The notes under the pieces: generated by a model
The model's database searches: none
What the model was told of the DNA's origin: nothing
Seen by the model: the letters and a program-made list of their open reading frames with translations, nothing else
Assembly (NCBI GenBank): GCA_000092065.1
Contig: CP000600.1
Reading direction: 5' to 3' (one strand)
Origin: Ostreococcus lucimarinus
Taxonomy: Eukaryota
Length of the DNA stretch: 64,000 nt
Position numbers and translations under genes: made by a program
Part shown: piece after piece, positions 1 through 64,000 of the stretch
How positions within the stretch are numbered: position 1 is the stretch's first letter
How the letters are laid out: every line of letters starts with the position of its first letter

Positions 1-1540
1 CGGAGACTAAGGCGAGCATGTCTGGCGAATCCAAACGAGTGAGATAGTTCCAACCCGCGCGAATCTTCCGCAAGGGGCGCATGACGAGCGCGAACGCTCC
101 AGCGAACGATCCAAAGAAGACGTCCAAAACGGTGACGAACAAACTCTTCTTCTTCCTCTTCTTCGCATTCTCCTCCATTTCGTCGTCGTCGACGGGTACG
201 CTGCGCTCTTTCGCTTTTTTAGCGCGCGCGATTCTCTTCTCGACGTCTTCGGGAGTAATCTTCACCAAACTCGACGCCAAGACGAGCATCTGTCCTGGGA
301 GCGCCGCGGCACCGATGCTCGCCGCGAGCTCGAACAGCGCTCGGAAGATGACGGATATGAACGTCAATACCGCGGGAAACTCTGTCGTGGCATCCGCAAA
401 GTTACCGACGAAGATTTCCTTCAAAGGCGTGGCGCCGATGAGAACACCCGCGATGATGCCCAGCAGCGGCGGGTTCAACAATTCTTTGCCGATGCGCGCC
501 ATCGTCGCCTTTGCGGTCAAAAATGCATCACGCAACGCGTCCTTCTTCTCGCCATCTTTGCTCAAACCCGCCACCGCGACGGGTCCAGCGATTAACAAGA
601 AACCGACCGTCCAAAGCACTGGCGTCCAACCGATGAGATAGAGAGCGATGTATCCCGCCGTTTCGTCCGCGCGCGCGCGGCCAAGGACTTCCGTCAAAAA
701 TACCAGAGGAAGTGTGAACGTGTTCCCGAAAGAGCACGCGGCGATGCCTAGGCGCGACATGTCTCTCTTCTCTCGCTCGAGCTTAATCTCCTCTTCCTCG
801 TCCAAGTCTTCTTCTTCCCGCGTGTGCGACGACGCGTACGCGTGAAAGCGGTTGACGAAGTACGTGACGCCGACGCCGATGATGGATCCAAATATGACTT
901 GTGCCATCGCACTTATCGGTAAGATGGCCAACGCTTTGGTGAGAGGAGACAAATACAGCGTCGCCGCGACGCGCGTGCACAGATACGCGGGCAGCATGAC
1001 GTTGAACGCGAGCTTGGAGACGACGACGGGCGTCTCGAGCGGAAGCTTACCCTCGCGCATCAAACCCGTGATCACGGCGCACAACGCGACGACTTTAAAC
1101 GTCGCCGTCGACGTCGCGCGCATGATCCGTAAATCCAATCCAACGTTCGACGTCAACGCCTCGTACGCCGACACCGCGGTGTCCAAAGGTTCGAAATACG
1201 AGCACAACCATCCGACGAATTTAGGATACGCCGCGAGAAAGACAAAAATCGCGCCGAGCATAAACAAGCTCCGCGTCCACGTCGTCGCGCGCGTGTCCGT
1301 CTCCGCCCCGAACACTCGTCTCGACACTTTATTCCGCTCGCTCTTCTCCTCGCGCTCTCGAGCCTCCATCTCTTCCTCCGTCTCGTCGTCGTCGTCCGTC
1401 GAAGGCTCGCGTTCCGCCGTCTCCGCCGTCTCCGCCTCCTCGCTCTCCTCGCGCATCGCCGCCGCCGCCGCCGCCGCCGCGTCCATCGCGTTGGCAGAGG
1501 CGTCGCCTCGCGTCGTCTCTCTCGCGTCGCCGTCGTCCAT
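1..1540 (-). CDS. Membrane transport protein of the auxin-efflux-carrier / AEC (Mem_trans, PIN-LIKES-like) family; C-terminus truncated by window start
   Basis: Not in the ORF track because there is no stop inside the window. Manual minus-strand translation from ATG at 1540 gives MDDGDARETTRGDASANAMDAAAAAAAAMREESEEAE..., an acidic low-complexity N-terminus. Hydrophobic blocks follow (LFMLGAIFVFLAAYPKFVGW, AILPISAMAQVIFGSIIGVGVTYFVN, IALYLIGWTPVLWTVGFLLIAGP, LLGIIAGVLIGATPL), separated by a charged central loop, i.e. a 5+5 TM layout. High GC3 in this frame only. Confidence 0.5.
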   Translation of the reverse strand, partial: MDDGDARETTRGDASANAMDAAAAAAAAMREESEEAETAETAEREPSTDDDDETEEEMEAREREEKSERNKVSRRVFGAETDTRATTWTRSLFMLGAIFVFLAAYPKFVGWLCSYFEPLDTAVSAYEALTSNVGLDLRIMRATSTATFKVVALCAVITGLMREGKLPLETPVVVSKLAFNVMLPAYLCTRVAATLYLSPLTKALAILPISAMAQVIFGSIIGVGVTYFVNRFHAYASSHTREEEDLDEEEEIKLEREKRDMSRLGIAACSFGNTFTLPLVFLTEVLGRARADETAGYIALYLIGWTPVLWTVGFLLIAGPVAVAGLSKDGEKKDALRDAFLTAKATMARIGKELLNPPLLGIIAGVLIGATPLKEIFVGNFADATTEFPAVLTFISVIFRALFELAASIGAAALPGQMLVLASSLVKITPEDVEKRIARAKKAKERSVPVDDDEMEENAKKRKKKSLFVTVLDVFFGSFAGAFALVMRPLRKIRAGWNYLTRLDSPDMLALVS

Positions 1541-2060
1541 CGCCCTCGCGACCCATCCTCGCGTCTCCGCGCGCGTCCCGAACCCGTCCCGCGCGCGCGT
1601 CCCCACCCCTCGCGCCCCCCTTGCGCGCGCCCGCGCCGCGCCCGCCGTCCCGCGCGCCCCTGGCGCGTCCCGCGCGCGCTTTCGCGCGCCTCCCGCGCGC
1701 GCGATCGCGCGCGCGCGCGTCCGCGCCGTCGTCGTCGCGCGCATCGCCCGCGTCCGTCCCGTTCGCGCGTCCTTTTTCGCGCCGCGCGCGCGTCGCGCGT
1801 CCGCTCGACCCGCGCGGCGCTTCGCGCGCGGTCGCCGGTCCGTCGCGCGCGCGCGCTCGCTCGCGCGCCGCCGTGCGGTCGACGCGCGCGCGAATCCGCG
1901 TCGAGGGACGCGTCGGGACGCGTCTTCGTATGGGTAAACAGTCAGACGACGACGACGCACACAACAATCGTCTTATCCGATGCGTCGCGTCGTCGCTCGA
2001 CGCGCCGCCGACGCCGGCGACACACGGCGACGCGCGACGACGACGACGCCGACGACGACG
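1541..2060. repeat. (CG)n / GC-rich low-complexity tract between divergent genes
   Basis: About 500 bp dominated by cgcgcgcg and cgtc/gcgc repeats. It yields R/A-rich ORFs in all six frames. It lies between the start codons of the minus-strand transporter gene and the plus-strand gene at 2061. Confidence 0.6.
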
Positions 2061-2741
2061 ATGCGCGCGCTCGCGGTGCGCGCGACGCCGACGGCGCGTC
2101 GAGCGACGACGCGACGCGCGAACGATAACGAAGGTGGCGCGCGACGTCGGCATGGCGACGGACGACGCGCGACGACGACGCGCGCGCGCGCGAACGAACG
2201 CGCGGAGGCGATGACGATCGCGGACAGGGCGCGCGCGATCGCGATCACGGCGATGACGACGGTGAGCGCGGCGGGCGCGGCGCGGGCGGACGCGCAAGAG
2301 GTGCAGGATTATCTCTTGGCGTTTTGGAAGTTTCGCACGGCGGACACGACGAGCTTTTTGTTGTACACGGTGGCGCCGATCATGGTGCCGTACGCGGTGT
2401 TCGCGGTGCTGATCAAGCGAAAGACGGAGGCGCAGCTGGAAAAGTTGGAGGGCGGGGGTTGGATCGCGTTCATGGCGGAGCGGGGACTGGACGCGAAGAC
2501 GCTCGAGCTGCCGCAGTTGAACGCGTTTTGCAAGGCGGCGGACGCGGGGGTGCTGGATGACGCCATGGTGACGGAGTTCGTTCGTAAGCTGAAGTTGAGC
2601 GAACAGTGGAAGAAGAGCACGATCGCGATCGATGACACTCGCGCGGAGGAAGCGAAGAAGCGCGCGCGCGCGGAGGCTATTCTGGAGGCGAAGCGCGCGC
2701 GAGGCGACTTTGAAAAGTCCAAGGAAGAATCCTCCGTGTAG
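2061..2741 (+). CDS. Hypothetical organelle-targeted single-TM protein
   Basis: Internal ATG (MRALAVRATPTARRATTRRA, transit-peptide-like) of track ORF 1980..2741. The C-terminal 170 aa have normal composition. There is one hydrophobic helix (FLLYTVAPIMVPYAVFAVLI) and a charged C-terminal coiled region. No family recognised. Confidence 0.4.
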   Translation: MRALAVRATPTARRATTRRANDNEGGARRRHGDGRRATTTRARANERAEAMTIADRARAIAITAMTTVSAAGAARADAQEVQDYLLAFWKFRTADTTSFLLYTVAPIMVPYAVFAVLIKRKTEAQLEKLEGGGWIAFMAERGLDAKTLELPQLNAFCKAADAGVLDDAMVTEFVRKLKLSEQWKKSTIAIDDTRAEEAKKRARAEAILEAKRARGDFEKSKEESSV

Positions 2742-2861
2742 TCACGACGCCGCGAGTTTGCGCGCGCGCGACGCGGAGGCGTCGAAACGCGCCTGCGCTC
2801 ATCCTTTCGTCATTACGGATTTAATACACGACAAACCTTAAAGATCAATCAACGCTACAAA

Positions 2862-4790
2862 TCACAAATCGCCGTTCAGTCGAGCCGCCTCGACTTCCTT
2901 ACGAATCGTCGCCGGCGTCCACGGCTCGTAGCCCGGTCGCGTCTCGCCGGACACGAGCGCGCGCGCGCGCGCCATGTCTTGCCCGTAACCTAACTTTCGC
3001 AGCGCTTCCATAGTTTCGTTGTGGGACGAGCTTCTGGCTTCTGGCGTGAACGACATCTTTTGCCGCCGATAGCTCCATATGCCGACGCCGAGGGCGATCA
3101 TCACCGCCAGCGGCTGAAACCAAGGATTTTCGCCGAGTAAACTGGCCGGGGCGGCGACGTACATCGCACTTTCGTACACAAACACTGCACCTTCGTCGGG
3201 GTGGCTGATGACTATTTGGCTTTCGCCGTCGGACGCGATCACCGGCGCGTACTCGCCCGCCGTCGTCGGCGTCACGCCTTCGTCCGCAAGCTGCCAACGA
3301 TTGCTCGAGTGCAGCACGCGCTTAGCTATCTTCGTGTTGGTGATGTTTAAAATCTCCAATCCAGCATTCATGGCGACGACGACATAGCCTCTGAGGGCGG
3401 CGATCGTGGTGACGGATACTCGAGACTCGTGTGTCTCTGCGCCGCTGTAAATAACACACCCGGTCCTCGGCCCATCCAGGGCGACGAAACCCGAGATCAC
3501 GTGACCTTCGGTCGTGATACCCGTCAATCTCGAGCTCATTCGTGGATCAAACGTGGCGCTGGCGATGTCGTAGCGCATTAAACCATCGCACGCATACGAT
3601 TTGGTCGTAAACGCGTTGATGTCGGCGTACGCGACGCCTCGTCGAGTGAGCGCGACGACGGCTTTGTTGTACGGACGAAACGCGAAAACCTTGGAACCGG
3701 CGGAGAACACGCCGTGGACGTTCGCAAAATTACCCAGCGAGGGCAGGAAAACGACGACGCGACCGTCAGTGTCCGCCGCCGTGACGTATCGCTTACCCAT
3801 GATGCGATACATTCCCAACGCCTCGACCGGAAAGCTCTCCTCCACGTGTTCTAACGCCCCAGACGACGATGACGACGCCCGAGACGTTTTACCGAGCTCC
3901 CGAAGTTTCACTCTATACTTCGCATTCGCTTCCCGCACCGTCATCGCGGCGAGTGAAGACGCTCGCAAGGTGTAATCTGTTGGAAACGCGTCCGCGTCCG
4001 GGCCGACGTTTTCGACGACTTCTTGTTCAATCTTCGTGAACGCAACCGTGCCGTCGTCGTGCCCGGTGACCAACACCGTTGTGTTCAGAGCCAATAAATA
4101 CGCCGTCATCGATCGCACGCTCGCCGAGGTGTTCGTCTGTACTTCGCACTCGGCGTCGCCCGTCTCAGTTCTCCGCACCACGATTCGCCCGAATTCGTCG
4201 CCCGTTGCGTAATATCTCGCCTTACGCGCCTTCCCGTTTCTAAAAGGGAGCACGTGCACCGCAGTCACCTTGGTACTCACCCGCGCCGCGGACACACGAT
4301 CGAACGCGTCTGAAAACGTCTTCGAGCGTTTCGATTCCCCCGCGAGCGCCGCGCGCACGTGTTCCTCCGCCGCGCGACGTATTTCCTCCAGCGTCAATTC
4401 GCCCGACACGGGCATCGAGCTCGACGCCACGCGCTTCGAATCACCGTCGAAACTCATCTCGTCGTCCTTCGTCGGACCTCCGGCGTCGCATCGCGTCTCG
4501 TCCGTCGCCGCGACGCCCGGCGTCTTCACCAATCCGCCCATCCTCTTCAACGCCCGCTCCGCGCCGTGCACCGCCTTCCCGAGCGCCGTCGACGCCTCTT
4601 TCGCCTCTTGAAGCGCATGTCGCAGCGTCGAGAGTTCATCGCGAAGCGCGCGCGCGGCGGCGTCGGCGTCTTTCGCCGAGGTGCTTTCGCAACGACTCGA
4701 CCAACACGCGAGCGCGAGCGCGACGCACGCGACGAAGCGAGACGACGCGCGCGCGAACGGGCGTCGACGGCGCATTCTCTCTCGCGGCAT
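2862..4790 (-). CDS. Hypothetical type-I membrane protein with N-terminal signal peptide, beta-rich (propeller-like) ectodomain and C-terminal TM anchor
   Basis: Track ORF of 642 aa. N-terminal hydrophobic signal (FVACVALALACWS). Long non-repetitive body. One TM near the C-terminus (PLAVMIALGVGIWSYRRQK). Normal amino-acid composition, unlike the antisense frames. Confidence 0.55.
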   Translation of the reverse strand: MPRERMRRRRPFARASSRFVACVALALACWSSRCESTSAKDADAAARALRDELSTLRHALQEAKEASTALGKAVHGAERALKRMGGLVKTPGVAATDETRCDAGGPTKDDEMSFDGDSKRVASSSMPVSGELTLEEIRRAAEEHVRAALAGESKRSKTFSDAFDRVSAARVSTKVTAVHVLPFRNGKARKARYYATGDEFGRIVVRRTETGDAECEVQTNTSASVRSMTAYLLALNTTVLVTGHDDGTVAFTKIEQEVVENVGPDADAFPTDYTLRASSLAAMTVREANAKYRVKLRELGKTSRASSSSSGALEHVEESFPVEALGMYRIMGKRYVTAADTDGRVVVFLPSLGNFANVHGVFSAGSKVFAFRPYNKAVVALTRRGVAYADINAFTTKSYACDGLMRYDIASATFDPRMSSRLTGITTEGHVISGFVALDGPRTGCVIYSGAETHESRVSVTTIAALRGYVVVAMNAGLEILNITNTKIAKRVLHSSNRWQLADEGVTPTTAGEYAPVIASDGESQIVISHPDEGAVFVYESAMYVAAPASLLGENPWFQPLAVMIALGVGIWSYRRQKMSFTPEARSSSHNETMEALRKLGYGQDMARARALVSGETRPGYEPWTPATIRKEVEAARLNGDL

Positions 4791-5004
4791 CGACGCGATC
4801 GCGCGCGCGCGATGCGACGGCGGTCGAGCGACGGGCGCGCGTCGCGTCGTCGTGTGGCGCGAGTCGACGAAACCGACGCGAAGGCGAAGCGCGCGCGCGG
4901 CGACGAGCTTGACATTCGATTCGAGAGCATAATTTTAAACGTTTAGCGCGCGTGAACGCGCGAGGCGCTCTGGGAAGACGCGGTCGAGCGAAAGAGCGAA
5001 TTCC

Positions 5005-5519
5005 TCACGACGCGCCGCCGCCTTCGCGTTGCTCTCGATCCAACGCCTCGGGAACCCAAACCTGGCTCAGTAACCTGAACGACGGCCCGTATTGCAATCC
5101 AGCCTTGAGCATGCCTTGATACAGCACCGTCGGGTCTCTCGGCACCGTGCACCGCGCGCGCATGATGTCGCTCGAGTTCATGTCGTAATTCGAGTCTTGC
5201 TCGGCTTGGTGTCGCGCCTGCGATTCGCGCGAGACGCGCAAAGTCAGTCAGTCCCCGAACGCCCGCGCGCGTCCGAATCACGCACGATCGCCACCAGCTT
5301 TTTCAACGCCTCCTGCATCGCGCCCGTGTCCTCGCCCAGGAGCGCCTTCGCCAGCGCCTCGTCGCGCTCGATGTCCTTCAGCTTTTCCTGGTCCTCGAGC
5401 AGCGCCTCTCGAAACGCCACCGGGTCTTTCGCCGTGTCGTCCTCGTTCAGCGCGTACGGCCCCTCGCCCAGGCCGTATCGCGGTTTTTCGCCCTCCTCGC
5501 GCGCTCGCTCGCTCGCCAT
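5005..5519 (-). CDS. Hypothetical small acidic protein, two exons (join 5286..5519, 5005..5217 on minus strand)
   Basis: ORFs 5244..5519 and 5005..5241 are adjacent but in different frames. They are reconciled by a 68-nt intron (5218..5285) with GTGCGT donor, gggACTGACtgac branch and cgcgaatcgCAG acceptor. ATG at 5519 sits in a CCATGG context. Both exons show coding-like GC3. Confidence 0.4.
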
Positions 5520-5630
5520 GGCGCGCGCGCGTCGCTCAGTGCCGCGCGTCGCCGCCGCGCGCGGTCTCGAAACGCCTAAAAAACGCCTCCCCTATGCGCA
5601 AACAGTCACGCGGTCGTCACTTCGCGCGCG

Positions 5631-6155
5631 ATGGCGCCCCCGAGCAAGGCGTGCGCGACGCGGCTCACGCGCGAGCTCAGGCAGTTCCGCGCCGCGCCGC
5701 CGCCGCTCGCGCCCAGGGTGCACGTCGACGACGGCGACCTCCTCGAGTGGTTCGTCCTGATCCAGGGCGCGCACGACACGCCGTACGAGCGCGGTTGGTA
5801 CGTGATGAAGATTAAGTTCAAGCCGACGTATCCGTTCGCGGCGCCCGCTGTGAGCGTTCTGACGCCGAACGGACGGTTCGCGGAGAATCAGTCGATATGC
5901 ATGTCGATGACGGAGTGGCATCAGGAGAGCTGGAACCCGGCGTGGTCGTCGCAGGCGATCGTGACGGGATTCATCAGTTTCATGAGCGCAAACGAGCACA
6001 CGAGCGGAGGGGTGCGGACGACGGACGAGGAGAAGAAGCGATTGGCGGCGGCGTCGCTGGCGTGGAACGCGGCGCAGCCAGGATTGGTGAAGAAGTTTCC
6101 AGAGCTGGCGGACGCGGAAGCGATGAAGGCGTTGGAGACGGCGAAGCCGAGGTGA
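5631..6155 (+). CDS. Ubiquitin-conjugating enzyme E2, UBC6/UBE2J-like (non-canonical ER-type E2)
   Basis: Track ORF starting at a true ATG. The UBC core carries the TPNGRFAENQSICMSMTEWHQESWNPAWS motif, diagnostic of UBC6/E2-J enzymes. Length 174 aa. Confidence 0.85.
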   Translation: MAPPSKACATRLTRELRQFRAAPPPLAPRVHVDDGDLLEWFVLIQGAHDTPYERGWYVMKIKFKPTYPFAAPAVSVLTPNGRFAENQSICMSMTEWHQESWNPAWSSQAIVTGFISFMSANEHTSGGVRTTDEEKKRLAAASLAWNAAQPGLVKKFPELADAEAMKALETAKPR

Positions 6156-6262
6156 CGACGCGAGGCGAGACGCGCGAGACGCGCGGACGACGATACGATA
6201 GCCAAGTAGTGAACACGCAAACAATACAGGATGGTACAGTACATTAAACAAACAAATCCTAT

Positions 6263-7699
6263 CTACGATATGAAGTCGCGTAAGACGTCGATGAACGCCT
6301 CTGGGCTTTCTTCGTGCGGCATGTGTCCACATTTAGGAAGGATGCGAAGCTCGCAGTTTAATAACTTGGCGAGCGTTCGCGAATTACTCGCGGGAACGAT
6401 GACGTCGTTCTCGCCGTGGACGATCAGAATCTTCGCACCGCTCTCGACGAGGGCGTTTACGGCGTCTTCGCGCTCTAACGTCGAGGGCTGCGTCGTCGCG
6501 CGAGCGCGCGCCATGGCGTCTCGCCAAATTTCGCGCGGCGAACTCGCGGCGACGACGGAGGCTAAGACGACGCGAAACATCCCTACGTCCCAGTCTCGCA
6601 CGACGGATGGTTTGCGATACCCATCGATCCAGTCGCTCGCCATCGCGTCGACTCGCGAAGGATCTATCGCGGCGCGCAAACCTTTCGTCCAAAACTCTTT
6701 GCTGCGCACGAGCTTGCGCAAGAGGAGGATGAGAAACGGCTTCACGGCGCACGTCAGGCACCACGCCGCCGTCGCCGCAGCCGCCCCGACGGCGGCGAAC
6801 GCGACGCGCACGAACGTCGGGAGCGAAAGAGCGGCGTCATCGCCGGCGTCGTTCTTCCTGAGCTTGCCGCCGATTATCGCCGGCGCGACGAGAACGACGT
6901 AGTCCACTCCACCCTGCGCCGCGGCGAGCGCCGCGCCGACGGCGCCTAAACTGTGACCCATCAGCGTGAGCGAACGAGCCGCGGCGTCGCCGCCGACCTC
7001 GCGCGCGATCGCTCGACACGCTTTCGCGTCGCTCGCGCGCGTGTACTTTTTCACGTCCCTCGGCCGCGCCGTCAATCCGAACCCGCACGAATCGTGCGCG
7101 ACGACTTCGGCGTCCAGCGCCTCGCTCGCGCGTCGCATCGTATCGCTCGTCGTCCACGACGACGCGTTCGCCCCGAATCCGTGCATGCACTCGATGAAAC
7201 GCTTCGCGTTCGCCCGTCTTGCGCGCTTATAGTGCACCTCCACGCCGTCGACGTCCAAAAACTCACCATCCGCGTCCGCCGCCTCTCGCGGCGACACGAG
7301 CGCCTCGGCGTACCGCCGCTCGACGAACACCGCGCGCGCGACCGCGTACGCCGCGATCGCGACCGCGACCGTCGCGAGCGGCGGCGTCGCCGCGCGCGCC
7401 GCGCTCGCCGCCGCGCCCGCCGCCGCCGCCGCCGCGCACGCGCACGCGCGCTCCGCCCTCGTGAGCTCGGGCGTCGCGTCCGAGTCCAAGTCGCGCGGCG
7501 CCGTCGTCGCGCCCGCGCGCGCGCGCGTCTCGCGCGTCTCGCGCGTCGCGCGCGGCGTCGAATTCGCGAAACGAAAAATCTGCGCGCGCGTCGACGTTCG
7601 CGTCGCCGCCGCCCGCGTCGTCGCGCGCGCGCGCGTCCGCGCGCGCGTCGTCGCCGCGACGCGCGTCCATCGCGCGCGCGCGCTTCGCGCGGCGTCCAT
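6263..7699 (-). CDS. Alpha/beta-hydrolase fold serine hydrolase (lipase/esterase-like), organelle-targeted with one TM
   Basis: Domain part of track ORF 6263..8011. GHSLGA nucleophile elbow. C-terminal HGENDVIVP...CGHMPHEE region typical of the fold. The start is reassigned to internal ATG 7699 (MDAARSARARW...). The region upstream is RARA low complexity and overlaps the HAD gene start. Confidence 0.75.
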   Translation of the reverse strand: MDAARSARARWTRVAATTRARTRARATTRAAATRTSTRAQIFRFANSTPRATRETRETRARAGATTAPRDLDSDATPELTRAERACACAAAAAAGAAASAARAATPPLATVAVAIAAYAVARAVFVERRYAEALVSPREAADADGEFLDVDGVEVHYKRARRANAKRFIECMHGFGANASSWTTSDTMRRASEALDAEVVAHDSCGFGLTARPRDVKKYTRASDAKACRAIAREVGGDAAARSLTLMGHSLGAVGAALAAAQGGVDYVVLVAPAIIGGKLRKNDAGDDAALSLPTFVRVAFAAVGAAAATAAWCLTCAVKPFLILLLRKLVRSKEFWTKGLRAAIDPSRVDAMASDWIDGYRKPSVVRDWDVGMFRVVLASVVAASSPREIWRDAMARARATTQPSTLEREDAVNALVESGAKILIVHGENDVIVPASNSRTLAKLLNCELRILPKCGHMPHEESPEAFIDVLRDFIS

Positions 7700-7739
7700 C
7701 GCGCGCGCGCGACGCGCTCTGCCGCACTCGACGACGCGC

Positions 7740-8732
7740 ATGGCGACCGCTCGAATCGCGCGCGTCGCGCCCGCGCGCGCCGACGCGCGCGCGAGGCGCG
7801 CGCGAGGCGCGCGCGCGTCGTCGACCGCGCCGTCGACGCCCGCGCGCGCGACGCGCCGACGCGCCGAGGCGCCGAGGCGCGACGAGAGGCTCGAGGTCAT
7901 CACGTTTGACCTCGACGACACGCTCTGGCCGACGACGCCCGTGGTGAACGCGGCGAACGAGGCGCTGATCGAGTGGTGCTCGGCGCGATTGGGAGGGCGG
8001 TTCCCGCGCACGGCGCGCGTGCACGCGACGATGAAACGGATCCGCGAGCAGCGGGAGTGCGAGGCGGCGGCGCGAGGGACGACGGCGGAACCGATGTCGT
8101 ACGCGGCGATACGAATCGCGGGAGCGACGCGGGCGGCGATCGAGTGCGGGATACCGGAGAGCGATGCGGTGGCGACGGTGGCGCGGGGGTATCACCTGGC
8201 GTGGATACCGATGCGGAACGCGATGGCGCGGGAGTTGGTGTATCCGGGCGCGGCGGAGGCGCTGCGAGCGATTCGCGAGCGCCATCCGGGGGTGGCCGTG
8301 GGATCGATCACGAATGGATTCGGCAGCGCCGCGGGCGCGGGGTTGGGAGAGTTTTTTGATTTTGAAATCTCCGCCGAGGCGCTGATCGATGAACACATGG
8401 TGCACGGAGAGATGGCGAGGAAGCCGAACGCGTACCCGTTTCAGCTCGCGATGGGCATCGCGATCGCGGATCATGGGTATTCGGGCGACGCCGATTCGTG
8501 GACGCACGTCGGCGACGATGTTCTGAACGATTGTTACTGCGCGAAACAGTTCGACTTCAAGACGGTGCACGTGTGCGATCCGACGACGAAACCGTACGAG
8601 AGCGGAGGGGGGGCGCCTTACGCGGAAAAGTCGCTTCGAGGAGGGGTCGAGGCGAACAGCGACGCGGTCGTGGACGGCGTCATCTCGCACGTGCGCGAAC
8701 TCCCCGAGCTCCTCGATCGATGGTACGTGTAG
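7740..8732 (+). CDS. HAD-superfamily (haloacid dehalogenase-like) hydrolase, organelle-targeted
   Basis: ITFDLDDTLW (DxDxT motif I) plus downstream HAD motifs. Start reassigned to ATG 7740 (MATARIARVAPA..., R/A/S-rich presequence). The track ORF N-extension starts with GTG. TGTAA polyA-signal-like motif sits 26 nt after the stop. Confidence 0.8.
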   Translation: MATARIARVAPARADARARRARGARASSTAPSTPARATRRRAEAPRRDERLEVITFDLDDTLWPTTPVVNAANEALIEWCSARLGGRFPRTARVHATMKRIREQRECEAAARGTTAEPMSYAAIRIAGATRAAIECGIPESDAVATVARGYHLAWIPMRNAMARELVYPGAAEALRAIRERHPGVAVGSITNGFGSAAGAGLGEFFDFEISAEALIDEHMVHGEMARKPNAYPFQLAMGIAIADHGYSGDADSWTHVGDDVLNDCYCAKQFDFKTVHVCDPTTKPYESGGGAPYAEKSLRGGVEANSDAVVDGVISHVRELPELLDRWYV

Positions 8733-8757
8733 TCGTCGCTCGAGATTGATTCTTTAT

Positions 8758-8762
8758 GTAAA
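8758..8762 (+). promoter_or_regulatory. TGTAA putative polyadenylation signal (green-algal type) downstream of HAD hydrolase gene
   Basis: UGUAA is the chlorophyte poly(A) signal. It occurs in an AT-richer 3' stretch right after the stop at 8730..8732. Confidence 0.35.
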
Positions 8763-8934
8763 ACATGCAAGCATTTATATTTTTGTCGTCCGGTAAAAAG
8801 TCGTTACAAGTCGATTTCTATTCGTTCACGCCGTCGCGTTCGCGTCGTCTCCTCGACGCGAATACAAACAGTCCTCCGCTCAACCCCTCGAGAACGAACA
8901 AGACACACGCCCAGTAACGGCGTACGCGATACAA

Positions 8935-9486
8935 TTATTCGCCCAACAAATCGTAGTCGTCCAATTTATCGTTGTACGCCGCCACTTTGCGTTTGATCTT
9001 ACTCGTGTCCACCCACGTGACGTAATCCTCCATATCTCGCGTAACGATGTATCCAGGATTACGCGTGACTTTCGCCCCCACGCGCACGTGCCCTTGTTCT
9101 ATGAACGTCGTCGCCTCTCGCAACGTCTCGCACATGCGCGCGCGAACCAAAACCGTCGCCAAGCGTCGTCGACAAAACGACGACGTCGACAACCGGTCGC
9201 ACAGCGTCAAAGACTTGGTCGACGGAATCGCACCAATATCGTACAATTTCGCCAACAAAGCCTCCGTCGTGTGCTGTCTCGTCTCATCTCGCGCGTCAAG
9301 TTTCTTCAACGCGTTCGCCAACTTCGTCACCGAACCGACCAACACGTTGAATCGCTTAAACTCGTCTCGATCTCGCAAGTGATACCTCCGAATCGTCGAC
9401 ACCTCTCGGTGCGAGTGTTCAGATTTCCACTGCAAGAAATCAACTTTTTTCAACAATTTACGTTCGTGATGCCGTAACTCCCGCAT
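8935..9486 (-). CDS. IMP3: U3 snoRNP protein IMP3 (ribosomal protein S4/S9 N-terminal plus S4 domain)
   Basis: Track ORF of 183 aa with true ATG. MRELRHHERKLLKKVDFLQWK... matches the IMP3 N-terminus. S4 RNA-binding region GHVRVGAKVTRNPGYIVT. Confidence 0.85.
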   Translation of the reverse strand: MRELRHHERKLLKKVDFLQWKSEHSHREVSTIRRYHLRDRDEFKRFNVLVGSVTKLANALKKLDARDETRQHTTEALLAKLYDIGAIPSTKSLTLCDRLSTSSFCRRRLATVLVRARMCETLREATTFIEQGHVRVGAKVTRNPGYIVTRDMEDYVTWVDTSKIKRKVAAYNDKLDDYDLLGE

Positions 9487-9689
9487 CGCGACTCCCTCTT
9501 ATCCTCCTCTTCGTCTCCTTCCTCCTAGCTCGCGCTTCGTCGTCGACCTCGCGCCGAAAGCCCTAACACAGATCTTCCCGCCCGACCTCGCCGACGTCTC
9601 GCGTTCGTTTCTCGTGACTTTGCTCGAGAATATTACTTAGAGCGCTGGCGCATCTTTCTGCGTTTACGCTTAAGTCTGCGCGTGCGTTT

Positions 9690-9990
9690 CTTGCGCCACT
9701 GCGTGCGTTCGCGCGTCGTCGTCGTCGTCGTCAGTCGTCGCGTTCGCGCGTTCGCGCGTTCGCGATCGATGCCGCGCTCGCGCGCGCGTCGCTCGCCGCG
9801 CGTCGCGCGCGCGCGTCGCGATCGAGCGACGAAAACGTTCTCGCCCTCGCGTCGTCGTCGTCGCGCACCTTGGCTCTCATGTAACCGTGTTCGCGGCGAG
9901 AACTGCGGCGGCCGCCGACGCCGCGCGCGAGGGTTCGCGTCGTGGTCCGTGTTGCGTCTTCGGTATCGCGGCCGCCCCCATGCCCTCGTC
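9690..9990. repeat. GC-rich (CGTCGTCG)n/(GCGCGC)n low-complexity tract in IMP3 upstream region
   Basis: Runs of cgtcgtcgtcgtcgtc and gcgcgcgcg. Only R-rich artefactual ORFs on both strands. Confidence 0.5.
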
Positions 9991-10073
9991 GACGAGACGT
10001 GCGGATCGTTCGCGGCGTGGTTCAAGCCGCAGTAGAGTCTGCAAGAGTTTTAACATCAATGTAATGCATATAT

Positions 10074-11747
10074 TTAGGTGTTCATCGCCACCATGTAAAG
10101 TCGACGAGCGGGCGATCTAAAGACGAGCGCGAAGAGCGCCAGAAGGAAGACGAATTCGACGGCGCGAATCGCGACGGAGACGAGGGACGTGGATGACGGT
10201 CGAATCCCCGTCTTGAACGCCATCTTCGGTGTCATATTGAGCGCAGAAAACTTGCGAACGAGAGGACTGGCGTCTGGATCGGACGCCGTCCCCGCTATGG
10301 CGCGTCGTCCCGCCATGGCGCGCTGGAGGTCTTTAATCGCGCCCTCGTGCGGGACGACGGCGAGCCAGTCGCGAGCGGCGATCATCTCGTCGCGAGCTTC
10401 GCCACCGCACTCGACGGGCTGATCCCTTTTAGCCACGCCGTACCGCTTCTGAATCTCCGTAGAGGCGTCTCCGGTGCAAATCACAAACTTGTTTCGAGCG
10501 CTCTCCGTCAAGAACAACTTGCCGATGGACCAGAGCGCGGCGAGCAAGTACGGACAATTCGTCACGATGAAGTGCGCGAAAGGCTCTGGGTGAAACTCGG
10601 CGACGGCGAACTGCCTAGCGATGAGCGCGATGTTCGCCCTGGTGAACACCGTCACAGAACACTTTTTCACATCCACGATCATCGGCGGCAACTTGCCGCT
10701 CAAGTATTCGCTCGGTTGCGCCAGGGCGACTTCGTACATTTGGTTCACACCGTACCACGAATCCGTCACCTCGGTTCGTAAGAGATTCTTCATCCCGGCC
10801 GTGGTCATGCAACAAAATAACGCTGCGGGATGGCTCTCGCTCGCGGGCCAAATTTTAAACATATCGAAAGTATCCGCCAAGTCCCGCACCGCGCGCTCCT
10901 TTGTCTCGTCGGCGTCGATTTCTCGGTGCCTAAATCCGTGCTGTGGCGGAAACCTCTTGAGAAATCGCAACATAAATATTCTCGTGTATAAAGCGGCGCC
11001 TAAGTTCTTACTATCCTGTAAGTTTGCCAAGCACGCATCTTTCGTCTTATGCACGATGCGCAGACGACAATACACGCCGCCGTGACACGCCTCGCAAAGC
11101 CGCCGTAAAAATCTCTGACACGCCACCTCGGGGGGCGTATCGTGCCCTTCGAACACCTTCATCGCGAACTCAAACGCCACCGACTGCATGACGTCCGCTA
11201 TAGCGTTTCGCAAATGCTGTATCTGCCTCTCATTGCTCATCTTCAGCGTGCACGGCCGTCCCAACCCCGCGTCGACGTCGGCGCACGTCAACCCGTGTTC
11301 GACGACGTCTAACATCCGCGGCCCCGTCCACGTCTCCCCCTCCCACGGGTACAGCGGTATCTTCCCGTGCGTTCGTTTCAACTCGACGTGATCGTAAAAC
11401 TCCTCCTCTTCTAATTCGCACGCCATCGTCGGCGTCGGCGGTCCCGTCCACGGCGTCGGCGCCGCCACGCCCCACCACGGCTCCAGCGAGTCGAAGAATC
11501 CATCCTTCGTCGCGAACGTCTCCGCGCCCCGCCACGACCGCGCCACCGACACGAGCGCGGCGAACTCTCGCGACGTTCGCCGTCCTCCGTCGATCGACGC
11601 TCGCGCGCGCACCGTCGTCGCCGCGCGACGATCATCTCGACGAGATGCCGATTCGGACGCGTCCGTCTTCGTCGCGCGCGCGTCGCGCCTCGACGTCGCC
11701 CGCGCGCCGTCGTCGTCCGCCTTCGGTCGCGCGCACGCGTTCCCCAT
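10074..11747 (-). CDS. CRAL-TRIO (Sec14-like) lipid-binding domain protein with N-terminal MGNAC acylation-like motif and C-terminal TM anchor
   Basis: FIVTNCPYLLAALWSIGKLFLTESARNKFVI matches the CRAL-TRIO core signature. Hydrophobic C-tail AVEFVFLLALFALVF. Start reassigned to ATG 11747 (MGNACARPK). The upstream part of track ORF 10074..12242 is S/R low complexity. Confidence 0.65.
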   Translation of the reverse strand: MGNACARPKADDDGARATSRRDARATKTDASESASRRDDRRAATTVRARASIDGGRRTSREFAALVSVARSWRGAETFATKDGFFDSLEPWWGVAAPTPWTGPPTPTMACELEEEEFYDHVELKRTHGKIPLYPWEGETWTGPRMLDVVEHGLTCADVDAGLGRPCTLKMSNERQIQHLRNAIADVMQSVAFEFAMKVFEGHDTPPEVACQRFLRRLCEACHGGVYCRLRIVHKTKDACLANLQDSKNLGAALYTRIFMLRFLKRFPPQHGFRHREIDADETKERAVRDLADTFDMFKIWPASESHPAALFCCMTTAGMKNLLRTEVTDSWYGVNQMYEVALAQPSEYLSGKLPPMIVDVKKCSVTVFTRANIALIARQFAVAEFHPEPFAHFIVTNCPYLLAALWSIGKLFLTESARNKFVICTGDASTEIQKRYGVAKRDQPVECGGEARDEMIAARDWLAVVPHEGAIKDLQRAMAGRRAIAGTASDPDASPLVRKFSALNMTPKMAFKTGIRPSSTSLVSVAIRAVEFVFLLALFALVFRSPARRLYMVAMNT

Positions 11748-11856
11748 CGCGCGCCGCCGCGCCGACGCCCCCGCGGTGGCGCGCGCGCGAGGCGCGTCGC
11801 CGAGTGTCGTCGTCGCGTAACGACCGCATCGCGGCGTCGACGTCAGAACGCGTCCG

Positions 11857-13017
11857 ATGCGCGCGCTCGCGCGCCTCGCCAGCGCGCGCGCGCTCCGAAC
11901 GACGCCCGCGCGCGCGTCGACGCGTCGCGGCGGCGCGGCGGCGCGACGATGGACGCGCGCGACGCGCGCGAGCGTTCGCGCCGCCGGGACGCCGATTGGC
12001 TCGGGCGAGGCCGGGACGCGCGCGCGCGACGACGACGCGGACGACGAGGACGACGCGGACGACGACGAGCGAGGCTTCGCGCGCGCGCTCGAGGAGGACG
12101 CGCGCGAGCGACGCGCGCGCGGGGCGTCGACGCTCGAGCCCGGGCTGTTCCTGGTGGCGACGCCGATTGGCAACCTGGAGGACGTCACGCTGCGCGCGCT
12201 GCGCGTGCTGCGCGACGCGGACGCGGTGCTGGCCGAAGACACGCGACGGACGAAGCAGCTGATGCGAGCGTACGATATCGCGACGCCGTTGGTGTCGTAT
12301 CACGCGCATAACGAGGCGAAGCGGAGGGAGTCGGTGCTGGGACGGTTGGCGAGCGGCGCGGCGCTGGCGCTGGTGAGCGACGCGGGAATGCCGACGGTGA
12401 ACGACCCGGGCGCGGATTTGGCGGCGAGGGCGGCGGCGATGGGTGTGAGAGTGTTTCCCGTGCCGGGACCGAGCGCGGTTTTGGCGGCGATCGCGGGCGC
12501 GGGATTGCCGACGGATGAGTTTACGTTTATCGGTTTCCCGCCGCCGAAATCTTCGCAGAGAGCGAAAAGATTTAAGAGTTTTGCGCGCAACAAGGCGACG
12601 CTCATCATGTTCGTGCCTCCGCATAAACTAATCGGGACGTTGGAAGACGCACACGCGGCGTTGGGCGATCGACGATGCTCGGTGTGTCGAGAGTTGACCA
12701 AGGTGCACGAAGAGTTTTGGAGAAGCACGCTGAGTGAGGCCAGAGCGGAGTTCGAGCGGCGCGCCCCGCGAGGGGAAATCACGCTCGTCATCGAAGGTTA
12801 CGATGACGACCAACCCGCGCTCGCGAGTGATGAAGACGATGACGACGACAATAGCGCGCCGAGCTCGTCGAACGTCGAAGACGCGGTGCGCTCGCTGTTG
12901 GAGGACGGCGCGTCTCCCTCCGACGCGTCGAGACGCGTCGCAAAAGAACTCGGCGTGCGACGACGGGAAACGTATGGCGTCGCGCAGAGACTTTCAGAAG
13001 AACTGAAAAAACGATGA
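11857..13017 (+). CDS. 16S rRNA (cytidine-2'-O)-methyltransferase RsmI-like (tetrapyrrole/corrin methylase fold), organelle-targeted
   Basis: LFLVATPIGNLEDVTLRALRVLRDADAVLAEDTRRT is the RsmI N-terminal signature, followed by GMPTVNDPG. R/A-rich presequence and acidic linker. True ATG at 11857. Confidence 0.8.
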   Translation: MRALARLASARALRTTPARASTRRGGAAARRWTRATRASVRAAGTPIGSGEAGTRARDDDADDEDDADDDERGFARALEEDARERRARGASTLEPGLFLVATPIGNLEDVTLRALRVLRDADAVLAEDTRRTKQLMRAYDIATPLVSYHAHNEAKRRESVLGRLASGAALALVSDAGMPTVNDPGADLAARAAAMGVRVFPVPGPSAVLAAIAGAGLPTDEFTFIGFPPPKSSQRAKRFKSFARNKATLIMFVPPHKLIGTLEDAHAALGDRRCSVCRELTKVHEEFWRSTLSEARAEFERRAPRGEITLVIEGYDDDQPALASDEDDDDDNSAPSSSNVEDAVRSLLEDGASPSDASRRVAKELGVRRRETYGVAQRLSEELKKR

Positions 13018-13136
13018 GACGAGCGCGTCGAAACGAAATTCAATTCAAGTGAACGACGGTCGGCGCGATTGGGCAACAACAGAAGCGACGTCGTGGGAGA
13101 GTTAAAAATAAATGACTCTCGTCTTCATATCTCCGC

Positions 13137-15899
13137 ATGCCCGAAGGCGTGGGTGATGGCTTACCGTTTGGAAGAAGCCGTCAGCGGGCGTACGGTGATA
13201 TCACGCGTGCGCTCACGCGTCCCCCCCGTGAAGACCTGAGCGCCGCGGCGAGCCACACCGAGAATCGCAACCACGACCGCGCGGACCGGCGCTCCGTGGG
13301 AGGCGAGATCGATCTCTTGAGGCGGGAAATCACGCGTGTACAGAAAGCCTTGACTGATTTGAAGGCGAAGAGAATCGAAAATAAATCGCCAAACGCTCTT
13401 CCGGAGCGTAAGCGATGGAGCGTCATGGATCGCTGCAGGCCAACGAGGAAGTGCGACGAAAAGGACGAGAGACATTCGTTGAAACCTTCGCTCGTTCGCG
13501 ACATGAGTGCTCGACAGCTCATCCTGCGGAAACCACCCGAGCCTGCAACGCGTGGAATGGCTATCATGCTGTTGCGACGGCTAGACGACGTCTTGCCAGA
13601 GGGCGCCATCGAGAACAAGTGCGCCGAGCTGAGCAAGATGGGCGGTTTGGGAACGGTGAGTGGAGCGCTCGCGCGGTACGCAAGCTTGCACATCGACACG
13701 TTTAGCGACGACTTTGAGATAATCGATACCGCGTTCCGAGAGAGTGCTCGGCAAGTGAGCGCTGGGTGTAGAGATCGAGGCGAGTTGTTGGATGCGATCC
13801 GCGAACGCTACGGAGAGCTCTTCTCCACGATGCGCAACGTGTGTGACCGGTGGCAGCGACGAAACGAGTCTCTCGTCATCGAGCTTGACGAACTTCAAGG
13901 CGCGCTGGAGACGAAAGAGAACGAGCAACTCGCGCTCACAGAGCGCGTTGCGAGATGTAAATTCGAAGCCGATTCTGCAAGACGACGGCAGCAAGTTGAT
14001 AACGAGCGGGCAGATTTAATGACTAAACGGTCGCGTGCGAGGGAAAACGAATTAATGATGATGCAGAAAATTGACCGTGCCGAGATTCATCGATTGCATG
14101 AGCGCCTAAAACTGATGGAGACTCAATCAAGGCGTGATCTTGAATTCGCGGTGATGTCGATGGAGCAGTCGCTCTACGACGCTCTCAACGACAGAGACAA
14201 TCTCTCGAAGCGCGTAAGGTTTTTGGACAATCAGCTGCTCCAGACGCGCATGATGCTTCCGGATAAATCGTGTTACTCCACTACAGAGACCCAAACCTTG
14301 GAACGCATGGATGGCCAGTCGACGTACAAGGGTGAAGCAGCAGCAACCGCGGGCGTATCGGCTGAGGTGCAAACCGACCACGTAGTGATCTCGAAGCGTC
14401 GACGCAAAGAAAAAGCTTCGAGGAGTGGAATGGATGGTAAAGATACGAGGTTGCACGCCCCAGATCTCGGCACGGACGCGGATCAATGGAAGCGCGAGAT
14501 TCTCGGCGGTTTCGCCACTCTCATAACTTCGCAAAAGATTGGTCGGCGGAAACCACGCGCTTGGGTACTCAAATGTATCGCGCACATATACACCGATAAG
14601 CTCACGCTCGACTCGACAGCGCAGATAAATGGCGACGACGGCGCGATGTGTGACGCCTCAGCGCAGCCACTCACGAATTTCGTGTACGATTGGCATCTGC
14701 ACAAGTTTGGGTTGAAGCAACTCGCCGAAACGAATTTGCACGACTTGATTGCTTCGACGTCGCATCACGCGGAGGAGTGCGGACTGATTTCCCAGTTCGG
14801 CGCGTTTTGTGGTTTCGGCGCACATCGAGCGCATCGAGCACCGGTCTTGACGGATTCGCCGACGGTGACGTTTTATTTACGTCTGCTCGAAGCGCTCGCG
14901 AGCGAAACCAACCTTGGCCAACTATTTATGGAGTTCGGCCTCGGGAACGATTCGAAGATCGACATCACGCCGACTATGACAGGTACGCTCGCACTTACAC
15001 GCGCTCTAGATGCCATCAAGCGCGTGTTTACGGAGTACAAAGACGACGCCTCGGCGCTGAAAGATTTTGTTGGTAAACAACTCGGGATCAAGCATGCGAC
15101 GAACTCGACGACGGTCAAGTTTGCCAGTTTAATGCGGGGGGCGATGGACGAGTACACATCTCGCCGACTCGCGAGTTTGGAAACATTGAAAGCTTTATTT
15201 CTTGCCGCTGATTGCGATGACGATGGCGCTTTGGTGCGAGACGAATTCGCCGCTGCGCTTCGATTGTGCGACTACAAAGTCACCGAACAGTTCGCGGCGA
15301 GGGCGTTCGAATCCTGCGCGACACGACGCGGCGATAAACCTTCAGAGCTATTCGTCGGCGTTGACGCATTTATCAAGTCGTGTCTCATGAACGGGATGGA
15401 GACCTTTCGCGTGATCCCCGAACGTCCGCCGGGCGAAACCGCGGCGACGACGAAAATGACGGCGTCGGCGACATCTTCTCACAAAAATCAAGGCTCATCC
15501 TCCCCGACGGCACCATCGCTCTCCATGTCATCGAACGCGTGGATGGCCCTCGTCGACCAGCACGTCGCCTCTCCCGAAGGCGCGGTCGCCAAACTCCGCG
15601 CCCTTCCGCCCGGCGTCTCCCTGGATCGATGTCGACGCCAACTCCGCCGTCTCGACCAACTCCGCGCCGCGCGCACCGACGGCCAAGCCGCCTACCTCGC
15701 CCTCAAGCTCCTCACCAACGACGTCCGAACCGCCACCGTCCGCGCCAAGGGCGGTTTCAAGCGTCTCGGCGCCACCGTCCTCCACCAAGTCTCCTTCTCC
15801 ATGCGCGCCGCGCGCGTCGAATCCGATCCCACCGTCGTCGCCTCCGCCTCGCCCGATCACCCTCGCGACGACGATTTCGACCCGTTAGCGACGTCCTAA
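13137..15899 (+). CDS. Hypothetical large coiled-coil protein with a canonical EF-hand loop
   Basis: 920-aa ORF with markedly lower GC than its neighbours. Heptad-rich segments (e.g. LKLMETQSRRDLEFAVMSMEQSLYDAL). DCDDDGALVRDE fits the 12-residue EF-hand loop. No antisense ORF of comparable quality. Confidence 0.6.
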   Translation: MPEGVGDGLPFGRSRQRAYGDITRALTRPPREDLSAAASHTENRNHDRADRRSVGGEIDLLRREITRVQKALTDLKAKRIENKSPNALPERKRWSVMDRCRPTRKCDEKDERHSLKPSLVRDMSARQLILRKPPEPATRGMAIMLLRRLDDVLPEGAIENKCAELSKMGGLGTVSGALARYASLHIDTFSDDFEIIDTAFRESARQVSAGCRDRGELLDAIRERYGELFSTMRNVCDRWQRRNESLVIELDELQGALETKENEQLALTERVARCKFEADSARRRQQVDNERADLMTKRSRARENELMMMQKIDRAEIHRLHERLKLMETQSRRDLEFAVMSMEQSLYDALNDRDNLSKRVRFLDNQLLQTRMMLPDKSCYSTTETQTLERMDGQSTYKGEAAATAGVSAEVQTDHVVISKRRRKEKASRSGMDGKDTRLHAPDLGTDADQWKREILGGFATLITSQKIGRRKPRAWVLKCIAHIYTDKLTLDSTAQINGDDGAMCDASAQPLTNFVYDWHLHKFGLKQLAETNLHDLIASTSHHAEECGLISQFGAFCGFGAHRAHRAPVLTDSPTVTFYLRLLEALASETNLGQLFMEFGLGNDSKIDITPTMTGTLALTRALDAIKRVFTEYKDDASALKDFVGKQLGIKHATNSTTVKFASLMRGAMDEYTSRRLASLETLKALFLAADCDDDGALVRDEFAAALRLCDYKVTEQFAARAFESCATRRGDKPSELFVGVDAFIKSCLMNGMETFRVIPERPPGETAATTKMTASATSSHKNQGSSSPTAPSLSMSSNAWMALVDQHVASPEGAVAKLRALPPGVSLDRCRRQLRRLDQLRAARTDGQAAYLALKLLTNDVRTATVRAKGGFKRLGATVLHQVSFSMRAARVESDPTVVASASPDHPRDDDFDPLATS

Positions 15900-16085
15900 T
15901 ATCATCTTCGCTCTCGCGTCGAATCGCGGACCCGGACCCGTCCGCGTCGTCGTCGACGCCTCGCGCGGCGTTCGCGTCCCCTTCGCGAAGTGCCGACATT
16001 CCACGCCCGTGGCGCGCCACCCTCGTCGCTCGATCGGCCTCCGCACAACTCGACGTCACGCGCCGCGAGCGCTCCACCGATCGAC

Positions 16086-16877
<792 letters not shown>

Positions 16878-17322
16878 TGAAGCGCTTTTGGGTTTGTAGC
16901 GAGGGAGGCCGGGGGGCGCGAGCGAGAGTGAGACCGCGCGCGTGCGAACGCGAGCGAGGGGGCGAGAGAAACACAGAGCGACGATGACGAGAGTGCACGT
17001 CGATGACGAGGGGCGCAGACAGACACGCGCGGAAAGGAGGACGGCGGTCTTCAGCCGACGAAGCCGCGAGCGCCGTGAGAAACGCGCGGCGCCGGCGAGC
17101 GTCTCCGACGCGTGAATTTAGCGAAGAGAATAGGCTCTTAATGTGTATGCGATACACCAGCCTATGTGCGAACGACCCGACCTGTCCGGCCGCGCCCCGT
17201 CGCGCGTGGACTCGCTTTCACGCTTCCCGTCTCGTCCCGTCCTCGTCGGTCCCTCGCCGTTCGCGCCGCGCGCCCGCCACATCACCGCGCGCGCTCGACG
17301 CCGCGCTCAACGCCCGCACACG

Positions 17323-18166
17323 ATGCGCGCGATCGCTCCCGTCTCCCTCGCCCCGGTCTCGCGCGTTCAGCGCCGTCGCGCGCGCGTGCAGGCGCGTCGA
17401 ACCACCGACGACGTCACCGCGACCGGCGCGGCCTCGCTCGGTCTCGCCGCCGCGGCCGCCGCCTGCGTCGTCCTCGCCGGACCGGCGCGCGCGGAATTGA
17501 ACGCCGCGGAAGCGAATCGAGGGGGCGAGTTCAACCGCGGCTCGGCGAAGCAGTTCGGTGGTTACGATTTGGTCAAAGTTGACATCACGAAGGAGTTCGG
17601 CGAGGACTTGCGACTGAGCGTGCGTGACGACGCTCGATTCGCTCGGCGAACGCGTCGATCGCTCGAAGCGCGATCGCTCGCGCCGACGTACTGACGGAAA
17701 TATACCGCGTTCCTCGTCGCAGAATTTCACGGGCGCGGATTTGCGATTCGCCAAGCTTCGAGGGGCGAACTTGCGCGGCGCGTACATGATGAAGATGGTC
17801 GCGCCGGAGGTCGACTTCACGGGGGCGGACATGAGCGATGCCCTCATGGATCGCGCGGTGCTCGTCAAGGCTAACTTCACGAACGCCATATTGAATCGCG
17901 TCGTGCTGACGTCGTCGGATTTGGAGGGCGCGATCGTGGAGAACGCGGATTTCACCGACGCGTTGCTCGACGTCAAGACGCAGCAGGCGTTGTGCAAAAC
18001 GGCGTCGGGGAAGAACCCGGAGACGGGGGTTTCGACGCGCGTGTCGCTCGGCTGCGCGGGTGGGCGCGCTCGAGTTTCGTCGCCGTCGAGGTACATGTCC
18101 GACGACGACACACCGAAACCCAAGGCGGAGTTTGACGAATCGCGATTCTCGATGTATCAGTAAATT
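17323..18166 (+). CDS. Thylakoid-lumen pentapeptide-repeat protein (TL15/TL17-like); two exons (17323..17619, 17723..18166)
   Basis: Exon 1 has a transit peptide plus RR-containing lumen-targeting hydrophobic stretch ending ARA|EL. Exon 2 has tandem pentapeptide repeats (NFTGADLRFAKLRGANLRGAYM...ANFTNAILNRVVLTSSDLEGAIVENADFTDALL). 103-nt intron with GTGCGT, tACTGACgg and CAG. Confidence 0.7.
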
Positions 18167-18170
18167 CTTT

Positions 18171-18175
18171 TGTAA
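18171..18175 (+). promoter_or_regulatory. TGTAA putative poly(A) signal after pentapeptide-repeat gene
   Basis: ttttgTAAgcgg directly after the stop at 18164..18166. Confidence 0.3.
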
Positions 18176-18222
18176 GCGGCGTTGACGACGAATTATTTTG
18201 CAAGTTTTTGAAATGCACGCGA

Positions 18223-19080
18223 CTATCTATTACCGACCGGCTTGCTCCCCGCGAACCCCACGCCTTTGGCCTCGGTCAAATCCTCGGGCAACGCGAAGAT
18301 CGAGTTCTTCTGAATGCCCTTCTTCCCCTTCTTCAATCCTTTGCTTTGGAAATTTTGCCAACTGCTCGCCTTTTGGTTTTGCTCGGCGCTTATCTCTTGC
18401 TGCCGCTGCTTATACTTGAACGTCTTCAACTTTTTCCGCTTCAACTCCCGCGTCTCCGAGTCATCCCCGGGCTTAATCTCCAAATTCTTCGGCGGCTCTT
18501 TCCGCACGAACTCCGTCTTTCGCGTCAACTCCACGCGTCTCGGTTCCGGCACGCCGCGATACACCTCTCTCGGCGGCGGCGGCGGCGGCGCCTTCGCCTT
18601 CGTCTTCGCCTGACCCCCGATGTCTATCCTCACATCGCTCGCCTTCACCGCGACTCGCGTGTGGCTCTCCGTCAGGTACACGTCCAGCGTACCGTCGTCC
18701 ATCGCTCGCACGCACCGTCCCCTCCGCCACGCGCCCTCGGCGTCGAGCGCGAGCACGTCCCGTCCCGCGAACGTCCCTCCCAGCGTCGTCGTCGTCGTCG
18801 CCGTCGCCGCCGTCGCGCCTCGCGCGTCGTTCGCGCCGTCACCCGCGCCTAACTCGTCGTCGTCGACGTCGTCCCGCGCCGCGAGCGTCGTCGCCAGGAC
18901 GTCGCGCGTGATTTCAATGACATCCTCGAGCGAATCCTTCAAATCGATCAATTCCTCGTCCCCCGGCGCGTCCGCGAGCGACGCCTCGACGTCCGCGAGC
19001 GAGCGCTCGTACTCATCGAGCTTGGCGCGCAGCTCGTCCGCGGTCTGCGGCGCGTCGTCGTCGTCGGCGGCGTCGGACAT
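18223..19080 (-). CDS. Splicing factor SPF30 / SMNDC1-like (Tudor domain protein)
   Basis: From internal ATG 19080: MSDAADDDDAPQTADELRAKLDEYERSLADVEASL...LIDLKDSLEDVIEITRDVL matches the SPF30 N-terminal helix. Tudor-like block GRDVLALDAEGAWRRGRCVRAMDDGTLDVYL. Lys-rich tail ending KNSIFALPED...GVGFAGSKPVGNR, as in SPF30. The upstream part of the track ORF is S-rich low complexity. Confidence 0.7.
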   Translation of the reverse strand: MSDAADDDDAPQTADELRAKLDEYERSLADVEASLADAPGDEELIDLKDSLEDVIEITRDVLATTLAARDDVDDDELGAGDGANDARGATAATATTTTTLGGTFAGRDVLALDAEGAWRRGRCVRAMDDGTLDVYLTESHTRVAVKASDVRIDIGGQAKTKAKAPPPPPPREVYRGVPEPRRVELTRKTEFVRKEPPKNLEIKPGDDSETRELKRKKLKTFKYKQRQQEISAEQNQKASSWQNFQSKGLKKGKKGIQKNSIFALPEDLTEAKGVGFAGSKPVGNR

Positions 19081-19120
19081 GACGCGGGGCGATGTGACGC
19101 GGCGGCGGCACTTCGTCGCG

Positions 19121-20434
19121 ATGGCGACGCGCGCGATCGCGCCGTCGCTCGCGCGCGCGACGGCGACGCGCGCGCGCGATGTCGCGGATCGCGCGCGCGC
19201 GCGCGCCGGGGACTCGGCGCGCGCGACGGCGACGCGCGGGAAGGGCGCCGCGCGCGCGATGGCGGCGGCGGCGCGACGACGCGCGGTGACGCCGCGCGCG
19301 CGCGCGAGCGACGCGAACGAGGACGAGGACGAGGACGAAGGGCCGGATAAAGATCTCGCGGACGCGTTCTTCGCGCAGATGCCGCGCGAGAACGAGGCGG
19401 AGGACGGCGCGCGGGGGGACGAGGACGCGCGCGACTTCGACGACGACGACGACGACGACGAAAACGTCGAGGTGCTGCCGTACATCGGCGGTGAGCTCCT
19501 GAAACCGGACCCGCCGGGACATAAGTCAGGGTACGCCGCCATCGTCGGACGACCGAACGCGGGGAAGAGCACGCTGATGAATGATTTGGTCGGGACGAAG
19601 CTGAGCATCGTGACGTACAAGCCGCAGACGACGCGGCATCGGATTTTGGGCATCCTGAGCGACGAGAACTCGCAGATGGTGCTTCTGGACACGCCGGGGG
19701 TGATGGTGGAGGAGTTTAATAAGCTGGATGGGATGATGCTGAAGAGCGTGCGGAATTCGATGGCGAACGCGGATGTGTTGTTTTACATCGTGGACGCGGC
19801 GCGGGATCCGTACGGGGCGTGGGAAGGTTTGGCGCCGAAGAAGGGTAAGCGCGTGCCGACGGCGTTGATTTTGAACAAATGTGACATGGTTGGCGATCGT
19901 GAGCGGATCATGGAGTTGATTGAGTACTTTCAAGCGCAAGAGGCGATCGACGAGGTGTTGCCGATTTCGGCGCTCAACTCAACGGGGACGCGCAACGTCA
20001 AAGAGTGGGCGCTGGAACGTTTACCGCTCGGCCCGACGCTTTACCCCAAAGACGCCATCAGCGAGCACCCCGAACGATTCTTCATCGCCGAAATCATCCG
20101 CGAGAAGATATTTTTGCAGTACAAACAAGAGGTGCCGTACAGCACGCAAGTTTGGATCGAGACGCACAAGGAACGCGACGGCGTGAAGAAGGATCTCATC
20201 CTCGCCAAAGTCTTCGTCGAGCGTCAATCTCAAATCGGCATCATCGTCGGCCAAGGCGGGGCGGCGATGAAAAAACTTTCGTCCAGCGCGCGCGCGGACA
20301 TTGAGAAGTTTTTAGGCCGCCCGGTATTTTTAGACATCCAAGTCAAAGTCCGCGACGGCTGGCGCGAAGACGACCGCAGCCTCGAAGACCTCGGCCTGGA
20401 CGACCCCAATAGATTAGAGAGCCCATCCATCTAG
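19121..20434 (+). CDS. GTPase Era (organellar), GTP-binding domain plus C-terminal KH domain
   Basis: G1 GRPNAGKST, G3 DTPG, G4 NKCD. KH region VFVERQSQIGIIVGQGGAAMKKL. Start at ATG 19121 (MATRAIAPSLARATA, presequence-like). The ORF-track extension overlaps the SPF30 coding region on the other strand. Confidence 0.9.
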   Translation: MATRAIAPSLARATATRARDVADRARARAGDSARATATRGKGAARAMAAAARRRAVTPRARASDANEDEDEDEGPDKDLADAFFAQMPRENEAEDGARGDEDARDFDDDDDDDENVEVLPYIGGELLKPDPPGHKSGYAAIVGRPNAGKSTLMNDLVGTKLSIVTYKPQTTRHRILGILSDENSQMVLLDTPGVMVEEFNKLDGMMLKSVRNSMANADVLFYIVDAARDPYGAWEGLAPKKGKRVPTALILNKCDMVGDRERIMELIEYFQAQEAIDEVLPISALNSTGTRNVKEWALERLPLGPTLYPKDAISEHPERFFIAEIIREKIFLQYKQEVPYSTQVWIETHKERDGVKKDLILAKVFVERQSQIGIIVGQGGAAMKKLSSSARADIEKFLGRPVFLDIQVKVRDGWREDDRSLEDLGLDDPNRLESPSI

Positions 20435-20813
20435 ACGACGTTGTCGTGCGAACGCGCGCAGTTTTTCACCTCCGCGGCGTCAAAAACGCCGGCAACCGCG
20501 CGCCCTTCGCGTCTCGCAACCATCTCGCGAACATCTCGCGCGCCTTCGTCTTCGTCGCTTCGCGTCCGACCTCATCCCTCCCGTCGCCGTTTTCCATCGC
20601 TCTGCGCGCGTCTTTATTTTTTCCCGCGTACGTCTTCACCGGCATCCACCACAGCGGTCGATACGTCATCGCTTTATGTCGTCTCGCGTTTCTCCGCGCG
20701 TCGCCGCGGCGTCGCGTTACCCTCGGTTGGAGGATTCTTATCCACTTCCTCTGTTCTCCACACGGCCGCGCGCGTCCACGCGCGCACGCCACGCGCGCGC
20801 GCATCGACGCACG

Positions 20814-23800
20814 ATGCTCGCGCGCGCCGACGTCGTCGCTCGCGCGTCGTCGCTCGCGCTCGCGACGCGCTCGCGACGCGATTTCCCGACGCCGACGCGG
20901 TCGACGATGCGCGCGCGTCGAGCGCCCGCGGCGCGCGTGACGCGCGCGATTCGCGCGCGAGGCGACGCGGGAACGCGCGCGCGCGACGTCGCGCCGGGCG
21001 CGACGCGGCGCGGGGCGTCGGCGACGCCGCGGGCGACGCGACGGCCGAGCGCGAGGGAGACGCGGCCGGAGCTGTACGGCTTGGACGCCTCGTGGGACCC
21101 GCTGACGAGCGGCGATCGGCGGGAGAGCGAGGAGTCGCGAACGCCGCTTCCAGAAACGCTGCCGAACGTGCGATGGGGGACGAGCGCGAGCGAGGCGTAC
21201 GATTTGGTGATTGTCGGGTGCGGACCGGCGGGGCTGACGGCGGCGGACGAGGCGAGCAAGCGCGGATTGCGCGTGGCGTTGATGGATCCGTCGCCGCTCG
21301 CGCCGTGGATGAATAATTACGGGGTGTGGTGCGACGAGTTTAAATCGCTCGGGTTCGATGATTGCTATCGCGCGGTGTGGAACAAGGCGCGAGTTATTAT
21401 AGACGACGGCGACGCCGACGGGAAGATGCTCGACCGCGCGTACGCGCAGGTGGATCGGAAGAAGCTCAAGCAGAAGCTCATCGCGCGCAGCGTGACGCAG
21501 GGCGTGGAGTTTGGTATCGCCGCGGTCGATAGCTGCGATAACAGCGATCCGAACCATTCGGTGGTGACTTTGAGCGATGGACGCAAGGTCTATGCGAAGA
21601 TGGTTTTGGACGCCACTGGGCACTCTCGTAAGCTGGTGGACTTTGATCGCGATTTTACGCCGGGATATCAAGCCGCTTTCGGAATCGTGTGCACAGTGGA
21701 GAAGCACGACTTTCCGTTGGACACGATGCTGTTCATGGACTGGCGAGACGAGCACTTGAGCCCAGAGTTTAAGCGAGCGAACGACAGGTTGCCGACGTTT
21801 TTGTACGCCATGCCTTTCTCGGAAACTGAGGTGTTCCTCGAGGAAACGAGCTTGGTGGCACGACCTGGCTTAGAGTTTGACGACTTGAAGCTCAAGTTGA
21901 AGGAGCGTTTGGATTATTTGGGCGTGAAAGTAACCAAGGTACACGAAGAGGAGTATTGTCTCATTCCCATGGGCGGCGTGTTGCCGACGTTTCCGCAACG
22001 CACGCTCGGCATCGGTGGAACCGCCGGCATGGTCCATCCTAGCACTGGATTTATGGTCGCAAAGACGATGTTATGCGTTAGAACGCTCGTAGGCACGCTT
22101 GATGAAGCCCTTAAGGCGGGTAAGCGAGGGGATATTACCGGCGCCCTGGAAGCGGCGGAGGCGGCGCAAATGAACAACGGTAAATTCGACGCCGACGCCA
22201 CCGCGGCATTAGTGTGGAACTCAATTTGGCCGGAGAATGATTTGCGCATGCGCACTTTCATGTGCTTTGGAATGGAGACTCTTATGCAGCTCGATATCGA
22301 TGGAACGCGTCAATTCTTTGACACGTTCTTCGACCTTCCCAAGGACGTCTGGGCTGGCTTTTTGAGCTGGCGAATCCAGCCGGTGGGCTTGCTTTCGCTC
22401 GGGGTGAATCTGTTCGCGTTGTTTTCGAACTACATGCGAGTTAACTTTGTCAAATCCGCTCTGCCTTTCATGGGGTCGTTCTTCGCAAACTTTGCGTTCG
22501 CCGACAACAAGTTTGACTCGAGCAAGTGGGGCGGTTTCATCCTCGAAGATGGCAAAAACAACGCCTTCAAGTCGGTCGAAAACGGGCCTATTCCCGCCCC
22601 GGTCGGAAATCCCACTGCGAAACCGATCACAAGCAGCGCATTAGACTTTGAGAAGATCTTAGCCGAAGACACACTGAGCAAGCCGCAGGACATGAAGCCG
22701 GAGACGATGAAGGATGATCGCGAATGGATTGCGTTTCAACAGCGCAAGGTGTTTAGTGAGCAAAAGCAAATCAAAGAGTACCTCAGTGCTTTGAACGACC
22801 GCGACAAGGTCGACGTTCTCGTTGTCGGTGCGGGCCCCGCAGGTCTGGCGATCGCAGCGGAGACGGCGAAGAAGGGTCTTTCTGTTGGTCTCGTCGCACC
22901 AGACACCCCGTTCGTGAACAACTACGGAGTATGGCTCGACGAGTTCAAAGATCTAGGGCTCGAACACTGCTTGCTTCATAAGTATGACGACGCATTGGTT
23001 TGGTTCGATGATTCTGATCCTGCGAGTGGAACTGAACTCGGTCGACCTTACGGTCAAGTGTGCCGCAGGCGTCTTCGCGACCATTTGTTGAAGGAGTGCG
23101 CGGCGGCTGGCGTCAAGTATTTACCAGGCCTGGTAGATTTTGTGCGTCACGGTGACGTCGAAAAGAACGAGTTAGCCGAAGTTCGAGGCACCATCATTAG
23201 CGATTCCGATATTACCGCAAGCGAGAAGAAGTTGATCGAAGAAGAGGCAAACAGAGGCCAGCAATTCACGTTGAATTCGCGTCTCGTCGTTGCCGGCACC
23301 GGTCACAACCGCGACATGCTCAGCTACGAAGAGGGTGCGCCGCCGGGCTGGCAGACTGCGTATGGCGTTGAGGTGCGCATTCCGAACCACGGTTTTCCCG
23401 TGAACAAGGCCGTGTTCATGGATTTTCGTCAAAGCGATCCGGAGGCGATGAAAGAGGAACAAGACGAGGGCGTTTGGCGCGTGCCGTCTTTCCTTTACGT
23501 GTTACCCGTGGACAAGGATGTGGTGTTCGTCGAGGAGACGTGCCTCGTCGCGCGCGTACAAGTGCCGTTCGATGAACTCAAACGGCGATTGTATCGTCGT
23601 ATGAAGCGGATGGGTATGGAAATCGTCGAAGAAGACATCTTGGAAGTCGAGGCGAGTTGGATTCCACTGGGCGGTACCCCGCCGGTTGCCCCGCAACGCA
23701 CCATCGCGTACGGTGCAGCAGCCGGCATGGTCCACCCTGCGTCTGGCTACTCCGTCGTAAACAGTATTAGCAAAGCTCCGCGTGTTGCGACGGCCATGGC

Positions 23801-25142
23801 CGAAGGCTTGAAGGAGGGTGGCGAGATTGAGGCGAGCCGAAGAGCGTGGGAAATCCTTTGGGGTGCGGAGCCACGAAGACAAATCGGTTTCTACCAGTTC
23901 GGTATGGAGCTTCTCATGTCGCTTCGCATCGAGCAGATGCGCAACTTCTTTAGTACCTTCTTTGCGCTTCCAACAAATCTGAGCAGAGGATTTTTGGGTA
24001 ACAGATTGTCGAGCTCAGAGTTGATCATGTTTGCTCTCACTACGTTCGCAATTGGTAACAACGAACTTCGTGGGTTGTTGCTCGCTCACCTGGTTTCAGC
24101 TGGGGGTTCTGGCAGTCGGTTGGCCAAGGCGTATGCATATCCTTTGTTTCCGAAGGATGAGAGTGGTTTAGATGTGTTACAAGTCAACCGCAAAGAGCAA
24201 GCGGACGCGAAAAACACGACGAAGATGATGGCAGACTTTTACGAGTCCCAGCAAGGAGGCATGCTTCCCGGATACATGGGCCGAGATTGGTGGTCGATCG
24301 GGAGACGTGGAAACGGTGAGGAGCACGACGACGACGACGGCACCGACGGCGGTCGTTTCGGCGGCGGTGGTGGCGCTCAAGTTTCCGCTTCAGCGCAAAG
24401 AGAAGAGGTCACCATTGGCGCCATGAAGATGGACGCGTCCAACGAAGGTGCGGTCACGTTTTGGTCCAACGGAAGCGCTGCAATGATCGTAACGAGTGCG
24501 GTACGCAAAACTGGTCTCAGTCAAACTGATCTCTACGGCGAACGACGCAAAAAGTTTTTGCCGTCGGCGTTCATTTCCCAAGCGCCGAATGTCGTCCCGC
24601 CGCACCTCACCGGTTCTCTTCCTGGTGATATTGGATGGGATCCTTTGGCGCTCGGTGCGCAAAGCGATATCGAACGCTATCGCGCGAGAGAATTGATTCA
24701 CGGTCGATGGGCCATGCTCGCGTGCATCGGCGTGCTCGTCCCCGAATTCCTCGCGCACAACTCCATCTTCGGCACCCCGGACCAGCACTGGTGGAACACG
24801 CAAATCATCAACGACCCCATCGATGGCTTACAGCTCACCTACCTCGGGGAAACAATTCCTTGGGGCTTATTCTGGCTTCCCATCATCCACCTTCCGCTCA
24901 TGTTTGTCGCGGAATCTCTTCGCAACGGCACCTACGAGGTCGAGGCGTTCAAGGATTTGGACAAGCTCTACCCCGGCGGCCGTCTCTTCGATCCCCTCGG
25001 CCTCGCCGCGGGCCAAACCGAGGAAGATTTGAACATCTTAAAAACCATCGAGATTCAGCACGCTCGATTGGCGATGATCGGGACTTTCGTCTTCATCGTC
25101 GAGGGCTTAGCCGGCGGTCGCGGACCCCTCGATTTCTTTTAG
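20814..25142 (+). CDS. Lycopene beta-cyclase / lycopene epsilon-cyclase / light-harvesting-complex (LHC) three-domain fusion protein, chloroplast-targeted
   Basis: Two tandem CrtL-type cyclase domains, each with an FAD dinucleotide-binding motif (DLVIVGCGPAGL and DVLVVGAGPAGLAIA) and FLEETSLVARP / FVEETCLVAR motifs. C-terminal chlorophyll a/b-binding domain (ELIHGRWAMLACIGVLVPE ... EIQHARLAMIGTFVFIVEG). Single uninterrupted ORF. Start taken at ATG 20814 (cTP-like) because the 5' extension of the ORF has AT-ending codons. Confidence 0.9.
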   Translation: MLARADVVARASSLALATRSRRDFPTPTRSTMRARRAPAARVTRAIRARGDAGTRARDVAPGATRRGASATPRATRRPSARETRPELYGLDASWDPLTSGDRRESEESRTPLPETLPNVRWGTSASEAYDLVIVGCGPAGLTAADEASKRGLRVALMDPSPLAPWMNNYGVWCDEFKSLGFDDCYRAVWNKARVIIDDGDADGKMLDRAYAQVDRKKLKQKLIARSVTQGVEFGIAAVDSCDNSDPNHSVVTLSDGRKVYAKMVLDATGHSRKLVDFDRDFTPGYQAAFGIVCTVEKHDFPLDTMLFMDWRDEHLSPEFKRANDRLPTFLYAMPFSETEVFLEETSLVARPGLEFDDLKLKLKERLDYLGVKVTKVHEEEYCLIPMGGVLPTFPQRTLGIGGTAGMVHPSTGFMVAKTMLCVRTLVGTLDEALKAGKRGDITGALEAAEAAQMNNGKFDADATAALVWNSIWPENDLRMRTFMCFGMETLMQLDIDGTRQFFDTFFDLPKDVWAGFLSWRIQPVGLLSLGVNLFALFSNYMRVNFVKSALPFMGSFFANFAFADNKFDSSKWGGFILEDGKNNAFKSVENGPIPAPVGNPTAKPITSSALDFEKILAEDTLSKPQDMKPETMKDDREWIAFQQRKVFSEQKQIKEYLSALNDRDKVDVLVVGAGPAGLAIAAETAKKGLSVGLVAPDTPFVNNYGVWLDEFKDLGLEHCLLHKYDDALVWFDDSDPASGTELGRPYGQVCRRRLRDHLLKECAAAGVKYLPGLVDFVRHGDVEKNELAEVRGTIISDSDITASEKKLIEEEANRGQQFTLNSRLVVAGTGHNRDMLSYEEGAPPGWQTAYGVEVRIPNHGFPVNKAVFMDFRQSDPEAMKEEQDEGVWRVPSFLYVLPVDKDVVFVEETCLVARVQVPFDELKRRLYRRMKRMGMEIVEEDILEVEASWIPLGGTPPVAPQRTIAYGAAAGMVHPASGYSVVNSISKAPRVATAMAEGLKEGGEIEASRRAWEILWGAEPRRQIGFYQFGMELLMSLRIEQMRNFFSTFFALPTNLSRGFLGNRLSSSELIMFALTTFAIGNNELRGLLLAHLVSAGGSGSRLAKAYAYPLFPKDESGLDVLQVNRKEQADAKNTTKMMADFYESQQGGMLPGYMGRDWWSIGRRGNGEEHDDDDGTDGGRFGGGGGAQVSASAQREEVTIGAMKMDASNEGAVTFWSNGSAAMIVTSAVRKTGLSQTDLYGERRKKFLPSAFISQAPNVVPPHLTGSLPGDIGWDPLALGAQSDIERYRARELIHGRWAMLACIGVLVPEFLAHNSIFGTPDQHWWNTQIINDPIDGLQLTYLGETIPWGLFWLPIIHLPLMFVAESLRNGTYEVEAFKDLDKLYPGGRLFDPLGLAAGQTEEDLNILKTIEIQHARLAMIGTFVFIVEGLAGGRGPLDFF

Positions 25143-25408
25143 AATCGAACCCCGCCGACGCGTCGCCGACCGATCTCGCGTCCATCGCGCTTAAAGCGCG
25201 CGCGCGCATGTAGCAAAATTATAAATTCAATCGCAGCGATTCATTCTCGCGCCCATCGTCCGCGAGCGACCCCTCGCGCGCGCCGCTCTGGGGGTTCCCT
25301 CCCGAACGCCCCGCGCTCGCGCGCTCGATCGTCCCGGGAGATCTCAGAATTCCCATCCATCGTCTTCATTCCTTCGCGCGTCGCCGACGTTCGCGCCCGA
25401 TCGACGCC

Positions 25409-27162
25409 ATGGCCGCCATGCTCGACCAATCCCTCGACGCCATGATCAAGGACGCCGCGAAAGCCACGCCGAAGCGTCGCAACGCGAAGAAATCCGCCAA
25501 CGTCAAGGTGGGCGGGAAGAAGAATGCGCGATCGGCGATGAAGAAAACGAACGCCGGCCCGACGCCCATGGCGGTCGGTGGCGTGAAGAAGACGAAGAAT
25601 AACAAGAAGAAACCGGCGCGATCGAACGCGGCGACGGCGATGGCGGTCGACGGCATGATGCGCGGAGGCGGAGGACGACAGGCGAACGCGCAGGCGGGCG
25701 GACGCACGAAGCTCGTCGTCGGGAACCTGGACTTTAAGGTGAACGATAGAGATATCAAGGTAAGGAGACGCGCGACGTTAGCATGGGAAGGACCGTCGGT
25801 GCGCGCGTGAATAGAACTCGCTCGTAGAGCGAGGGCGCGCACCGATGGAGTGTGGGGGATGATATCGACGACGAATGACGATCGCGTCGGTCGAGTATCG
25901 CGGGAATTCGGATCGACTCGCGTGGATGGATCGACCAACGAAAGCGTTCGCGCGAGACGCGGTGGTGAGAGCGATGCGTCAACGCGCGACGTGCGGTGGG
26001 ATGTATTCCTCATCGGCGCGCGCGTGACGGTATCGCTCGTTTATTGAGACTTTAGAGCGTCGACGTCGCGTGGGCACCCCATCCGTTCGTCGCGAGGCGA
26101 AGAAGCGTTCGTCGTGGCTGCGAGCGACGAACCACGCGCGGATCGTTGTCGCCCGAACACACAGGGCTGGATAAAACAACGCGCGCGCCTCGGCAACGGT
26201 ACGATGGGGAGCGACGTCACGCGAGAGTTTTCAGAAACGCCGCCTCGAGCGCTCGCGCGAACAAATTTATTGCGGCGATGCGTTTCGCTCGAGCGAACGG
26301 CGATCGGCTCTGAACGCGACTTATTTTTTCAGTTTCGCGAGTTTACGACGCAAGCGGTGGGGACAAAATCCGCGCAAACGATGTCTAAACCACACAGAGC
26401 TCGAATCCGTCGTTCGACTCGAGCGAACACCCTTCATTGGAGAGATGCGGCTTGCGGATATTTCTGGCCGGCTCGGCGGTTTCCATTTTTTCAGCGAAAC
26501 CGCCGCTTGGTTGATCAATTCGCTCGAGATACGGAACTCACACTAGCCCTCGCGCGATGCGCCCCGAAACTCGACCTCGACTACGCTCACGTAGATTTAT
26601 TTTCGCTCGTTCTACGTGGCTCGACTCTCGCACTCTCGATTTCCTGAAGGATGAAAGTATTGATGATTTCGCCGCGGCTATTGCCCTTCCCCGTTTATCA
26701 CAGGAACTCTTCGGACAAGTCGGACGCGTGCTCAACGCTGGCATCAACTACGGCCCCAACGGCAAGTCCAAGGGTACCGCCGAAGTCACGCTGGCCACGC
26801 TCGAATCCGCGCTCAAGGCGGTGAAGACGTACAACGGAGTCAAGCTCGACGGCCGCCCGTTGAACATCGTCATCGTCGACGCTCCGCAACAACCCAAGCA
26901 GAAGCCGATCACCCAACGTCTTTCTGGCTTGAAGCAGCAACCGAAGAACAAGAATGGCAAGCAACAGCAAAAGAAGGCCCCTGTGCCCGCTCCCAAGCGC
27001 GGCAAGGCGACGCAAAAGGTTGTCGCCTCGGCCAAGAAAGCCGCGCCGAAGAAAAAGCCGGCGCGCAAGCCCAAAGAGAAGAAGGCGGCCCCCACCGCCG
27101 CGGACTTGGACGCCTCGTTGGACGCGTACAAGGCTTCTGCCGACGTCCAAATGGCCGCTTAG
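25409..27162 (+). CDS. mRNA export adaptor ALY/REF (THO complex subunit 4) homologue; two exons (25409..25759, 26704..27162)
   Basis: Exon 1 has the N-terminal UAP56-binding-like MLDQSLDAMIK, an R/G/K-rich region and the start of the RRM (TKLVVGNLDFKVNDRDIK). GTAAGG donor at 25760. Exon 2 continues the RRM (ELFGQVGRVLNAGINYGPNGKSKGTAEVTL) and ends with the conserved C-motif AADLDASLDAYKA. Confidence 0.8.
25760..26703 (+). other. Unusually long (944 nt), lower-GC intron of the ALY/REF gene
   Basis: GTAAGG donor, pyrimidine-rich ...ccccgtttatcacAG acceptor. Differs in composition and termini from the short GC-rich introns elsewhere in the window. Confidence 0.7.
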
Positions 27163-27234
27163 GTATTCTAAGACGTCTTTGTGTATAAAACATCTCCGTC
27201 TCTTCTCAATCTGAGCGCCCCGAACCAACCTCCG

Positions 27235-27471
27235 ATGAATTGTATGAGCGACATTACGCCGCCCTCGACCCGCCGCGCTCTCGCGCGCGCCATGCTGAAA
27301 ACGATCGCATCGCTCGTCGTCAAAGACAACGGCGAATACTCGCGCATTCACGTCTTCGCCTTCGTCCTCGTCGCCCTCCACGTCACCGCTCTCTTCGTCT
27401 GGATTTTCTTGACTGCCCGACAGCGCCCGCCGAGCGCGCGCGATCGCGTCGACCCGACGAAAGACGAGTGA
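27235..27471 (+). CDS. Possible small single-TM protein (about 75 aa)
   Basis: MNCMSDITPPSTRRALARAMLKTIASLVVKDNGEYSRIHVFAFVLVALHVTALFVWIFLTARQRPPSARD... High GC3 codons and one clear hydrophobic helix. Located in the convergent gap between the ALY and prohibitin genes. No homology recognised. Confidence 0.3.
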   Translation: MNCMSDITPPSTRRALARAMLKTIASLVVKDNGEYSRIHVFAFVLVALHVTALFVWIFLTARQRPPSARDRVDPTKDE

Positions 27472-27638
27472 GTCCGTCGGTCGCGCGGTGAGGGTGATCT
27501 CGCGGCGCCGCTCGCTCGACGGAGGTTTTAGCGTACTCTTAGTGTACTAGTACAAGTACTTGTAGCTCGACGAATTCTTGGAAATCTCTACTCGCTCTAA
27601 ATGGTTGGTTGACAAAGGTTGATAAGGACTACTCGCGA

Positions 27639-28625
27639 TTACTTCTTATCGGCAGGCTTGTCGTCTTGAAGGTTCAACAACAGAGAATCCGCGCTGAGCA
27701 TGACGCGATTGTTGGAGTTGGCCATGGTTTGAGCGATGGCGCGCGCGGCTTCAATTTTACGCAAGGTTAAAAACGCCGGATTGTTCGCGATGGCTTCGCC
27801 GATGAGCTTGGCGGATTTCGCTTCACCCTCCGCCTGAATCACCGCCGAAAGCTTGTCTTGTCTCGCCTTATCGACGACGAACTTGGCGCGCTCCGCCTCC
27901 TGTTGCGCCACTTGCTTACTCTCGATGGCCGCGGTGTACTCTCTCCCAAACGTCAACGCCGTGAGCGAGACGTCGTCTAGCACCATATTAAACTGCGCCG
28001 CTCGCTGCTTCAAAAGATGTCTAATAGACAACGACACTTGTTCCCGTTTCGTGATCAACTCGCTCGCGTTGTGTTGCGCCACGACGCTCTTCACCGTTTC
28101 GTGAATCACGCTCGGCAGCACGCGTTCGTTGAAATCCATCCCGAGCGTTCGATACACCTCCGGCAGCTTACCCGCGTCCGGCCGCGTCAGCACGCGAATC
28201 GATATGTTCACCATCTGCAAATCTCTCGATCCGCTCTGCGAGTTCACCTGATGCGCGCGCGCCCTGACGTCGTACACGTACGGCCTCTCGACCCAAGGGA
28301 TCATGAAGTGCGTCCCCTCCGCGTACACCTTGTCCTTCACCCCGACGAATCGATTGTACACGATCGCCCGGTGCCCGCCCTCGACGTTGAACAGACTGTT
28401 CGCGCGTCGCCCTCCGTCAGTCCTCCGTCGTCGCGTCGTCGCGTCGTCGCGTCGTCGCGTCGTCGCGCGCGAATCGCCGTCACCCTAATTCATTTCATTC
28501 GCGCGCGCCTTCGCGCGTCGCGCGCGCCGTCGCGCGCCCGCGCACCTGTTGTACAGCCCGTACGACGCCGCGCCGCCGTACACGAGCGTCTGCAGCGCCG
28601 CGCTCACGACGGAGGCGTTCGGCAT
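27639..28625 (-). CDS. PHB: Prohibitin (PHB1-type, SPFH/Band-7 domain); two exons (minus strand 28546..28625 and 27639..28395)
   Basis: Exon 2 (track ORF 27639..28361, GTG-started) matches prohibitin from GHRAIVYNRFVGVKDKVYAEGTHFMIPW to the C-terminal coiled coil. Exon 1 encodes MPNASVVSAALQTLVYGGAASYGLYN. Splicing AG|GTGCGC ... ACTGAC ... aaCAG gives GLYNSLFNVEGGHRAIVYNR, which aligns without gaps to the yeast Phb1 N-terminus. Confidence 0.9.
28396..28545 (-). other. Prohibitin intron (150 nt) containing (GTCGTCGC)5 octamer repeat and ACTGAC branch site
   Basis: On minus strand: GTGCGCgggcgcgcgacgg...(cgacgacg)n...ggACTGACggagggcgacgcgcgaaCAG. Plus-strand repeat gtcgtcgc x5 at about 28424..28470. 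Confidence 0.75.
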
Positions 28626-28703
28626 CGCGTTTCGCGCGTTCTGCATCGTCGCGCGTCTTCGTGTGCCGCGCCATCGCGCGTCGCGCCGCTCGAGCGCGCG
28701 TCC

Positions 28704-29621
28704 ATGGCGGCGTTCGACGGCGAGCGCGGCGAGTTTCGCTTCGCGTTCGGCGTCTCCGACGACGGCGCGATCGAGCGCGCGCGCGGCGCGGCGACGGCGA
28801 CGGCGACGGCGGCGGCGACGGCGACGCCCGCGGAGGAGATCGTCGCGCGCGACGTCGCGCGACGCGCGCGCGACGATCCCGCGACGTGGTCGGGGACGTA
28901 CGAGACGCACGGCGACGTCGAGGTCGTGCGGAGCGCGCACGGGACGACGGCGTCGACGCTGGAGGGGTGTCCCGAGGACGCGGACGTCGTGCGGGGCGTG
29001 TACGAGGGCGGGCTCAAGGCGTGGGAGTGCGCGAGGGATCTCGCGGCGCACGTCGGGACGGCGGCGTTCGACGTCGATGGACTCGTGGACGCCGCGGGCG
29101 GGCGGGTGCGAGCGATGGAGCTCGGGGCGGGGCAGGCGGGACCGGGACTGGCGGCGGCGCGAAGGCTGGGCGCGCGATGCGAGACGCTGACGCTGACGGA
29201 TTATAATCGAGACGTCGTGGAGGAAGTCACGGCGCCGAACGCGCTGGCGACGTTCGCGCTGATGGAGAGCGAGGGAGAGGCGACGCCGGGGAGATTGCGG
29301 CTGTTGTGCGGAGATTGGTCGGGGTACGACGCGTTCGTGGAGGCGGACGGAGTGGATTTGTTGTTGACGAGCGAATCGATTTACGACGCGTCGCAGTACG
29401 GGAGTCTGTGCGCGTTCATCGCGCACGCGTTAAGCCCGCGCGGGGTGTGTTTGCTCGCGGCGAAGAGTTATTACTTCGGCGTCGGCGGTGGTACGAACGC
29501 GTTCGCGTCGTACTGCGAGACGTACTTCGGCGCGCTCCGCGTCGAGCGCGTGAAGACGATTTCGGACGGCAAGTCGAACGTGCGCGAAATCTTAGCGATT
29601 AGAAAGATTAGTGAACAATAG
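28704..29621 (+). CDS. Histidine protein methyltransferase 1 homologue (METTL18/Hpm1-like class I SAM methyltransferase)
   Basis: From internal ATG 28704 (MAAFDGERGEFRF...). VYEGGLKAWECARDLAAH plus MELGAGQAGPGLAAARRLGA (motif I), LTLTDYNRDVV, and DLLLTSESIYDASQYGSLCAFIAHALSPRGVCLLAAKSYYFGVGGG, typical of the METTL18 family. The upstream track extension is the antisense of the prohibitin region. Confidence 0.7.
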   Translation: MAAFDGERGEFRFAFGVSDDGAIERARGAATATATAAATATPAEEIVARDVARRARDDPATWSGTYETHGDVEVVRSAHGTTASTLEGCPEDADVVRGVYEGGLKAWECARDLAAHVGTAAFDVDGLVDAAGGRVRAMELGAGQAGPGLAAARRLGARCETLTLTDYNRDVVEEVTAPNALATFALMESEGEATPGRLRLLCGDWSGYDAFVEADGVDLLLTSESIYDASQYGSLCAFIAHALSPRGVCLLAAKSYYFGVGGGTNAFASYCETYFGALRVERVKTISDGKSNVREILAIRKISEQ

Positions 29622-29634
29622 GGATTAATAATTA

Positions 29635-29649
29635 ACACACACACACACA
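29635..29649. repeat. (AC)7 microsatellite in convergent 3' region
   Basis: attaacacacacacacacacatctgg between the METTL18-like and phosphatase gene ends. Confidence 0.6.
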
Positions 29650-29669
29650 TCTGGAATGAATCATTTTAC

Positions 29670-30749
29670 TCACGCGAGCACGCGCACCTTTCCGCCGATA
29701 ATTTCTATGACTTGCGCCGAGTTACCGTAAATGCCTCTTGACGCACCCACGTCGACGCGCCAGACCGTGCCTTTGCACCCACTCGTCACCCCGGTCGTTT
29801 GCGGGGTGTGTCCAATGACGAGTCGTTTCGCATCCGCGCCTTCGAGCGCGGATGCGAGGCGTCGGCAACTCTGCGCTTCGTATTGGATGCCCGCGTCTTT
29901 TCCGCCGTAGTCCCTCGTCCACACCACGCCGTCCGATTCGAGCACTTGCTTTGGAGGCATTTTCGTCTTACCCTCCATCCACATCGCGACTTCTTTATTT
30001 ATGCGTTCAAAGCCGTACTCGACGTGCGATAAATCAATCCCGGCGTGCGCGAACACAGTACCGTCGTCGACGACGAGCACCGTCGGTTGCTTCGCCAACC
30101 ACTTGGCAATCTCTCCACCCGGCTTGAACAACTGTTGCCTCGCGCGAATGCCCGCCGTCGCTTCATCTTCGTCGCCTCGCGTCGCGCTCGCTTCCTCTCC
30201 TTTACCCTCCTTCGCGTTCTCCTTGGCTCGTTTCTTCTCCGCGTATCGCCGACACTCCTCGAACGCCCCCGGCGTGGCGTATCGAAAATCCCCCATCACG
30301 TTCATGATCTCGTGATTCCCATTCATCGTGATCAAGTCTCCACCCGCTTCCTTCGCTTGCTTCGCCAGCGATCGTAGTTTACGCAGGATGGCGATTTCAC
30401 TATCGCCTCGGTCCAGCACGTCGCCGACTTGGACGACGACGGCGTCGCCGCCGTTCCACTTCCCGTTCCCATCGATCACCTGCGCGAGCTCGAGCGATTT
30501 CACCATGGCCAAAAAGTCACCGTGCAGGTCTCCGATGGCGATCAGGCGTCGGCCGTTGAGCGCGACGCGCGTGCGCGGGCCGTCGAGTTCAGGTTTCGTC
30601 GCCGTTCGCGGGTTCGCGGCGACGGCGCGCGCGTGCGCACCGCCGACGCGCGTGATCGCGGAGATCCCGAGCGCGGAGGCGGTGAGGAACGCTCTTCGCG
30701 ACGCGGCGCGGGCGAAGTTGGGGAGCGGAGCGGGCGATGGCGCGGACAT
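29670..30749 (-). CDS. Shewanella-like / bacterial-type PPP-family Ser/Thr protein phosphatase (calcineurin-like metallophosphoesterase) with N-terminal twin-arginine (SRRAFL) signal
   Basis: GDLHGD, GDVLDRG, GNHE metallophosphoesterase motifs. Lysine/glutamate-rich insertion. N-terminus MSAPSPAPLPNFARAASRRAFLTASALGISAI resembles a Tat signal. True ATG at 30749. Confidence 0.7.
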   Translation of the reverse strand: MSAPSPAPLPNFARAASRRAFLTASALGISAITRVGGAHARAVAANPRTATKPELDGPRTRVALNGRRLIAIGDLHGDFLAMVKSLELAQVIDGNGKWNGGDAVVVQVGDVLDRGDSEIAILRKLRSLAKQAKEAGGDLITMNGNHEIMNVMGDFRYATPGAFEECRRYAEKKRAKENAKEGKGEEASATRGDEDEATAGIRARQQLFKPGGEIAKWLAKQPTVLVVDDGTVFAHAGIDLSHVEYGFERINKEVAMWMEGKTKMPPKQVLESDGVVWTRDYGGKDAGIQYEAQSCRRLASALEGADAKRLVIGHTPQTTGVTSGCKGTVWRVDVGASRGIYGNSAQVIEIIGGKVRVLA

Positions 30750-30834
30750 GGCGCTACGCGAGCGAACGCCGAAGGCGCGTTGTGCGGCGACGCGCGGCGG
30801 CGAGACGGTGGCTATGAGAAAGTCGCACTACACG

Positions 30835-33654
30835 CTAAAGTCCAGCGTCGTCGTCGATTAAATCGTCTTTGACTTCTTCGTTGTCGCGTATGAAAGCGTC
30901 GAGGACGTTGAGACCGGCGAGATTGAAGCCCATCAAATCGCGCGCCTCCTTGGCGCGCGCGCGAAGGAGCGGTCTGAGCTTCACGAGGGTGCGTCTCGTC
31001 TCTGGCGTGCGTCCGAACGAGTTGGCGTGTAATCGCATGACTAGGGCGGCGATCTTGCACGTCAGTTCGACTTTTTGGCCGGCGTTGAGCCAGGTTGTGA
31101 GATGGTTGAGGATTTCGTGGGCGAAATCGAAGGGGATGCACAGGATGGCTTGCTCGAGTTCGCTCGGGCGAATCTTTGCGATGGCGTTCAGAGCGTACGT
31201 TTCCGGTGACTGCCCTAACAGTAAAGGATTTGGCTGTATCGGTGCGAGCTTTCCGCCGGATTTGGCGCTGTCCGCAGCGTGTTCGGCAAGGCGCTTGGTT
31301 TCGTGCTCAGCGAGCTCGAGCGCCTCGACGATGGCGTCGGCGGCGGTCAACGTCTCCAAAGTTTTGCGACCCGCCATGCCAGCCTCGCCTTCAGCAGGAA
31401 GATCGGTGTTTGGGCGCACTCGCTCGTCATCAATGCCTTCGTCGAGCATAGATTCCAATCGCTTTTCCTGTTCTTCGTCAACGAAGAAGGGCTCATCGGT
31501 GCGCTCCCACATGCGAATTGAGCGATCGCCGCTGCCGGTGATGACAAAGTTTCCTCGCGTGCTCACCGCCAGGCACCACACCGGGCCGTGATGCGCCTCA
31601 AGCGTGAGCAGAGGATCAAATTTGTCGGCGTCCCAATATTTCACTAATTTATCCTTACCAACCGAGAACAAGTAATGCGTCTTTGGCACAAACTTCAACG
31701 CCATAACAGAGTCTTGATGGGCAAAAATTGACCTGTGACAATCGCCAAAGTCCAATCCCCAGATACGAATGTTCTTGTCCGCGCCTGCCGACGCGAGCAA
31801 CTGCGAATCACTGGATATGTCGTGGCACAACGCCGGAAGTCTGTGGCCATACAGCGACAGGTTGAACTTCAGGCTGTCCACGAAGAAGACCTTGAGCGTG
31901 TTGTCAAGGAGCGACACCGAGAGCAGCTTCCCATCGGGACTGATTTGGCAGCTCAACACATCTTCCGCCATTTGCAACGTGCGCATGTGGTTGAAACTAA
32001 GAGTGCGCAAACCGTTTTCGCCTTTCTCTAATGTCCATTCCCAGAATCGCACCGTCTTGTCCGCCGAAGCGGAGACGAAACCACTGTCGTCGGGAAGCAT
32101 GGCGAACGCCCACACCGCGCCTTCGTGCGCCTCGTCGGGTACAGTGAGCTGGGTTCCTGCGTTCACATCAACGAGCTCGATCGCGCCTTGCTTGGTACCA
32201 ATGATGGCGTGCCGACCGCCCGGGGCGAACGACGCACACAACCCGTATCCACCCTTAACGGTTCTCAAACACGCGCCGTCGGCGACATTCCACAGCTTGC
32301 AGCCGTTACTCGAGCACGAAAGCACGGTTTCATCATCCGGCGAGAGTGCTACGGCACGAACATCAGAGCGATGCCCGGGGTTCTCGATGGCGTGTAATTT
32401 TTCTGGCTCTTCTTCTTCGATGATTTCCCACTCTTGCACCGAGTTGTCGTCGAGCAACACGGCAACTTTGCACATCACATCCGTCCGCTTCGGCGCTTCC
32501 GTCGCGAACGCGAAGCCGCGCATTTTAGTTTTGGTCGTGACCGTTGATGCGAGTTCCAGCTCATCCCCCGCGCTTCGTGCGCCCTCTTCATCGTGCTCCT
32601 CTCGGGCTTCCTTCGCCGCATCCAAGTCGCCGAGTTCCTCAGCTTCGCGCGCTTTCGCTTCCATCTTTTCGCGTTTGCGCTTCAACCGGCGCTTTTGTTT
32701 CTTCATCGCTTCTTTATCGCCGCGCACGCGGTATATTTCGAGGCCGCGACCCGCGCCTTGCACGCCTAGATAGTTCCCAGTTTGATGAAACCGCACCGTC
32801 ATCGCTCGTCCCTTTGCGGCGCGCGTCACCGTTCCCATTCGCACCAACGGCGACTCTTGATCGTACCCATCTCTTGACTCATCGCAGTCATACACATGTA
32901 GCTTATCATCCCACGTTCCGATCACGCATCGCGTCTGCGTTGGGTTGACGTCTAAACTCCACGTCTCGCCCTCGAACCCCGTGCACGTCTGCGTGCACGC
33001 TCTCGTCCCCAAATCCCAAACTTTCACGTAGCCATCCTTACTCGTCGACACCACCTTTCGCCCGAATAGCTCAGCGCTCTTGTGCATTTTCCCATCGATG
33101 ATGACCACGTCCGTGATTTGATCGCGATGTCCTCGCAACCGCGTCAGCCCGCTCTCGGCGACTACGTCCCAAACCACAACGTCGGCGTCTCGCCCACCGG
33201 ACACCAGCAAGCTCCCGTCCTGCGAAAATCGTAGCGCGGTCACGTCGCGTTTATGTCCTCTAAAAGTCACGTCGCAGTCTAAATCACTCAACGACCAGAG
33301 TCTGATGCTTCCGTCGCTCGCCCCGCACGCGACGACGTCGCCGTTCGGCGACCTCGCGACGCACGTCACCCTCGGCGTCGCCTTCGTCACTCCGTGATCG
33401 TCTGGCTGCGGCTGTGGAATCAACGACGTATCGCGGACGCCGCGCTTCAAGTCCCAGATCCCCACGCGTTCGAGCGCGACGACGGCGAGGCGTTCTCGCG
33501 CCGCCGCCGCCGCCGGTTGCGCGTCGGAAAAATCATCATTTCCGCGCGACGTCGACGCTGGGACGTACGTGAGCGCGCCGGCGGTGTCCGAGATACCCGT
33601 CGCGACGACACCCCACGCTGCGGCTTGCTCGTAGCGCAGGTACGCCTTGACCAT
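30835..33654 (-). CDS. WDR3: WD40-repeat U3 snoRNP/SSU-processome protein WDR3 (UTP12/DIP2 homologue)
   Basis: From internal ATG 33654: MVKAYLRYEQAAAWGVV (the WDR3 N-terminus begins ...YLRY). Multiple WD repeats (GHKRDVTALRFSQDGSLLVSGGRDADVVVWD, GHRLPALCHDISSDSQLLASAGADKNIRIWG). Central Lys-rich coiled region. C-terminal Utp12-type helical domain. Confidence 0.8.
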   Translation of the reverse strand: MVKAYLRYEQAAAWGVVATGISDTAGALTYVPASTSRGNDDFSDAQPAAAAARERLAVVALERVGIWDLKRGVRDTSLIPQPQPDDHGVTKATPRVTCVARSPNGDVVACGASDGSIRLWSLSDLDCDVTFRGHKRDVTALRFSQDGSLLVSGGRDADVVVWDVVAESGLTRLRGHRDQITDVVIIDGKMHKSAELFGRKVVSTSKDGYVKVWDLGTRACTQTCTGFEGETWSLDVNPTQTRCVIGTWDDKLHVYDCDESRDGYDQESPLVRMGTVTRAAKGRAMTVRFHQTGNYLGVQGAGRGLEIYRVRGDKEAMKKQKRRLKRKREKMEAKAREAEELGDLDAAKEAREEHDEEGARSAGDELELASTVTTKTKMRGFAFATEAPKRTDVMCKVAVLLDDNSVQEWEIIEEEEPEKLHAIENPGHRSDVRAVALSPDDETVLSCSSNGCKLWNVADGACLRTVKGGYGLCASFAPGGRHAIIGTKQGAIELVDVNAGTQLTVPDEAHEGAVWAFAMLPDDSGFVSASADKTVRFWEWTLEKGENGLRTLSFNHMRTLQMAEDVLSCQISPDGKLLSVSLLDNTLKVFFVDSLKFNLSLYGHRLPALCHDISSDSQLLASAGADKNIRIWGLDFGDCHRSIFAHQDSVMALKFVPKTHYLFSVGKDKLVKYWDADKFDPLLTLEAHHGPVWCLAVSTRGNFVITGSGDRSIRMWERTDEPFFVDEEQEKRLESMLDEGIDDERVRPNTDLPAEGEAGMAGRKTLETLTAADAIVEALELAEHETKRLAEHAADSAKSGGKLAPIQPNPLLLGQSPETYALNAIAKIRPSELEQAILCIPFDFAHEILNHLTTWLNAGQKVELTCKIAALVMRLHANSFGRTPETRRTLVKLRPLLRARAKEARDLMGFNLAGLNVLDAFIRDNEEVKDDLIDDDAGL

Positions 33655-33799
33655 GTCGAGCGGGACGCGGTGAATTGTGAAGCGCGAGCGGGACGGCGCT
33701 CGAGGACCGCGCGGCGACGTCGAGGCCGAATCAAAGAGCGATCGAAAAGCGCGCGCGTGTGAAGTAAAATTAATTATGTCGTGATGTGACGCCACGTGA

Positions 33800-34537
33800 T
33801 CAACGGAAGATTTTAAAGCCGTCGGCGACCGCGCGCATTTCTGCTTCGGCGTCGTCGTATCGTTCGGCGTCCTCCTCCACGGTCAACGTGTAAAGCGTGC
33901 TCGATCCAGCGTCGTCCACGTCCAGGGCTAACGTGCACTGAATCACGCGCCTGACGCCCAGCACGTTCTTTTCGTACACGATGTCGTAGTACTCGATCGA
34001 ATCTTTTCGACGTTCGGCGAACACGCGCAGTTTGGCGTTCGCCTTGCCGCGCGACTTTTTATTTTCAGAATCCACCAAACGCGCCGCCACGTCCTCGATC
34101 GAACCTATGTCGCGCAAACTCCGCGGCCCGCCGCTCGAGGCGGTCTGCTTACTCAGCGTGATCGTGTTCCCCGCCAACCCAAAACGTTTGTCCCGCAGCA
34201 GCGTCTCGTACGTCTTGCCCGAGGCGCTGTCCCCCAGATCGATCTCTTCGAAGTACTCCGGCACGTTACCGACGCGAAACGAGCGCGTCTCCACGCTAAA
34301 CGTCCGCGTTTCCTTCGTCGCGTCGCCCTCGTCGCGCGCTCGCGCGTCTTTCGCGAGCAGCGGGAGCAAACTCAACTGTAAACCTCGCGCAAAGCGTCGT
34401 CGAGTCGTCGTCGCTCCCGCGCGCGCGTCGTCGCTCCCGCGCGCGCGCGCCGCGGCCGACCGTTTCGCGTCGCGGCGTCGCTCGCGCCGCGGCGCCGCGC
34501 GAGTCGCCGCGCGCGCGCCGATCGGCGAAGCGCGCAT
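33800..34537 (-). CDS. PsbP-domain protein (PPD-like), thylakoid lumen via twin-arginine signal
   Basis: From ATG 34537: transit-like MRASPIGARAATRAAP..., then TRRRFARGLQLSLLPLLA (RR plus hydrophobic). Mature part has PsbP-family features (SLRDIGSIEDVAARLV, YYDIVYEKN, LYTLTVEEDAERYDDAEAEMRAVADGFKIF). Confidence 0.55.
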   Translation of the reverse strand: MRASPIGARAATRAAPRRERRRDAKRSAAARARGSDDARAGATTTRRRFARGLQLSLLPLLAKDARARDEGDATKETRTFSVETRSFRVGNVPEYFEEIDLGDSASGKTYETLLRDKRFGLAGNTITLSKQTASSGGPRSLRDIGSIEDVAARLVDSENKKSRGKANAKLRVFAERRKDSIEYYDIVYEKNVLGVRRVIQCTLALDVDDAGSSTLYTLTVEEDAERYDDAEAEMRAVADGFKIFR

Positions 34538-34662
34538 CGGTTCGAACGTCCGACAGTGCCGCGCGCGCGCGAGACGAAGCGTCACTTTGCGCGGTGCGTC
34601 CTATTTTTAAAGAGCGCGCGCGCGCGCGCGCCGCGGGCGCGCGGCGGCCGCGCGCGCGCGCG

Positions 34663-36777
34663 ATGGCGCGAGACGCCGTCGTCGAGCGCCGGTCGTCGGC
34701 GCGCGCGACGCCGCGCGTCGCCGCGCGCTCGGAGAGCCGCGCGGGACATCGCTCGCGTCGGCTGGAACGGCGAGACGGACGCGCGGGCGCGGCGACGTCT
34801 CTCGGGTTTCGACGGGCCCGCGACGTCGCGAACGAGGACGGAATCGAGCGGTGCGAGTGGAACGCGTCGTCGGAGGCGATGTCGCGAAGCGTGCTGGACG
34901 CGGCGACGACGCGGGCGGTGGCGAAGGTGGCGGCGCTTCGCGCGGCGAACGGCGACGACGAAGAACGACGCGCGGCGGTGGAGGATGCGCTTCGCGCCGT
35001 AGATCTCGTGGCGTCGAGCGCGAAGGAGGAAGTAAAGTCGGCGATGCGCTCGGTGAAGCGAGGGCGCGCGCGGGCGAAGGAGCTACGTGAGGAACTCGCG
35101 AGGGAGACGCGGCGGAGCGTAAAGGCGGAGACGGACGCGCGAGAGTTGCGATGCGATTTGGAATGCGCGCGCACGGCGTCGACGTGCGTTGATGTAGACG
35201 GCGCGAGTCGTATTACGGCGTCTGATGACTCGAATGGTCTAGGGCACACCGACGACGACGACGATTCGCGCGTGCGGCGCGCGTCGCAGTCGTCTAGCGA
35301 ATGCGCGAGCGCGTCGCCGCGTACCGAACGCGAACTGAGCGAGGTAGCGTCATCTTTAGGGGACGCAGACGTGGTCGCGAGCCTTCCCGTATTCGTTACA
35401 GACTTAAATCGGGAATGTGGCGGTGAAACCGGGACTGCGGTCGCGGGACGCGATCGACACGTTGATGACGACGACGCGCGGTTCTTCGCCGATACGGAGG
35501 CGTTGGATTCGCCGACGACACATCGTTTGGCGACACTCATAGCGATTGAGTTAGCTCTGAGCTATGACTCAAGCATGGACGTTTCGCATCGTGTTCGCGA
35601 GTTCTTTTACAAGCGACACGGCTCGCGGACTCTCGGTGACAAACACCACCAAATGTTCACGAAGGCGCTCGCGACGATCAACGCGCAGAGCGAGTGGGTG
35701 CAGACTTTCACACGATTCAAAGAGCTCGACGCGTTCGAACTCGAGCGAGTGATGTCGACCATTCGATTCACACAGCATGTATTGATTGAGTCACCGCAAA
35801 CTGCGCCGGTATTAGGCGTTGAAGAGGCGACGCGTTCGCTGGCACACTTGCTGGCTCCCGTTCTTGGCGAAGCGGCTCCGTCGACGGAAGACGTCGACGT
35901 CATCCGGCGAAGTGCGACGCATCGAAACGGAATATCGCGCGTCTCATTCGCGCTCGTCATAGAAAGGGGGCTCGTCGGTATTGTGCGTGCGCGGACATTC
36001 GCGCGCGAGGCCATCGCAGCGACGTTCGCCAAGCGGCATCCGTATGGAACCTTGGCGCATCACCCGGCGCTCGTGAAAACACTCAGCGAAGCGTTCAAGA
36101 GCGCGGGTGCGATCGCGCGCGCGATGCTGAACGACGACGACATGATTGATCGCGTCGCTGCTGACATCGCTCGGCGAGATGCCTCGACGCAAGATTTCGT
36201 CACGCTCGAGTGCTTCGTCGACGTCGCCTCGCGCGAACTCGAGCGATCGGGAGTTTCCAAAGCCTCCGACGTCGTAACGCCGCTTCGACCGCATACAGGA
36301 CCATCGCCACCAAAAGTCGCGTCGAATTCAATTCGACTCGTCAGCTCGCTCGCGCTCGTGGCGCACGCCTGGAGCATGGCCGCCGCCGTCGTCGATCGCT
36401 GGCTTCAGAAATGCGCCGCCGACGCGCGCCGTCCCCCGGCGCCGACCGCGGTCCATCGCACCGCACCATCCATCGCGACCGGCGCGTCACGCGCACCAAA
36501 TCCCCCGAATCCACCCTTACCCCAACCCATCGACGCCTCCAAGCGTCGTCTCATCAAGCGTCACGTCGGCCGGCTCGCCAAGCTTCGCGCCACCGCCGAC
36601 TTCGCCGTGCGCGCCGCGCAATCGCTCGCCCGTCGCGCCGACGCGACCAGCGACGTCGACCGCGCGTGGCAAACGTACGCGTCGACCGTGTGCGCGTTCG
36701 AAGCCGCGTTTTTAGCGCGCAGGCGTTCCCTCGGCGTCGTCGAAGGCGCGCTCGCCGACTGTTGGCGCCCACATTGA
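34663..36777 (+). CDS. Hypothetical protein (about 700 aa), no recognised domain
   Basis: Long ORF whose central part (35300..36300) has lower GC and non-repetitive composition. Start assigned to the first ATG (MARDAVVERRSSARATPRV). Real status less certain because long ORFs arise by chance at this GC content. Confidence 0.45.
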   Translation: MARDAVVERRSSARATPRVAARSESRAGHRSRRLERRDGRAGAATSLGFRRARDVANEDGIERCEWNASSEAMSRSVLDAATTRAVAKVAALRAANGDDEERRAAVEDALRAVDLVASSAKEEVKSAMRSVKRGRARAKELREELARETRRSVKAETDARELRCDLECARTASTCVDVDGASRITASDDSNGLGHTDDDDDSRVRRASQSSSECASASPRTERELSEVASSLGDADVVASLPVFVTDLNRECGGETGTAVAGRDRHVDDDDARFFADTEALDSPTTHRLATLIAIELALSYDSSMDVSHRVREFFYKRHGSRTLGDKHHQMFTKALATINAQSEWVQTFTRFKELDAFELERVMSTIRFTQHVLIESPQTAPVLGVEEATRSLAHLLAPVLGEAAPSTEDVDVIRRSATHRNGISRVSFALVIERGLVGIVRARTFAREAIAATFAKRHPYGTLAHHPALVKTLSEAFKSAGAIARAMLNDDDMIDRVAADIARRDASTQDFVTLECFVDVASRELERSGVSKASDVVTPLRPHTGPSPPKVASNSIRLVSSLALVAHAWSMAAAVVDRWLQKCAADARRPPAPTAVHRTAPSIATGASRAPNPPNPPLPQPIDASKRRLIKRHVGRLAKLRATADFAVRAAQSLARRADATSDVDRAWQTYASTVCAFEAAFLARRRSLGVVEGALADCWRPH

Positions 36778-37002
36778 CATTTCGCCAACGGCTGGTCTTT
36801 TTCGCGCGTTCGCCGCGCGCCGCCGCGCGACATCATCGCGCGCCGCACACGCCCGCGCGGCGAGCTGGCGCGCGTCGCGGCCGACGGCGAGCGTCAAAGC
36901 GTCGACTCCGCGCGATCGACGCCGACGCGACGCCGTCGCGCGCGCCGACGCGCCGTCTCGAGCGCGTGAAGCGCCGCCGCCGCCGACGCCGAAATCGTCG
37001 TC

Positions 37003-38532
37003 ATGAGCTCGTCGTTCGCGAAAAAGCTCGCGGACAGCGATAAACGCGTGCGCGATAAGACGTTCGTGAACGTGTCGAAGTGGCTGGCCAGTCGCGAGAC
37101 GCTGACGGCGATCGATGGGAAGAAGCTGTGGCGCGGGTTGTTTTACTCGTATTGGCACGCCGACGGGAGAGCGACGCAGCTGGAGGTGGCGAATAAGATG
37201 GGAGCGCTCGTGCACGTGCTGAATCGCGAGGTGGCGATGGTGTACTTGGAAGCGGGGTTGTGGACGATGCGCACGGAGTGGGGTGGGATAGATAAGCACA
37301 GGATGGATAAGTATTGCTTGTTGACGCGACGCGTGTTGCACCACGGGTTTCGATTCGCGGGCGAACGAGGATGGGATATGGCGGATGATATCGGACGCGC
37401 GATGGCGGAGGCGATATTTGGGGCGCCGAAATCGGCGCAGTTGGAGGGTATCGGGTTCAAGTTGCACGTGGCGGAGGTGTTTTTGAGGGAGGTTGAGGCG
37501 GTGTGTAAGGGTGAGACGGGTTTGGCGATGGACGACGGGGAGGAGGAAATCGAGGCGGGCGCTCCGACGCCGATTCCGAGCGGCGCACTCGCGGCGTTGG
37601 TGGTCGTTTTCATCAACGCCATGCAGAAGGAGGAGAGCAATGTGTTGCTCAAGCGCATCCGCACCGACGTGTTCGAACCACTGACGGATGCGTCGCGAGC
37701 GAGCGAGGATCCGCGCGCGCCGCGTTTGACACCGAGTGCTTTGAAGAAACTTTACGAGCGCGCCATCACGCTCGGTGCCGAGCACGGCGTCGACGATGCG
37801 TGCAGAGAGTCGTTATACGAGTTACACGCCATGTTGAAGAAAGGCGCGAGCAAGATCAAGAAGGACGCCGAGGCGCGTGGTGAGGATCCAGAGGCGGAGG
37901 ACGTCGCGTCGCCACCGAAAAAGCGTAAGCAGAACGGCGTCTCGCAAGAGAGCGCCGGACTCGTCAACGGTTCGACTGCGAAGAAAAAGAAGAAGACGAA
38001 ACGCAAAGTCGACGAAGTCGACAAGCCCGTCGACGAAGAGGCCGCGAAGAAAGAAAAGAAACGTCGTAAGCGCGAACGTCGCCTGGCGAAGGAGCTCGCC
38101 GCGCGAGAAGCAGAGGAAGAGCGAAGCGCTAAGAAGAAGAAGAAGAAAAAGTCAAGCTCAAAGTCATCCGATGATGCCGCGACGGCAAAATCGTCAGACG
38201 CGTCAGAGAGGAGTGGATCGAAGCTGGTCGCCATGCGCGCCGTCGTGGACCGCGGAAACTCCGCGTCGCCGACGCCGTCGCTCGACTCGCTCGACTCCCC
38301 GTCCATGTCCCCGAGATCGAAACGCTTGATGTGGAACGACGAAGGCATCACGTATTCATCCCCGGACCTCCGGGGTCCGATCAACACGAAACGCGGCAAG
38401 CAAAATCTTCGTCTGACGCCGACGAAGACCATCTTCCGTCCGATTCACGGCAAGACCCACAGCGCGCCGCCGAAGCAGACCAAAACAAAGCTCTCCAACG
38501 GCGTCAAGCGTTCCGCCGAAGCATTCTTCTGA
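37003..38532 (+). CDS. RRP1: Ribosomal RNA processing protein 1 homologue (RRP1/Nop52 domain)
   Basis: MSSSFAKKLADSDKRVRDKTFVNVSKWLAS...LWRGLFYSYWHAD matches the Nop52 N-terminal domain. Lys/Glu-rich basic C-terminal tail. True ATG. Confidence 0.7.
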   Translation: MSSSFAKKLADSDKRVRDKTFVNVSKWLASRETLTAIDGKKLWRGLFYSYWHADGRATQLEVANKMGALVHVLNREVAMVYLEAGLWTMRTEWGGIDKHRMDKYCLLTRRVLHHGFRFAGERGWDMADDIGRAMAEAIFGAPKSAQLEGIGFKLHVAEVFLREVEAVCKGETGLAMDDGEEEIEAGAPTPIPSGALAALVVVFINAMQKEESNVLLKRIRTDVFEPLTDASRASEDPRAPRLTPSALKKLYERAITLGAEHGVDDACRESLYELHAMLKKGASKIKKDAEARGEDPEAEDVASPPKKRKQNGVSQESAGLVNGSTAKKKKKTKRKVDEVDKPVDEEAAKKEKKRRKRERRLAKELAAREAEEERSAKKKKKKKSSSKSSDDAATAKSSDASERSGSKLVAMRAVVDRGNSASPTPSLDSLDSPSMSPRSKRLMWNDEGITYSSPDLRGPINTKRGKQNLRLTPTKTIFRPIHGKTHSAPPKQTKTKLSNGVKRSAEAFF

Positions 38533-38552
38533 CGAACGCGCGCGAAACCAAC

Positions 38553-38576
38553 CGACGACGACGACGACGACGATGA
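38553..38576. repeat. (CGA)8 trinucleotide repeat in RRP1 3' region
   Basis: ccgacgacgacgacgacgacgacgatgat immediately after the RRP1 stop. Confidence 0.6.
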
Positions 38577-38692
38577 TCCGATTTACATTACCACACTACT
38601 CCTCACTCTTCATTGTAACACGAATGTGTCTCCATACGTAGAAACGCCCTCGCTTCGTCTTCGCGCCTCGCCGCACTCGCCGCCTCTTCGCC

Positions 38693-40201
38693 ATGCCCGC
38701 GCTCGAAGAGGTCGACTGCGAGTTCATCGGCCCCGGCGGCGCGCGCGTCGAACGCGCCCTCGGCGACGTCGTGCGATGTCCCGTCGCCGTTCGCGGCGCG
38801 TGCGCGACGAGCGACGCGCACCCGCGCGACGCCTCGCGTCAACAGTCTGATTCAGCGAAACCGTCGCTCGCGCGCGCGGTCCGCGACGCCGCGCTCTCGA
38901 ACGGCGCGCTCACGGAGATCACCCGCGCGCTGTCGCAGTCGACGCGCGACGGCGCGGCGCCGAAAGCCGCGCTGGCGTGGCACCCGACGAAGGAAATCTT
39001 GGCGACGACGGATGACGGCGGTCGGTGCGCGACGCGCGACGCGGCGATGGATGATAAAGGCGCGGTGCGGGCGCGGAAACGCGCGAGCGACGACGAGAGC
39101 GAGTGCGAGGACGAGGTGACGACGCTGCGGCATCGCGCGCACGGACGGTGCGCGGCGATGGCGTGGCGGCCGAGACGGGGACGAGCGCTCGCGCTCGCGG
39201 GCGCGTCGGGCGTGTGCGTTTGGACGCGAGAGCGACGCGCGACGCGCGCGTCGAGCGCGGTTGCGAGCGAAACAGGAGCGCTAAGCCCGGTCGATGCGGC
39301 GAAAGTGCGAGCGTTGGCGCAGCGCGGGACGAGCGGGAAGACGAGCGGGTACCGTTGGAGGCTTACGATTTACAACGAGCGCGGAGCGCACGAGGCGGGG
39401 CCGACGGCGCCGCCGGGCGGGATATGCGCGTCGGAGTGCGTAGCGTGGAGCCCAGATGGACTTTTACTCGTGGCGTGCTCGCGAAGGTGTCGCGTGATTC
39501 ATTGCTGGGACGTGAGCGCGGGGACGTACACGCCTTTGGGCGGCGGCGGCGCGGGCATCTCCAGAGTCGCCTTCAGCGCGTGCGGAGGTTACCTTCTCGC
39601 CGCGCACGTGGGCGAGGGCTTTAGCGTTTGGCAGTGCGACACGATGACGTGTAGAAAGTGGAGCACGAACGGGCGCGAGGTGACCGCGACGGCCTGGGGC
39701 AACGTGCAAGGGAAGCAGGGAGACGCTCCGGTGGCGTTGATAGCCACGCGCGGTTCGGCGAAGCTCTCCGCCGTGCATCTTTCGCCCAGGGATTGCGTGA
39801 ACGAGATTGCGGCTCACGTGTTACCCTTAGAACTCCCGGACATCGTCGGCGGCGACGCCTCGCGATCTGGGACGAGCGAGCACGACGTCGCGGACATGGT
39901 TTGGGACGCGTCGAGCTCGCGCCTCGCGCTCGCGTTGCGCGGCGGCGACAGAGACGGTGTCGTCGCCCTCTACGCCACGCGCACGACAAACATCGTCAGC
40001 AGCAGTCTGATCGGATACTTCGACACCGCGGATGACGATACCGGCGCGCGCGTACCGGCGCAAGCGGTTAAAATTTCCACCCCGCTCGCCGTCGCCGCCG
40101 GCAGACTCCGCGCGACGCTCGCCGTCGCCTTCGCCAACGGCGACGTCGCCCTCGTCCCGCTCACCTTCGCCGACCCGTCCCTCGCGAGCGCGGCGTCTTA
40201 G
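38693..40201 (+). CDS. AAAS: ALADIN (AAAS) WD-repeat nucleoporin homologue
   Basis: Collinear similarity to ALADIN: ALAWHPTKEILATTDDGG, MAWRPRRGRALALAGASGVCVW, VAWSPDGLLLVACSRRCRVIHCWDVSAGTYTPLGGGGAGISRVAFSACGGYLLAAHVGEGFSVWQCDTMTCRKW. True ATG at 38693. Confidence 0.65.
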   Translation: MPALEEVDCEFIGPGGARVERALGDVVRCPVAVRGACATSDAHPRDASRQQSDSAKPSLARAVRDAALSNGALTEITRALSQSTRDGAAPKAALAWHPTKEILATTDDGGRCATRDAAMDDKGAVRARKRASDDESECEDEVTTLRHRAHGRCAAMAWRPRRGRALALAGASGVCVWTRERRATRASSAVASETGALSPVDAAKVRALAQRGTSGKTSGYRWRLTIYNERGAHEAGPTAPPGGICASECVAWSPDGLLLVACSRRCRVIHCWDVSAGTYTPLGGGGAGISRVAFSACGGYLLAAHVGEGFSVWQCDTMTCRKWSTNGREVTATAWGNVQGKQGDAPVALIATRGSAKLSAVHLSPRDCVNEIAAHVLPLELPDIVGGDASRSGTSEHDVADMVWDASSSRLALALRGGDRDGVVALYATRTTNIVSSSLIGYFDTADDDTGARVPAQAVKISTPLAVAAGRLRATLAVAFANGDVALVPLTFADPSLASAAS

Positions 40202-40315
40202 TTTTTTAGCGGCGAGACACGAGCGCGATCGCTCGCGCGATCGATTGTGATACCGACGGCGTCGGCGTTCGCTCCGGAACCGTCTCGTCCCGAGCCTCAC
40301 TCAAAGACGCACGCC

Positions 40316-41304
40316 ATGCTCGCGAGCGCGCGCCTCGTCGCCCCCGCGTCCGCGTCGCGACGCCCGACGACGTCCCCGAGCGCGTTCCGCGCGCGCGCGT
40401 CGCGCGCGATCGCCGCGCGCGCCGGTAAGAAGCGTTCAATATTCGAAGGTGCGTCAGAGCGCACAGACGTCACGCGACCGAGACTGACGACGCCGCGCGC
40501 GCGCGCGACGCAGAGATGCTGGACGTCATGGAGGGTGGCCCTAAACTGCGCCGCTGGTACGGTTCCGATAGCTCCGTCGGCGACGGCACCGGAGCGTCGG
40601 GCGACGAGAACGGCGACGAGACCGCGGCGTACGGCGACGCCGACGAGGCCGACGAGGACGACGACGACGTCGAGTTGAACCTACCCAAGACGAGCATTTT
40701 GGTCACGAACGCGGACGGCGCGCTCGGAGAATCCATCGTGGTGCAATTGATATTGGCCAAGGCGAGCGTGGTGGCGGCGTGCGAGGCGGAACAGATCGTC
40801 GGCGCGGAGACGCGGTTCGGTCCGTACGTAAACGTGGTGTCGAACTCGATGAGCGCGGGAGCGCGGTTGAACGGCGTGCGCGCGATGGTGGTGACGGACG
40901 CGCTGGAGGAGGATTTATTAGCGGCATGCGTGCGGAGAGGGGTGAAACACGTCGTGCTGGTGTCGAGCGCGAAGAGCGCGGGCGGCGGGTTGTTTCCGAG
41001 CGCCAACGAAAAGGCTCGACGAGATAAAACGAGAGAAGAGCTGGCCAAGCGAAGCGGCGTCGCGCTCACCATCATTCGACCGTGCAGCGTGAAATCATCA
41101 CCGTCGCAAGGTCGAGAGATAAGATTTGGACAGGGCGACACGCTCACGGGGGAGGTGAGCATGGAGGATTTGGCAGAAGTGTGCGCTCGTGCGCTCACGC
41201 GTCCGCCGAAGCCCGGCGAATCTCTCGAGTTCGAAGTCTCCAACGGCGCCGCCGCCGCCGAGCGCGACTGGAAAGCGTTATTCGCACCTCTAGTCATCGT
41301 TTAG
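40316..41304 (+). CDS. NAD(P)-binding Rossmann-fold protein (atypical SDR/NmrA-like), organelle-targeted; probably two exons (40316..40448, 40514..41304)
   Basis: Exon 2 (track ORF 40516) has ILVTNADGALGESIVVQLI (degenerate GxxGxxG) and VVLVSSAKSA. Exon 1 encodes MLASARLVAPASASRRPTTSPSAFRARASRAIAARAGKKRSIFE (transit-like). Joined through a 65-nt intron with GTGCGT, gagACTGACgacg and gcgacgCAG. Confidence 0.55.
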
Positions 41305-41360
41305 CTACGCTATACATTCTATCAATACAACACCGAATTCGTTTCGTTTCGTCCCGTGAG

Positions 41361-41693
41361 CTAAACCATCATCCAGCGCCAGCGCGTCGCCATCCACGCC
41401 TCGACGTCCACGTCCGCCCCCAATCCCGCGACGTCGTCCCCCGCGCGCGCCCCGATCGACAGCTCTTGCAACTCGCTCGCGAACGACGCCCAAACGACGC
41501 CGCACGCGAGCACGAGCGCGAGCGTGACGACGCGTAACACCCAGCCCTCGGTCGTCGTCGTCGCCGCGTCTGGCTTGACGAGCAGCGCGGCGCGCTCGCC
41601 GCGCCGACGCCGATCGGGATTTTCGTCTCGTCGCTTGTCGCGTCGCGCGCGCACGAACGGAAGAAAAGAGAAGACGGCGCCGAAGAGACCCAT
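41361..41693 (-). CDS. Possible small TM protein (110 aa)
   Basis: MGLFGAVFSFLPFVRARRDKRR...LRVVTLALVLACGVVWASFA... with high GC3. Sits in tandem orientation upstream of PEX10. No homology recognised. Confidence 0.25.
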   Translation of the reverse strand: MGLFGAVFSFLPFVRARRDKRRDENPDRRRRGERAALLVKPDAATTTTEGWVLRVVTLALVLACGVVWASFASELQELSIGARAGDDVAGLGADVDVEAWMATRWRWMMV

Positions 41694-41764
41694 CGCGCGG
41701 CGACGTCTGCGGTTCGACGCGGCGACGAGTGGCGAACTACGACGCTTCCTAATGACACGTCGAT

Positions 41765-42759
41765 CTAGGCAAGGTTACTCAGGGGAACCAGACTTTGAGG
41801 CGTGGTCGGCGCTCGACACAGCGGACACTCGGGCTTTTTGCTCGCCCACCCCGCGATGCAGCGCCAGCAAAAGACGTGACCGCACGGCGTCGCCGTCGGC
41901 GATTCGCGAGGCGAGAGGCAGAGCGCGCACTTGGCGGCGATCAAAGGCGACGTGGATTTCGATTTTCGAGACGCCGACGCGCCTTCGTCGACGGGATTAC
42001 CGAAGACGTCGAGCCGCGGCGATGCGACGATCGCGGCTTCGATCGCCGGCGAGCCGTCGGATTCGAGCACGCGCGCGCCGACGGACGGCGCCCCCGACGT
42101 CTCGCTCGACCCGCCCCCGCGCGCGAAGCTCGCGACGTTTTCGCACGTCACGACGGCGAGTTGAAACGCCACGAACACGCCTAACAGCGCGTAACTCGGC
42201 CGTTCCTCGCCCGCGTACGCCCCCGTGAACGCGCGTCTCGTCCCGCTCGCTCGGCAGCTCCAATCGTAATACTCCCCGTTCGCGTAAAACAGCGCCAAAT
42301 GCGCCGCGTTCGCGAACCCACCTCGCGCGTCGATCATCGCCTGCCCGTGCGACGTCGTCTCATCCCCCATCCCGCGCTCGACGCGTCGTCCCACGAGCGC
42401 CAGCGCCGTCCTCGCGCTCGCGTCCATCGCTCGCGTCGCCGCGCTCGTCTCCCCGCCCCCCAGCCCGACGCCGCGTTCGTGATTTCGCACCACGCACCCC
42501 CGCAGCTCGCGCGCGATCTCCTCGCCGAACGCATCGATCACGAACCGCGTCCAGAGCGCCCGCGCGCTCGATTTCCTTCCCCGCGCGTCCCCGCTCGCCA
42601 AGTCGCAGTACTCCTCGCCGAGCGTCGCGCGTCCGCTCAGGTACGTCAGCGCCGGGTACGCCGCCCGCCCGCACGCCCGCAGCGCGCGATTCCACCGCAC
42701 CGACAGTCGAGGTCCGAGCGCGCGCGCGCACGCGTCGTGCAGTCGCTCGGCCGTCGCCT

Positions 42760-42793
<34 letters not shown>

Positions 42794-42969
42794 TCGTCAG
42801 TCGTCAAAGTCGTTACGTCATCGCGTCGTCGCGTCGTCGCGTCGCGCGCGTCGTCGCGCGTCGCGCGCGCGTCCGGTGGACGCACCGCGGCGTGCGTCTC
42901 GTCCTTTTGCGCCGCGCGCACGACGTCGGGCCGCGCCGCGCGCGGGAATCCGCGCGAGCGCGTCGCCAT
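41765..42969 (-). CDS. PEX10: Peroxisome biogenesis factor 10 (PEX10, Pex2/Pex12 N-domain plus C3HC4 RING); two exons (42886..42969 and 41765..42757, minus strand)
   Basis: C-terminal [43 protein letters not shown]. Pex2_Pex12 region [13 protein letters not shown]. Exon 1 encodes [28 protein letters not shown] (the conserved xVxRAAQKDExY start of PEX10), joined via GTGCGT ... ACTGAC ... gcgcgCAG to [53 protein letters not shown]. Confidence 0.85.
42758..42885 (-). other. PEX10 intron (128 nt) with (GACGCGAC)/(GTCGTCGC)-type repeats and ACTGAC branch site
   Basis: Minus strand: GTGCGTccaccggacgcgcgcgcgacgcgcgacgacgcgcgcgacgcgacgacgcgacgacgcgatgacgtaacgactttgacgACTGACgacgcgacgcgacgcgacgcgacgcgacgcgcgcgCAG. 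Confidence 0.75.
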
Positions 42970-43332
42970 GGATGCGTCCCGAAGTGCCGCGCCACGCGTC
43001 GACGCGCGCGCGTCGTCGCGCGCGCGTGCCACTCGCATATACGCGCGCGCGACGACGCGCGTCGCGCGGCATGGCGTCGACGGTCGAGCGCGTGGGACGC
43101 GCGCGCGCGCCGGTTCGGAAAACCATCCTCACGCATCCCGACGACGACGCCGACGCGCTCGCGCTCGGATGCGCGGTGCACGGTGCGTCGCGCCGCGTTT
43201 GAACGCGAACGGCGCGCGCGCGCGCGAGATCGGGGACTGACGCGACGCCGACGACGGCGCGACGCTTGAACAGCGCACTTTTCGCTTCGCGACGCGACGA
43301 CGGGCGAGACGCTGCGCGACACGAGGGAAGAC

Positions 43333-44232
43333 ATGGAACCGATTCAGTTCACGCTGAGCGCGCGGACGGGCATCGCGGACGAGGAGGGAAGGACGCGCGA
43401 CGGCCCGGCGCGCGTGGAGGCGCTGGACGCGTGCGCGATGACGATGCGAGTGGGCGAGCGGGCGACGTTTGAGTGCGGGGCGGCGCTGGCGTACGGGAAG
43501 GAGGGGAACTTTTCGTTCCCGGCGGTGGGGAAAGACAGGGCGGTGGTGTTGGATTTGGAGATATTGGGCGCGCGGGGGAGCGCGGCGGCGCCGGAGATGC
43601 GACAGAGGGACATGACGTACGAGCAACGGGTGGAGCGCGTGCGCGCGCATCGATCGAACGGGAACGCGGCGTTCGCGGGGGGGCGCGCGCGCGAGGCCGT
43701 GCGCGAATACTCGATGGCGTTGACGTACTTGACGGAAGATTTTATGATGCAGTTGTTCGATAAGTACGAGGTCGAGGCGCACGAGGAGTTCGTCGCCGCG
43801 CACGGGAATTTGGCGGCGGCGTATTTGCGATTGGGCGCGTTCGAAGACGCGGTGACGCACGTCGGGTACGTCTTGAAGGTGGACGAGAACAACGCAAAGG
43901 CGTATTACAGGCGCGGTAAGGCGCGAGCGGGTTTAGGGCAGGAGGACGCCGCGAGAGAAGATTTTTTAAAGGCTAAGAAAATTACCGAAGCCGCGGGCCT
44001 CGTCGACGCGAACGTCGTCAAGGCGTTGCGAGAGATCGACGCGGCGATTCGTGATCGCGAGCGGGCGACATCGGCGGCGTTCAAGGGTATTTTCAATACG
44101 AAAACGGACGGTGGCGACGCATCGTCGAATGCCGACGCGAACGTCGCGCGAAAACCGCCGGATGGTGGCGGTTCGTTCATCTCTCGCGCAGTCGCGTCAT
44201 TATTTGGAAAATCGAGGCGCGAGGGGCCGTGA
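43333..44232 (+). CDS. TPR-repeat protein with degenerate N-terminal FKBP-like domain (TTC9/FKBP38-like)
   Basis: N-terminal ...GERATFECGAALAYGKEGNFSFPAVGKDRAVVLDLEILG resembles the C-terminal half of an FKBP fold. Followed by three TPR-like units (RSNGNAAFAGGRAREAVREYSMAL, NLAAAYLRLGAFEDAVTHVGYVL, AKAYYRRGKARAGLGQEDAAREDF). True ATG. Confidence 0.65.
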   Translation: MEPIQFTLSARTGIADEEGRTRDGPARVEALDACAMTMRVGERATFECGAALAYGKEGNFSFPAVGKDRAVVLDLEILGARGSAAAPEMRQRDMTYEQRVERVRAHRSNGNAAFAGGRAREAVREYSMALTYLTEDFMMQLFDKYEVEAHEEFVAAHGNLAAAYLRLGAFEDAVTHVGYVLKVDENNAKAYYRRGKARAGLGQEDAAREDFLKAKKITEAAGLVDANVVKALREIDAAIRDRERATSAAFKGIFNTKTDGGDASSNADANVARKPPDGGGSFISRAVASLFGKSRREGP

Positions 44233-44259
44233 GCGCGACACCTCGACGCGTGAAGCAGC

Positions 44260-46218
44260 ATGTCGGAAGAACCGAAAGAAATCACAGGCGCCACTGCGCT
44301 CTGCAAAGTCGCCGCGGCCGGAGGCGTCGAGGTGTGCTTCGCTAATCCCGGGACTTCAGAGATGCACGTCGTCGGCGCGCTGGCCGAGTGCGCGGATATT
44401 CGCAGCGTCCTCGTTCTCCACGAAAACGTCGCCACGGGCGCGGCGGACGGGTACTCTCGCGTCAAGCGCGACGTCAACCGCGATCGAAACGCGATGGCGA
44501 TGACTCTTTTGCATCTCGCCCCTGGCTTGATGAACGGACTTTCGAACTTGCACAACGCGAGCCGCGGCCGGAGCTCCATTCTCAACGTCGTCGGCGAGAT
44601 GAGCACGTTTCATCGAGGTAACGAAGCCCTGTTGGAGAACGATATCGAGTCGCTCGCGCGGACGGTGTCGACGAAATACGTGCACACGAGTGCGGCGGTG
44701 GATGCGATCGCGAGTGATGCTGCGGACGCGATCGAAGCGGCGCTTCGACACCGCGGCGTTGCCACGCAAATCGTGCCGCACGATTTGACTTGGTCTCGCG
44801 TGTTGGACAGTGGCAGACTGAGCGACGCCATCGCGCGCGCCGAAAACGTTCGCAATAGAAGAGACGGCGCCGAAGACGTGGTCGTCACTGATGCCGTTCG
44901 CGCTTTTCTGCGTGAAATGCTCGCTCGCGCGAAACCGTTGGCGCGCGGCGAAGTTCTCTTTTACATCGGAGGCGATGCGTGCGGCGAGGAAGAACTGCGG
45001 ATCGTCGGCGACGTCGCGGAAGCGCTCGGTGCGGACGTGGTGTGTGAGTGCTTCTTTTCTTGCATCGAACGCGGTGGCGATATGCCCAAAGTGCAGCGCG
45101 CGCCTTACTTTCCGAAAGACGCGGCGAACGCGTTCGCCAAGTACAAAGTCGTCATTTTTCTCGACGTGCCGCGACCGCCAACGGCGATGTTCGGCTACCG
45201 CGATTCTCCGACGAAGTTGTTCGCACAGAACGACGACGACATGTGGTTTGTCGATCCTCCCGGAAACGCGATGATGCTTGACGTCTTGCGCGCGCTCGCG
45301 ATGGAAGTGAATATCGGCGTTCAATGCGCGCCGAAGATGTCAGACGTCGCCGCCGTCGTTGAGCACGTCGTTTCCGAAGCGCTCGCGAAATCGGTCGAGG
45401 ACAAGGAGGATAGTTTGTGGAACTACGGGATGACGAGCACGAAGGCAGTGAGCGTGCACGACAAACTGTGCAAAGAGTTCGACATCAAGTTACAATCGAC
45501 GATTGTGTTCAATCACAATTCGATCAACGCGCTCACGAACGCCGTCGCGACAAAGCTCGGCATCGCAGACGAATCACCGAAGACTGCGATCGCACCGAAG
45601 GACGTAGACGCCAGCCCAAAGTCCACGCTCGAGGGTGAATACGTCCAAGTGCGATGCGATTCACCGACGGGCGCCTTGAACGGTGCCAAGGTGTGTCGAA
45701 TCATAGCCGGCATGCAACCAGCCGGCGCGATCGTCGTGGACGAATCGCTCACCTCTGGATCGACGTACTGGAAGGACAGCGAATCGTCGGCGCGTTTTAC
45801 GCACATGACGCTCACCGGCGGTTCCATCGGTTTCGCGAACGCCGCGGCGGTCGGGGTCGCTTTGGCCGCGCCCGAGAGACAAACGATCGCGCTCGTCGGC
45901 GACGGTTCGGCTCAATACACCGTCCAGGCCCTTTGGACGCAGGCGCGCGAGAAACTCAACGTCGTCACCGTGATCATGAACAACTCCAAGTATCAAATTC
46001 TCCGCGTCGAGTGCGCTATCCAGGGCGTTCGCGCGTCCGGAGGCGCGTGCGACTCGCTCACGAAACTCGACGACCCCTCGATCGACTGGTGCAAACTCGC
46101 CGAAGGGTACGGTGTTCGCGGCGTCCGCACCACTACCTGCGAGGAGTTTGCAGACGCGTTCGCGCGCGCGCTCGACGCCGACGGTCCGACGCTTATCGAT
46201 GCTGTTTTAGAGGCGTGA
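44260..46218 (+). CDS. Thiamine-diphosphate-dependent enzyme of the acetolactate-synthase/ILVBL-like family with an embedded phosphopantetheine-attachment (acyl-carrier-like) domain
   Basis: TPP_enzyme_N (EITGATALCKVAAAGGVEVCFANPG...HENVATGAADGYSR), central domain (VLFYIGGDACGEEELRIVGDVAEALGADVV), and C-terminal PP domain with GDG-x24-NN (LVGDGSAQYTVQALWTQAREKLNVVTVIMNN). Inserted between middle and PP domains is a stretch about 70 aa long that matches the PP-binding profile (DSLWNYGMTSTKAVSVHDKLCKEFDIKLQSTIVFNHNSINALTNAV). True ATG at 44260, only 27 nt after the preceding gene's stop. Confidence 0.8.
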   Translation: MSEEPKEITGATALCKVAAAGGVEVCFANPGTSEMHVVGALAECADIRSVLVLHENVATGAADGYSRVKRDVNRDRNAMAMTLLHLAPGLMNGLSNLHNASRGRSSILNVVGEMSTFHRGNEALLENDIESLARTVSTKYVHTSAAVDAIASDAADAIEAALRHRGVATQIVPHDLTWSRVLDSGRLSDAIARAENVRNRRDGAEDVVVTDAVRAFLREMLARAKPLARGEVLFYIGGDACGEEELRIVGDVAEALGADVVCECFFSCIERGGDMPKVQRAPYFPKDAANAFAKYKVVIFLDVPRPPTAMFGYRDSPTKLFAQNDDDMWFVDPPGNAMMLDVLRALAMEVNIGVQCAPKMSDVAAVVEHVVSEALAKSVEDKEDSLWNYGMTSTKAVSVHDKLCKEFDIKLQSTIVFNHNSINALTNAVATKLGIADESPKTAIAPKDVDASPKSTLEGEYVQVRCDSPTGALNGAKVCRIIAGMQPAGAIVVDESLTSGSTYWKDSESSARFTHMTLTGGSIGFANAAAVGVALAAPERQTIALVGDGSAQYTVQALWTQAREKLNVVTVIMNNSKYQILRVECAIQGVRASGGACDSLTKLDDPSIDWCKLAEGYGVRGVRTTTCEEFADAFARALDADGPTLIDAVLEA

Positions 46219-46267
46219 GTTCTAGAATCGCTCGCTCGCTCACGTACATTTCATGTTCATTTTACAA

Positions 46268-47572
46268 TCAACTCTCCGTCTCAACGTGCGCCAACGCCGC
46301 GGCTCTTCGCTCTTCCGTCAACGCGTGCGAGGCAAACTTTTTGTGTCGCGAGAGCGCGTCGCTTTCTTCTCGCACGCGCGCGTCTAGAACGCTCACCGCG
46401 CGCAGTCCCCGCTTCAACGCCTCTGCGATGTCTTCGATCGTCGCCGACGATTCGTCGCCCTCCGAGAAACGCACGACGCCGTCGACGCCGTCGATGCGCG
46501 CGGCTATTTCGCCTCGCACAATCATACCGTACAACACTCTTTCCGCGGCTTCGACGTCTGAGAACCCGATCGCGCTCGCGAAATCCCCCAAGCGAAGCGT
46601 CGAGTACGTCTTCGCGAGCGAACGCGCTTTCGCCGCGACGGCTCGATCGCGCACGAGCGCGACCAATCCGGCGTTTCCGTCGAGCTCGTACGTCGCCTCG
46701 TGTCGCTCGACGACGTCGGCCAGCTCCTTCGCGGCGTCGCGTTTCTTCGCAGCCGCGAGCAGCGACGCGTACGCGTCGCACTCGCGCGACGTGGAGTACT
46801 TCTTCGCCGGCGACGAGAACGTCGACGCGTCGGCGACGGCGTCCGCCAACAGCGTCGCCAGCGCGTACTTTTTATACGCCGCCACCGCGATGGCGCTGAG
46901 CGCCGTCGCGGGCGCGCTCAGCGCGTCTTGAAACCACCGCGCGGCTTCGGGATATCGTCGCAACGCCAAGAGCGCGCGACCGCCGTAGTAGCACCGCAGC
47001 AAAAAGTCCGTCGCGTCCAGCGCCGGGGCGACGTCCATCGCCGGCGCGGCGAGAATCCCATCGCTCGCCGCGAGCGCGTCGTACGCCTTCAGCTTCAAGC
47101 ACACTCGCAAGTAACACGCATCCTGCGGCGTGATCACCGCCTCGCTCTGCGCGCGCGCCATCGCGACGTCGCGCGCGCGTCCGAGCGCCTCCGCCACCGT
47201 CCGCCCGTCCGCCCCGCGCGCGCGCCCTCGACACCAAAGCTCGCTCAAACCGCGACACACGTCCGCGAAATCCCACGCGTCGTCGTCTTCGCCCTCGCCC
47301 TCCTCGATCGACGCCTCGACGCACGCGCGCACCGCGCGCGCCGCGAATGCCTCGTCGTCCGCCTCGTCGTCCTCGTCGCCCCGTCCCTCTCGCGCCCTCC
47401 CCACCGCCTCCCGCGCGTACGCCGCGAGCGCCGCGCGCGCGAACCCACGCCTCTCTACCTCCGTCGCGCCCTCCAGCTCGCTCGCGTCGTCCACGAACGT
47501 CCGCCACCGCGTCGCCGCGTCGCCGCGTCTCTTCTCGCCGCGTCCCATCGCGTCCCGCGTCCACGCGTCCAT
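46268..47572 (-). CDS. CSN3: COP9 signalosome subunit 3 (CSN3, PCI domain)
   Basis: DFLLRCYYGGRALLALRRYPEAARWFQDALSAPATALSAIAVAAYKKYALATLL parallels the CSN3 FLCYYYYGGMIY...[20 protein letters not shown] block. C-terminal PCI/winged helix (LRLGDFASAIGFSDVEAAERVLYGMIVRGEIAARIDGVDGVVRF). Start at internal ATG (M82 of the track ORF). Confidence 0.8.
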   Translation of the reverse strand: MDAWTRDAMGRGEKRRGDAATRWRTFVDDASELEGATEVERRGFARAALAAYAREAVGRAREGRGDEDDEADDEAFAARAVRACVEASIEEGEGEDDDAWDFADVCRGLSELWCRGRARGADGRTVAEALGRARDVAMARAQSEAVITPQDACYLRVCLKLKAYDALAASDGILAAPAMDVAPALDATDFLLRCYYGGRALLALRRYPEAARWFQDALSAPATALSAIAVAAYKKYALATLLADAVADASTFSSPAKKYSTSRECDAYASLLAAAKKRDAAKELADVVERHEATYELDGNAGLVALVRDRAVAAKARSLAKTYSTLRLGDFASAIGFSDVEAAERVLYGMIVRGEIAARIDGVDGVVRFSEGDESSATIEDIAEALKRGLRAVSVLDARVREESDALSRHKKFASHALTEERRAAALAHVETES

Positions 47573-47907
47573 CGCCCCTCGCGCTCTCGCGCGCGCCGCC
47601 GAGCGCCCGCGCGGTTCCCTCGTCGCGTGCCTCGACGACCGTCGTCGTCGCGGCGCGTGCGCGAGCGTCGCGCTCGCCGTCGACGCGCGGTGTCGCGCGT
47701 CGTCGTCGCGCGCGCCGTCCGACCGCGACGACGTCGTCGGCGTCTGAATCGTCGTCGCGTCGCGCGCGCGCGTCGACGCGCGCGCGCGTCGACGCGCCTC
47801 CAGCGCCGCGCGCATCGCGTCGCGTCGTCGACGTCGACGGGGCGTCGCGTCGTCGCGCGACGCGCGATGACGAACGATCGATGCGTGGACGGTGGTCGAC
47901 GCCGACG

Positions 47908-47928
47908 CCCTAAACCCTAAACCCTAAA
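47908..47928. repeat. Interstitial telomere-like repeat (CCCTAAA)3 / telo-box-like element
   Basis: gccgacgCCCTAAACCCTAAACCCTAAAaaatttagg in the divergent region between the CSN3 and glutaredoxin-like genes. Complement of plant-type TTTAGGG. Confidence 0.6.
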
Positions 47929-48229
47929 AAATTTAGGATACTTCACTCAAGGAGAGCTTTTAGATGATATATTCATCAAAGCACCACGATCTCATCCGCG
48001 CGCCAATCGGCGAATCGGTTTCGTGTTACGGGTCCGACGCCGTGACGGCGACGACGTGCGTGGCGCGAAATTAGGGGAAATTGCGCGCGCACGACGAAAA
48101 AATTAGTGACCATCGTCACCGACCTCAACACAAACGTGCGGTCGAACCGCCGTCGCGCGCGCGCGAATCGGCGAATCGGTTTCGTGTTACGGGTCCGACG
48201 CGTGACGTCACGACACATCTACACATCTC

Positions 48230-48280
48230 GACGACGACGACGACGACGACGATGGCGATGGCGATGGCGATGGCGACGGC
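48230..48280 (+). repeat. (ACG)n then (ATGGCG)n coding microsatellites (poly-Thr, then MAMAMA) at the 5' end of the glutaredoxin-like gene
   Basis: cgacgacgacgacgacgacgacg followed by atggcgatggcgatggcgatggcgacggcgacg. A second (GAC)n block at 48398..48435 encodes Thr11 inside the presequence. Confidence 0.6.
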
Positions 48281-48400
48281 GACGCGCTCGACGGCGACGA
48301 TGGCGAGGACGACGCGCGCGATGGCGGCGACGGCGCGCGCGGGGCGCGGCGCGCGGGCGTCCGGCGCGCGCGCGGTGAAGATGCCGATGAAGATGACGAA

Positions 48401-48436
<36 letters not shown>

Positions 48437-49427
48437 GGCCGTGCGCGAGGACGACGAGGACGCGTCGAGCGAACCGGAGATCGTCGAACCGAGCGCGATG
48501 CGCGAACCGACGACGACGACGACGACGCCGGACGCGACGTCGGAGGTGATTCGCGTCGAGACGCGCGCGGAGGGCGAATACGAGCTGCGGCAGACGACGA
48601 CGCCGAAGAGATTCGCGGTGGCGGACGGCGAGCTTCTGAACGTGGCGACGGCGGCGGCGCCGATCGCGCTGCGATGGACGAGCGGATTGATGTGTCACGG
48701 GTACGAGGCGAAGGTCGTGGACGGCGAGGTCGGCGAGGGCGAGTACGCGGTGTGGTCGGGGAGCGGGAAGGCGGTGCGGGAGACGTCGGACGTCGCGAAG
48801 TTCCCTCGCCCGGAGAAGCCGCTGAAGATGTACCAGTTTCAGGGATGTCCGTTTTGTAAGAAGGTTCGCGAGGCGGTGATTTCGTTGGATTTGGACGTGA
48901 TTTACTACCCGTGCCCGAGAGACGGGCCGGAATATCGCGAATTCGTGCGCGCCGAGGGCGGACGCGCGCAGTTTCCGTATCTCGTCGACGACAACACCGG
49001 GACGAAAATGTACGAAAGCGACGACATCATCGCGTACATGTACGAAAAATACGGACCGGGCAAGGCAAACATCGGTCCGGCGTTGACGAGCGGAACGCTG
49101 ACCTCCGTCACGGCGGGTTTGGCGCTGTTGCCGAGACTCGGGAAAGGGTCGGCGTACGCGCCGTCGAAGAAGCCGGAAAACATGCAACCGATCGTGTTTT
49201 ACGGCTACGAGGGTAGTCCGTTTTGCGTTTTAGTGGCGGAAAAGTTGTGCGAGTTGGAGCTGCCTTACCTGCAGCGGTCGTGCGGACGAGGCTCGCCCAA
49301 GCGTCAAGAGTTGTTCGACAAGCGCGGCACGTTTCAAGTGCCGTACATCGAGGACCCCAACACCGGCATCGCCATGTTCGAATCGAAGGACATCGTCAAC
49401 TACTTACAAGAGCAGTACGCGGCGTAA
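48252..49427 (+). CDS. Protein with two tandem glutaredoxin/GST-N (thioredoxin-fold) domains, organelle-targeted
   Basis: Two repeats of YQFQGCPFCKKVREAVISLDL... and VFYGYEGSPFCVLVAEKLCELEL... (CPFC / SPFC motifs), each followed by a FPYLVDDNTG / VPYIEDPNTG segment. Long T/A/M-rich presequence. Start taken at ATG 48252. Confidence 0.65.
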
Positions 49428-49462
49428 CGACTTTCCGCCGCTCGAGAGAGAACGAACACACT

Positions 49463-49467
49463 TGTAA
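49463..49467 (+). promoter_or_regulatory. TGTAA putative poly(A) signal after glutaredoxin-like gene
   Basis: cacacttgTAAcgaa about 35 nt after the stop at 49425..49427. Confidence 0.3.
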
Positions 49468-49539
49468 CGAATACGCAGCAACGATTTTTTTAGTGTAGAC
49501 GCGATACGCGCTGTGTGGATATTAAATTCCAGATTTTTA

Positions 49540-50724
49540 TCAACGCTTCGAGTACGTCGGCGGGTTGCCCTGCGTGACGCGACAATACTTCAGTAACTGC
49601 GCCTCGATGTTTTGCCCCGGCCGCGCCTGGCCTTTCAAATACGGATCGAGCTCGCTCAGCGTCCATCGCGGTTTCACCGCCCAGAGCGCGGCGAATCGAT
49701 CGCCCGGCTCCCTCGGTAAATCGCTCGCGATGAGCGTGCGCACGAACGCCTCCGCCGCGCGCTCGGGTCGATCGATGAGCGCCAAGCCCGAGAGATACTC
49801 TTCCTTGGCCTCGACGTGCCCGAGATTGAACTCGCTCAGCTTTTCGCGCCACTGGTCCATCATTTCCACCAGACGCCACGCCTTCAATCCAGCGCCGTCG
49901 CGCAGCACGCGCTGCGCCAACGCTCGACACACGGCTTCTTCGTCTAGCGCCCACGTGGCGTCGACATCGTGTTTCGTCGCGAACGCGTGAAGCGTGTTTC
50001 TCGCCATCTCCGGCGCGAACCCGTCGCTCGCCATCGCGTCCACGACGGCGTCCGTCGGCAACGCGCTCGTCGACCATCCGTTCCCGAACGCGCTCGCCGT
50101 CATCATCGCCAACGCATGTAACCTGTACTCCGCGTCCACGCCGCGCCACTTCCCATCGATCTCGATGGCGACGATTTCCTCTTGCAAGCACTTTAAAATC
50201 TCCAACTCGCTCGCCTGCACGCGCGCGTTCAACTCGTCGAACCCGAATCCCACGCCCTCGCCCTCGCCCTCGTCCGCGTCCATCGCCTCCGCCGTCCCGG
50301 CGTACGCCACGCTCGCCATCATCTCTCGCAACCGATCCAACCGCGGCGCGATCTCCGTCAAATCCAAATGCGAGCTCGTCTGCGCTCGAACCGTCGCGCG
50401 CCGCGGCCCGTCCTCCTCCTCCTCCATCGCCTCCGTCTCGTCCTCCTCGCCCCCCAACGCCGGTCCGACGATCAGGCACTGATTCGACGATTCCACGCGC
50501 GTCACCTGATACGTCTTCGACCGCGTGCACACCACGGCGACGTCGTCGGGCTCGCCCTTGAACGCGATGACGCCGTCGTTTGAAAGAATCTCGCTCAAGA
50601 TTTCCTCGTCAACCTCCAGCAGCTCGACGCGTTCGCTCGCGTAGTCGGCGCCGCGGACGAGATCGAACTCTTCGCCGTCCTCCGCGACGAAGGCGCCGTT
50701 CGCGACGGCGTCGCGGCGCGACAT
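49540..50724 (-). CDS. DSCC1: Sister chromatid cohesion protein DCC1 homologue (CTF18-RFC subunit)
   Basis: N-terminal block LVRGADYASERVELLEVDEEILSEIL...GVIAFKGEPDDVAVVCTRSKTYQVTRVESSNQCLIV follows the DCC1 pattern (LLELD..L..L, V.CS..KTY.L....SN.LL). Full-length 394 aa with true ATG. Confidence 0.7.
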   Translation of the reverse strand: MSRRDAVANGAFVAEDGEEFDLVRGADYASERVELLEVDEEILSEILSNDGVIAFKGEPDDVAVVCTRSKTYQVTRVESSNQCLIVGPALGGEEDETEAMEEEEDGPRRATVRAQTSSHLDLTEIAPRLDRLREMMASVAYAGTAEAMDADEGEGEGVGFGFDELNARVQASELEILKCLQEEIVAIEIDGKWRGVDAEYRLHALAMMTASAFGNGWSTSALPTDAVVDAMASDGFAPEMARNTLHAFATKHDVDATWALDEEAVCRALAQRVLRDGAGLKAWRLVEMMDQWREKLSEFNLGHVEAKEEYLSGLALIDRPERAAEAFVRTLIASDLPREPGDRFAALWAVKPRWTLSELDPYLKGQARPGQNIEAQLLKYCRVTQGNPPTYSKR

Positions 50725-50763
50725 GGGTCGAGAAATGGCGTCAGAGCGCGACGCGCGGTCGAC

Positions 50764-52631
50764 ATGGGCGCGACCGATGGGACGAGCGCGCGCGAGGCGC
50801 GTCGAAAGGCGCGCGAGTTGGAGGAGGGTCGAAAGGTGCGCGCGCGCTCGCGCGCCGAGCGCGTCGACGCGTCGCGCGAGCGACGCGCGGACGACGCGCG
50901 AGGACGATTTCGTCGCGCGCCGCCCGCCATTCCTCGCGACATTCGTTTCGTCGCGCCTCGACGCGACGCGACGCGCGCGACGGCGGTGGACTGACGGCGA
51001 CGACGCGTTCGCGCGCGCTCCAGGCTGGGTTGATCCCGCACGAGATCGATGAGGACGGGAACGCGATCAACCCGCACATTCCTCAATTCATGGCGGCGGC
51101 GCCGTGGTACCTGAAGCAAGACGGGCCGGGATTGAAACATCAAAAGGCGCCGAAAAAAGCCGAAGAGAGCGCGGAGTGGTACAAGAGAGGCGTGACGACG
51201 ACGAAGGCGACGAAATTTCGTAAGGGGGCGTGCGAGAATTGCGGAGCGATGACGCACAAGAAGAAGGATTGCATGGAGCGGCCGCGCGCGAGAGGCGCGA
51301 GCAAGACGCAAAAGGACATCGCGGCGGACGAGTACGTGCAACCGGAGTTGAAGCTTGGGTTTGAGAGTAAGCGCGATCGGTATAACGGATTCGATGTGGA
51401 TGATTACGTCAAGGTGGTGGAGCGATACGAGGCGGCGGACGCGATGAAGCAAAAATTGGCCAAGCAAAAAGAGTTGGAACGCGCGTTTCGGCGGGCGAAT
51501 AAAAAGGAGGACGACGCGGCGAGCGACTCGGATTCGGACGATACGAGCTCCGACGACGACGACGACGACGACGCGAAGGTTGCGGATAAGGCGGCGACGG
51601 GGTTTGCAAACATCAAACGCGCGGTGCGCGCGCCCGGAGGGGGCGCTTCCGGCACGGTGCGTAACTTGCGTCTTCGCGAAGACACGGCGAAATATTTGCG
51701 CAACCTGGATGTGGATTCGGCGTACTACGACCCAAAGACGCGCTCGATGCGCGAGAATCCGACGCCGAACGCCGATCCCAAAGACAACTTCTTCCGCGGT
51801 GATAACGCGGCGCGAAATGACGGGCAAGTGGTGGAGTTTGAGCGTTTGAATCGTCACGCATGGGAGCAGGCGGAAGCCGGCGGCGCGAGCGCCATTCACA
51901 TGCAAGGCGCGCCGTCGCAAGCCGAGGCGCTGTACAAGCAATTCAAAGAAAAGAAGGAAAAGCTCGCGGGAATGAATAAAAAGAACATCATGGAAAAGTA
52001 CGGCGACGCGAGCGCGGGCAAAGAGCTTCCCGACGGTTTGGCGCTCGGTCAAACGGAGCAATACGTCGAGTACGACCGCGCGGGCCGTCTCATCAAGGGA
52101 ACCGAAAAAGCCACGGTGAAGAGTTGTTACGAGGAGGATGTCCTTTTGCAAAATCACACCAAGGTTTGGGGCTCGTACTGGAACGCCGGTCAGTGGGGTT
52201 ACGCGTGTTGTCAAAGCATGGTGAAGAACTCGTATTGCACGGGCGAGCGCGGCGTCGAAGCCGCGCTCGCGAGCGAGCAACTCATGGTGGACAACATGGA
52301 GAACAAGCGCGCGATGGACGAGGCGAACGAAGCGCGAGCGAAGTCGCAGCTCAACGCGACGACGAAACCGAGCGATCTGTGGGGTGGTGATGTCAAGGAT
52401 GACGTCGAGATCGATCCTCAAAAGCTCCTCGAAGCCTTGAAGCGGCAAGACGAACGCGAGGAAGCGCTCAAGCGCGGCGGCGACGGGAAGAACAAGCGCG
52501 GGTACAACGTCACGCACGATTCGCAAGTCACGGCGGAAGACATGGAGGCGTATAGGATGAAAAAGCGCGCATTCGAGGACCCGATGAAAAAAGCGTCGGG
52601 CGCGGGGACCGATGGTTACGATCTAGTGTAG
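50764..52631 (+). CDS. SLU7: Pre-mRNA splicing factor SLU7; two exons (50764..50835, 51024..52631)
   Basis: CCHC knuckle KGACENCGAMTHKKKDCMERPR. Long collinear identity with SLU7 (VRNLRLREDTAKYLRNLDVDSAYYDPKTRSMRENP, WGSYWNAGQWGYACCQSMVKNSYCTGE, MEAYRMKKRAF). Exon 1 encodes MGATDGTSAREARRKARELEEGRK (the SLU7 EDWRKKKELEEQRKL motif). It is spliced via aag|GTGCGC ... gtggACTGACggcgacgacgcg ... ctcCAG to AGLIPHEIDEDGNAINPHIPQF. The track ORF 5' extension overlaps DCC1 and is not coding. Confidence 0.9.
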
Positions 52632-52668
52632 AAATTGTATAGCAAGTTTGAGCGATTCGCCCTTAAAG

Positions 52669-53865
52669 TCACGCCGCGACGGCGATCTCGTCCGTGAGAT
52701 TGCTTTCGACCGCGCTCACTTTCTCAATCCATCCATCTAAACGCCCGGCGAGTTCGGCGATTTGCGAGCGTAACAAGACGCGAGGTTGGACCCACGTCAC
52801 GATGACCTTGCTCTCGACCTGGTCGATGATGCCTTCGATCAAGTGTACGCTCAGCGCCTTCATGAGCAAGTACTCCACGCCGTCCGTGGTCAGCTTCGTC
52901 TTCACCGCGATGTCGCTCAAAGAAATCTCTCGATGCTCGGCGGGAAGTTTGAATATGATTTGCAACAGGGACAAGATCGTAATCTTCTCCCGAAGCCTGC
53001 GCTCGTTCGCCACGAGCGCGGGTTGCGCGTTCAAAGCCGCGGCGTGCTTGACGCACAACTGATCGTACTCGTGTAAATCGCCCTCGTTGAACGCCTTGAC
53101 GACGTCCATCAACCACGCGAAAGGCCCATCATTCAAACTCTCCACTATCGGATGCGCGAGAAGCTCGGCGAAATTGTACACGTTCTCCCCGAGCAAAGCG
53201 GCGAGACACAAGTCGACGCTCAACGCCGCGCGCGTCTCCGCGGGCAACATTTCGCACGACACGTACGCCAAATACAACATGCCCGACTTGTAAAACTCGG
53301 CGTAATTTTCCCGCACCTTGTAATACCGACTCGCGACGTAATGATACGCCGCGCTGACGCTCGGATCCGGCGCCGGCAACGCCTCCAACGCTTCTTTATC
53401 GCCCTCCGTCACCGCGCGTTTGGCGTACTCTAAATCCCCCGCCACCAATCTCAACAGCGTCACGTGCGCCGCGACGTACACCCCCGGTTCCCTCGCATCG
53501 TCCCCGTGCGCCGCCACCAACCTCGCGCTCGTCTCCGTCAGGAATTCCACCGCTTCTTCCCCGGTCAACGCGTCGCTCACCGCCACCGCCACGTGCGCCG
53601 TCTTCAACGGATTAAACCTCGTCTCCGCCTCCCTCACCACGCCGTCGTACATCCCTCGCAGGCCTCCCGGGAGAAGCGCCACGCGCGCGTTCATCGGCGC
53701 CGCCACCGCGCGCTCGATCGCCAGCGTCAGCTCGTGCCACAGCTTTTTCGTTCGCAAATCGCCGATCTCGATCAACAGCTCGCGCGTCTCGTCGTCGATC
53801 GCGCGCGCGGCGTCGATCGCGGCGTCCAGGTACGCCGTCCCGGCGTCGGGCGCCGCGGCGGGCAT
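52669..53865 (-). CDS. PSMD13: 26S proteasome regulatory subunit Rpn9 / PSMD13 (PCI domain)
   Basis: From ATG 53865 (MPAAAPDAG...). LRTKKLWHELTL, NFAELLAHPIVESL, ANERRLREKITILSLLQIIF, VEYLLMKALSVHLIEGIIDQVESKVIVTWVQPRVL all parallel PSMD13. Confidence 0.85.
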   Translation of the reverse strand: MPAAAPDAGTAYLDAAIDAARAIDDETRELLIEIGDLRTKKLWHELTLAIERAVAAPMNARVALLPGGLRGMYDGVVREAETRFNPLKTAHVAVAVSDALTGEEAVEFLTETSARLVAAHGDDAREPGVYVAAHVTLLRLVAGDLEYAKRAVTEGDKEALEALPAPDPSVSAAYHYVASRYYKVRENYAEFYKSGMLYLAYVSCEMLPAETRAALSVDLCLAALLGENVYNFAELLAHPIVESLNDGPFAWLMDVVKAFNEGDLHEYDQLCVKHAAALNAQPALVANERRLREKITILSLLQIIFKLPAEHREISLSDIAVKTKLTTDGVEYLLMKALSVHLIEGIIDQVESKVIVTWVQPRVLLRSQIAELAGRLDGWIEKVSAVESNLTDEIAVAA

Positions 53866-53998
53866 CGCGTCGGCGCGCGTCGCGTCGCGCGTCGCGTCGT
53901 CGTCGCGTCGTCGCGTCGAGGTGTCGCGACGGACGCGTCGGCACACGACGACGCGCGCGACGCGCGACGCGCGCGGCGAGCGCGCGGCGCGGCGCGGG

Positions 53999-54646
53999 AT
54001 GCTCGCGATCGCTCGATCGCGCGCGACGGCGGCGCTTCGCGCGTCGCGCGTCGCGCGCGCGATCGAGCGCGAGGGCGGCGCGGCGACGGCGACGGCGACG
54101 GCGACGAAGGCGACGGCGCGCGCGCGATCGAGCGACGGCGCGGACGCGGACGCGGACGCGACGGCGTCGACGTCGACGACGACGACGACGACGCGCGCGC
54201 GCGGACGCGCGCGCGCGGAGGACGGCGCGGACGAGACGGCGTCGAGGCTGGCGAGCGCGGCGAGCGGGACGCGCGAGGTCGAGCGACCGGCGCGGTTGAG
54301 TCGAGATCGGTTGTATTATCCGGGACAGAACTACGAGCCGAGCGATTTAGCGGCGCAGACGGCGAGAACGGCGCCGGTGCGACACACGGCGGCGGGGAAG
54401 ACGGTGAAGAATCCGATGCGAGGGAAGGCGGTGGAGGCGACGCTGCTCGAACGCGCGGCGTACGAAGACGCGAGGTTTTTGACGCAGTTCGTGAGCGATA
54501 CGGGGAAGATTTACCCGAAGCGACGGTTAGGGGTGAGCGCGAAGGCGCAGCGGAAGATCGCGCGCGCGATCAAAACGGCGCGGCAGATGGGGATTTTGCC
54601 GTACACGTCTCGTCTTCCGCAGTTTCAACGCAGCCGCGAGACGTGA
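53999..54646 (+). CDS. Organellar ribosomal protein S18 (bS18 family)
   Basis: C-terminal YPKRRLGVSAKAQRKIARAIKTARQMGILPYT is the bS18 signature. Long A/T/R/D-rich presequence with (GCGACG)n coding repeats. Start at ATG 53999, downstream of the Rpn9 start on the opposite strand. Confidence 0.75.
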   Translation: MLAIARSRATAALRASRVARAIEREGGAATATATATKATARARSSDGADADADATASTSTTTTTTRARGRARAEDGADETASRLASAASGTREVERPARLSRDRLYYPGQNYEPSDLAAQTARTAPVRHTAAGKTVKNPMRGKAVEATLLERAAYEDARFLTQFVSDTGKIYPKRRLGVSAKAQRKIARAIKTARQMGILPYTSRLPQFQRSRET

Positions 54647-54699
54647 CGCGACGCGAAGCGACGTACGACGTAGCCTAATGCGTGTCACAACACGACGCG

Positions 54700-55146
54700 C
54701 TACACCGCGCGCTCCGCTAACTCTAACTCTAACAGTTCCCTGATCCCTCGCTCGATCTCCGCGAGCGACGTCTCGACTTCTCGCAGCGCGTTCGCCGCCT
54801 CGACCTCTCGCGTCGCCGCGTCCCGCCTCGCGTCTCGCGCCCTCCCCAGTCCCTCGTCCACCGTCATCTCCGCCATGAACCCCAGTCCCACGTCCACGAA
54901 CACCGTGCGCGCGTCGTGCGCCCGCGCGCGCGCGCGTATCTCCCCTCCCACGTCCACCAGCGCGTCGAAACCGCCGCCGTCGCCGTCCTCTCGCAACCGC
55001 GACAGCTTCGCCTCGAGCGCCTCCCACGCCTCGCGGTCCTCGCGCGCGTCCTCGAGCGCGCGCGCGCGCGTCGCGCGCTCCGGCACCAGCGTCTCGCGCG
55101 CGACCGCCGCGCGCGCGACCGCGTCGCCGCGCGCGCGCGACGTCAT
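54700..55146 (-). CDS. UXT: Prefoldin-like protein UXT homologue (alpha-class prefoldin coiled-coil)
   Basis: [60 protein letters not shown] parallels UXT ([25 protein letters not shown]...LLEGLRELQGL). Start at internal ATG 55146 (MTSRARGD). The upstream part of the track ORF is S/R-rich. Confidence 0.6.
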   Translation of the reverse strand: MTSRARGDAVARAAVARETLVPERATRARALEDAREDREAWEALEAKLSRLREDGDGGGFDALVDVGGEIRARARAHDARTVFVDVGLGFMAEMTVDEGLGRARDARRDAATREVEAANALREVETSLAEIERGIRELLELELAERAV

Positions 55147-55174
55147 TCGTCGTCGCGTCGAGGACTGACGCCCC

Positions 55175-55708
55175 ATGCTCGCGCGCCGCGACGCCCTCCT
55201 GAGCGCCGCGCTGAGCGCCGGCGCGCTCGCGCGACCGCGACGCGCGCGCGCGGCGCCGGCGCCGACGTTCGCGCCGACCAGGGACGGCGTGCGGTTCCGC
55301 GACGCGCGCGTCGGCGACGGACCCGAGGTGTTCGCGCACGACGCCGTCGTCATCCTCTTCACCGCGCGCGTCCTGCCGAGCGACGACGGCGCGCTCGATC
55401 GGCGGCGCGCGGGGGACACGTTCGATCCGTTCGTCGTCGGCGGCGCGGGCGCGAGCGCGTCGAAGGGATTCAAGCTGGAGATTGGGAGCGCGACGAATGA
55501 CATTCCGGAGGGCTGGGCGCGCGCGTTCGAGGGCGACGGCGACGCGATGCCGCGGATGCGAATCGGTGGGAAACGAATCGTGCGGATACCGCCGAGCTTG
55601 GCGTACGGCGAGCGAGGGCATCACTGTCGAGACGGCGTGCGAGGGGCGTGCGAGGTGAACCCGGGGGAGAGCGTGGAGATTGACTTTGAGATTCTTCGGT
55701 ACACGTGA
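55175..55708 (+). CDS. FKBP-type peptidyl-prolyl cis-trans isomerase with twin-arginine (lumenal) presequence
   Basis: MLARRDALLSAALSAGALARPRRARAAPA presequence, then FKBP fold (GVRFRDARVGDGPEVFAHDAVVILFTARV...DTFDPFVVGGAG...IPEGWARAFEGD...MRIGGKRIVRIPPSLAYGERG...ESVEIDFEILRY). Confidence 0.8.
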   Translation: MLARRDALLSAALSAGALARPRRARAAPAPTFAPTRDGVRFRDARVGDGPEVFAHDAVVILFTARVLPSDDGALDRRRAGDTFDPFVVGGAGASASKGFKLEIGSATNDIPEGWARAFEGDGDAMPRMRIGGKRIVRIPPSLAYGERGHHCRDGVRGACEVNPGESVEIDFEILRYT

Positions 55709-55721
55709 CGCGTCATCGTCG

Positions 55722-56687
55722 CTATCGATGCTCGTCGTCGGAGACGGTCGTCGCGGCCTGGGCGAGGGCTTTCTTCTTTAGCATCCATTTCGGCGCGTCG
55801 TCGCGGCGGGGCGACAACGCGCTTACCGAAGCCGGCGCGACGCCTTTCGCCTTGGCCTCGAACACGCCGTCGTCCTTCGCGGCGGCGCCGATGGCGACGA
55901 TGTACGATTTCTTCTCGTCTCCGGACGGAAGCGCGGTGAATATCTGCGCGAAGACGACGACGTTCGGGTCCTTCAAATTCACCGAGACTTCGCACTCGGC
56001 GTCGGCGTCCTTGAACGCTCGCTCGCACGCCTTCGCAATCTTCGGCACCATCACCGCGCGCCCGTGCGCGACGTCGGACGCGTCCGTGTCTTCCTCGCTA
56101 ACGCTAGCGGTGCTATCCACCCTCTTGTTATACACCACCGCGAACGCGATCGATTTCGATCTCGCGTCTTCGCTCCGCGCGCGCGTCTCCCGCACGACTC
56201 TCTCCACGCACGCTCGCATCCCGTCCTCGTCCCCGACCTCGAACGCGCCGTCGATCGGGTACATCTTGTATAAAAATTCCGACCCCTCGTCCTTCCCTCC
56301 TCGCACGTCGTCGAGCGCTCGTTTCACCGTCGCCGTCGCCGTCCGCGCCGAGCCGCCGCCGCTCGCCGCCATCAACAGCGCCCCCCTCGCCGGCAGTTTC
56401 ACCGGCGCGTACGCCGAGTCCTCCCCCAGCATCCGTCGCAACGCCGCCGTCGCGCTCTTCTCTCTCGATTGCCGGCACGTCGCGAACACCGCTCGGACGG
56501 CGCCGTCGCCGTCGCCGCGCTCGAGCAGCGTCGCCCGCAGCGTCGCGTACGCGAACCTCCGAAACTCGCCCGCGCCGCGCGCGCGCTTCGCGTCGCCGCC
56601 GTCGTCGTCGTCGGCGTCGTCGCGCGGCGCTCGGCGTCGCATCTGCGCCTCGGCGGCGTCGCGCAGGCGCGCCGACGGCGACGACAT
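55722..56687 (-). CDS. THUMPD1: THUMP domain protein (THUMPD1/Tan1-like)
   Basis: From ATG 56687: MSSPSARLRDAAEAQMRRRAPRDDADDDDGGDAKRARGAGEFRRF... N-terminal basic/acidic region as in THUMPD1. THUMP-type core (IAFAVVYNKRVDSTASVSEE...VSVNLKDPNVVVFAQIFTALP...YIVAIGAA). Confidence 0.7.
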   Translation of the reverse strand: MSSPSARLRDAAEAQMRRRAPRDDADDDDGGDAKRARGAGEFRRFAYATLRATLLERGDGDGAVRAVFATCRQSREKSATAALRRMLGEDSAYAPVKLPARGALLMAASGGGSARTATATVKRALDDVRGGKDEGSEFLYKMYPIDGAFEVGDEDGMRACVERVVRETRARSEDARSKSIAFAVVYNKRVDSTASVSEEDTDASDVAHGRAVMVPKIAKACERAFKDADAECEVSVNLKDPNVVVFAQIFTALPSGDEKKSYIVAIGAAAKDDGVFEAKAKGVAPASVSALSPRRDDAPKWMLKKKALAQAATTVSDDEHR

Positions 56688-56847
56688 GGATTTCGGCGCC
56701 AAAACGCCGCGCAGTGACGACCGACGTCGTCGTCGTCGCGCGCGCCGGGCGCGCGCGATACCGCGCGAAGGCGCGAGCGCGCCGTTCGCATCGTCGTCGT
56801 CGTCGTCGACGGCGCGTGTGAGTCGAACGGCGCGACGGGAAGGCGCG

Positions 56848-59800
56848 ATGCGTCGACGCGTCGCGAATGTCTCGCGGCATCTTAATCTCAATCTCGCGAC
56901 GCGCGCGACGCGCGGACGGGCGATCTGGACGGCTCGAGCGGATCGAGACGACCGCGCGGATGTCGCGGCGCGAACGGGGGGGCGGGACGCGGCGGGAGAG
57001 ACGTCGGGGCGCGAGGGGGTGGAGGTGGACGCGGGGACGGCGGCGAGGCGGACGACGAACGGCGTGCGAGCGCCGTTCGAACCCTCGGGAGATCAGCCGA
57101 GCGCGATCGAGCGGTGCAAGGAGCTGCTGAGCGATCGCGATAGGAAGTTTGTGTGCCTGAGGGGGGCGACGGGGACCGGGAAGACGTACGTCGTGGCGAA
57201 CGTGTTGGCGGCGCAGCGAAAGCCGGCGCTCGTGGTGGTGCCGAATAAGACGCTCGCGGCGCAAGTCGCGCGCGAACTTCGGGCGTATCTGGGCGAGAGT
57301 CACCGGGTGGAGCTGTTTGTGTCGCATTTCTCGGTGTACGTGCCGGAGTCGTACTCCAATGGGCGGTACACGGAGAAGCGAAGCGCGATTGATTCTGATC
57401 TGGACGCGTTGCGGCATCGAGCGACGCGAGCGCTCGTTGAACCTGGGAAGACGCCCGTCGTCGTCGCGAGCGTGAGTTGCCTGTATGGTTTGGGGTTACC
57501 GACGGATTACGTAGATGCGGCGCTGACGATCGAGATCGGGGCCTCGGCGTCGACATTCGGCATCGACGGCGTCGAGGATAAGCTTCGCGACGATTTACTG
57601 TACGAGCGCGTGATGCCGTACATGGATATTGAGCGCGGTCAATACAAAACTACCGCCGCACCTGACGACGACAACTGCTTCACCATCACTATTTGGCCGC
57701 CATATTTGGAAAGTGCGTTGGACGTACGAGTTCGAGGCGACGACGGCGTCGTCGTCGCGTGTGAAGCGCGCGGACGCCGGGTCGATTTACCGCTCACGAT
57801 TTGGCCGCGCGTGCACTACATCACCCCGGCCGAGCGCCTGCAACGCGCGCTCGTGAGCATCAAGGCTGAACTGGACGAACAAACGAAGAAGCTTCGCGCC
57901 GAGGGGTGCGCGATCGAGGCTGATAGACTGGAGCAGAGAACCAACGCCGACTTGACCTTGCTGCGAGAGCTCGGTTGGTGCCCAGGCGCCGAGCACTACA
58001 GCCGTCATTTACGCTGCGCAAAGCCCGAAGAGCCGCCGGTGACGCTTCTGGATTACTTTTCATACTCAGCGGACTCCCAAACGCGTCGCGACTGGTTATT
58101 GGTCGCCGACGAATCTCACGTCATGCTGCCGCAACTTCGCGCGATGCACGGCGGCGACAGAAGCCGTAAAACGGCGCTCGTGGGCGCCGGTTATCGTCTG
58201 CCATCGGCGTTGGACAATCGTCCACTCATGAGCGAAGAATTCTGGCAGCGTGTCCCGCAGGCACTGCTCGTGAGCGCGACTCCGGGCGATATTGAGACGG
58301 AATGGGTCGGCGGCAAGTCGAGCGATGCCATGGTTGACATGGTCGTGCGACCGAGCGGCGTGCTCGATCCGCCGGTGCACGTCGTAGGCAAAGAGAATCA
58401 ACTCGAAGCGTTGGCACAGCGAGTGAATGAGAAAGCTAAGATTGGCGAACGCTCGCTGGTGTGCGTGCTCACCAAGGCGGACACCGAGGATCTGTCGATG
58501 TACTTGAACGCGCACGGCGTGCGCGCCGATTGGGTGCACTCAGAGCTCACTGCCCCGCAACGTGCCGAAAAACTGTCCAAGCTTCAACAAGGCGAACTAG
58601 ATTGTATCGTGGGTGCGCAGCTTCTGCGCGAAGGCTTGGATCTACCTTCAGTGTCGCTCGTCGCCATTTTAGATGCGGATATTCCTGGTTTCATGCGAAG
58701 CGCGCGCTCGTTGATGCAGATGGCTGGCCGGGCGGCGCGGAACAAGAACGGCGAATGCGTGCTCTTTGCGGATTCCATCACCGCCGCCATGAAAGAGATG
58801 ATGAATGAGGTCGATCGTCGTCGCGTGAAACAACACAAGCACAATGTCGACAACAATCTCGTTCCGGTGACGGCGACGTTGGGGTCTTCGACGTCGACGC
58901 TCTCTCTCTTCGACGTCATGGCGGATGAGATCGAACTTGAGAAGCAAAAGTGGGCCGTAGAACAGTCCGCTGCGCTCACGTCGCCGAAGAGTGCTGAAGT
59001 AGACACGGAAGCCGTCGATAAAGCGCTCCGAAGTTGGCGAAAGCGACGAGAAGGCGGCGGCGTACGGCCGGGTCCGAAACCGTCAGACGCGCTCAAAGAA
59101 GTGCAGGTGGAGGAGGGCGAAAAACTCGTCGCCGAGACTGTGTTAGATGCGTATGGGCTCGATGCGACGCATGTCGAGCGACTCAGGCGTTTACATCGCG
59201 ATATGCCATCGAAAACAGGAGTGTATCGATGGATCGATGAGGCTGGCAACGTGCTTTACGTCGGCAAGGCGAAGAATTTGCGCTCGCGGACTGGGCACTA
59301 TCTGTCGCCCGCATTGATACAGTCATCGCCGCGACATCGAAAGCTCTTAGCCTCAGCACGCACTCTCGATGCTGTGCTGACGCCAGGCGGCGAAGCCGAT
59401 GCGCTTGCGCTCGAAGCGAGATTAATTCAGCGCGAGCGTCCAGCGTTGAACATTTTGCTGAAGGATGCGCCGAAGCCCGAAAGCGCGCGAATCGTTTTGA
59501 CATCGAGGGATGCCGACGGGCGTATTTTCGTGGCTAAGTTTCAAAATGAGTTCGACCCCACCAGAGCCGAGAAAGTGTGGACTCTCCCCACTCGCGAAGC
59601 AGCAATTCGTATGATGGCTGTTCTCGAACGTGCGCTCGATTTGCGCGGCGTTTCGTTTCGCTCGCGTTTCGGCGAAACCGCCGCCGTCGCGCAGTGGCGC
59701 TTCGCCGCGGAAGTCGCGACTTTGGTACTCGATGCCAAGTATGACGAAGCGGTCGCGGCACTGGAAGACCGTGGTGAAGTTGCGTCGGCGCTTGAGTTGC

Positions 59801-60915
59801 GAATATCCGCCCAAGAAGAAGCCGAGCGAGGCCAGGGCGCTCGCGGTTCGCTCGCTGCGCTCCTGCAAGCGGACTCCGCGGCAAAGCAATGGAACATGGA
59901 TGTCATCGCTGCCGCGAGCAGTGGTGGTGCGACATGTGCGGTAAAGATCGTTAAAGTGCGCGACGGTACAATAGTTGACGTCTACGGTACGAGTGTGGAT
60001 GTGCCGAATGCCACAGCGGACGACGCCATCGCCGAGGCCACTCTAGCCGAAGCCGCACAGCTCGTCGCCGAGCAGATGTACTTGAGCGAATTCTCCGATC
60101 GCCCGGACATGGTGTACATCCCGCACACTATCGCAGAACCGATGAACTTACGCGCAGCGCTTCGTCACACCGGCGTCGGCGCCAACGCGACGAAGAAGAG
60201 TAAGGTCTTGCACCACGGTGCCGCCAAGGAAGGATCGCTCCTCGAGGCGCTCGCGGAAATGGCACTCGAGAACGCCGACGAATCCGCGCGCGCAACGGCG
60301 GTGAAATCCGCCGCGGCGCTTCGCTTAAAGGACGCCATCGGACTCGATGAGTCCCCCACGAGCATCGAAGGCGTGGACGTTTCTCATCTCGCCGGCCAGA
60401 ACGCTGTGACGAGCTTTGTTCGATTCGAGGGAGGTTCGCCGGCGCCGCTCAAGCATCGCCGATACCAGCTCAGTGAAGCCGTAACACCAAGCGACGACTA
60501 TGGTGGTATCGCTGAGTCAATAACCGCGCGCTTGGCGTCCAAGAGCAAACTTCCGGACGTCTTTCTCATCGACGGTGGAGTCGGCCAACTCACCGCGGCG
60601 GCGCACGCGCTTCGCGAAGGCGGCGTCGTCATCTCAAACATGATCGACGACGACAACACCCCGATCGCCGATTCCAGCGCAAAGGCACATCGAACCGTTG
60701 CCTTGTGCGCGCTCGCCAAGGGCCGAAGCAGCGGTGAAGAGGCTCTATGGGTCCCCGCGCTCTCGCCCGGAGGCGTCGTCATGGGCCGAAAAGTCGACGA
60801 CGCCCACCTTGACGCGCTAAAACTTCTCCGTTCGGTGCGCGACAGCGCCCACGCCGTGGCGCTCGGCGCGCATCGTTCTTTACGTCGCGAAGAGCGACTA
60901 AACGCCTTCGCTTAG
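56848..60915 (+). CDS. Fused bacterial-type nucleotide-excision-repair protein: UvrB (helicase) N-terminal two-thirds plus UvrC (GIY-YIG / endonuclease) C-terminal part, with organelle-type presequence
   Basis: UvrB part: [18 protein letters not shown], Walker A [83 protein letters not shown]. Helicase domain 3: [36 protein letters not shown]...[54 protein letters not shown]. UvrC part: GIY-YIG ([31 protein letters not shown]), then [36 protein letters not shown] ... [17 protein letters not shown]. One continuous ORF. Start taken at ATG about 56848 ([23 protein letters not shown]). An alternative upstream ATG at 56686 sits in the CCATGG mirror of the THUMPD1 start. Confidence 0.85.
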   Translation: [1355 protein letters not shown]

Positions 60916-60959
60916 CGCATTATCGCATTGTATTTATCATTTATCTCCGCGCGCGTTAA

Positions 60960-62540
<1,581 letters not shown>

Positions 62541-62623
62541 TATCGGGAGTCTTTAGTGTTTTTGTTTGTTATGTGATGATAAACCACGTGTGCTATCTAA
62601 ATTTGCTACTTTTTGTGTGCGTC

Positions 62624-64000
62624 TCAGAGACGAATGTGCTTGCCCGTGGCTTTGTTAGCCTCTTGGTACTGTGCAGCCCGCACGATGTCGTGTTTGAGAG
62701 AAAACGAGCCCGTGCCCAGATCAACAGTGCGACCAACGACGATTCTCGACGATGGCGAGCTCAAGTCGTCCGTTTCTCCGCGAATTGTTGCGTCCGTTAA
62801 GAATGCCGTCGCCGTCTCGTAAGACATCTTCAGGAATGGCGAAGTGCTCTTTTCGATGCCAGATCTGTTGCAGGGTCGGTATTCACCTTGTTGCGTCATG
62901 AAGTCACCGATGAGAGAAAGATGACGCGTATCAACGCCGATGCCGTACACGCCGAATACAGCTTGCACTTCGCTCACGAGCGTCGATCGGCCCGCCTCGA
63001 CCCCAAAGGTTTGCATGATGTCCCATACAGAATTTGATTTCATGGAGTTGACCTCGATGAGATCAGAGTTCGCCCAAGCGGCGCCAAAATTGATACCATC
63101 GGTTTGAATGGATAAAGGTTGCGAGCCAGTGGGATCTTCATCGTCCGTCTTGCCGACGACGAAAGTTTGCTTGATTCCCGGCGTTTCGCGAATGATCGTT
63201 TTCACGGCAACTTCTTGTGCGATTTCGAGCACGAGTACGTGAGGAGAGTTTATACCAGCTGGAACCGTGAACTCTATGGTTCGAGATTTTTCGTCACACA
63301 CGATTGTCTCGACAACTTCATCCTCCGTCAGCTGTACGCCACAGTCCGTCATCTCACTCGAAGGAACTCGCTTCTTCTTTGACTTTGGCGTCTTGGCGCT
63401 AGCGTCGTCCGAAGAAGCATCGGAATCATCGTCACCGGAAGAAGATGAGCCATCAGAATCGCTGTCGACCTCAGTTTCGTCTATTTTGCGATTCTCCGTC
63501 TTTGCACCTTCCTCGTCTTCCTCATCGTCCTCGTCCTCATCCGACGCGTCGCCATTCTCAAATTTGACATTTTTCGCTCGCGCGGCGGAGTTCTTCTCTT
63601 TTTCGTCATCCTCTTCTTCGTCATCGTCCTTGCGAGGGTCCGTGGTTCCTTGCATCGGGCCATTTTTCGCGTTTTTCACGATGACACCATTGTTGCTTTT
63701 GCTCTTCCTCATGTCAGAGCCAATTCTCGCCACGAGCATTTTGGCGAACTTGCGCTTGACGGCGTGCAGAAATTCTGCAAACGTCACCTCATTTGGATCG
63801 TCGTCATTTTGACCTTCGCGCATTTGAATGACAACGGTATACAATCGTGAGAGTCCCTCATCTGGACCTATACCGTAGTCTTTCACCTTGATACAAAGCT
63901 TTGTGATGAGTTCGGCGAGGATCACTCGTCGGAGTCGGCGACAGAGCGTCTCAGCATTTTCCTTAGTTCTGCACCCAGGTTTCAACGGAAGTATCATGAC
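62624..64000 (-). CDS. RPA1: DNA-directed RNA polymerase I largest subunit (RPA1/A190), C-terminal part only; gene continues beyond window end
   Basis: C-terminal Rpb1-domain-5-like block FGVEAGRSTLVSEVQAVFGVYGIGVDTRHLSLIGDFMTQQGEYRPCNRSGIEKSTSPFLKMSYETATAFLTDATIRGETDDLSSPSSRIVVGRTVDLGTGSF. It is preceded by the acidic/Ser-rich insertion typical of A190. The ORF is open to the window edge. Lower GC than average. Confidence 0.75.
   Translation of the reverse strand, partial: VMILPLKPGCRTKENAETLCRRLRRVILAELITKLCIKVKDYGIGPDEGLSRLYTVVIQMREGQNDDDPNEVTFAEFLHAVKRKFAKMLVARIGSDMRKSKSNNGVIVKNAKNGPMQGTTDPRKDDDEEEDDEKEKNSAARAKNVKFENGDASDEDEDDEEDEEGAKTENRKIDETEVDSDSDGSSSSGDDDSDASSDDASAKTPKSKKKRVPSSEMTDCGVQLTEDEVVETIVCDEKSRTIEFTVPAGINSPHVLVLEIAQEVAVKTIIRETPGIKQTFVVGKTDDEDPTGSQPLSIQTDGINFGAAWANSDLIEVNSMKSNSVWDIMQTFGVEAGRSTLVSEVQAVFGVYGIGVDTRHLSLIGDFMTQQGEYRPCNRSGIEKSTSPFLKMSYETATAFLTDATIRGETDDLSSPSSRIVVGRTVDLGTGSFSLKHDIVRAAQYQEANKATGKHIRL

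Follow-up and report, generated by a model that had tools for sequence, protein, structure and literature searches.

A continuous reading frame for the lycopene cyclase–LHC fusion protein OluLCY in Ostreococcus lucimarinus

Results

The window, a stretch of 64,000 nucleotides from Ostreococcus lucimarinus, contains one ORF of 1488 uninterrupted codons on the plus strand (20676..25142). All amino acid positions refer to this 1488-aa ORF and are counted from its upstream ATG at 20676; the start at 20814 is its Met47. The following features were assigned.

20676..20813, plus strand: in-frame upstream extension of 46 codons from the ATG; ATG and frame not conserved in ortholog L004
20814..25142, plus strand: complete CDS of the LCYB-LCYE-LHC fusion, 1442 aa and stop, intron not required
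20814..21185, plus strand: transit-peptide-like N-terminal extension, aa 47–170 (composition, fast evolution)
21186..22475, plus strand: LCYB domain, aa 171–600 (Pfam, TIGR01790, tree, EETS signature, AlphaFold)
21216–21233, plus strand: GxGxxG of the LCYB domain, GCGPAG at aa 181
21834–21848, plus strand: FLEET(S) of the LCYB domain, aa 387
22476..22790, plus strand: linker 1, aa 601–705, flexible core about aa 617–680
22791..24110, plus strand: LCYE domain, aa 706–1145 (Pfam, TIGR01790, tree, EETC signature, AlphaFold)
22827–22844, plus strand: GxGxxG of the LCYE domain, GAGPAG at aa 718
23181..23246, plus strand: in-frame 66-nt GT...AG segment, aa 836–857, spliced out in XP_001422490.1, coding here
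23526–23540, plus strand: FVEET(C) of the LCYE domain, aa 951
24111..24575, plus strand: linker 2, aa 1146–1300, partly disordered, without membrane helix
24576..25139, plus strand: LHC (chlorophyll a/b-binding) domain, aa 1301–1488 (PF00504, PDB matches, ligand mapping)
24660–24758, 24861–24923 and 25020–25115, plus strand: LHC membrane helices 1, 2 and 3 (hydropathy, AlphaFold model)

The expectation of a single ORF was borne out by one open plus-strand frame from 20814 to 25142, free of stop codons across 4.3 kb. The protein length given in the original prediction, 1440 aa, has to be corrected to 1442 aa for the start at 20814; a database protein (P0001) of exactly 1442 aa is 100% identical to the protein started there, and the orthologs show uninterrupted ORFs of 1442–1498 aa. 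A start at 20676 was rejected because GTG replaces the ATG in the 96%-identical ortholog L004. Between this ATG and Met47, indels of +12 and −4 nt relative to L004 break the frame. Since neither upstream ATG nor frame is conserved, 20814 is the best start and 20676..20813 is probably non-coding 5′ UTR. The Era-type GTPase gene found upstream is in conserved synteny in orthologs. Six ORFs overlapping the gene in other frames or antisense gave zero Pfam matches and are taken as by-products of the 62% G+C. Rfam yielded zero matches across the whole window, and a scan for promoters and terminators of the bacterial type, which is not applicable to a eukaryote, gave matches no more than expected by chance.

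The N-terminal extension (124 aa) is rich in Arg, Ala, Ser and Thr, with 26 basic versus 13 acidic residues, 25 S+T and 21 A; a Pfam search found zero domains in it. With a dN/dS of 0.49–0.55 it evolves fast, and its identity is 87% in the 96%-identical ortholog and 9–46% in more distant ones. We regard aa 47–170 as a putative chloroplast targeting extension. The LCYE and LHC parts are each devoid of a transit-peptide-like leader of their own.

Two complete cyclase domains had been predicted, and the second was indeed recovered by both domain searches. Lycopene_cycl (PF05834) matches with E=1e-205 in two stretches, aa 176–588 and about 713–1140, and TIGR01790, with each cyclase part scanned alone, gives 352 bits for domain 1 and 335 bits for domain 2 (cutoff 209.5); each domain carries a GxGxxG and a FLEET-type motif. 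Both also match the cyanobacterial CrtL model of NCBIfam with scores below its cutoff. As NCBIfam cannot tell beta from epsilon, this split was made with a neighbor-joining tree (200 bootstraps) of the two domains and 20 named references (10 LCYB, 10 LCYE). In the proposed comparison with plant-type enzymes, the 10 LCYB with domain 1 were separated from the 10 LCYE with domain 2 in 200/200 bootstraps. Mean identity of domain 1 is 49% to LCYB versus 37% to LCYE references, that of domain 2 45% to LCYE versus 38% to LCYB; the best named matches are LCYB for domain 1 (46–51% identity) and all LCYE for domain 2 (41–44%). The signature EETS versus EETC separates all 20 references, and domain 1 (EETS) and domain 2 (EETC) fit, EET being invariant across all orthologs and references. 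The FLEET-type acidic motif carries the catalytic Glu, a role known from plant cyclases. Cunningham and Gantt reportedly found in 2001 that one LCYE residue decides between one and two epsilon rings. In the AlphaFold models, pLDDT is mostly 85–95 in the LCYB and 80–98 in the LCYE domain, and the modelled cyclase fold is closest to FAD-dependent geranylgeranyl reductase and squalene epoxidase; a sequence search for a solved lycopene cyclase structure found none. Domain 1 is LCYB and domain 2 is LCYE, both with retained catalytic FLEET-type motifs and FAD-binding folds. Pfam order and tree also bear out the proposed sequence LCYB-LCYE-LHC.

In RefSeq, the locus is split into the partial models XP_001422489.1 and XP_001422490.1, and it has been described as two coding regions with a short intron between them (PMC5408262). 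Residues 678–1141 are identical to the second model (P0069), from O. lucimarinus CCE9901, at 442/442 aligned positions; the gene is therefore OluLCY of Blatt et al. 2015, an already known fusion from O. lucimarinus. This identity substantiates both the suggested connection with the Ostreococcus fusion in the literature and the use of the fusion as a taxonomic clue, and the fusion is a firm marker for the window as O. lucimarinus nuclear DNA. The 66-nt segment appears as a gap in the alignment to P0069. The RefSeq intron was rejected, as four orthologs keep the segment in frame with conserved residues (VRGT.I.D..KKLIEEE). It is coding and forms a surface-loop insertion in LCYE; pLDDT is low at aa 846–859, within this region. 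Thus, the present reading of the gene corrects the split public models.

Linker 1 is flanked by conserved extensions of the two cyclases. It shows 56% identity to Bathycoccus, some of its residues are invariant across 41 fusion proteins, pLDDT falls below 50 at aa 621–640 and 664–670, and a Pfam search found zero domains. In linker 2, where Pfam gave no credible domain, the first ~60 residues are modelled as folded together with LCYE. A Gly/Asp/Ser-rich disordered stretch extends from about aa 1212 to about 1332, beyond the nominal end of the linker (pLDDT <50 at residues 617–737 in the model's own numbering). A membrane helix, sought in linker 2, was not found (Kyte-Doolittle 19-residue maximum 1.05 versus 1.68 in the LHC helices), and in the section singled out for this check, about aa 1230–1290 in the numbering of the original prediction, the maximum is 0.57 with pLDDT <50. 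This absence is a small addition to a known protein. Values of dN/dS are 0.14–0.15 for linker 1 and 0.08–0.19 for linker 2; purifying selection thus acts on the two linkers in the frame read here, and the fusion is therefore translated. Deletion of linker parts in E. coli reportedly altered the product ratio in the work of Blatt in 2015.

The C-terminal part matches Chloroa_b-bind (PF00504) with E=3e-37 and 128.9 bits (cutoff 22.3) at aa 1308–1476, covering profile positions 2–160 of 162. The two conserved helix motifs of the predicted LHC domain were located as well (ELIHGRWAMLACIG at aa 1339, EIQHARLAMIGTF at aa 1459). Hydropathy peaks lie at aa 1347, 1394 and 1463, and the AlphaFold model places helices at aa 1329–1361, 1396–1416 and 1449–1480 with moderate pLDDT (60–79). 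Among single-domain PDB entries, CP26, Lhca1 and LHCII match best (E~1e-30 to 1e-27); their scores of 109, 105 and 100 bits do not allow a firm assignment to an Lhca or Lhcb subfamily. No substitution occurs at positions E65, R70, E139, R142, E180 and R185 of LHCII in the window protein or any of the 17 orthologs; these positions include the equivalents of the E65/R185 and E180/R70 cross-braces of helices 1 and 3. Across the same proteins H68 varies between H and N, most have H at N183, and Q197 is E or Q; in the window protein H68 is kept, and His and Glu occupy the N183 and Q197 positions. Both DPL(A/G)L motifs are present. Ligand mapping onto LHCII showed that helix D and the H212 ligand are absent, the protein stopping before helix D with its C-terminus 5 residues past the GPL that follows helix 3. 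The full set of LHCII chlorophyll ligands is accordingly incomplete, with nearly all side-chain ligands kept. The domain has a dN/dS of 0.04–0.09, and the 0.036 in the closest pair is the lowest of all parts. Such a tripartite architecture with its motif matches cannot arise by chance.

Three-part ORFs occur in dozens of ortholog clusters with identities down to 45%, Bathycoccus among them, and the continuous frame is kept in orthologs with saturated synonymous sites. Outside Mamiellales, the three-part fusion was found in Pycnococcus and Cymbomonas (Pseudoscourfieldiales, Pyramimonadales). LCYB-LCYE without LHC is present in Pyramimonas obovata, the chlorarachniophyte Gymnochlora sp. CCMP2014 and uncultured freshwater or marine algae; on two contigs with such a gene (L008, L009), LHC-coding sequence was sought over the 1.2–3.7 kb that follow the gene and none was found. 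A candidate for an LCYE-LHC-only protein (P0146) was rejected since its gene begins 30 nt from the contig end, and truncation probably explains why LCYB is absent.

Discussion

OluLCY was cloned and characterised by Blatt, Bauch, Porschke and Lohr (2015, Plant J 82:582, doi 10.1111/tpj.12826), who reportedly described the fusion for Mamiellales; PMC8291087, PMC9686992, PMC5867620 and PMC8535525 cite this work for the Ostreococcus fusion. According to PMC8291087 and PMC5867620, OluLCY produces alpha- and beta-carotene simultaneously in E. coli. The fusion has already been used for alpha-carotene production in bacteria.

Judged from the sequence, the locus is very probably the nuclear gene for OluLCY, predicted to give one mRNA and one polypeptide with a putative targeting extension, LCYB, LCYE and LHC in this order. 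The polypeptide amounts to about 160 kDa, or about 146 kDa from aa 171, behind the transit-peptide-like extension. Two transcript-sized contigs of unspecified sample type (L002, L003) just fit an orthologous ORF; a poly(A) tail was not found in them. AlphaFold models both cyclases and the three LHC helices with a disordered tether between them. As it gives no confident arrangement between the domains (pTM 0.52 and 0.65), channelling and communication from LHC to the cyclases are processes that we infer.

The LHC domain would span either the thylakoid or the envelope membrane, its N-terminus facing the stroma, and this anchoring would hold both cyclases 1:1 on the stromal side of the membrane, where lycopene is located. 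The epsilon domain could then make the monocyclic intermediate, whose other end the adjoining beta domain would close; this succession would favour alpha-carotene, from which the epsilon-ring xanthophylls of Mamiellales derive. The cyclase branch point sets the carotenoid share of the alpha branch (of the lutein or prasinoxanthin type) versus the beta branch; a naturally occurring fusion that couples the cyclases 1:1 and tethers them to an antenna-type domain is an uncommon means of setting this ratio. Binding of chlorophyll and xanthophyll by the LHC domain is probable, as is an effect of this domain on how active the two cyclases are relative to each other. Pigment binding by the LHC part and fixing of the alpha/beta ratio by the fusion are points that we infer beyond the sequence evidence.

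Only tentatively, as a joint proposal that may well fail, we suggest that the LHC domain is a working pigment-binding sensor and that the fusion is far older and wider than Mamiellales. In the first case, chlorophyll or xanthophyll occupancy would feed back on the tethered cyclases, and the alpha/beta branch ratio would be matched to antenna assembly; in the second, the fusion would originate near the base of Chlorophyta, followed by LHC loss or fission, or by transfer to chlorarachniophytes.

Somewhat less probable still is a domain that has lost pigment binding and serves as a mere membrane anchor tethering the cyclases. The stop after helix 3, without helix D or H212, and the merely moderate pLDDT would suit such an anchor, as would the literature found, in which a role of LHC is reported only from E. 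coli (PMC8291087), which is without chlorophyll. However, conservation from Ostreococcus to Pycnococcus and Cymbomonas extends to the positions that act purely as chlorophyll ligands (H68, E139/R142, N183, Q197) and to both xanthophyll motifs of the DPLGL type, and a plain anchor would need neither this nor a constraint as strong as that of the closest pair. Very unlikely is a precursor that, once imported, is cleaved within its disordered linkers to release LCYB, LCYE and LHC as separate proteins, as in the LHC polyproteins of Euglena, so that the fusion would only ensure equal co-expression. Predicted disorder over ~120 residues of linker 2 and the flexible core of ~60 residues in linker 1 would be within reach of a protease. 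Against this stand the purifying selection and invariant residues of the linkers, although cleavage sites may be conserved too, and the shift of the alpha/beta-carotene product ratio by truncation of the LHC end in E. coli (PMC8291087 and PMC9686992), which, like the reported effect of the linker deletions, implies that the domains act while attached. Three separate adjacent genes sharing one frame by chance, as the two partial RefSeq models and the described intron might suggest, are hardly conceivable in view of 4.3 kb without a stop codon, the frame conserved despite synonymous saturation, linker dN/dS of 0.08–0.19, the leaderless LCYE and LHC parts, and the expression of the fusion as a single protein in the published work.

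The single fused polypeptide can be compared with several known systems. Separate LCYB and LCYE, as in Chlorella sorokiniana, Adonis and Arabidopsis, belong to the same CrtL-type flavoprotein family with GxGxxG and FLEET motif, and the window domains share 45–49% identity with the matching paralogs of land plants and core chlorophytes. There, two genes encode two polypeptides of ~500 aa whose independent expression sets the alpha/beta branch ratio, whereas here the cyclases are covalently joined 1:1 with a membrane domain attached. A natural fusion of other carotenoid steps is the fungal lycopene cyclase-phytoene synthase (CrtYB/CarRA), an analogy only, as it combines an unrelated, heterodimer-derived membrane cyclase with another partner enzyme and has no antenna domain. 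CP26 (Lhcb5), Lhca1 and LHCII share with the window LHC the full-length PF00504 match, three helices, Glu-Arg cross-brace pairs, most chlorophyll ligands and the DPLGL motifs. In contrast to them, it forms the C-terminal part of an enzyme and is without its own transit peptide, and in contrast to LHCII it ends after helix 3, without helix D/H212, with N183 replaced by His and Q197 by Glu. The two-domain LCYB-LCYE fusions agree with the window protein in the beta-then-epsilon order and conserved linker 1 residues at 47–58% identity and differ in being without LHC. With OluLCY itself, species, locus and domain order are all the same and there is no difference of substance; its public RefSeq models differ in being split and in the removal of 66 coding nucleotides.

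Gene model and origin

The fusion of lycopene beta-cyclase (LCYB), lycopene epsilon-cyclase (LCYE) and an LHC domain is the published OluLCY gene of Ostreococcus lucimarinus and as such already known. An open reading frame without interruption extends on the plus strand from 20676 to 25142, comprising 1488 codons from the first ATG, and residues are numbered accordingly. Start 20814 corresponds to Met47 and yields 1442 aa, exactly the length of the database protein P0001, which is 100% identical to the window protein. A start at 20676 with 46 extra codons was rejected. In the closest distinct ortholog (contig L004, 96% protein identity) the upstream ATG is replaced by GTG, and indels of +12 and −4 nt occur between this GTG and Met47; conservation as coding sequence thus does not extend to the upstream codons, which makes 20814 the best start. 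The original prediction of a single polypeptide from 20814 was thus right in frame and start, with the length of 1440 aa to be corrected to 1442. The features discussed are:

20814–25142, plus strand, LCYB-LCYE-LHC fusion gene
22476–22790, plus strand, linker 1 (aa 601–705)
23181–23246, plus strand, 66-nt segment treated as an intron in one RefSeq model
24111–24575, plus strand, linker 2 (aa 1146–1300)

Residues 678–1141 were compared with the partial RefSeq model XP_001422490.1 of O. lucimarinus CCE9901. All 442/442 aligned positions are identical, the sole difference being a 22-residue piece omitted by the RefSeq model. Together with the citing papers, this identity confirms the proposed link to an experimentally described Ostreococcus fusion, and the suggestion that the fusion is a taxonomic clue holds as well, the placement of the window being firm. 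The protein was published by Blatt et al. (cited in PMC8291087, PMC9686992). According to the statements on the fusion in these two papers, alpha- and beta-carotene are formed simultaneously, and C-terminal truncation in the light-harvesting domain alters their ratio. It is further mentioned as an engineering target in Ostreococcus (PMC5867620, where a method for homologous recombination in Ostreococcus tauri is cited too), and a single gene of the OluLCY kind is assigned to prasinophytes of the order Mamiellales (PMC8535525). In the window the fusion has neighbours of the usual eukaryotic nuclear type, with an Era-type GTPase upstream and then WDR3/Utp12, a methyltransferase and a metallophosphatase. 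Annotation identifies the Era gene upstream of the fusion in the orthologous contigs L001 and L004 as well; in L005 and L006 a gene without Pfam record occupies the matching place.

Public RefSeq models of the locus are split and partial (XP_001422489.1, XP_001422490.1). The 66 nt cut out by one of them start with GT and end with AG. The intron was rejected, as all four orthologs keep the segment in frame with the conserved residues VRGT.I.D..KKLIEEE; 23181–23246 is coding sequence, which the AlphaFold model of LCYE places in a surface loop of low confidence. Judged by this conservation, the RefSeq models look wrong and the gene appears to be intronless. PMC5408262 speaks in its account of two coding regions "separated by a short intron"; the sequence can be explained without such an intron, since the frame is open throughout.

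Several further open reading frames were noted:

25409–25810, plus strand, 133-aa Lys/Ala/Gly-rich frame just downstream of the fusion gene, no Pfam match
13137–15899, plus strand, 920-aa frame, no Pfam domain at E <1e-4
20466–21755 and 18223–19692, minus strand, long frames overlapping real genes
20441–21316 and 24635–25213, plus strand, long frames overlapping real genes

The first of these probably represents either a genuine small gene or a first exon; a frame of 133–146 aa is called at the matching relative position in L004, L005 and L006, followed in L004 and L005 by an RRM-domain gene. The overlapping frames, in other frames or antisense and up to 489 aa long, gave no Pfam match where tested. 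Such frames typically arise at a G+C content of about 62% and are not to be called genes.

Domains and predicted structure

Two complete cyclase domains followed by an LHC-type domain had been predicted. In the Pfam scan, Lycopene_cycl (PF05834, E=1e-205) matches two stretches, and each cyclase part scanned separately passes TIGR01790 (352 and 335 bits, cutoff 209.5 bits), so that the second cyclase domain was found by domain search as well. GxGxxG motifs are located at aa 181 and 718; domain 1 has FLEET (aa 387) and domain 2 FVEET (aa 951). Chloroa_b-bind (PF00504, E=3e-37) covers profile positions 2–160 of 162 at aa 1308–1476, and the two expected helix motifs lie at aa 1339 and 1459.

Domains 1 and 2 share about 35% identity, equal to that between LCYB and LCYE of other green organisms. 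Used alone as queries, domain 1 matched named lycopene beta-cyclases (46–51% identity) and domain 2 named lycopene epsilon-cyclases (41–44%), including those of Adonis palaestina and Chlorella sorokiniana. Both domains were placed in a neighbour-joining tree together with 10 named LCYBs and 10 named LCYEs; LCYB plus domain 1 was separated from LCYE plus domain 2 in 200/200 bootstraps. The residue after EET is Ser in all ten LCYBs and in domain 1, and Cys in all ten LCYEs and in domain 2. The order is therefore beta, epsilon, LHC, as had been proposed. Among solved structures, the cyclase domain is closest in fold to FAD-dependent geranylgeranyl reductases and squalene epoxidase, and a search by sequence yielded no lycopene cyclase there.

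Arg, Ala, Ser and Thr abound in residues 47–170, which evolve fast and contain no Pfam domain; these features would fit a chloroplast transit peptide. The AlphaFold model of aa 165–1145 (41-sequence alignment) has a mean pLDDT of 84, with both cyclase domains mostly >85 and low confidence only at aa 484–491, 621–640, 664–670 and 846–859; with a pTM of 0.52 it does not define how the two cyclases are positioned towards each other. In the model of aa 596–1488, LCYE is confident and folded to about aa 1205, followed by a Gly/Asp/Ser-rich disordered stretch (about aa 1212–1332) and three long helices (aa 1329–1361, 1396–1416 and 1449–1480; pLDDT 60–79). An additional membrane helix between the second cyclase and the LHC domain, for which a check had been suggested, was rejected: the Kyte-Doolittle maximum (19 residues) is 0.57 in the suggested stretch and 1.05 in the whole of linker 2, compared with 1.68 in the LHC helices. 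The latter linker, otherwise disordered, contains a moderately hydrophobic stretch at 24447–24503 (aa 1258–1276, GAVTFWSNGSAAMIVTSAV), whose value of 1.05 falls short of that expected for a membrane helix; its W-S-x-G motif is present in the majority consensus of fusion proteins.

Evidence for one translated unit

dN/dS was calculated per region by the Nei-Gojobori method from the DNA of four orthologs.

Table. dN/dS of the window gene versus two orthologs (96% and 85%)
Region: 96% ortholog; 85% ortholog
Transit-peptide region: 0.49; 0.55
LCYB: 0.09; 0.05
Linker 1: 0.14; 0.15
LCYE: 0.055; 0.037
Linker 2: 0.19; 0.08
LHC: 0.036; 0.08

From these values it follows that both linkers are translated and constrained at the protein level in the fusion frame. 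The single open frame is kept in 4/4 orthologs despite saturated synonymous sites, and linker 1 contains residues invariant across 41 fusion proteins. MMETSP transcriptomes of Pyramimonas and Gymnochlora carry a two-cyclase fusion on one transcript. No poly(A) tail was found on two contigs barely longer than the orthologous reading frame, whose sample type is not given.

Distribution

The three-part form occurs in Bathycoccus and many uncultured relatives. Outside Mamiellales, at 45–49% identity, it was found in Pseudoscourfieldiales and Pyramimonadales, namely in Pycnococcus provasolii and Pseudoscourfieldia marina (proteins P0460/P0462), and Cymbomonas tetramitiformis (P0023), and also in an unassigned Logan contig protein (P0026/L003). 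The literature consulted names, in its statements on the fusion, only Mamiellales as carriers; no report of the wider spread was found in the literature searched, and one may still be published. Besides the firm placement of the window and the corrected gene model, this wider distribution is a by-product of the analysis.

LCYB-LCYE without LHC occurs in Pyramimonas (P0029, P0031), in the chlorarachniophyte Gymnochlora sp. CCMP2014 (P0032, transcriptome) and in several metagenome proteins; P0038 and P0028 have this form too. Two such genes were located on contigs (P0028/L008, 5001–8030; L009, 550–3579), and no LHC-coding sequence follows within 1.2–3.7 kb. In P0028 the N-terminal FAD motif is set apart from the rest in an upstream piece (L008, 4853–4942), which suggests an intron between the two. 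Two further proteins, P0146 (L007, 30–2174) and P0147, appear as LCYE-LHC. The missing LCYB of P0146 is probably a truncation artefact and not a distinct architecture, because only 30 nt separate the start of the gene from the end of the contig.

Light-harvesting domain and proposed function

Best single-domain PDB matches of the LHC domain (aa 1301–1488) are CP26 (E=2e-30), Lhca1 and LHCII, with scores too close for the subfamily to be assigned, CP26 being slightly ahead. Metagenome annotation pipelines are inconsistent in naming LHC fragments: of the P0005 and P0013 protein clusters, one carries "LHCII protein 7" and the other "LHCI protein 2". Pigment ligands were mapped at LHCII positions in the window protein and 17 orthologs from Ostreococcus to Cymbomonas and Pycnococcus. 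A pea Lhcb1 sequence served as reference; in a prior check against the PDB its residues 1–232 aligned to 1–232 of 1vcr_A, 2bhw_A and 1rwt_A. E65, R70, E139, R142, E180 and R185 do not vary among the window protein and the 17 orthologs; H68 is His or Asn, Q197 Glu or Gln, and N183 is His in Mamiellales fusions. Both DPL(A/G)L motifs, before helices 1 and 3, are present. Predicted ligand residues of the window protein include E1339, H1342, E1413 and H1462.

An LHC domain serving only as membrane anchor is doubtful: the conserved ligand positions, and a dN/dS lower than that of any other part when the closest pair is compared, favour a domain that would still bind pigment.

The sequence establishes the architecture and which cyclase is beta and which epsilon; it also shows that the catalytic and FAD motifs are intact, that the linkers are translated and constrained, and that positions of pigment ligands are conserved. 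According to the literature, in what it states on the fusion, one protein carries both cyclase activities, and its product ratio varies with the C-terminal domain and with the overall build. The N-terminus of LHC proteins lies on the stromal side, so that the LHC domain would hold both cyclases, through a tether some 120 residues long, at the stromal face of the lycopene-containing membrane. A fixed 1:1 stoichiometry and close proximity may favour successive epsilon- and beta-cyclisation to alpha-carotene, which would feed the epsilon-ring xanthophylls typical of Mamiellales, and the ratio could be modulated by how far the LHC domain is filled with pigment. Cleavage into separate proteins after import is quite improbable, and three independent genes in place of one translated unit are very unlikely.

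The fusion protein ends five residues past the GPL that follows helix 3, and for this reason its LHC domain, compared with LHCII, is built without helix D and the H212 ligand.

Follow-up and report, generated by a model that had tools for sequence, protein, structure and literature searches.

A gene of Ostreococcus lucimarinus, read in an earlier note as an acetolactate-synthase-like ThDP enzyme, appeared to hold a phosphopantetheine carrier domain between two of its catalytic domains. Much work has been done on ThDP enzymes and on carrier proteins, yet their integration is apparently undescribed; our literature search returned no description of an architecture in which a ThDP enzyme has an integrated carrier domain. 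The locus raises the question of whether the insert is a genuine carrier and, if so, what a pantetheine arm could do for such an enzyme. We examined the gene, its relatives and its surroundings in the window, i.e. the whole 64-kb stretch of DNA analysed.

An intact ThDP core

The ThDP-carrier gene (44260..46218, + strand, stop codon included), identified from the ORF list and by Pfam and NCBIfam scans, is an uninterrupted reading frame encoding 652 aa from an ATG start, and a 100% identical protein (P0001) is found in many metagenome contigs. AlphaFold (whole-chain pLDDT 90.9, pTM 0.85) and Foldseek show three successive α/β domains, a PYR, a central and a PP domain, as in the POX/ALS/BFD-type superfamily. 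The N-terminal ThDP pyrimidine-binding (PYR) domain matches TPP_enzyme_N (PF02776, aa 9-124, E 1.9e-19; 44284..44631, + strand), the structural domain reaching approximately aa 180 with pLDDT above 93 over most of PYR. The C-terminal ThDP diphosphate-binding (PP) domain, aa 469-650 (45664..46209, + strand), matches TPP_enzyme_C (PF02775, aa 518-647, E 5.9e-31) and aligns with residues 343-520 of benzoylformate decarboxylase (BFD). The earlier note had listed all three ThDP domains; the two outer ones are recognised by Pfam, and the central α/β domain (aa ~211-350; 44890..45309, + strand) is delineated by AlphaFold secondary structure and pLDDT and by Foldseek, Pfam TPP_enzyme_M having no match in the 652-aa protein.

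The Mg2+/diphosphate-binding motif is, as previously read, an exact GDG-x24-NN (G547-D-G to N574-N575, aa 547-575; 45898..45984, + strand), in which D548, G549 and N575 are invariant among 112 sequences. Glu55 (44422..44424, + strand), the cofactor-activating glutamate, likewise shows no variation across the 112 sequences and pairs with BFD E47 in a profile-PDB alignment. The domains, motif, invariant residues and predicted fold together indicate that the ThDP core is catalytically intact. The N-terminus exceeds that of bacterial homologues by only about 8 residues, in agreement with the earlier failure to see a cTP, and as an N-terminal extension is absent the enzyme is apparently cytosolic.

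Membership of the PRK07586 subfamily

The protein scores 494.5 bits against NCBIfam NF005760 (PRK07586; curated cut-off 363), the match being split in two exactly at the insert. Scores for the biosynthetic acetolactate synthase large subunit (TIGR00118, 96.3 bits against a cut-off of 538) and for benzoylformate decarboxylase (NF005485, PRK07092, 188.1 bits against 493) lie well below threshold, and oxalyl-CoA decarboxylase and 2-hydroxyacyl-CoA lyase are absent from the best 25 of the 62 NCBIfam matches. The enzyme is a member of the PRK07586 subfamily with benzoylformate decarboxylase as its nearest structure, and not a true acetolactate synthase, so 'acetolactate-synthase-like' holds at the superfamily level only. 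Database names for the protein are limited to TPP enzyme or "acetolactate synthase".

The (4-hydroxy)benzoylformate decarboxylases 1bfd, 6qsi and 7orx are the best PDB matches in sequence as well as in fold (for BFD, E 3e-40, 22% identity and a TM of ~0.8 normalised to the target). BFD Ser26, Glu28, Glu47 and His70 correspond to Thr32, Glu34, Glu55 and His85, all invariant or nearly so, while BFD His281 falls in the central domain, outside the HMMER alignment with the window enzyme. The pocket, however, differs, BFD F397, L403, A460 and F464 being replaced by T517, I523, I580 and E584, and BFD is without a carrier domain. The other PRK07586 members, mainly from alphaproteobacteria and chlorophyte algae and named 'acetolactate synthase large subunit', are 42-47% identical to the window enzyme over the catalytic domains and have all the invariant residues in common with it. 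They are carrier-less proteins of ~510-590 aa, whereas the present enzyme has ~110 extra residues, comprising a hinge, a carrier and a tether, at profile position ~326-339. The whole subfamily appears to be uncharacterised, as searching the full-text literature for PRK07586 gave no paper.

A predicted carrier domain on flexible linkers

The PP-binding profile PF00550 matches aa 369-428 with 27.4 bits in the context of the whole protein (E 4e-6; gathering cut-off 20.8) and with 32.2 bits (E 1.3e-7) when the insert is scanned by itself. In the AlphaFold model the inserted domain (aa 360-432; 45337..45555, + strand) is a four-helix bundle with helices at 360-375, 393-407, 415-418 and 422-432 and pLDDT of ~94-96. 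A fold search with the model of this domain only matches solely ACP and PCP structures (TM 0.7-0.8, rmsd 1.2-1.8 Å), among them PCPs solved in complex with Sfp and the CAR PCP-R structures, and PDB 2n98, an ACP, is also a sequence match (E 8.6e-4) with its attachment Ser aligned.

The insert had been placed at about residues 375-445. It does lie there, but the folded domain is 360-432 and is followed by a disordered tether to ~468. This C-side tether (aa 433-468; 45556..45663, + strand) varies in length, carries a recurring SP-x-S-x-L motif and has pLDDT below 50 at aa 439-463. On the N-side there is a short hinge (aa 351-359; 45310..45336, + strand) with local pLDDT of ~70. The carrier domain has a mean pairwise identity of 0.45, compared with 0.21 in the hinge (13 orthologues) and 0.27 in the tether; flexible, poorly conserved linkers on either side are what is expected of a swinging domain.

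Profile and modelled fold thus identify the insert as a carrier domain. It has in common with the PF00550 carriers of PKS, NRPS and FAS systems the profile, the four-helix fold and a Ser opening helix II, but those carriers usually sit in a synthase or synthetase, and this one is embedded in a ThDP enzyme.

The attachment serine

The serine of the GMTS motif singled out in the earlier note (G390-M-T-S393; nt 45427-45438) is Ser393 (45436..45438, + strand), the predicted 4'-phosphopantetheine attachment site, which starts helix II in the AlphaFold model. None of the 15 carrier-bearing relatives examined departs from this Ser or from the Gly at -3. The residue at -1 is Thr, Asn or Ser, never Asp or His, and that at +1 is polar (Thr, Ala or Arg), a position occupied by Ile, Leu or Val in 86% of reference carriers, giving G-[ML]-[TNS]-S-[TAR] in place of the usual G-x-D-S-[ILV]. 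Thr, Asn or Ser at -1 is nevertheless present in 13% of 758 megasynthase carrier domains, including the exact sequences GLTST and GLTSA, and the motif therefore looks compatible with a working carrier. Group II PPTases have been catalogued for O. tauri and Micromonas RCC299 (PMC4103896), and a candidate modifying enzyme for Ser393 is therefore present in the algal group.

Maintenance and relocation in the Mamiellales

Thirteen relatives carry the insert, with its invariant Ser, at the position seen here and two more carry it elsewhere, so that a chance resemblance can be set aside; the PP-binding profile is matched in 15 of 27 aligned family members. Carrier-bearing orthologues, O. tauri XP_003082888.2 among them, occur throughout the Mamiellales, in five or more lineages that preserve the synteny, so that the same insertion is indeed to be found in other algae. 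Hundreds of independent contigs repeat the architecture, as do the annotated proteins of O. tauri and B. prasinos, the latter (CAL6358937.1) being a member of the P0046 cluster. The carrier-bearing proteins form a single clade, apart from a carrier-less paralogue found in Micromonas commoda.

In Bathycoccus the orthologous gene has a homologous carrier in its other inter-domain linker, where the domain scores 24 bits against an HMM built without the Bathycoccus carrier. Since its position has moved, the carrier seems to be required for the enzyme and its choice of linker to be free. That the original site of the Bathycoccus-type proteins keeps a degenerate trace of the carrier ('EKKESLWRTDIA' vs 'DKEDSLWNYGMT') was considered and rejected; the right part of the carrier HMM falls on this site, but at a non-significant -0.6 bits (E ~0.7), and the candidate motif is more decayed in B. 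prasinos itself.

The invariance of Ser and Gly, the higher identity of the domain than of its linkers, the Bathycoccus relocation and the single clade all suggest that the carrier is under selection. In an exhaustive HMMER search its nearest relatives are the ACPs of type I PKSs, the best single domain (57.7 bits) lying after the KS and KR regions of a 5878-aa type I PKS (P0284, identified as a PKS by its KS motifs). The locus is a Mamiellales-specific PRK07586 paralogue whose surface linker between the central and diphosphate-binding domains has taken up an acyl carrier domain of the PKS type. The earlier proposal of a carrier embedded in a ThDP enzyme is borne out by the profile score, the exclusive ACP/PCP fold matches, the conserved Ser and the flexible flanks. 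Neither of the outcomes that the note named as refuting it, a missing PP-binding match or a Ser that varies among orthologues, was obtained.

Possible function of the arm

We think it probable, though far from assured, that the ThDP enzyme acts on a thioester held on its own pantetheine arm. Ser393 would receive its pantetheine from the alga's Sfp-type phosphopantetheinyl transferase, giving the holo form, and the carrier, swinging on its ~36-residue disordered tether, would bring the thiol of the arm into the dimer's ThDP active site, so that the substrate or product acted upon would be kept as a thioester on the enzyme's own arm. The arm could substitute for CoA, which oxalyl-CoA decarboxylase and 2-hydroxyacyl-CoA lyase use. 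Alternatively, the ThDP reaction might be redox-neutral and the acyl group be captured by the arm, for example through thiolysis of a 1,2-dicarbonyl or by trapping the acyl-ThDP that arises from β-elimination, in the manner of sulfoacetaldehyde acetyltransferase and phosphoketolase. As the protein does not match the cofactor-binding central-domain profile, acyl transfer to the thiol would have to be redox-neutral, which reduces the number of possible substrates.

The nearest mechanistic analogies appear to be the ThDP enzymes that use a pantetheine thioester (CoA) as substrate or acceptor, oxalyl-CoA decarboxylase and 2-hydroxyacyl-CoA lyase, and the E1-lipoyl system of the 2-oxoacid dehydrogenases, in which a prosthetic arm is borne by a small mobile domain with flexible linkers. 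In the former, however, CoA is free and not tethered, and the lipoyl arm, which is redox-active, belongs to a separate E2 protein, unlike a carrier in the enzyme's own chain. The ThDP-carrier protein lies outside all these families, none of which is among its best 25 NCBIfam matches. Metabolic enzymes with an internal carrier domain are represented by ALDH1L1 (10-formyltetrahydrofolate dehydrogenase) and the carboxylic acid reductases. In these non-assembly-line enzymes a single pantetheine domain between or beside the catalytic domains shuttles an intermediate, the partners being hydrolase/aldehyde-dehydrogenase or adenylation/reductase domains; to our knowledge neither pairs the carrier with a ThDP domain. 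It is possible, and we suggest it only tentatively, that this is the first ThDP enzyme with a covalently tethered pantetheine swinging arm, one that converts a small carbonyl to an enzyme-bound thioester, or processes a thioester, with no need of CoA, lipoate or a synthase, in a new lineage-specific pathway.

Several observations weigh against an arm-bound thioester. Carrier-less homologues exist in bacteria and other green algae in addition to the one Mamiellales paralogue, and as these work without a carrier the core chemistry needs no thioester. The attachment motif, judged by sequence, is atypical, with -1 never Asp and a polar +1. Finally, no loading, off-loading or partner enzyme was detected in the window: Pfam scans of 20 long ORFs of the 64 kb reveal no PPTase, adenylating enzyme, PKS or thioesterase.

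The same observations would be accounted for if the carrier-like fold were real and conserved but not pantetheinylated, serving as a structural, regulatory or docking module of an ordinary 2-oxoacid decarboxylase or carboligase. We regard this as unlikely, although it is the alternative that survives best. Most of the domain surface varies, yet Ser393 and Gly390 do not, even after relocation in Bathycoccus, and with a purely structural role the Ser would not be held constant. On a docked structural domain long disordered tethers would also be unusual, and the motif variants that make the site atypical are the same as occur in the carriers of true megasynthases.

It is more doubtful still that the protein is a free-standing loading didomain, making an unusual acyl starter or extender on its own carrier and passing it in trans to a giant type I PKS or FAS. 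The PKS type of the carrier, whose best single-domain relative lies within a type I PKS, would fit such a role, as would the several multimodular PKSs of Ostreococcus and Micromonas (PMC4661987). Bathycoccus prasinos, however, is listed without a type I PKS (PMC4661987) and yet keeps the fusion, which argues against a PKS loader. Nor does a PKS adjoin the gene, whose conserved neighbourhood is a housekeeping one of Pex2/12-like RING, FKBP/TPR, CSN3, GST, Dcc1 and Slu7 genes, and the protein itself has no docking or KS/AT element in the Pfam scan. The earlier suggestion that an acyl product is handed to a partner synthase is weakened by the Bathycoccus case and by the lack of a PKS, adenylating enzyme or PPTase in the window. 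An artefact, whether a gene-model error, an unspliced in-frame intron or an assembly chimera, calls for only the general caution that goes with applying a prokaryote-style ORF finder to eukaryotic DNA, and can practically be dismissed given an uninterrupted ORF, an insert that is a folded, profile-recognised domain and an architecture seen in so many independent contigs and in annotated proteins of two genera.

If the arm is functional, the enzyme would represent a new coupling of umpolung (acyl-anion) chemistry to thioester chemistry, of relevance to enzymologists and pathway engineers, and would give a first functional handle on PRK07586, thousands of whose sequences are labelled 'acetolactate synthase'. 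It would also imply a conserved lineage-specific metabolic step in the Mamiellales, in which Ostreococcus, Bathycoccus and relatives rank among the most abundant picoeukaryotic algae of the ocean. As Ostreococcus tauri is genetically tractable, an arm-bound thioester mechanism is open to direct testing.

Adjacent genes in algae and bacteria

Immediately upstream lies an FKBP-like/TPR gene (43333..44232, + strand) with Pfam TPR_1/TPR_2 matches and a weak FKBP_C match. Its stop codon ends at 44232 and the ThDP-carrier ATG is at 44260, leaving the 27-nt gap reported previously. The tandem pair is also present in four other lineages with a gap of 27-76 nt. A read-through fusion of the two genes was rejected: in four lineages the upstream protein has a conserved C-terminal motif ahead of a real stop codon, and in one locus (L002) the two genes are in different frames.

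The bacterial neighbourhoods of four carrier-less homologues contain no ACP, ligase or obvious operon. A 73-aa ORF upstream of the Hyphomicrobium genes was considered as a stand-alone ACP and discarded, the carrier motif being absent. Some alphaproteobacteria share a conserved run of genes encoding DUF1491, DUF3775, the TPP enzyme, Zn-ADH, HD, a second Zn-ADH and NUDIX proteins.

Domain organisation of the ThDP-carrier protein

The gene at window 44260-46218 (+) is a single unbroken ORF with an ATG start, and its 652-residue product is shown to be an intact ThDP enzyme of the benzoylformate decarboxylase (BFD) fold bearing a conserved, tethered, PKS-type carrier domain. Pfam matches both TPP_enzyme_N (residues 9-124, E 1.9e-19) and TPP_enzyme_C (518-647, E 5.9e-31), the terminal domains that the earlier note had recognised, and the GDG-x24-NN diphosphate motif it described is exact at residues 547-575. 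The embedded PP-binding domain (PF00550) is likewise recovered, at residues 369-428 with 27.4 bits (gathering cut-off 20.8), and scores 32.2 bits (E 1.3e-7) when the insert is excised and scanned by itself; only the extent proposed for it, about 375-445, needs correction, as the folded part spans 360-432. The N-terminus exceeds that of bacterial homologues by just ~8 residues, so no transit peptide is apparent, as had been supposed, and the 27-nt spacing from the stop of the upstream TPR gene is confirmed.

The full-length AlphaFold model is confident (pLDDT 90.9, pTM 0.85) and shows carrier helices at residues 360-375, 393-407, 415-418 and 422-432 (pLDDT ~94-96). The motif G-M-T-S (nt 45427-45438, +) contains the candidate attachment residue, Ser393, which the model places at the N-terminus of helix II, the canonical pantetheine position. 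When the domain is modelled alone (pLDDT 81.9) its 50 best PDB matches are, 50 of 50, acyl or peptidyl carrier proteins (ACPs or PCPs; TM 0.7-0.8, rmsd 1.2-1.8 Å), including PCPs whose solved structures are complexes with the transferase Sfp; by sequence the top PDB match is the ACP 2n98 (E 8.6e-4), whose DS serine aligns to Ser393. An exhaustive HMMER search with the carrier-domain profile retrieved 10,283 proteins headed by multi-carrier megasynthases, the closest single-domain relative (57.7 bits) being an ACP of a 5878-residue protein, called a type I PKS from its ketosynthase motifs DTACSSS and HGTGT.

The attachment motif lacks the usual Asp before Ser, and the residue after Ser is polar. 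Among 758 carrier domains from 149 top-scoring proteins the preceding position is Asp in 79%, Thr in 6%, Asn in 5% and Ser in 2%, and the following position Ile, Leu or Val in 86%, Thr in 3% and Ala in 3%. As exact GLTST, GLTSA and GMTSA occur within the megasynthases of this set, the window-type motif can be classed from sequence as a minority form, yet one found in real synthases. Group II (Sfp-type) phosphopantetheinyl transferases are catalogued in O. tauri and Micromonas RCC299 (PMC4103896).

The catalytic core

NCBIfam assigns the protein to PRK07586/NF005760, 'acetolactate synthase large subunit' (494.5 bits, cut-off 363), the match breaking exactly at the insert position. The earlier description as acetolactate-synthase-like holds at superfamily level only: the score falls far short for true biosynthetic acetolactate synthase (96 bits, cut-off 538) and for benzoylformate decarboxylase (188 bits, cut-off 493). 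By sequence and fold the nearest solved structures are benzoylformate and 4-hydroxybenzoylformate decarboxylases (E ~1e-40, 22% identity; Foldseek TM ~0.8 on the target). The cofactor-activating Glu55, and Thr32, Glu34 and His85, equivalent to BFD Ser26, Glu28 and His70, are invariant or nearly so among 112 family members. The pocket differs, with BFD F397, L403, A460 and F464 replaced by T517, I523, I580 and E584, which makes benzoylformate an unlikely substrate. A full-text literature search found no papers on PRK07586, and the subfamily appears uncharacterised.

Conservation of the carrier and its linkers

The search for orthologues sharing the insertion found it at the identical site in 13 relatives (53-67% identical over the alignment), and all 15 carrier-bearing relatives, these 13 and two of Bathycoccus type, match PF00550. 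Gly390 and Ser393 are invariant in 15/15, so in these relatives the serine is not the variable residue that the earlier note had named as a refutation. Mean pairwise identity among the 13 same-site proteins is 0.59-0.67 for the catalytic domains and 0.45 for the carrier, 0.21 for the N-side hinge (residues 351-359) and 0.27 for the C-side tether (433-468), which is predicted to be disordered (pLDDT <50 at 439-463). Conservation and disorder distributed in this way mark a mobile domain that is under selection and hangs on flexible linkers.

The otherwise variable tether (window 45556-45663) and its orthologues carry a recurring SP-x-S-x-L motif ('SPKSTLE', 'SPTSTLES', 'SPKSSLDA'), possibly serving in phosphorylation or docking. 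In carrier-less chlorophyte homologues (Chlorella, Micractinium, Parachlorella, Auxenochlorella, Chloropicon, Pedinophyceae) the linker where Mamiellales hold the carrier, approximately window-protein residues 350-470 in our homologue alignment, has a short conserved motif, N-C-(G/C/R)-G-x-F, absent from bacterial members.

Orthology and probable relocation of the carrier

Four other lineages, whose GC ranges from 0.50 to 0.65, share the window's neighbourhood, in the order Aladin-like WD40, NAD_binding_10, Pex2/12 RING (-), FKBP/TPR, ThDP-carrier gene, CSN3 (-), GST, Dcc1 (-) and Slu7, and the ThDP-carrier genes of these lineages are thus true orthologues. The O. tauri member (XP_003082888.2) is named 'Thiamine pyrophosphate enzyme, C-terminal TPP-binding', that of Bathycoccus prasinos (CAL6358937.1, our P0046) 'unnamed protein product', and the remaining named members are all labelled 'acetolactate synthase large subunit'. 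That the fusion is an artefact is next to impossible, a conserved ORF across many independent assemblies excluding it.

In every lineage (window 43333-44259; L002, L007, L008 and L009) the ThDP gene is immediately preceded, on its own strand, by an FKBP-like/TPR gene, ~27-76 nt separating the stop of the latter from the likely ThDP start, and the TPR proteins of four lineages share a conserved C-terminal tail, ...F(F/I)SR(I/V/A)(F/V)...; the two genes may be bicistronic or tightly co-transcribed. Carrier-less alphaproteobacterial homologues (L004, L005, L006) lie within a conserved run of DUF1491, DUF3775, ThDP enzyme, Zn-ADH, HD, Zn-ADH, NUDIX, APH-like kinase and CoA-binding acetyltransferase, from which no functional link for the ThDP enzyme was extracted.

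The syntenic Bathycoccus-type gene (P0054 at L002:4236-6419; also P0046) has its PP-binding domain at residues 245-309, in the linker between the PYR and central domains, whereas the window protein has it between the central and PP domains. The colinear alignment of the two carriers, the unusual Thr that both have before Ser ('GLTS' and 'GMTS') and a score of 24 bits for the Bathycoccus-type carrier against an HMM built without it indicate that they are homologous. All carrier-bearing proteins form one clade in a quick neighbour-joining tree (508 catalytic columns; without bootstrap, indicative only), which puts Micromonas commoda XP_002505730.1 (573 residues, P0022 cluster), P0020 and P0034 in a separate carrier-less clade; Mamiellales also hold a carrier-less paralogue within the same ThDP subfamily. 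The simplest history is that a PKS-type ACP was captured once in a duplicated gene, then relocated in the Bathycoccus lineage. A putative decayed remnant at the original Bathycoccus site ('EKKESLW...') was not statistically significant. Of the computational arguments for a need of the carrier itself, the strongest is that it was kept while its position shifted.

Implications for mechanism

On balance we think that a holo-Ser393 arm serves the ThDP site: it would bring the pantetheine thiol to the cofactor, and the enzyme's own arm would carry substrate or product in thioester form. The central domain has no match to the cofactor-binding profile TPP_enzyme_M and BFD, the closest fold, has no flavin, so redox-neutral coupling would be expected. 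ThDP might attack the carbonyl of the tethered thioester; oxalyl-CoA decarboxylase and 2-hydroxyacyl-CoA lyase direct such attack at a CoA ester carbonyl. Alternatively, a 1,2-dicarbonyl could be cleaved thiolytically, not hydrolytically, giving an aldehyde and acyl-S-carrier, or acyl-ThDP arising from beta-elimination could be captured by the thiol in place of the phosphate that serves as acceptor in sulfoacetaldehyde acetyltransferase and phosphoketolase.

The odd attachment motif and the existence of homologues without a carrier would suit a domain that escapes pantetheinylation and has a structural or regulatory role, but the invariance of both Ser and Gly, together with the carrier's move to another linker in Bathycoccus, makes this rather unlikely. 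Less probable still is a role in loading a PKS or FAS, which the PKS-type character of the ACP would favour; the gene sits among housekeeping genes, and the published listing gives Bathycoccus no type I PKS (PMC4661987).

The architecture and conservation of this putative carrier-dependent enzyme with a ThDP core are solid and unusual, and its chemistry is directly testable in O. tauri. In the literature searched, no ThDP enzyme with an integrated carrier domain is described, and neither is this gene. Databases nevertheless show the architecture already, through the PF00550 annotation that automatic pipelines give these proteins, but it has gone unremarked.

Two further multidomain ORFs lie in the window. 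A 1488-residue ORF (20676-25142, +) encodes two lycopene cyclase domains and, C-terminally, a chlorophyll a/b-binding domain; we take it to be the LCYB/LCYE/LHC fusion known from Ostreococcus, and it agrees with a Mamiellales origin of the window. The other, of 1736 residues (55705-60915, +), joins helicase (ResIII/DEAD, Helicase_C) and UvrB domains to UvrC RNase H-like endonuclease domains and looks like a UvrB-UvrC-type fusion, here in a eukaryotic alga.

Follow-up and report, generated by a model that had tools for sequence, protein, structure and literature searches.

Four head-to-head pairs of protein-coding genes, lying on opposite strands with adjacent 5' ends, have validated start codons that are only 28–40 nt apart in a 64,000-nucleotide stretch of Ostreococcus lucimarinus CCE9901 nuclear DNA (hereafter the window). 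Read directly from the sequence, the gap is 39 nt between DCC1 and SLU7 (CAT at 50722–50724, ATG at 50764–50766), 40 nt between an alpha/beta hydrolase (ABH) and a HAD hydrolase (7697–7699 and 7740), 40 nt between SPF30 and Era (19078–19080 and 19121), and 28 nt between UXT and an FKBP (55144–55146 and 55175). These values are those of the original prediction, which had also put other divergent pairs at 57–133 bp; a check of these spacers gave 57 nt (Band7/MT16, 28646/28704), 109, 125, and 133 nt. Its central argument holds as well, namely that such a gap between validated ATGs cannot fit two core promoters and ordinary 5' UTRs; the spacers are too short for the signals of the flanking genes. 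They have a GC content of 0.71–0.82, no TATA-like run was seen on reading them, and no tRNA or non-coding RNA genes were found in or near them. We hold it slightly likelier than the opposite that each pair shares a TATA-less, GC-rich bidirectional initiation zone, giving leaders of about 11–30 nt, and that this arrangement is a product of genome compaction.

This reading depends on the start codons, which are supported by the positions of protein domains, by the conservation of N-termini in other Ostreococcus, and by spacer indels that are not multiples of three. Five of the eight starts match the GenBank models exactly. In the first pair, DCC1 (49540..50724, minus strand; start at 50724; 394 aa, identical to XP_001422665.1) carries the Pfam Dcc1 domain at residues 34–363, into which a start at the next in-frame ATG (50427) would cut, and its N-terminal length is kept in L003, L004, and L044. 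The spacer (50725..50763; 39 nt, GC-rich, free of TATA-like sequence) shows a 1-nt indel in the close relative L008 and is therefore non-coding. On the plus strand, SLU7 starts with an exon of 24 codons (50764..50835; MGATDGTSAREARRKARELEEGRK), homologous to the N-termini of the transcript-derived P0305 and P0307 (MMETSP transcriptome labels; presumably Micromonas). This exon and the GT donor right after it are kept in L003, L004, L043, and L044. It is followed by a 188-nt GT..AG intron (50836..51023, plus strand), with an ACTGAC branch-like site near 50990, and by a second exon (51024..52631, plus strand) that holds the Pfam Slu7 domain and the NPHIPQF motif in frame. The spliced product (559 aa) is identical to XP_001422502.1. 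An exact search of JGI metagenome contigs did not find the junction of the two exons, and two Logan contigs containing DCC1 match the window exactly, with no intron removed, hence uninformative on transcripts. The transcript-like contig L045 (MMETSP transcriptome label), which we take to be from Micromonas, has a leader of 180 nt; it has no bearing on the pair because DCC1 and SLU7 are not adjacent in M. pusilla.

The alpha/beta hydrolase (6263..7699, minus strand; start at 7699; 478 aa, with Pfam Abhydrolase matches) aligns from residue 1 with its counterpart in L020. Relative to this same sequence, the stretch from 7699 to the upstream in-frame ATG at 7741 has indels of −2 and +5 nt, and so the region between them is non-coding; these indels rule out the upstream in-frame ATGs at 7741 and 7900. 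Our ABH model differs from the NCBI one. Across the 40-nt spacer (7700..7739), the HAD hydrolase (7740..8732, plus strand; 330 aa, identical to XP_001422483.1; Pfam HAD) has its next ATG (8031) within the HAD domain. SPF30 (18223..19080, minus strand; 285 aa, identical to XP_001422658.1) has no Pfam or PDB match and owes its name solely to JGI/UniRef, and its N-terminus (MSDA..) is kept in O. tauri. Beyond the next 40-nt spacer (19081..19120) lies a chloroplast-type Era GTPase (19121..20434, plus strand; 437 aa; Pfam MMR_HSR1 and KH_2), whose homologues are chloroplast ERA proteins of 405–457 aa. Its N-terminus, M[A/S]TRA (MATRA here), is kept in O. tauri and L014, and the N-termini of orthologues rule out the upstream in-frame ATGs at 19079, 18917, and 18620. 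The UXT/prefoldin-like gene (54700..55146, minus strand; 148 aa; Pfam Prefoldin) encodes a product that is called identically in more than 100 contigs and aligns with orthologues of similar N-terminal length, which rule out the upstream in-frame ATG at 55176. Past the 28-nt spacer (55147..55174), the FKBP (55175..55708, plus strand; 177 aa, identical to XP_001422504.1; Pfam FKBP_C) has its frame shut just upstream by a TGA at 55166–55168. The ACTGAC branch-like sequence before its ATG hinted at a hidden upstream exon; this was discarded because a twin-arginine motif, aligned with orthologues, directly follows the ATG.

It is thus highly improbable that one partner per pair is mis-annotated, through a later methionine or an unseen upstream exon, and that the true gaps are larger. 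What speaks for it is that the frames stay open far upstream in all genes of the eight except DCC1, HAD, and FKBP, that our models of ABH, Era, and UXT depart from the NCBI ones, that O. lucimarinus FKBP is without the long presequence found in L003 and L044, and that some automatic callers choose the in-frame Met 47 of Era (391-aa form). Against this, in DCC1, SLU7, ABH, HAD, UXT, and FKBP a start at the next in-frame ATG would remove part of a conserved domain or motif, and in FKBP the twin-arginine motif right after the ATG is combined with a stop codon 7 nt upstream. SPF30 and Era are kept across species from their first residues, beside spacers that vary in length and sequence. The original prediction had left later start codons as a way out of the narrow gaps: the sequence excludes it in seven of the eight genes, which have no usable downstream ATG, and for Era the N-terminus kept in O. 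tauri and L014 makes it unlikely. Nor do the coding sequences overlap: close relatives show spacer indels of 1, 2, and 5 nt, which mark the spacers as non-coding, and a 2-nt coding overlap through the upstream in-frame ATGs at 7741, 19079, and 55176 is unsupported. We also compared the eight start contexts (CGACCCATGT, GTCGACATGG, CGCGCGATGG, ACGCGCATGG, CGCGTCATGT, GTCGCGATGG, CGACGAATGA, and CGCCCCATGC) with TISU, the translation initiator of short 5' UTRs (SAASATGGCGGC, i.e., SAAS upstream of ATGGCGGC). None matches, and none has AA at −3/−2.

The recurrence of a spacing of about 40 bp, singled out in the original prediction as curious, is unsupported as a feature in its own right. Across other Ostreococcus lineages the orthologous spacers span 34–185 nt: 34, 36, 40, 80, and 185 nt for DCC1/SLU7; 38, 43, 59, 71, and 81 nt for ABH/HAD; 89 nt (O. 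tauri) and 78 nt (L014) for SPF30/Era; and 62, 80, and 87 nt for UXT/FKBP. Having three of nine spacers on two adjacent values (39/40/40) has a post hoc probability of about 0.05–0.07, and this coincidence does not clearly go beyond chance. We therefore see little prospect that the spacing is a selected, fixed-length bidirectional promoter cassette and not a by-product of compaction. A cassette would explain why three of the four pairs have 39–40 nt and why 8 of 18 curated orthologous spacers fall within 34–43 nt while none falls between 44 and 58 nt. Yet identical gene pairs have spacers of 59–185 nt in sister lineages, the 39/40/40 cluster reaches only the post hoc probability given above, no spacer-specific motif was found across the four spacers, and the pile-up is equally well explained by a lower floor arising from two minimal leaders. 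The 7-mer CGCGACG, common to all four spacers, was rejected as such a motif: it has 261 copies in the window, being among the commonest GC-rich words of the genome, and a common 7-mer also turns up in 3.5% of random quartets matched for GC. The window shows no enrichment of TCGAGAAA (2 found vs 4.9 expected), a sequence that three spacers from different species contain. Near-identical strains vary too little to gauge the constraint on the spacers.

An unbiased scan of 5-mers on the sense strand, at positions −40..−1 of 105 Ostreococcus start codons, returned CGTCA as the top word (4.5-fold, p = 9e-10), then CGGCA, GTCAG, and GCACT. The A of CGTCA is followed by a non-A and then by A/T. These words, CGTCA(B)(W), GTCAG, and GCACT, fit the published metazoan initiators, BBCA+1BW in human and TCA+1GTY in Drosophila (PMC5580651); the difference is that the Ostreococcus motif is known from its resemblance and its position relative to the ATG. 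Matches to BBCA+1BW peak at −30..−11 and occur in 59 of the 105 genes (21% expected), and in genes without a close divergent partner the signal is strand-specific. Each of the eight genes of the four pairs has exactly one match, at −11 to −30 (chance P~4e-6). Having first been noticed in the window, the motif held up on a set of 73 genes of other species, whose starts are mostly automatic gene calls or our own curation and many of which are mutual orthologues. Part of the enrichment may reflect non-coding base composition, and instead of an initiator the motif may represent an element of the 5' UTR or one for a transcription factor. The ABH-side copy is not kept in the closest relative, L020, and the DCC1 copy is weak.

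The arrangement of the candidate sites is back-to-back, 6–15 bp apart, in three pairs. In the DCC1/SLU7 spacer, the candidate SLU7 initiator CGTCAGA (50739..50745, plus strand) has its A+1 at 50743, for a predicted leader of 21 nt, and the weaker candidate for DCC1, GCCATT (50734..50739, minus strand), has its A+1 at 50736, for a leader of 12 nt. No BBCABW match other than GCCATT, which L008 keeps, occurs within 45 nt 5' of the DCC1 ATG. The spacer also contains an upstream ATG (50735..50737, plus strand; G at −3 and G at +4) that is out of frame with SLU7 and kept in L008; its frame extends 289 nt beyond the SLU7 ATG, so that an SLU7 mRNA including it would be poorly translated. The candidate SLU7 start site lies 3' of this ATG. 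The same holds in the SPF30/Era spacer, where the candidate Era site, GGCACT (19107–19112, plus strand; A+1 at 19110), is downstream of an upstream ATG and faces away from the SPF30 site, GTCACA (19093–19098, minus strand; A+1 at 19095). In the ABH/HAD spacer, initiator-like motifs abut on the two strands: GGCAGA for ABH (7718–7723, minus strand; A+1 at 7720), not kept in L020, and CGCACT for HAD (7723–7728, plus strand; A+1 at 7726), kept in L020. The candidate UXT/FKBP sites are crossed by ~22 nt. The initiator-like GTCAGT of UXT (55164–55169, minus strand; A+1 at 55166, leader 20 nt) is inside the spacer, and the candidate FKBP initiator GTCATT (55142..55147, plus strand; A+1 at 55145, leader 30 nt) overlaps the UXT start codon; if both were used, the 5' ends would overlap by ~22 nt in antisense.

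Of the two arrangements put forward in the original prediction, a shared bidirectional zone with short leaders is thus favoured by the initiator-like motifs in all eight genes, over starts inside the partner gene; only UXT/FKBP looks crossed. Under the shared-zone reading, compaction would have whittled the spacers down to about the shortest working length, and each of them would make up one bidirectional initiation zone with the opening tens of bases of the two adjoining coding sequences. Pol II would initiate from a pair of initiator-like sites (CGTCA / BBCA+1BW) that face outward and lie 6–15 bp apart, producing leaders of ~11–30 nt, or, at the crossed sites of UXT/FKBP, 5' ends overlapping by ~22 nt. 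Any promoter contacts that one gene makes farther upstream would have to fall within its partner's leader and coding sequence, and the two initiation complexes, sharing the same DNA, could not assemble simultaneously. The geometry, the start codons, the non-coding spacers, and the enrichment of the motif by position and strand are observed; that the motif marks transcription start sites is our inference, and so are the lengths of the leaders and the exclusion of one complex by the other. Levels of 5mCG in O. tauri reach their minimum, and those of 6mA their maximum, right at the ATG (bioRxiv 10.64898/2026.07.10.737489), a pattern compatible with start sites nearby.

The alternative is that the main start sites lie within the partner's coding sequence, with each promoter sitting inside the other gene and with crossed transcripts whose 5' parts are antisense to one another over tens to hundreds of bases; we regard this as possible but rather unlikely. 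Longer overlapping leaders do occur in the genus, as trial RNA-seq assemblies of O. tauri join neighbouring transcripts through overlapping UTRs (PMC4378021). In O. lucimarinus, possible over-clustering was flagged for ~9% of the EST clusters and ascribed by the authors to overlapping transcription units on opposite strands, but only 26 clusters were borne out and the overlaps are mainly at 3' ends (PMC2367439). Within the window, the candidate FKBP initiator overlaps the UXT start codon, and a tandem pair with just 27 nt from stop to ATG (44232/44260) leaves a gap so short that signals must sit within neighbouring genes there. The first 150 nt of coding sequence contain one antisense ATG in divergent partners against six in tandem genes, as might follow from long overlapping leaders; this depletion is suggestive but not significant (p~0.06) and is confounded by a very high N-terminal GC content (0.78 vs 0.69), and we rejected it as a sign of such leaders. 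Starts within the partner would moreover burden both genes of the first pair with out-of-frame upstream AUGs whose frames pass the true start, two in SLU7 (−29 and −41) and one in DCC1 (−41), and the initiator-like motif peaks at −30..−11, not farther upstream. Returning to the shared zone, its extension to the genus is a more tentative proposal: Pol II of Ostreococcus would fire from paired outward-facing initiators separated by just a few base pairs, with a hard floor of ~30–40 nt between divergent ATGs and the remaining promoter information in the partner's coding sequence. This floor may be set by two minimal leaders of ~12–20 nt.

A region of 28–40 nt is shorter than the footprint of a single Pol II pre-initiation complex. 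Like the bidirectional promoters of animals and plants, whose transcription start sites are <1 kb apart, these loci have divergent genes around one GC-rich, TATA-less region, but here it is the start codons that are 28–40 nt apart, and the start sites must therefore be close together or crossed. Giardia, Trichomonas, and microsporidia have initiator-driven, short-leader mRNAs and no TATA box, and the likeness extends to an initiator-like CA+1 a few to tens of bases 5' of the ATG; the leaders predicted for Ostreococcus (11–30 nt) would be longer than those of the near-leaderless type in Giardia. In the compacted genomes of microsporidia and nucleomorphs, intergenic DNA is likewise so reduced that signals must lie in the neighbouring gene (Williams et al. 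2005, cited in PMC2367439). Those are parasites or endosymbiont remnants, with mostly read-through and 3' overlap, whereas Ostreococcus is free-living, the 5' ends are concerned, and the sequence favours non-overlapping back-to-back starts in three of the four pairs.

Short divergent gaps are the expected outcome of known genome compaction and are ordinary for O. lucimarinus. Small intergenic regions and bidirectional pairs are documented in Ostreococcus (PMC2367439, PMC4035068), 2288 head-to-head pairs were counted in O. tauri (PMC4035068), and overlapping UTRs and ESTs have been reported (PMC4378021, PMC2367439). The finding thus mainly restates published traits of the genus, in which intergenic regions are <200 bp, head-to-head pairs number in the thousands, and UTRs overlap. 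Piganeau et al. (2009), as cited in PMC2850359, inferred that Ostreococcus has fewer bidirectional regulatory elements than yeast. On the reading with short leaders and back-to-back initiators, the loci would be naturally occurring bidirectional promoters of minimal size (~40 bp); they would show how far a free-living cell can compress Pol II promoter architecture, and Ostreococcus engineering could use them as compact parts. Were the paired-initiator reading true, they would be among the smallest functional bidirectional Pol II promoters of free-living eukaryotes and a tractable minimal promoter for a transformable alga. The loci also matter for annotation: in this genus, promoter and leader signals have to be looked for in adjoining coding sequences as well as in the ~40 nt nearest the ATG. 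The functions joined in a pair look unrelated: cohesion and splicing (DCC1/SLU7), splicing and a chloroplast GTPase (SPF30/Era), prefoldin and FKBP. Convergent genes of the window are also closely packed, with stop codons 13–53 nt apart.

Direct reading of the sequence bears out the four head-to-head pairs at the positions originally predicted: the start codons of DCC1 (minus strand, 50724) and SLU7 (plus, 50764) are separated by a spacer of 39 nt, those of the alpha/beta hydrolase ABH (minus, 7699) and HAD (plus, 7740) by 40 nt, those of SPF30 (minus, 19080) and Era (plus, 19121) by 40 nt, and those of UXT (minus, 55146) and FKBP (plus, 55175) by 28 nt. The further divergent spacers of the original prediction were verified at 57, 109, 125, and 133 nt. 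Ten long open reading frames in the window encode proteins identical to GenBank models of O. lucimarinus CCE9901, so this is nuclear DNA, from a free-living eukaryote whose gene density is among the highest (52–71% GC, roughly 40 genes per 64 kb). Close head-to-head pairs are nothing unusual in this genome and have been documented before. Intergenic regions in Ostreococcus average less than 200 bp (PMC2367439, PMC2850359), and a count in O. tauri gave 2288 bidirectional pairs (PMC4035068). An earlier analysis of intergenic footprints took gene orientation into account (Piganeau et al. 2009, as cited in PMC2850359), and overlapping transcription is a textbook consequence of genome compaction (Williams et al. 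2005, as cited in PMC2367439).

Pfam matches identify Dcc1, Slu7, the alpha/beta hydrolase, HAD, Era (MMR_HSR1 and KH_2), the prefoldin-type UXT, and FKBP; the SPF30 label is based solely on JGI/UniRef names, and Pfam and PDB searches with this protein gave no match. The DCC1 and FKBP products are identical to XP_001422665.1 and XP_001422504.1, respectively. SLU7 comprises a 24-codon exon (50764–50835, plus), a 188-nt GT..AG intron (50836–51023), and a second exon from 51024; after splicing it encodes a 559-aa protein that equals XP_001422502.1, and its N-terminus (MSGAFKSREEHRRATELEEARK, then AGL...) matches two sequences with MMETSP transcriptome labels (P0305 and P0307), which we take to be from Micromonas. 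The intron lies after codon 24 in all Ostreococcus lineages examined (L003, L004, L043, L044) and keeps a branch-like site, GGACTGAC, about 30 nt before the acceptor, while the remainder is unalignable and variable in length.

The correctness of the start codons matters because most frames stay open far upstream in this GC-rich DNA; in-frame upstream ATGs occur for ABH (7741, 7900), Era (19079 and further), and UXT (55176). In DCC1, SLU7, ABH, HAD, UXT, and FKBP, a start at the next downstream in-frame ATG would truncate a conserved domain or motif. The closest relative at the ABH/HAD locus (L020) carries indels of −2 and +5 nt between 7699 and 7741, and a close relative at the DCC1/SLU7 locus (L008) a 1-nt indel within the spacer, which shows these spacers to be non-coding. 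Conservation of SPF30 (MSDA...) and of Era (M[A/S]TRA...) sets in at the very first residues in both O. tauri and a third lineage, where the intervening DNA differs in length and sequence. The N-terminal lengths of DCC1, UXT, and SLU7 exon 1 match in four other lineages, and GenBank has the same start for five of the eight genes (DCC1, SLU7, HAD, SPF30, FKBP). Taken together, these data essentially exclude the outcome against which the original prediction was set, a wider gap through a start at a later Met; Met47 of Era is the sole such alternative left, as a formal possibility.

Five of the eight start codons lie in a CATG palindrome (7739–7742, 19078–19081, 55174–55177, 50722–50725, 50763–50766), which places an ATG on the partner's strand too. 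Those at −42 of ABH, −42 of Era, and −30 of UXT are in frame with no intervening stop, so transcripts beginning further upstream would encode N-terminal extensions of 14, 14, and 10 residues, respectively. The reference models of UXT, ABH, and Era probably need correction: XP_001422667.1 is a 58-aa fragment of UXT, yet a conserved 148-aa prefoldin frame is present (54700–55146), and the 478-aa ABH (6263–7699) and 437-aa Era (19121–20434) products are identical to no NCBI O. lucimarinus model. The FKBP of O. lucimarinus starts directly at its twin-arginine/hydrophobic signal (MLARRDALLSAALSAGALA; 55142–55270), and its orthologues carry an additional Ser/Thr/Arg-rich presequence of about 47–51 residues (L003, 1477–2163; L044, 13475–14056) or 13 extra residues (L043). 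An in-frame TGA (55166–55168), 7 nt before the ATG, closes the FKBP frame, and past it lies a 97-codon in-frame, putatively transit-peptide-like frame antisense to UXT. The 28-nt spacer may be the outcome of a deletion that took the presequence away.

An unbiased 5-mer comparison covered 105 start codons of Ostreococcus (32 from the window, 73 from other species, many of the latter automatic gene calls or our own curation and many genes mutually orthologous), setting the 40 nt before each ATG on the sense strand against the flanks. CGTCA ranked first (4.5-fold, p=9e-10), ahead of CGGCA, GTCAG, and GCACT. After the A of CGTCA the next base is almost never A, and the one after that is A or T in 71%. 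These words fit the published initiator consensus (human BBCA+1BW, Drosophila TCA+1GTY; PMC5580651). When BBCABW is searched for as a pattern fixed beforehand, its A is most frequent at −30 to −11 (59 of 105 genes, 21% expected), and the matches are strongly strand-specific among genes lacking a close divergent partner (31 sense versus 7 antisense in −40 to −1). Words seen first in the window were later confirmed in the other species (CGTCA in 23 of 73 genes, 5.8 expected). Across Ostreococcus species (the window plus loci L003, L004, L013, L014, L043, L044, and L022–L031), the four words are enriched, strand- and position-specifically, 10–30 nt upstream of ATGs. Some of the enrichment comes from non-coding base composition, and the motif may not be an initiator but an element of the leader or one bound by a transcription factor. 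In the limited literature searched we found no description of such a motif or of start-site positions in Ostreococcus, an absence that carries little weight.

In each of the eight genes, BBCABW occurs once and only once within 45 nt before the ATG (chance about 4e-6). The candidate A+1 positions are 50743 for SLU7 (plus, −21 from the ATG), 50736 for DCC1 (minus, −12), 7720 for ABH (minus, −21), 7726 for HAD (plus, −14), 19095 for SPF30 (minus, −15), 19110 for Era (plus, −11), 55166 for UXT (minus, −20), and 55145 for FKBP (plus, −30); L020 does not keep the motif on the ABH side, and that of DCC1 is weak. In three pairs the sites face outward, 6–15 bp apart. Those of UXT and FKBP are crossed, the FKBP site overlapping the UXT start codon, and would give an antisense overlap of about 22 nt.

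The argument that 28–40 nt leave no room for two separate promoters and leaders is sound. Of the arrangements it allowed, a shared zone from which each pair would be transcribed with short leaders is favoured over starts crossed into the partner by the initiator-like motifs and the upstream AUGs: out-of-frame AUGs at −29 and −41 of SLU7 and −41 of DCC1 would enter the transcript only if transcription began further upstream, which supports the candidate sites independently. A short upstream ATG of Era (−29) is likewise upstream of its candidate site. The 5mCG minimum and 6mA maximum at the ATG itself in O. tauri (bioRxiv 10.64898/2026.07.10.737489) are compatible with starts nearby. Longer, crossing leaders stay a serious rival because overlapping UTRs are reported from O. 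tauri RNA-seq (PMC4378021) and, among the EST clusters of O. lucimarinus, about 9% were marked as possible cases of over-clustering from opposite-strand transcription units, although only 26 were borne out (PMC2367439). Antisense ATGs appear depleted in partner coding regions, a suggestive signal that is not significant and is confounded by GC content. A more novel reading, in which paired initiators make up a minimal bidirectional promoter and its two minimal leaders would fix the lower limit of its length, is less likely than not.

The recurrence of about 40 bp, which had seemed curious, is not supported as a feature. The pairs are kept at orthologous loci of other Ostreococcus lineages and their spacing is not: 40, 34, 36, 80, and 185 nt for DCC1/SLU7; 43, 38, 59, 71, and 81 for ABH/HAD; 78 and 89 (O. 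tauri) for SPF30/Era; 62, 80, and 87 for UXT/FKBP. For three spacers out of nine to take two neighbouring values (39/40/40), the post hoc P is ~0.05–0.07 under simple nulls. Lengths pile up at 34–43 nt with none below 28, which looks like a floor and not a set length; such a floor, or chance, most likely accounts for the repeated value of 40 nt. In Micromonas pusilla, DCC1 does not adjoin SLU7. ABH and HAD are adjacent in all lineages examined except one Ostreococcus lineage, where they are split by a small gene for a SnoaL-like protein of 121 aa (Pfam SnoaL_2, E=3e-9; L033, 2418–2718; L034, 2332–2811). The divergent order of ABH and HAD is kept in the far more distant relatives L040 and L042 (44–48% identity), where HAD appears intron-bearing, and the two may be functionally linked.

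The same squeeze is seen elsewhere in the window, in a 27-nt stop-to-ATG gap and in convergent stop codons 13–53 nt apart. The former separates a TPR/FKBP-like gene (43333–44232, XP_001422499.1) from its tandem neighbour (44260–46218, XP_001422500.1); either the first transcript's 3′ end would overlap the second's promoter and leader, or the two would be co-transcribed. The convergent gaps measure 37 nt (52631–52669), 53 nt (54646–54700), 49 nt (46218–46268), and 13 nt (55708–55722), the last presuming that the 321-aa frame 55722–56687, which has no Pfam match, is a real gene; at such distances the 3′ UTRs of these four pairs would have to overlap. In the Pex2/Pex12 RING frame (41765–42796, minus), the Pfam match begins at open-frame residue 16 and the first ATG (42427) lies 123 codons further in, so a 5′ exon or intron of this gene has probably gone unrecognised.
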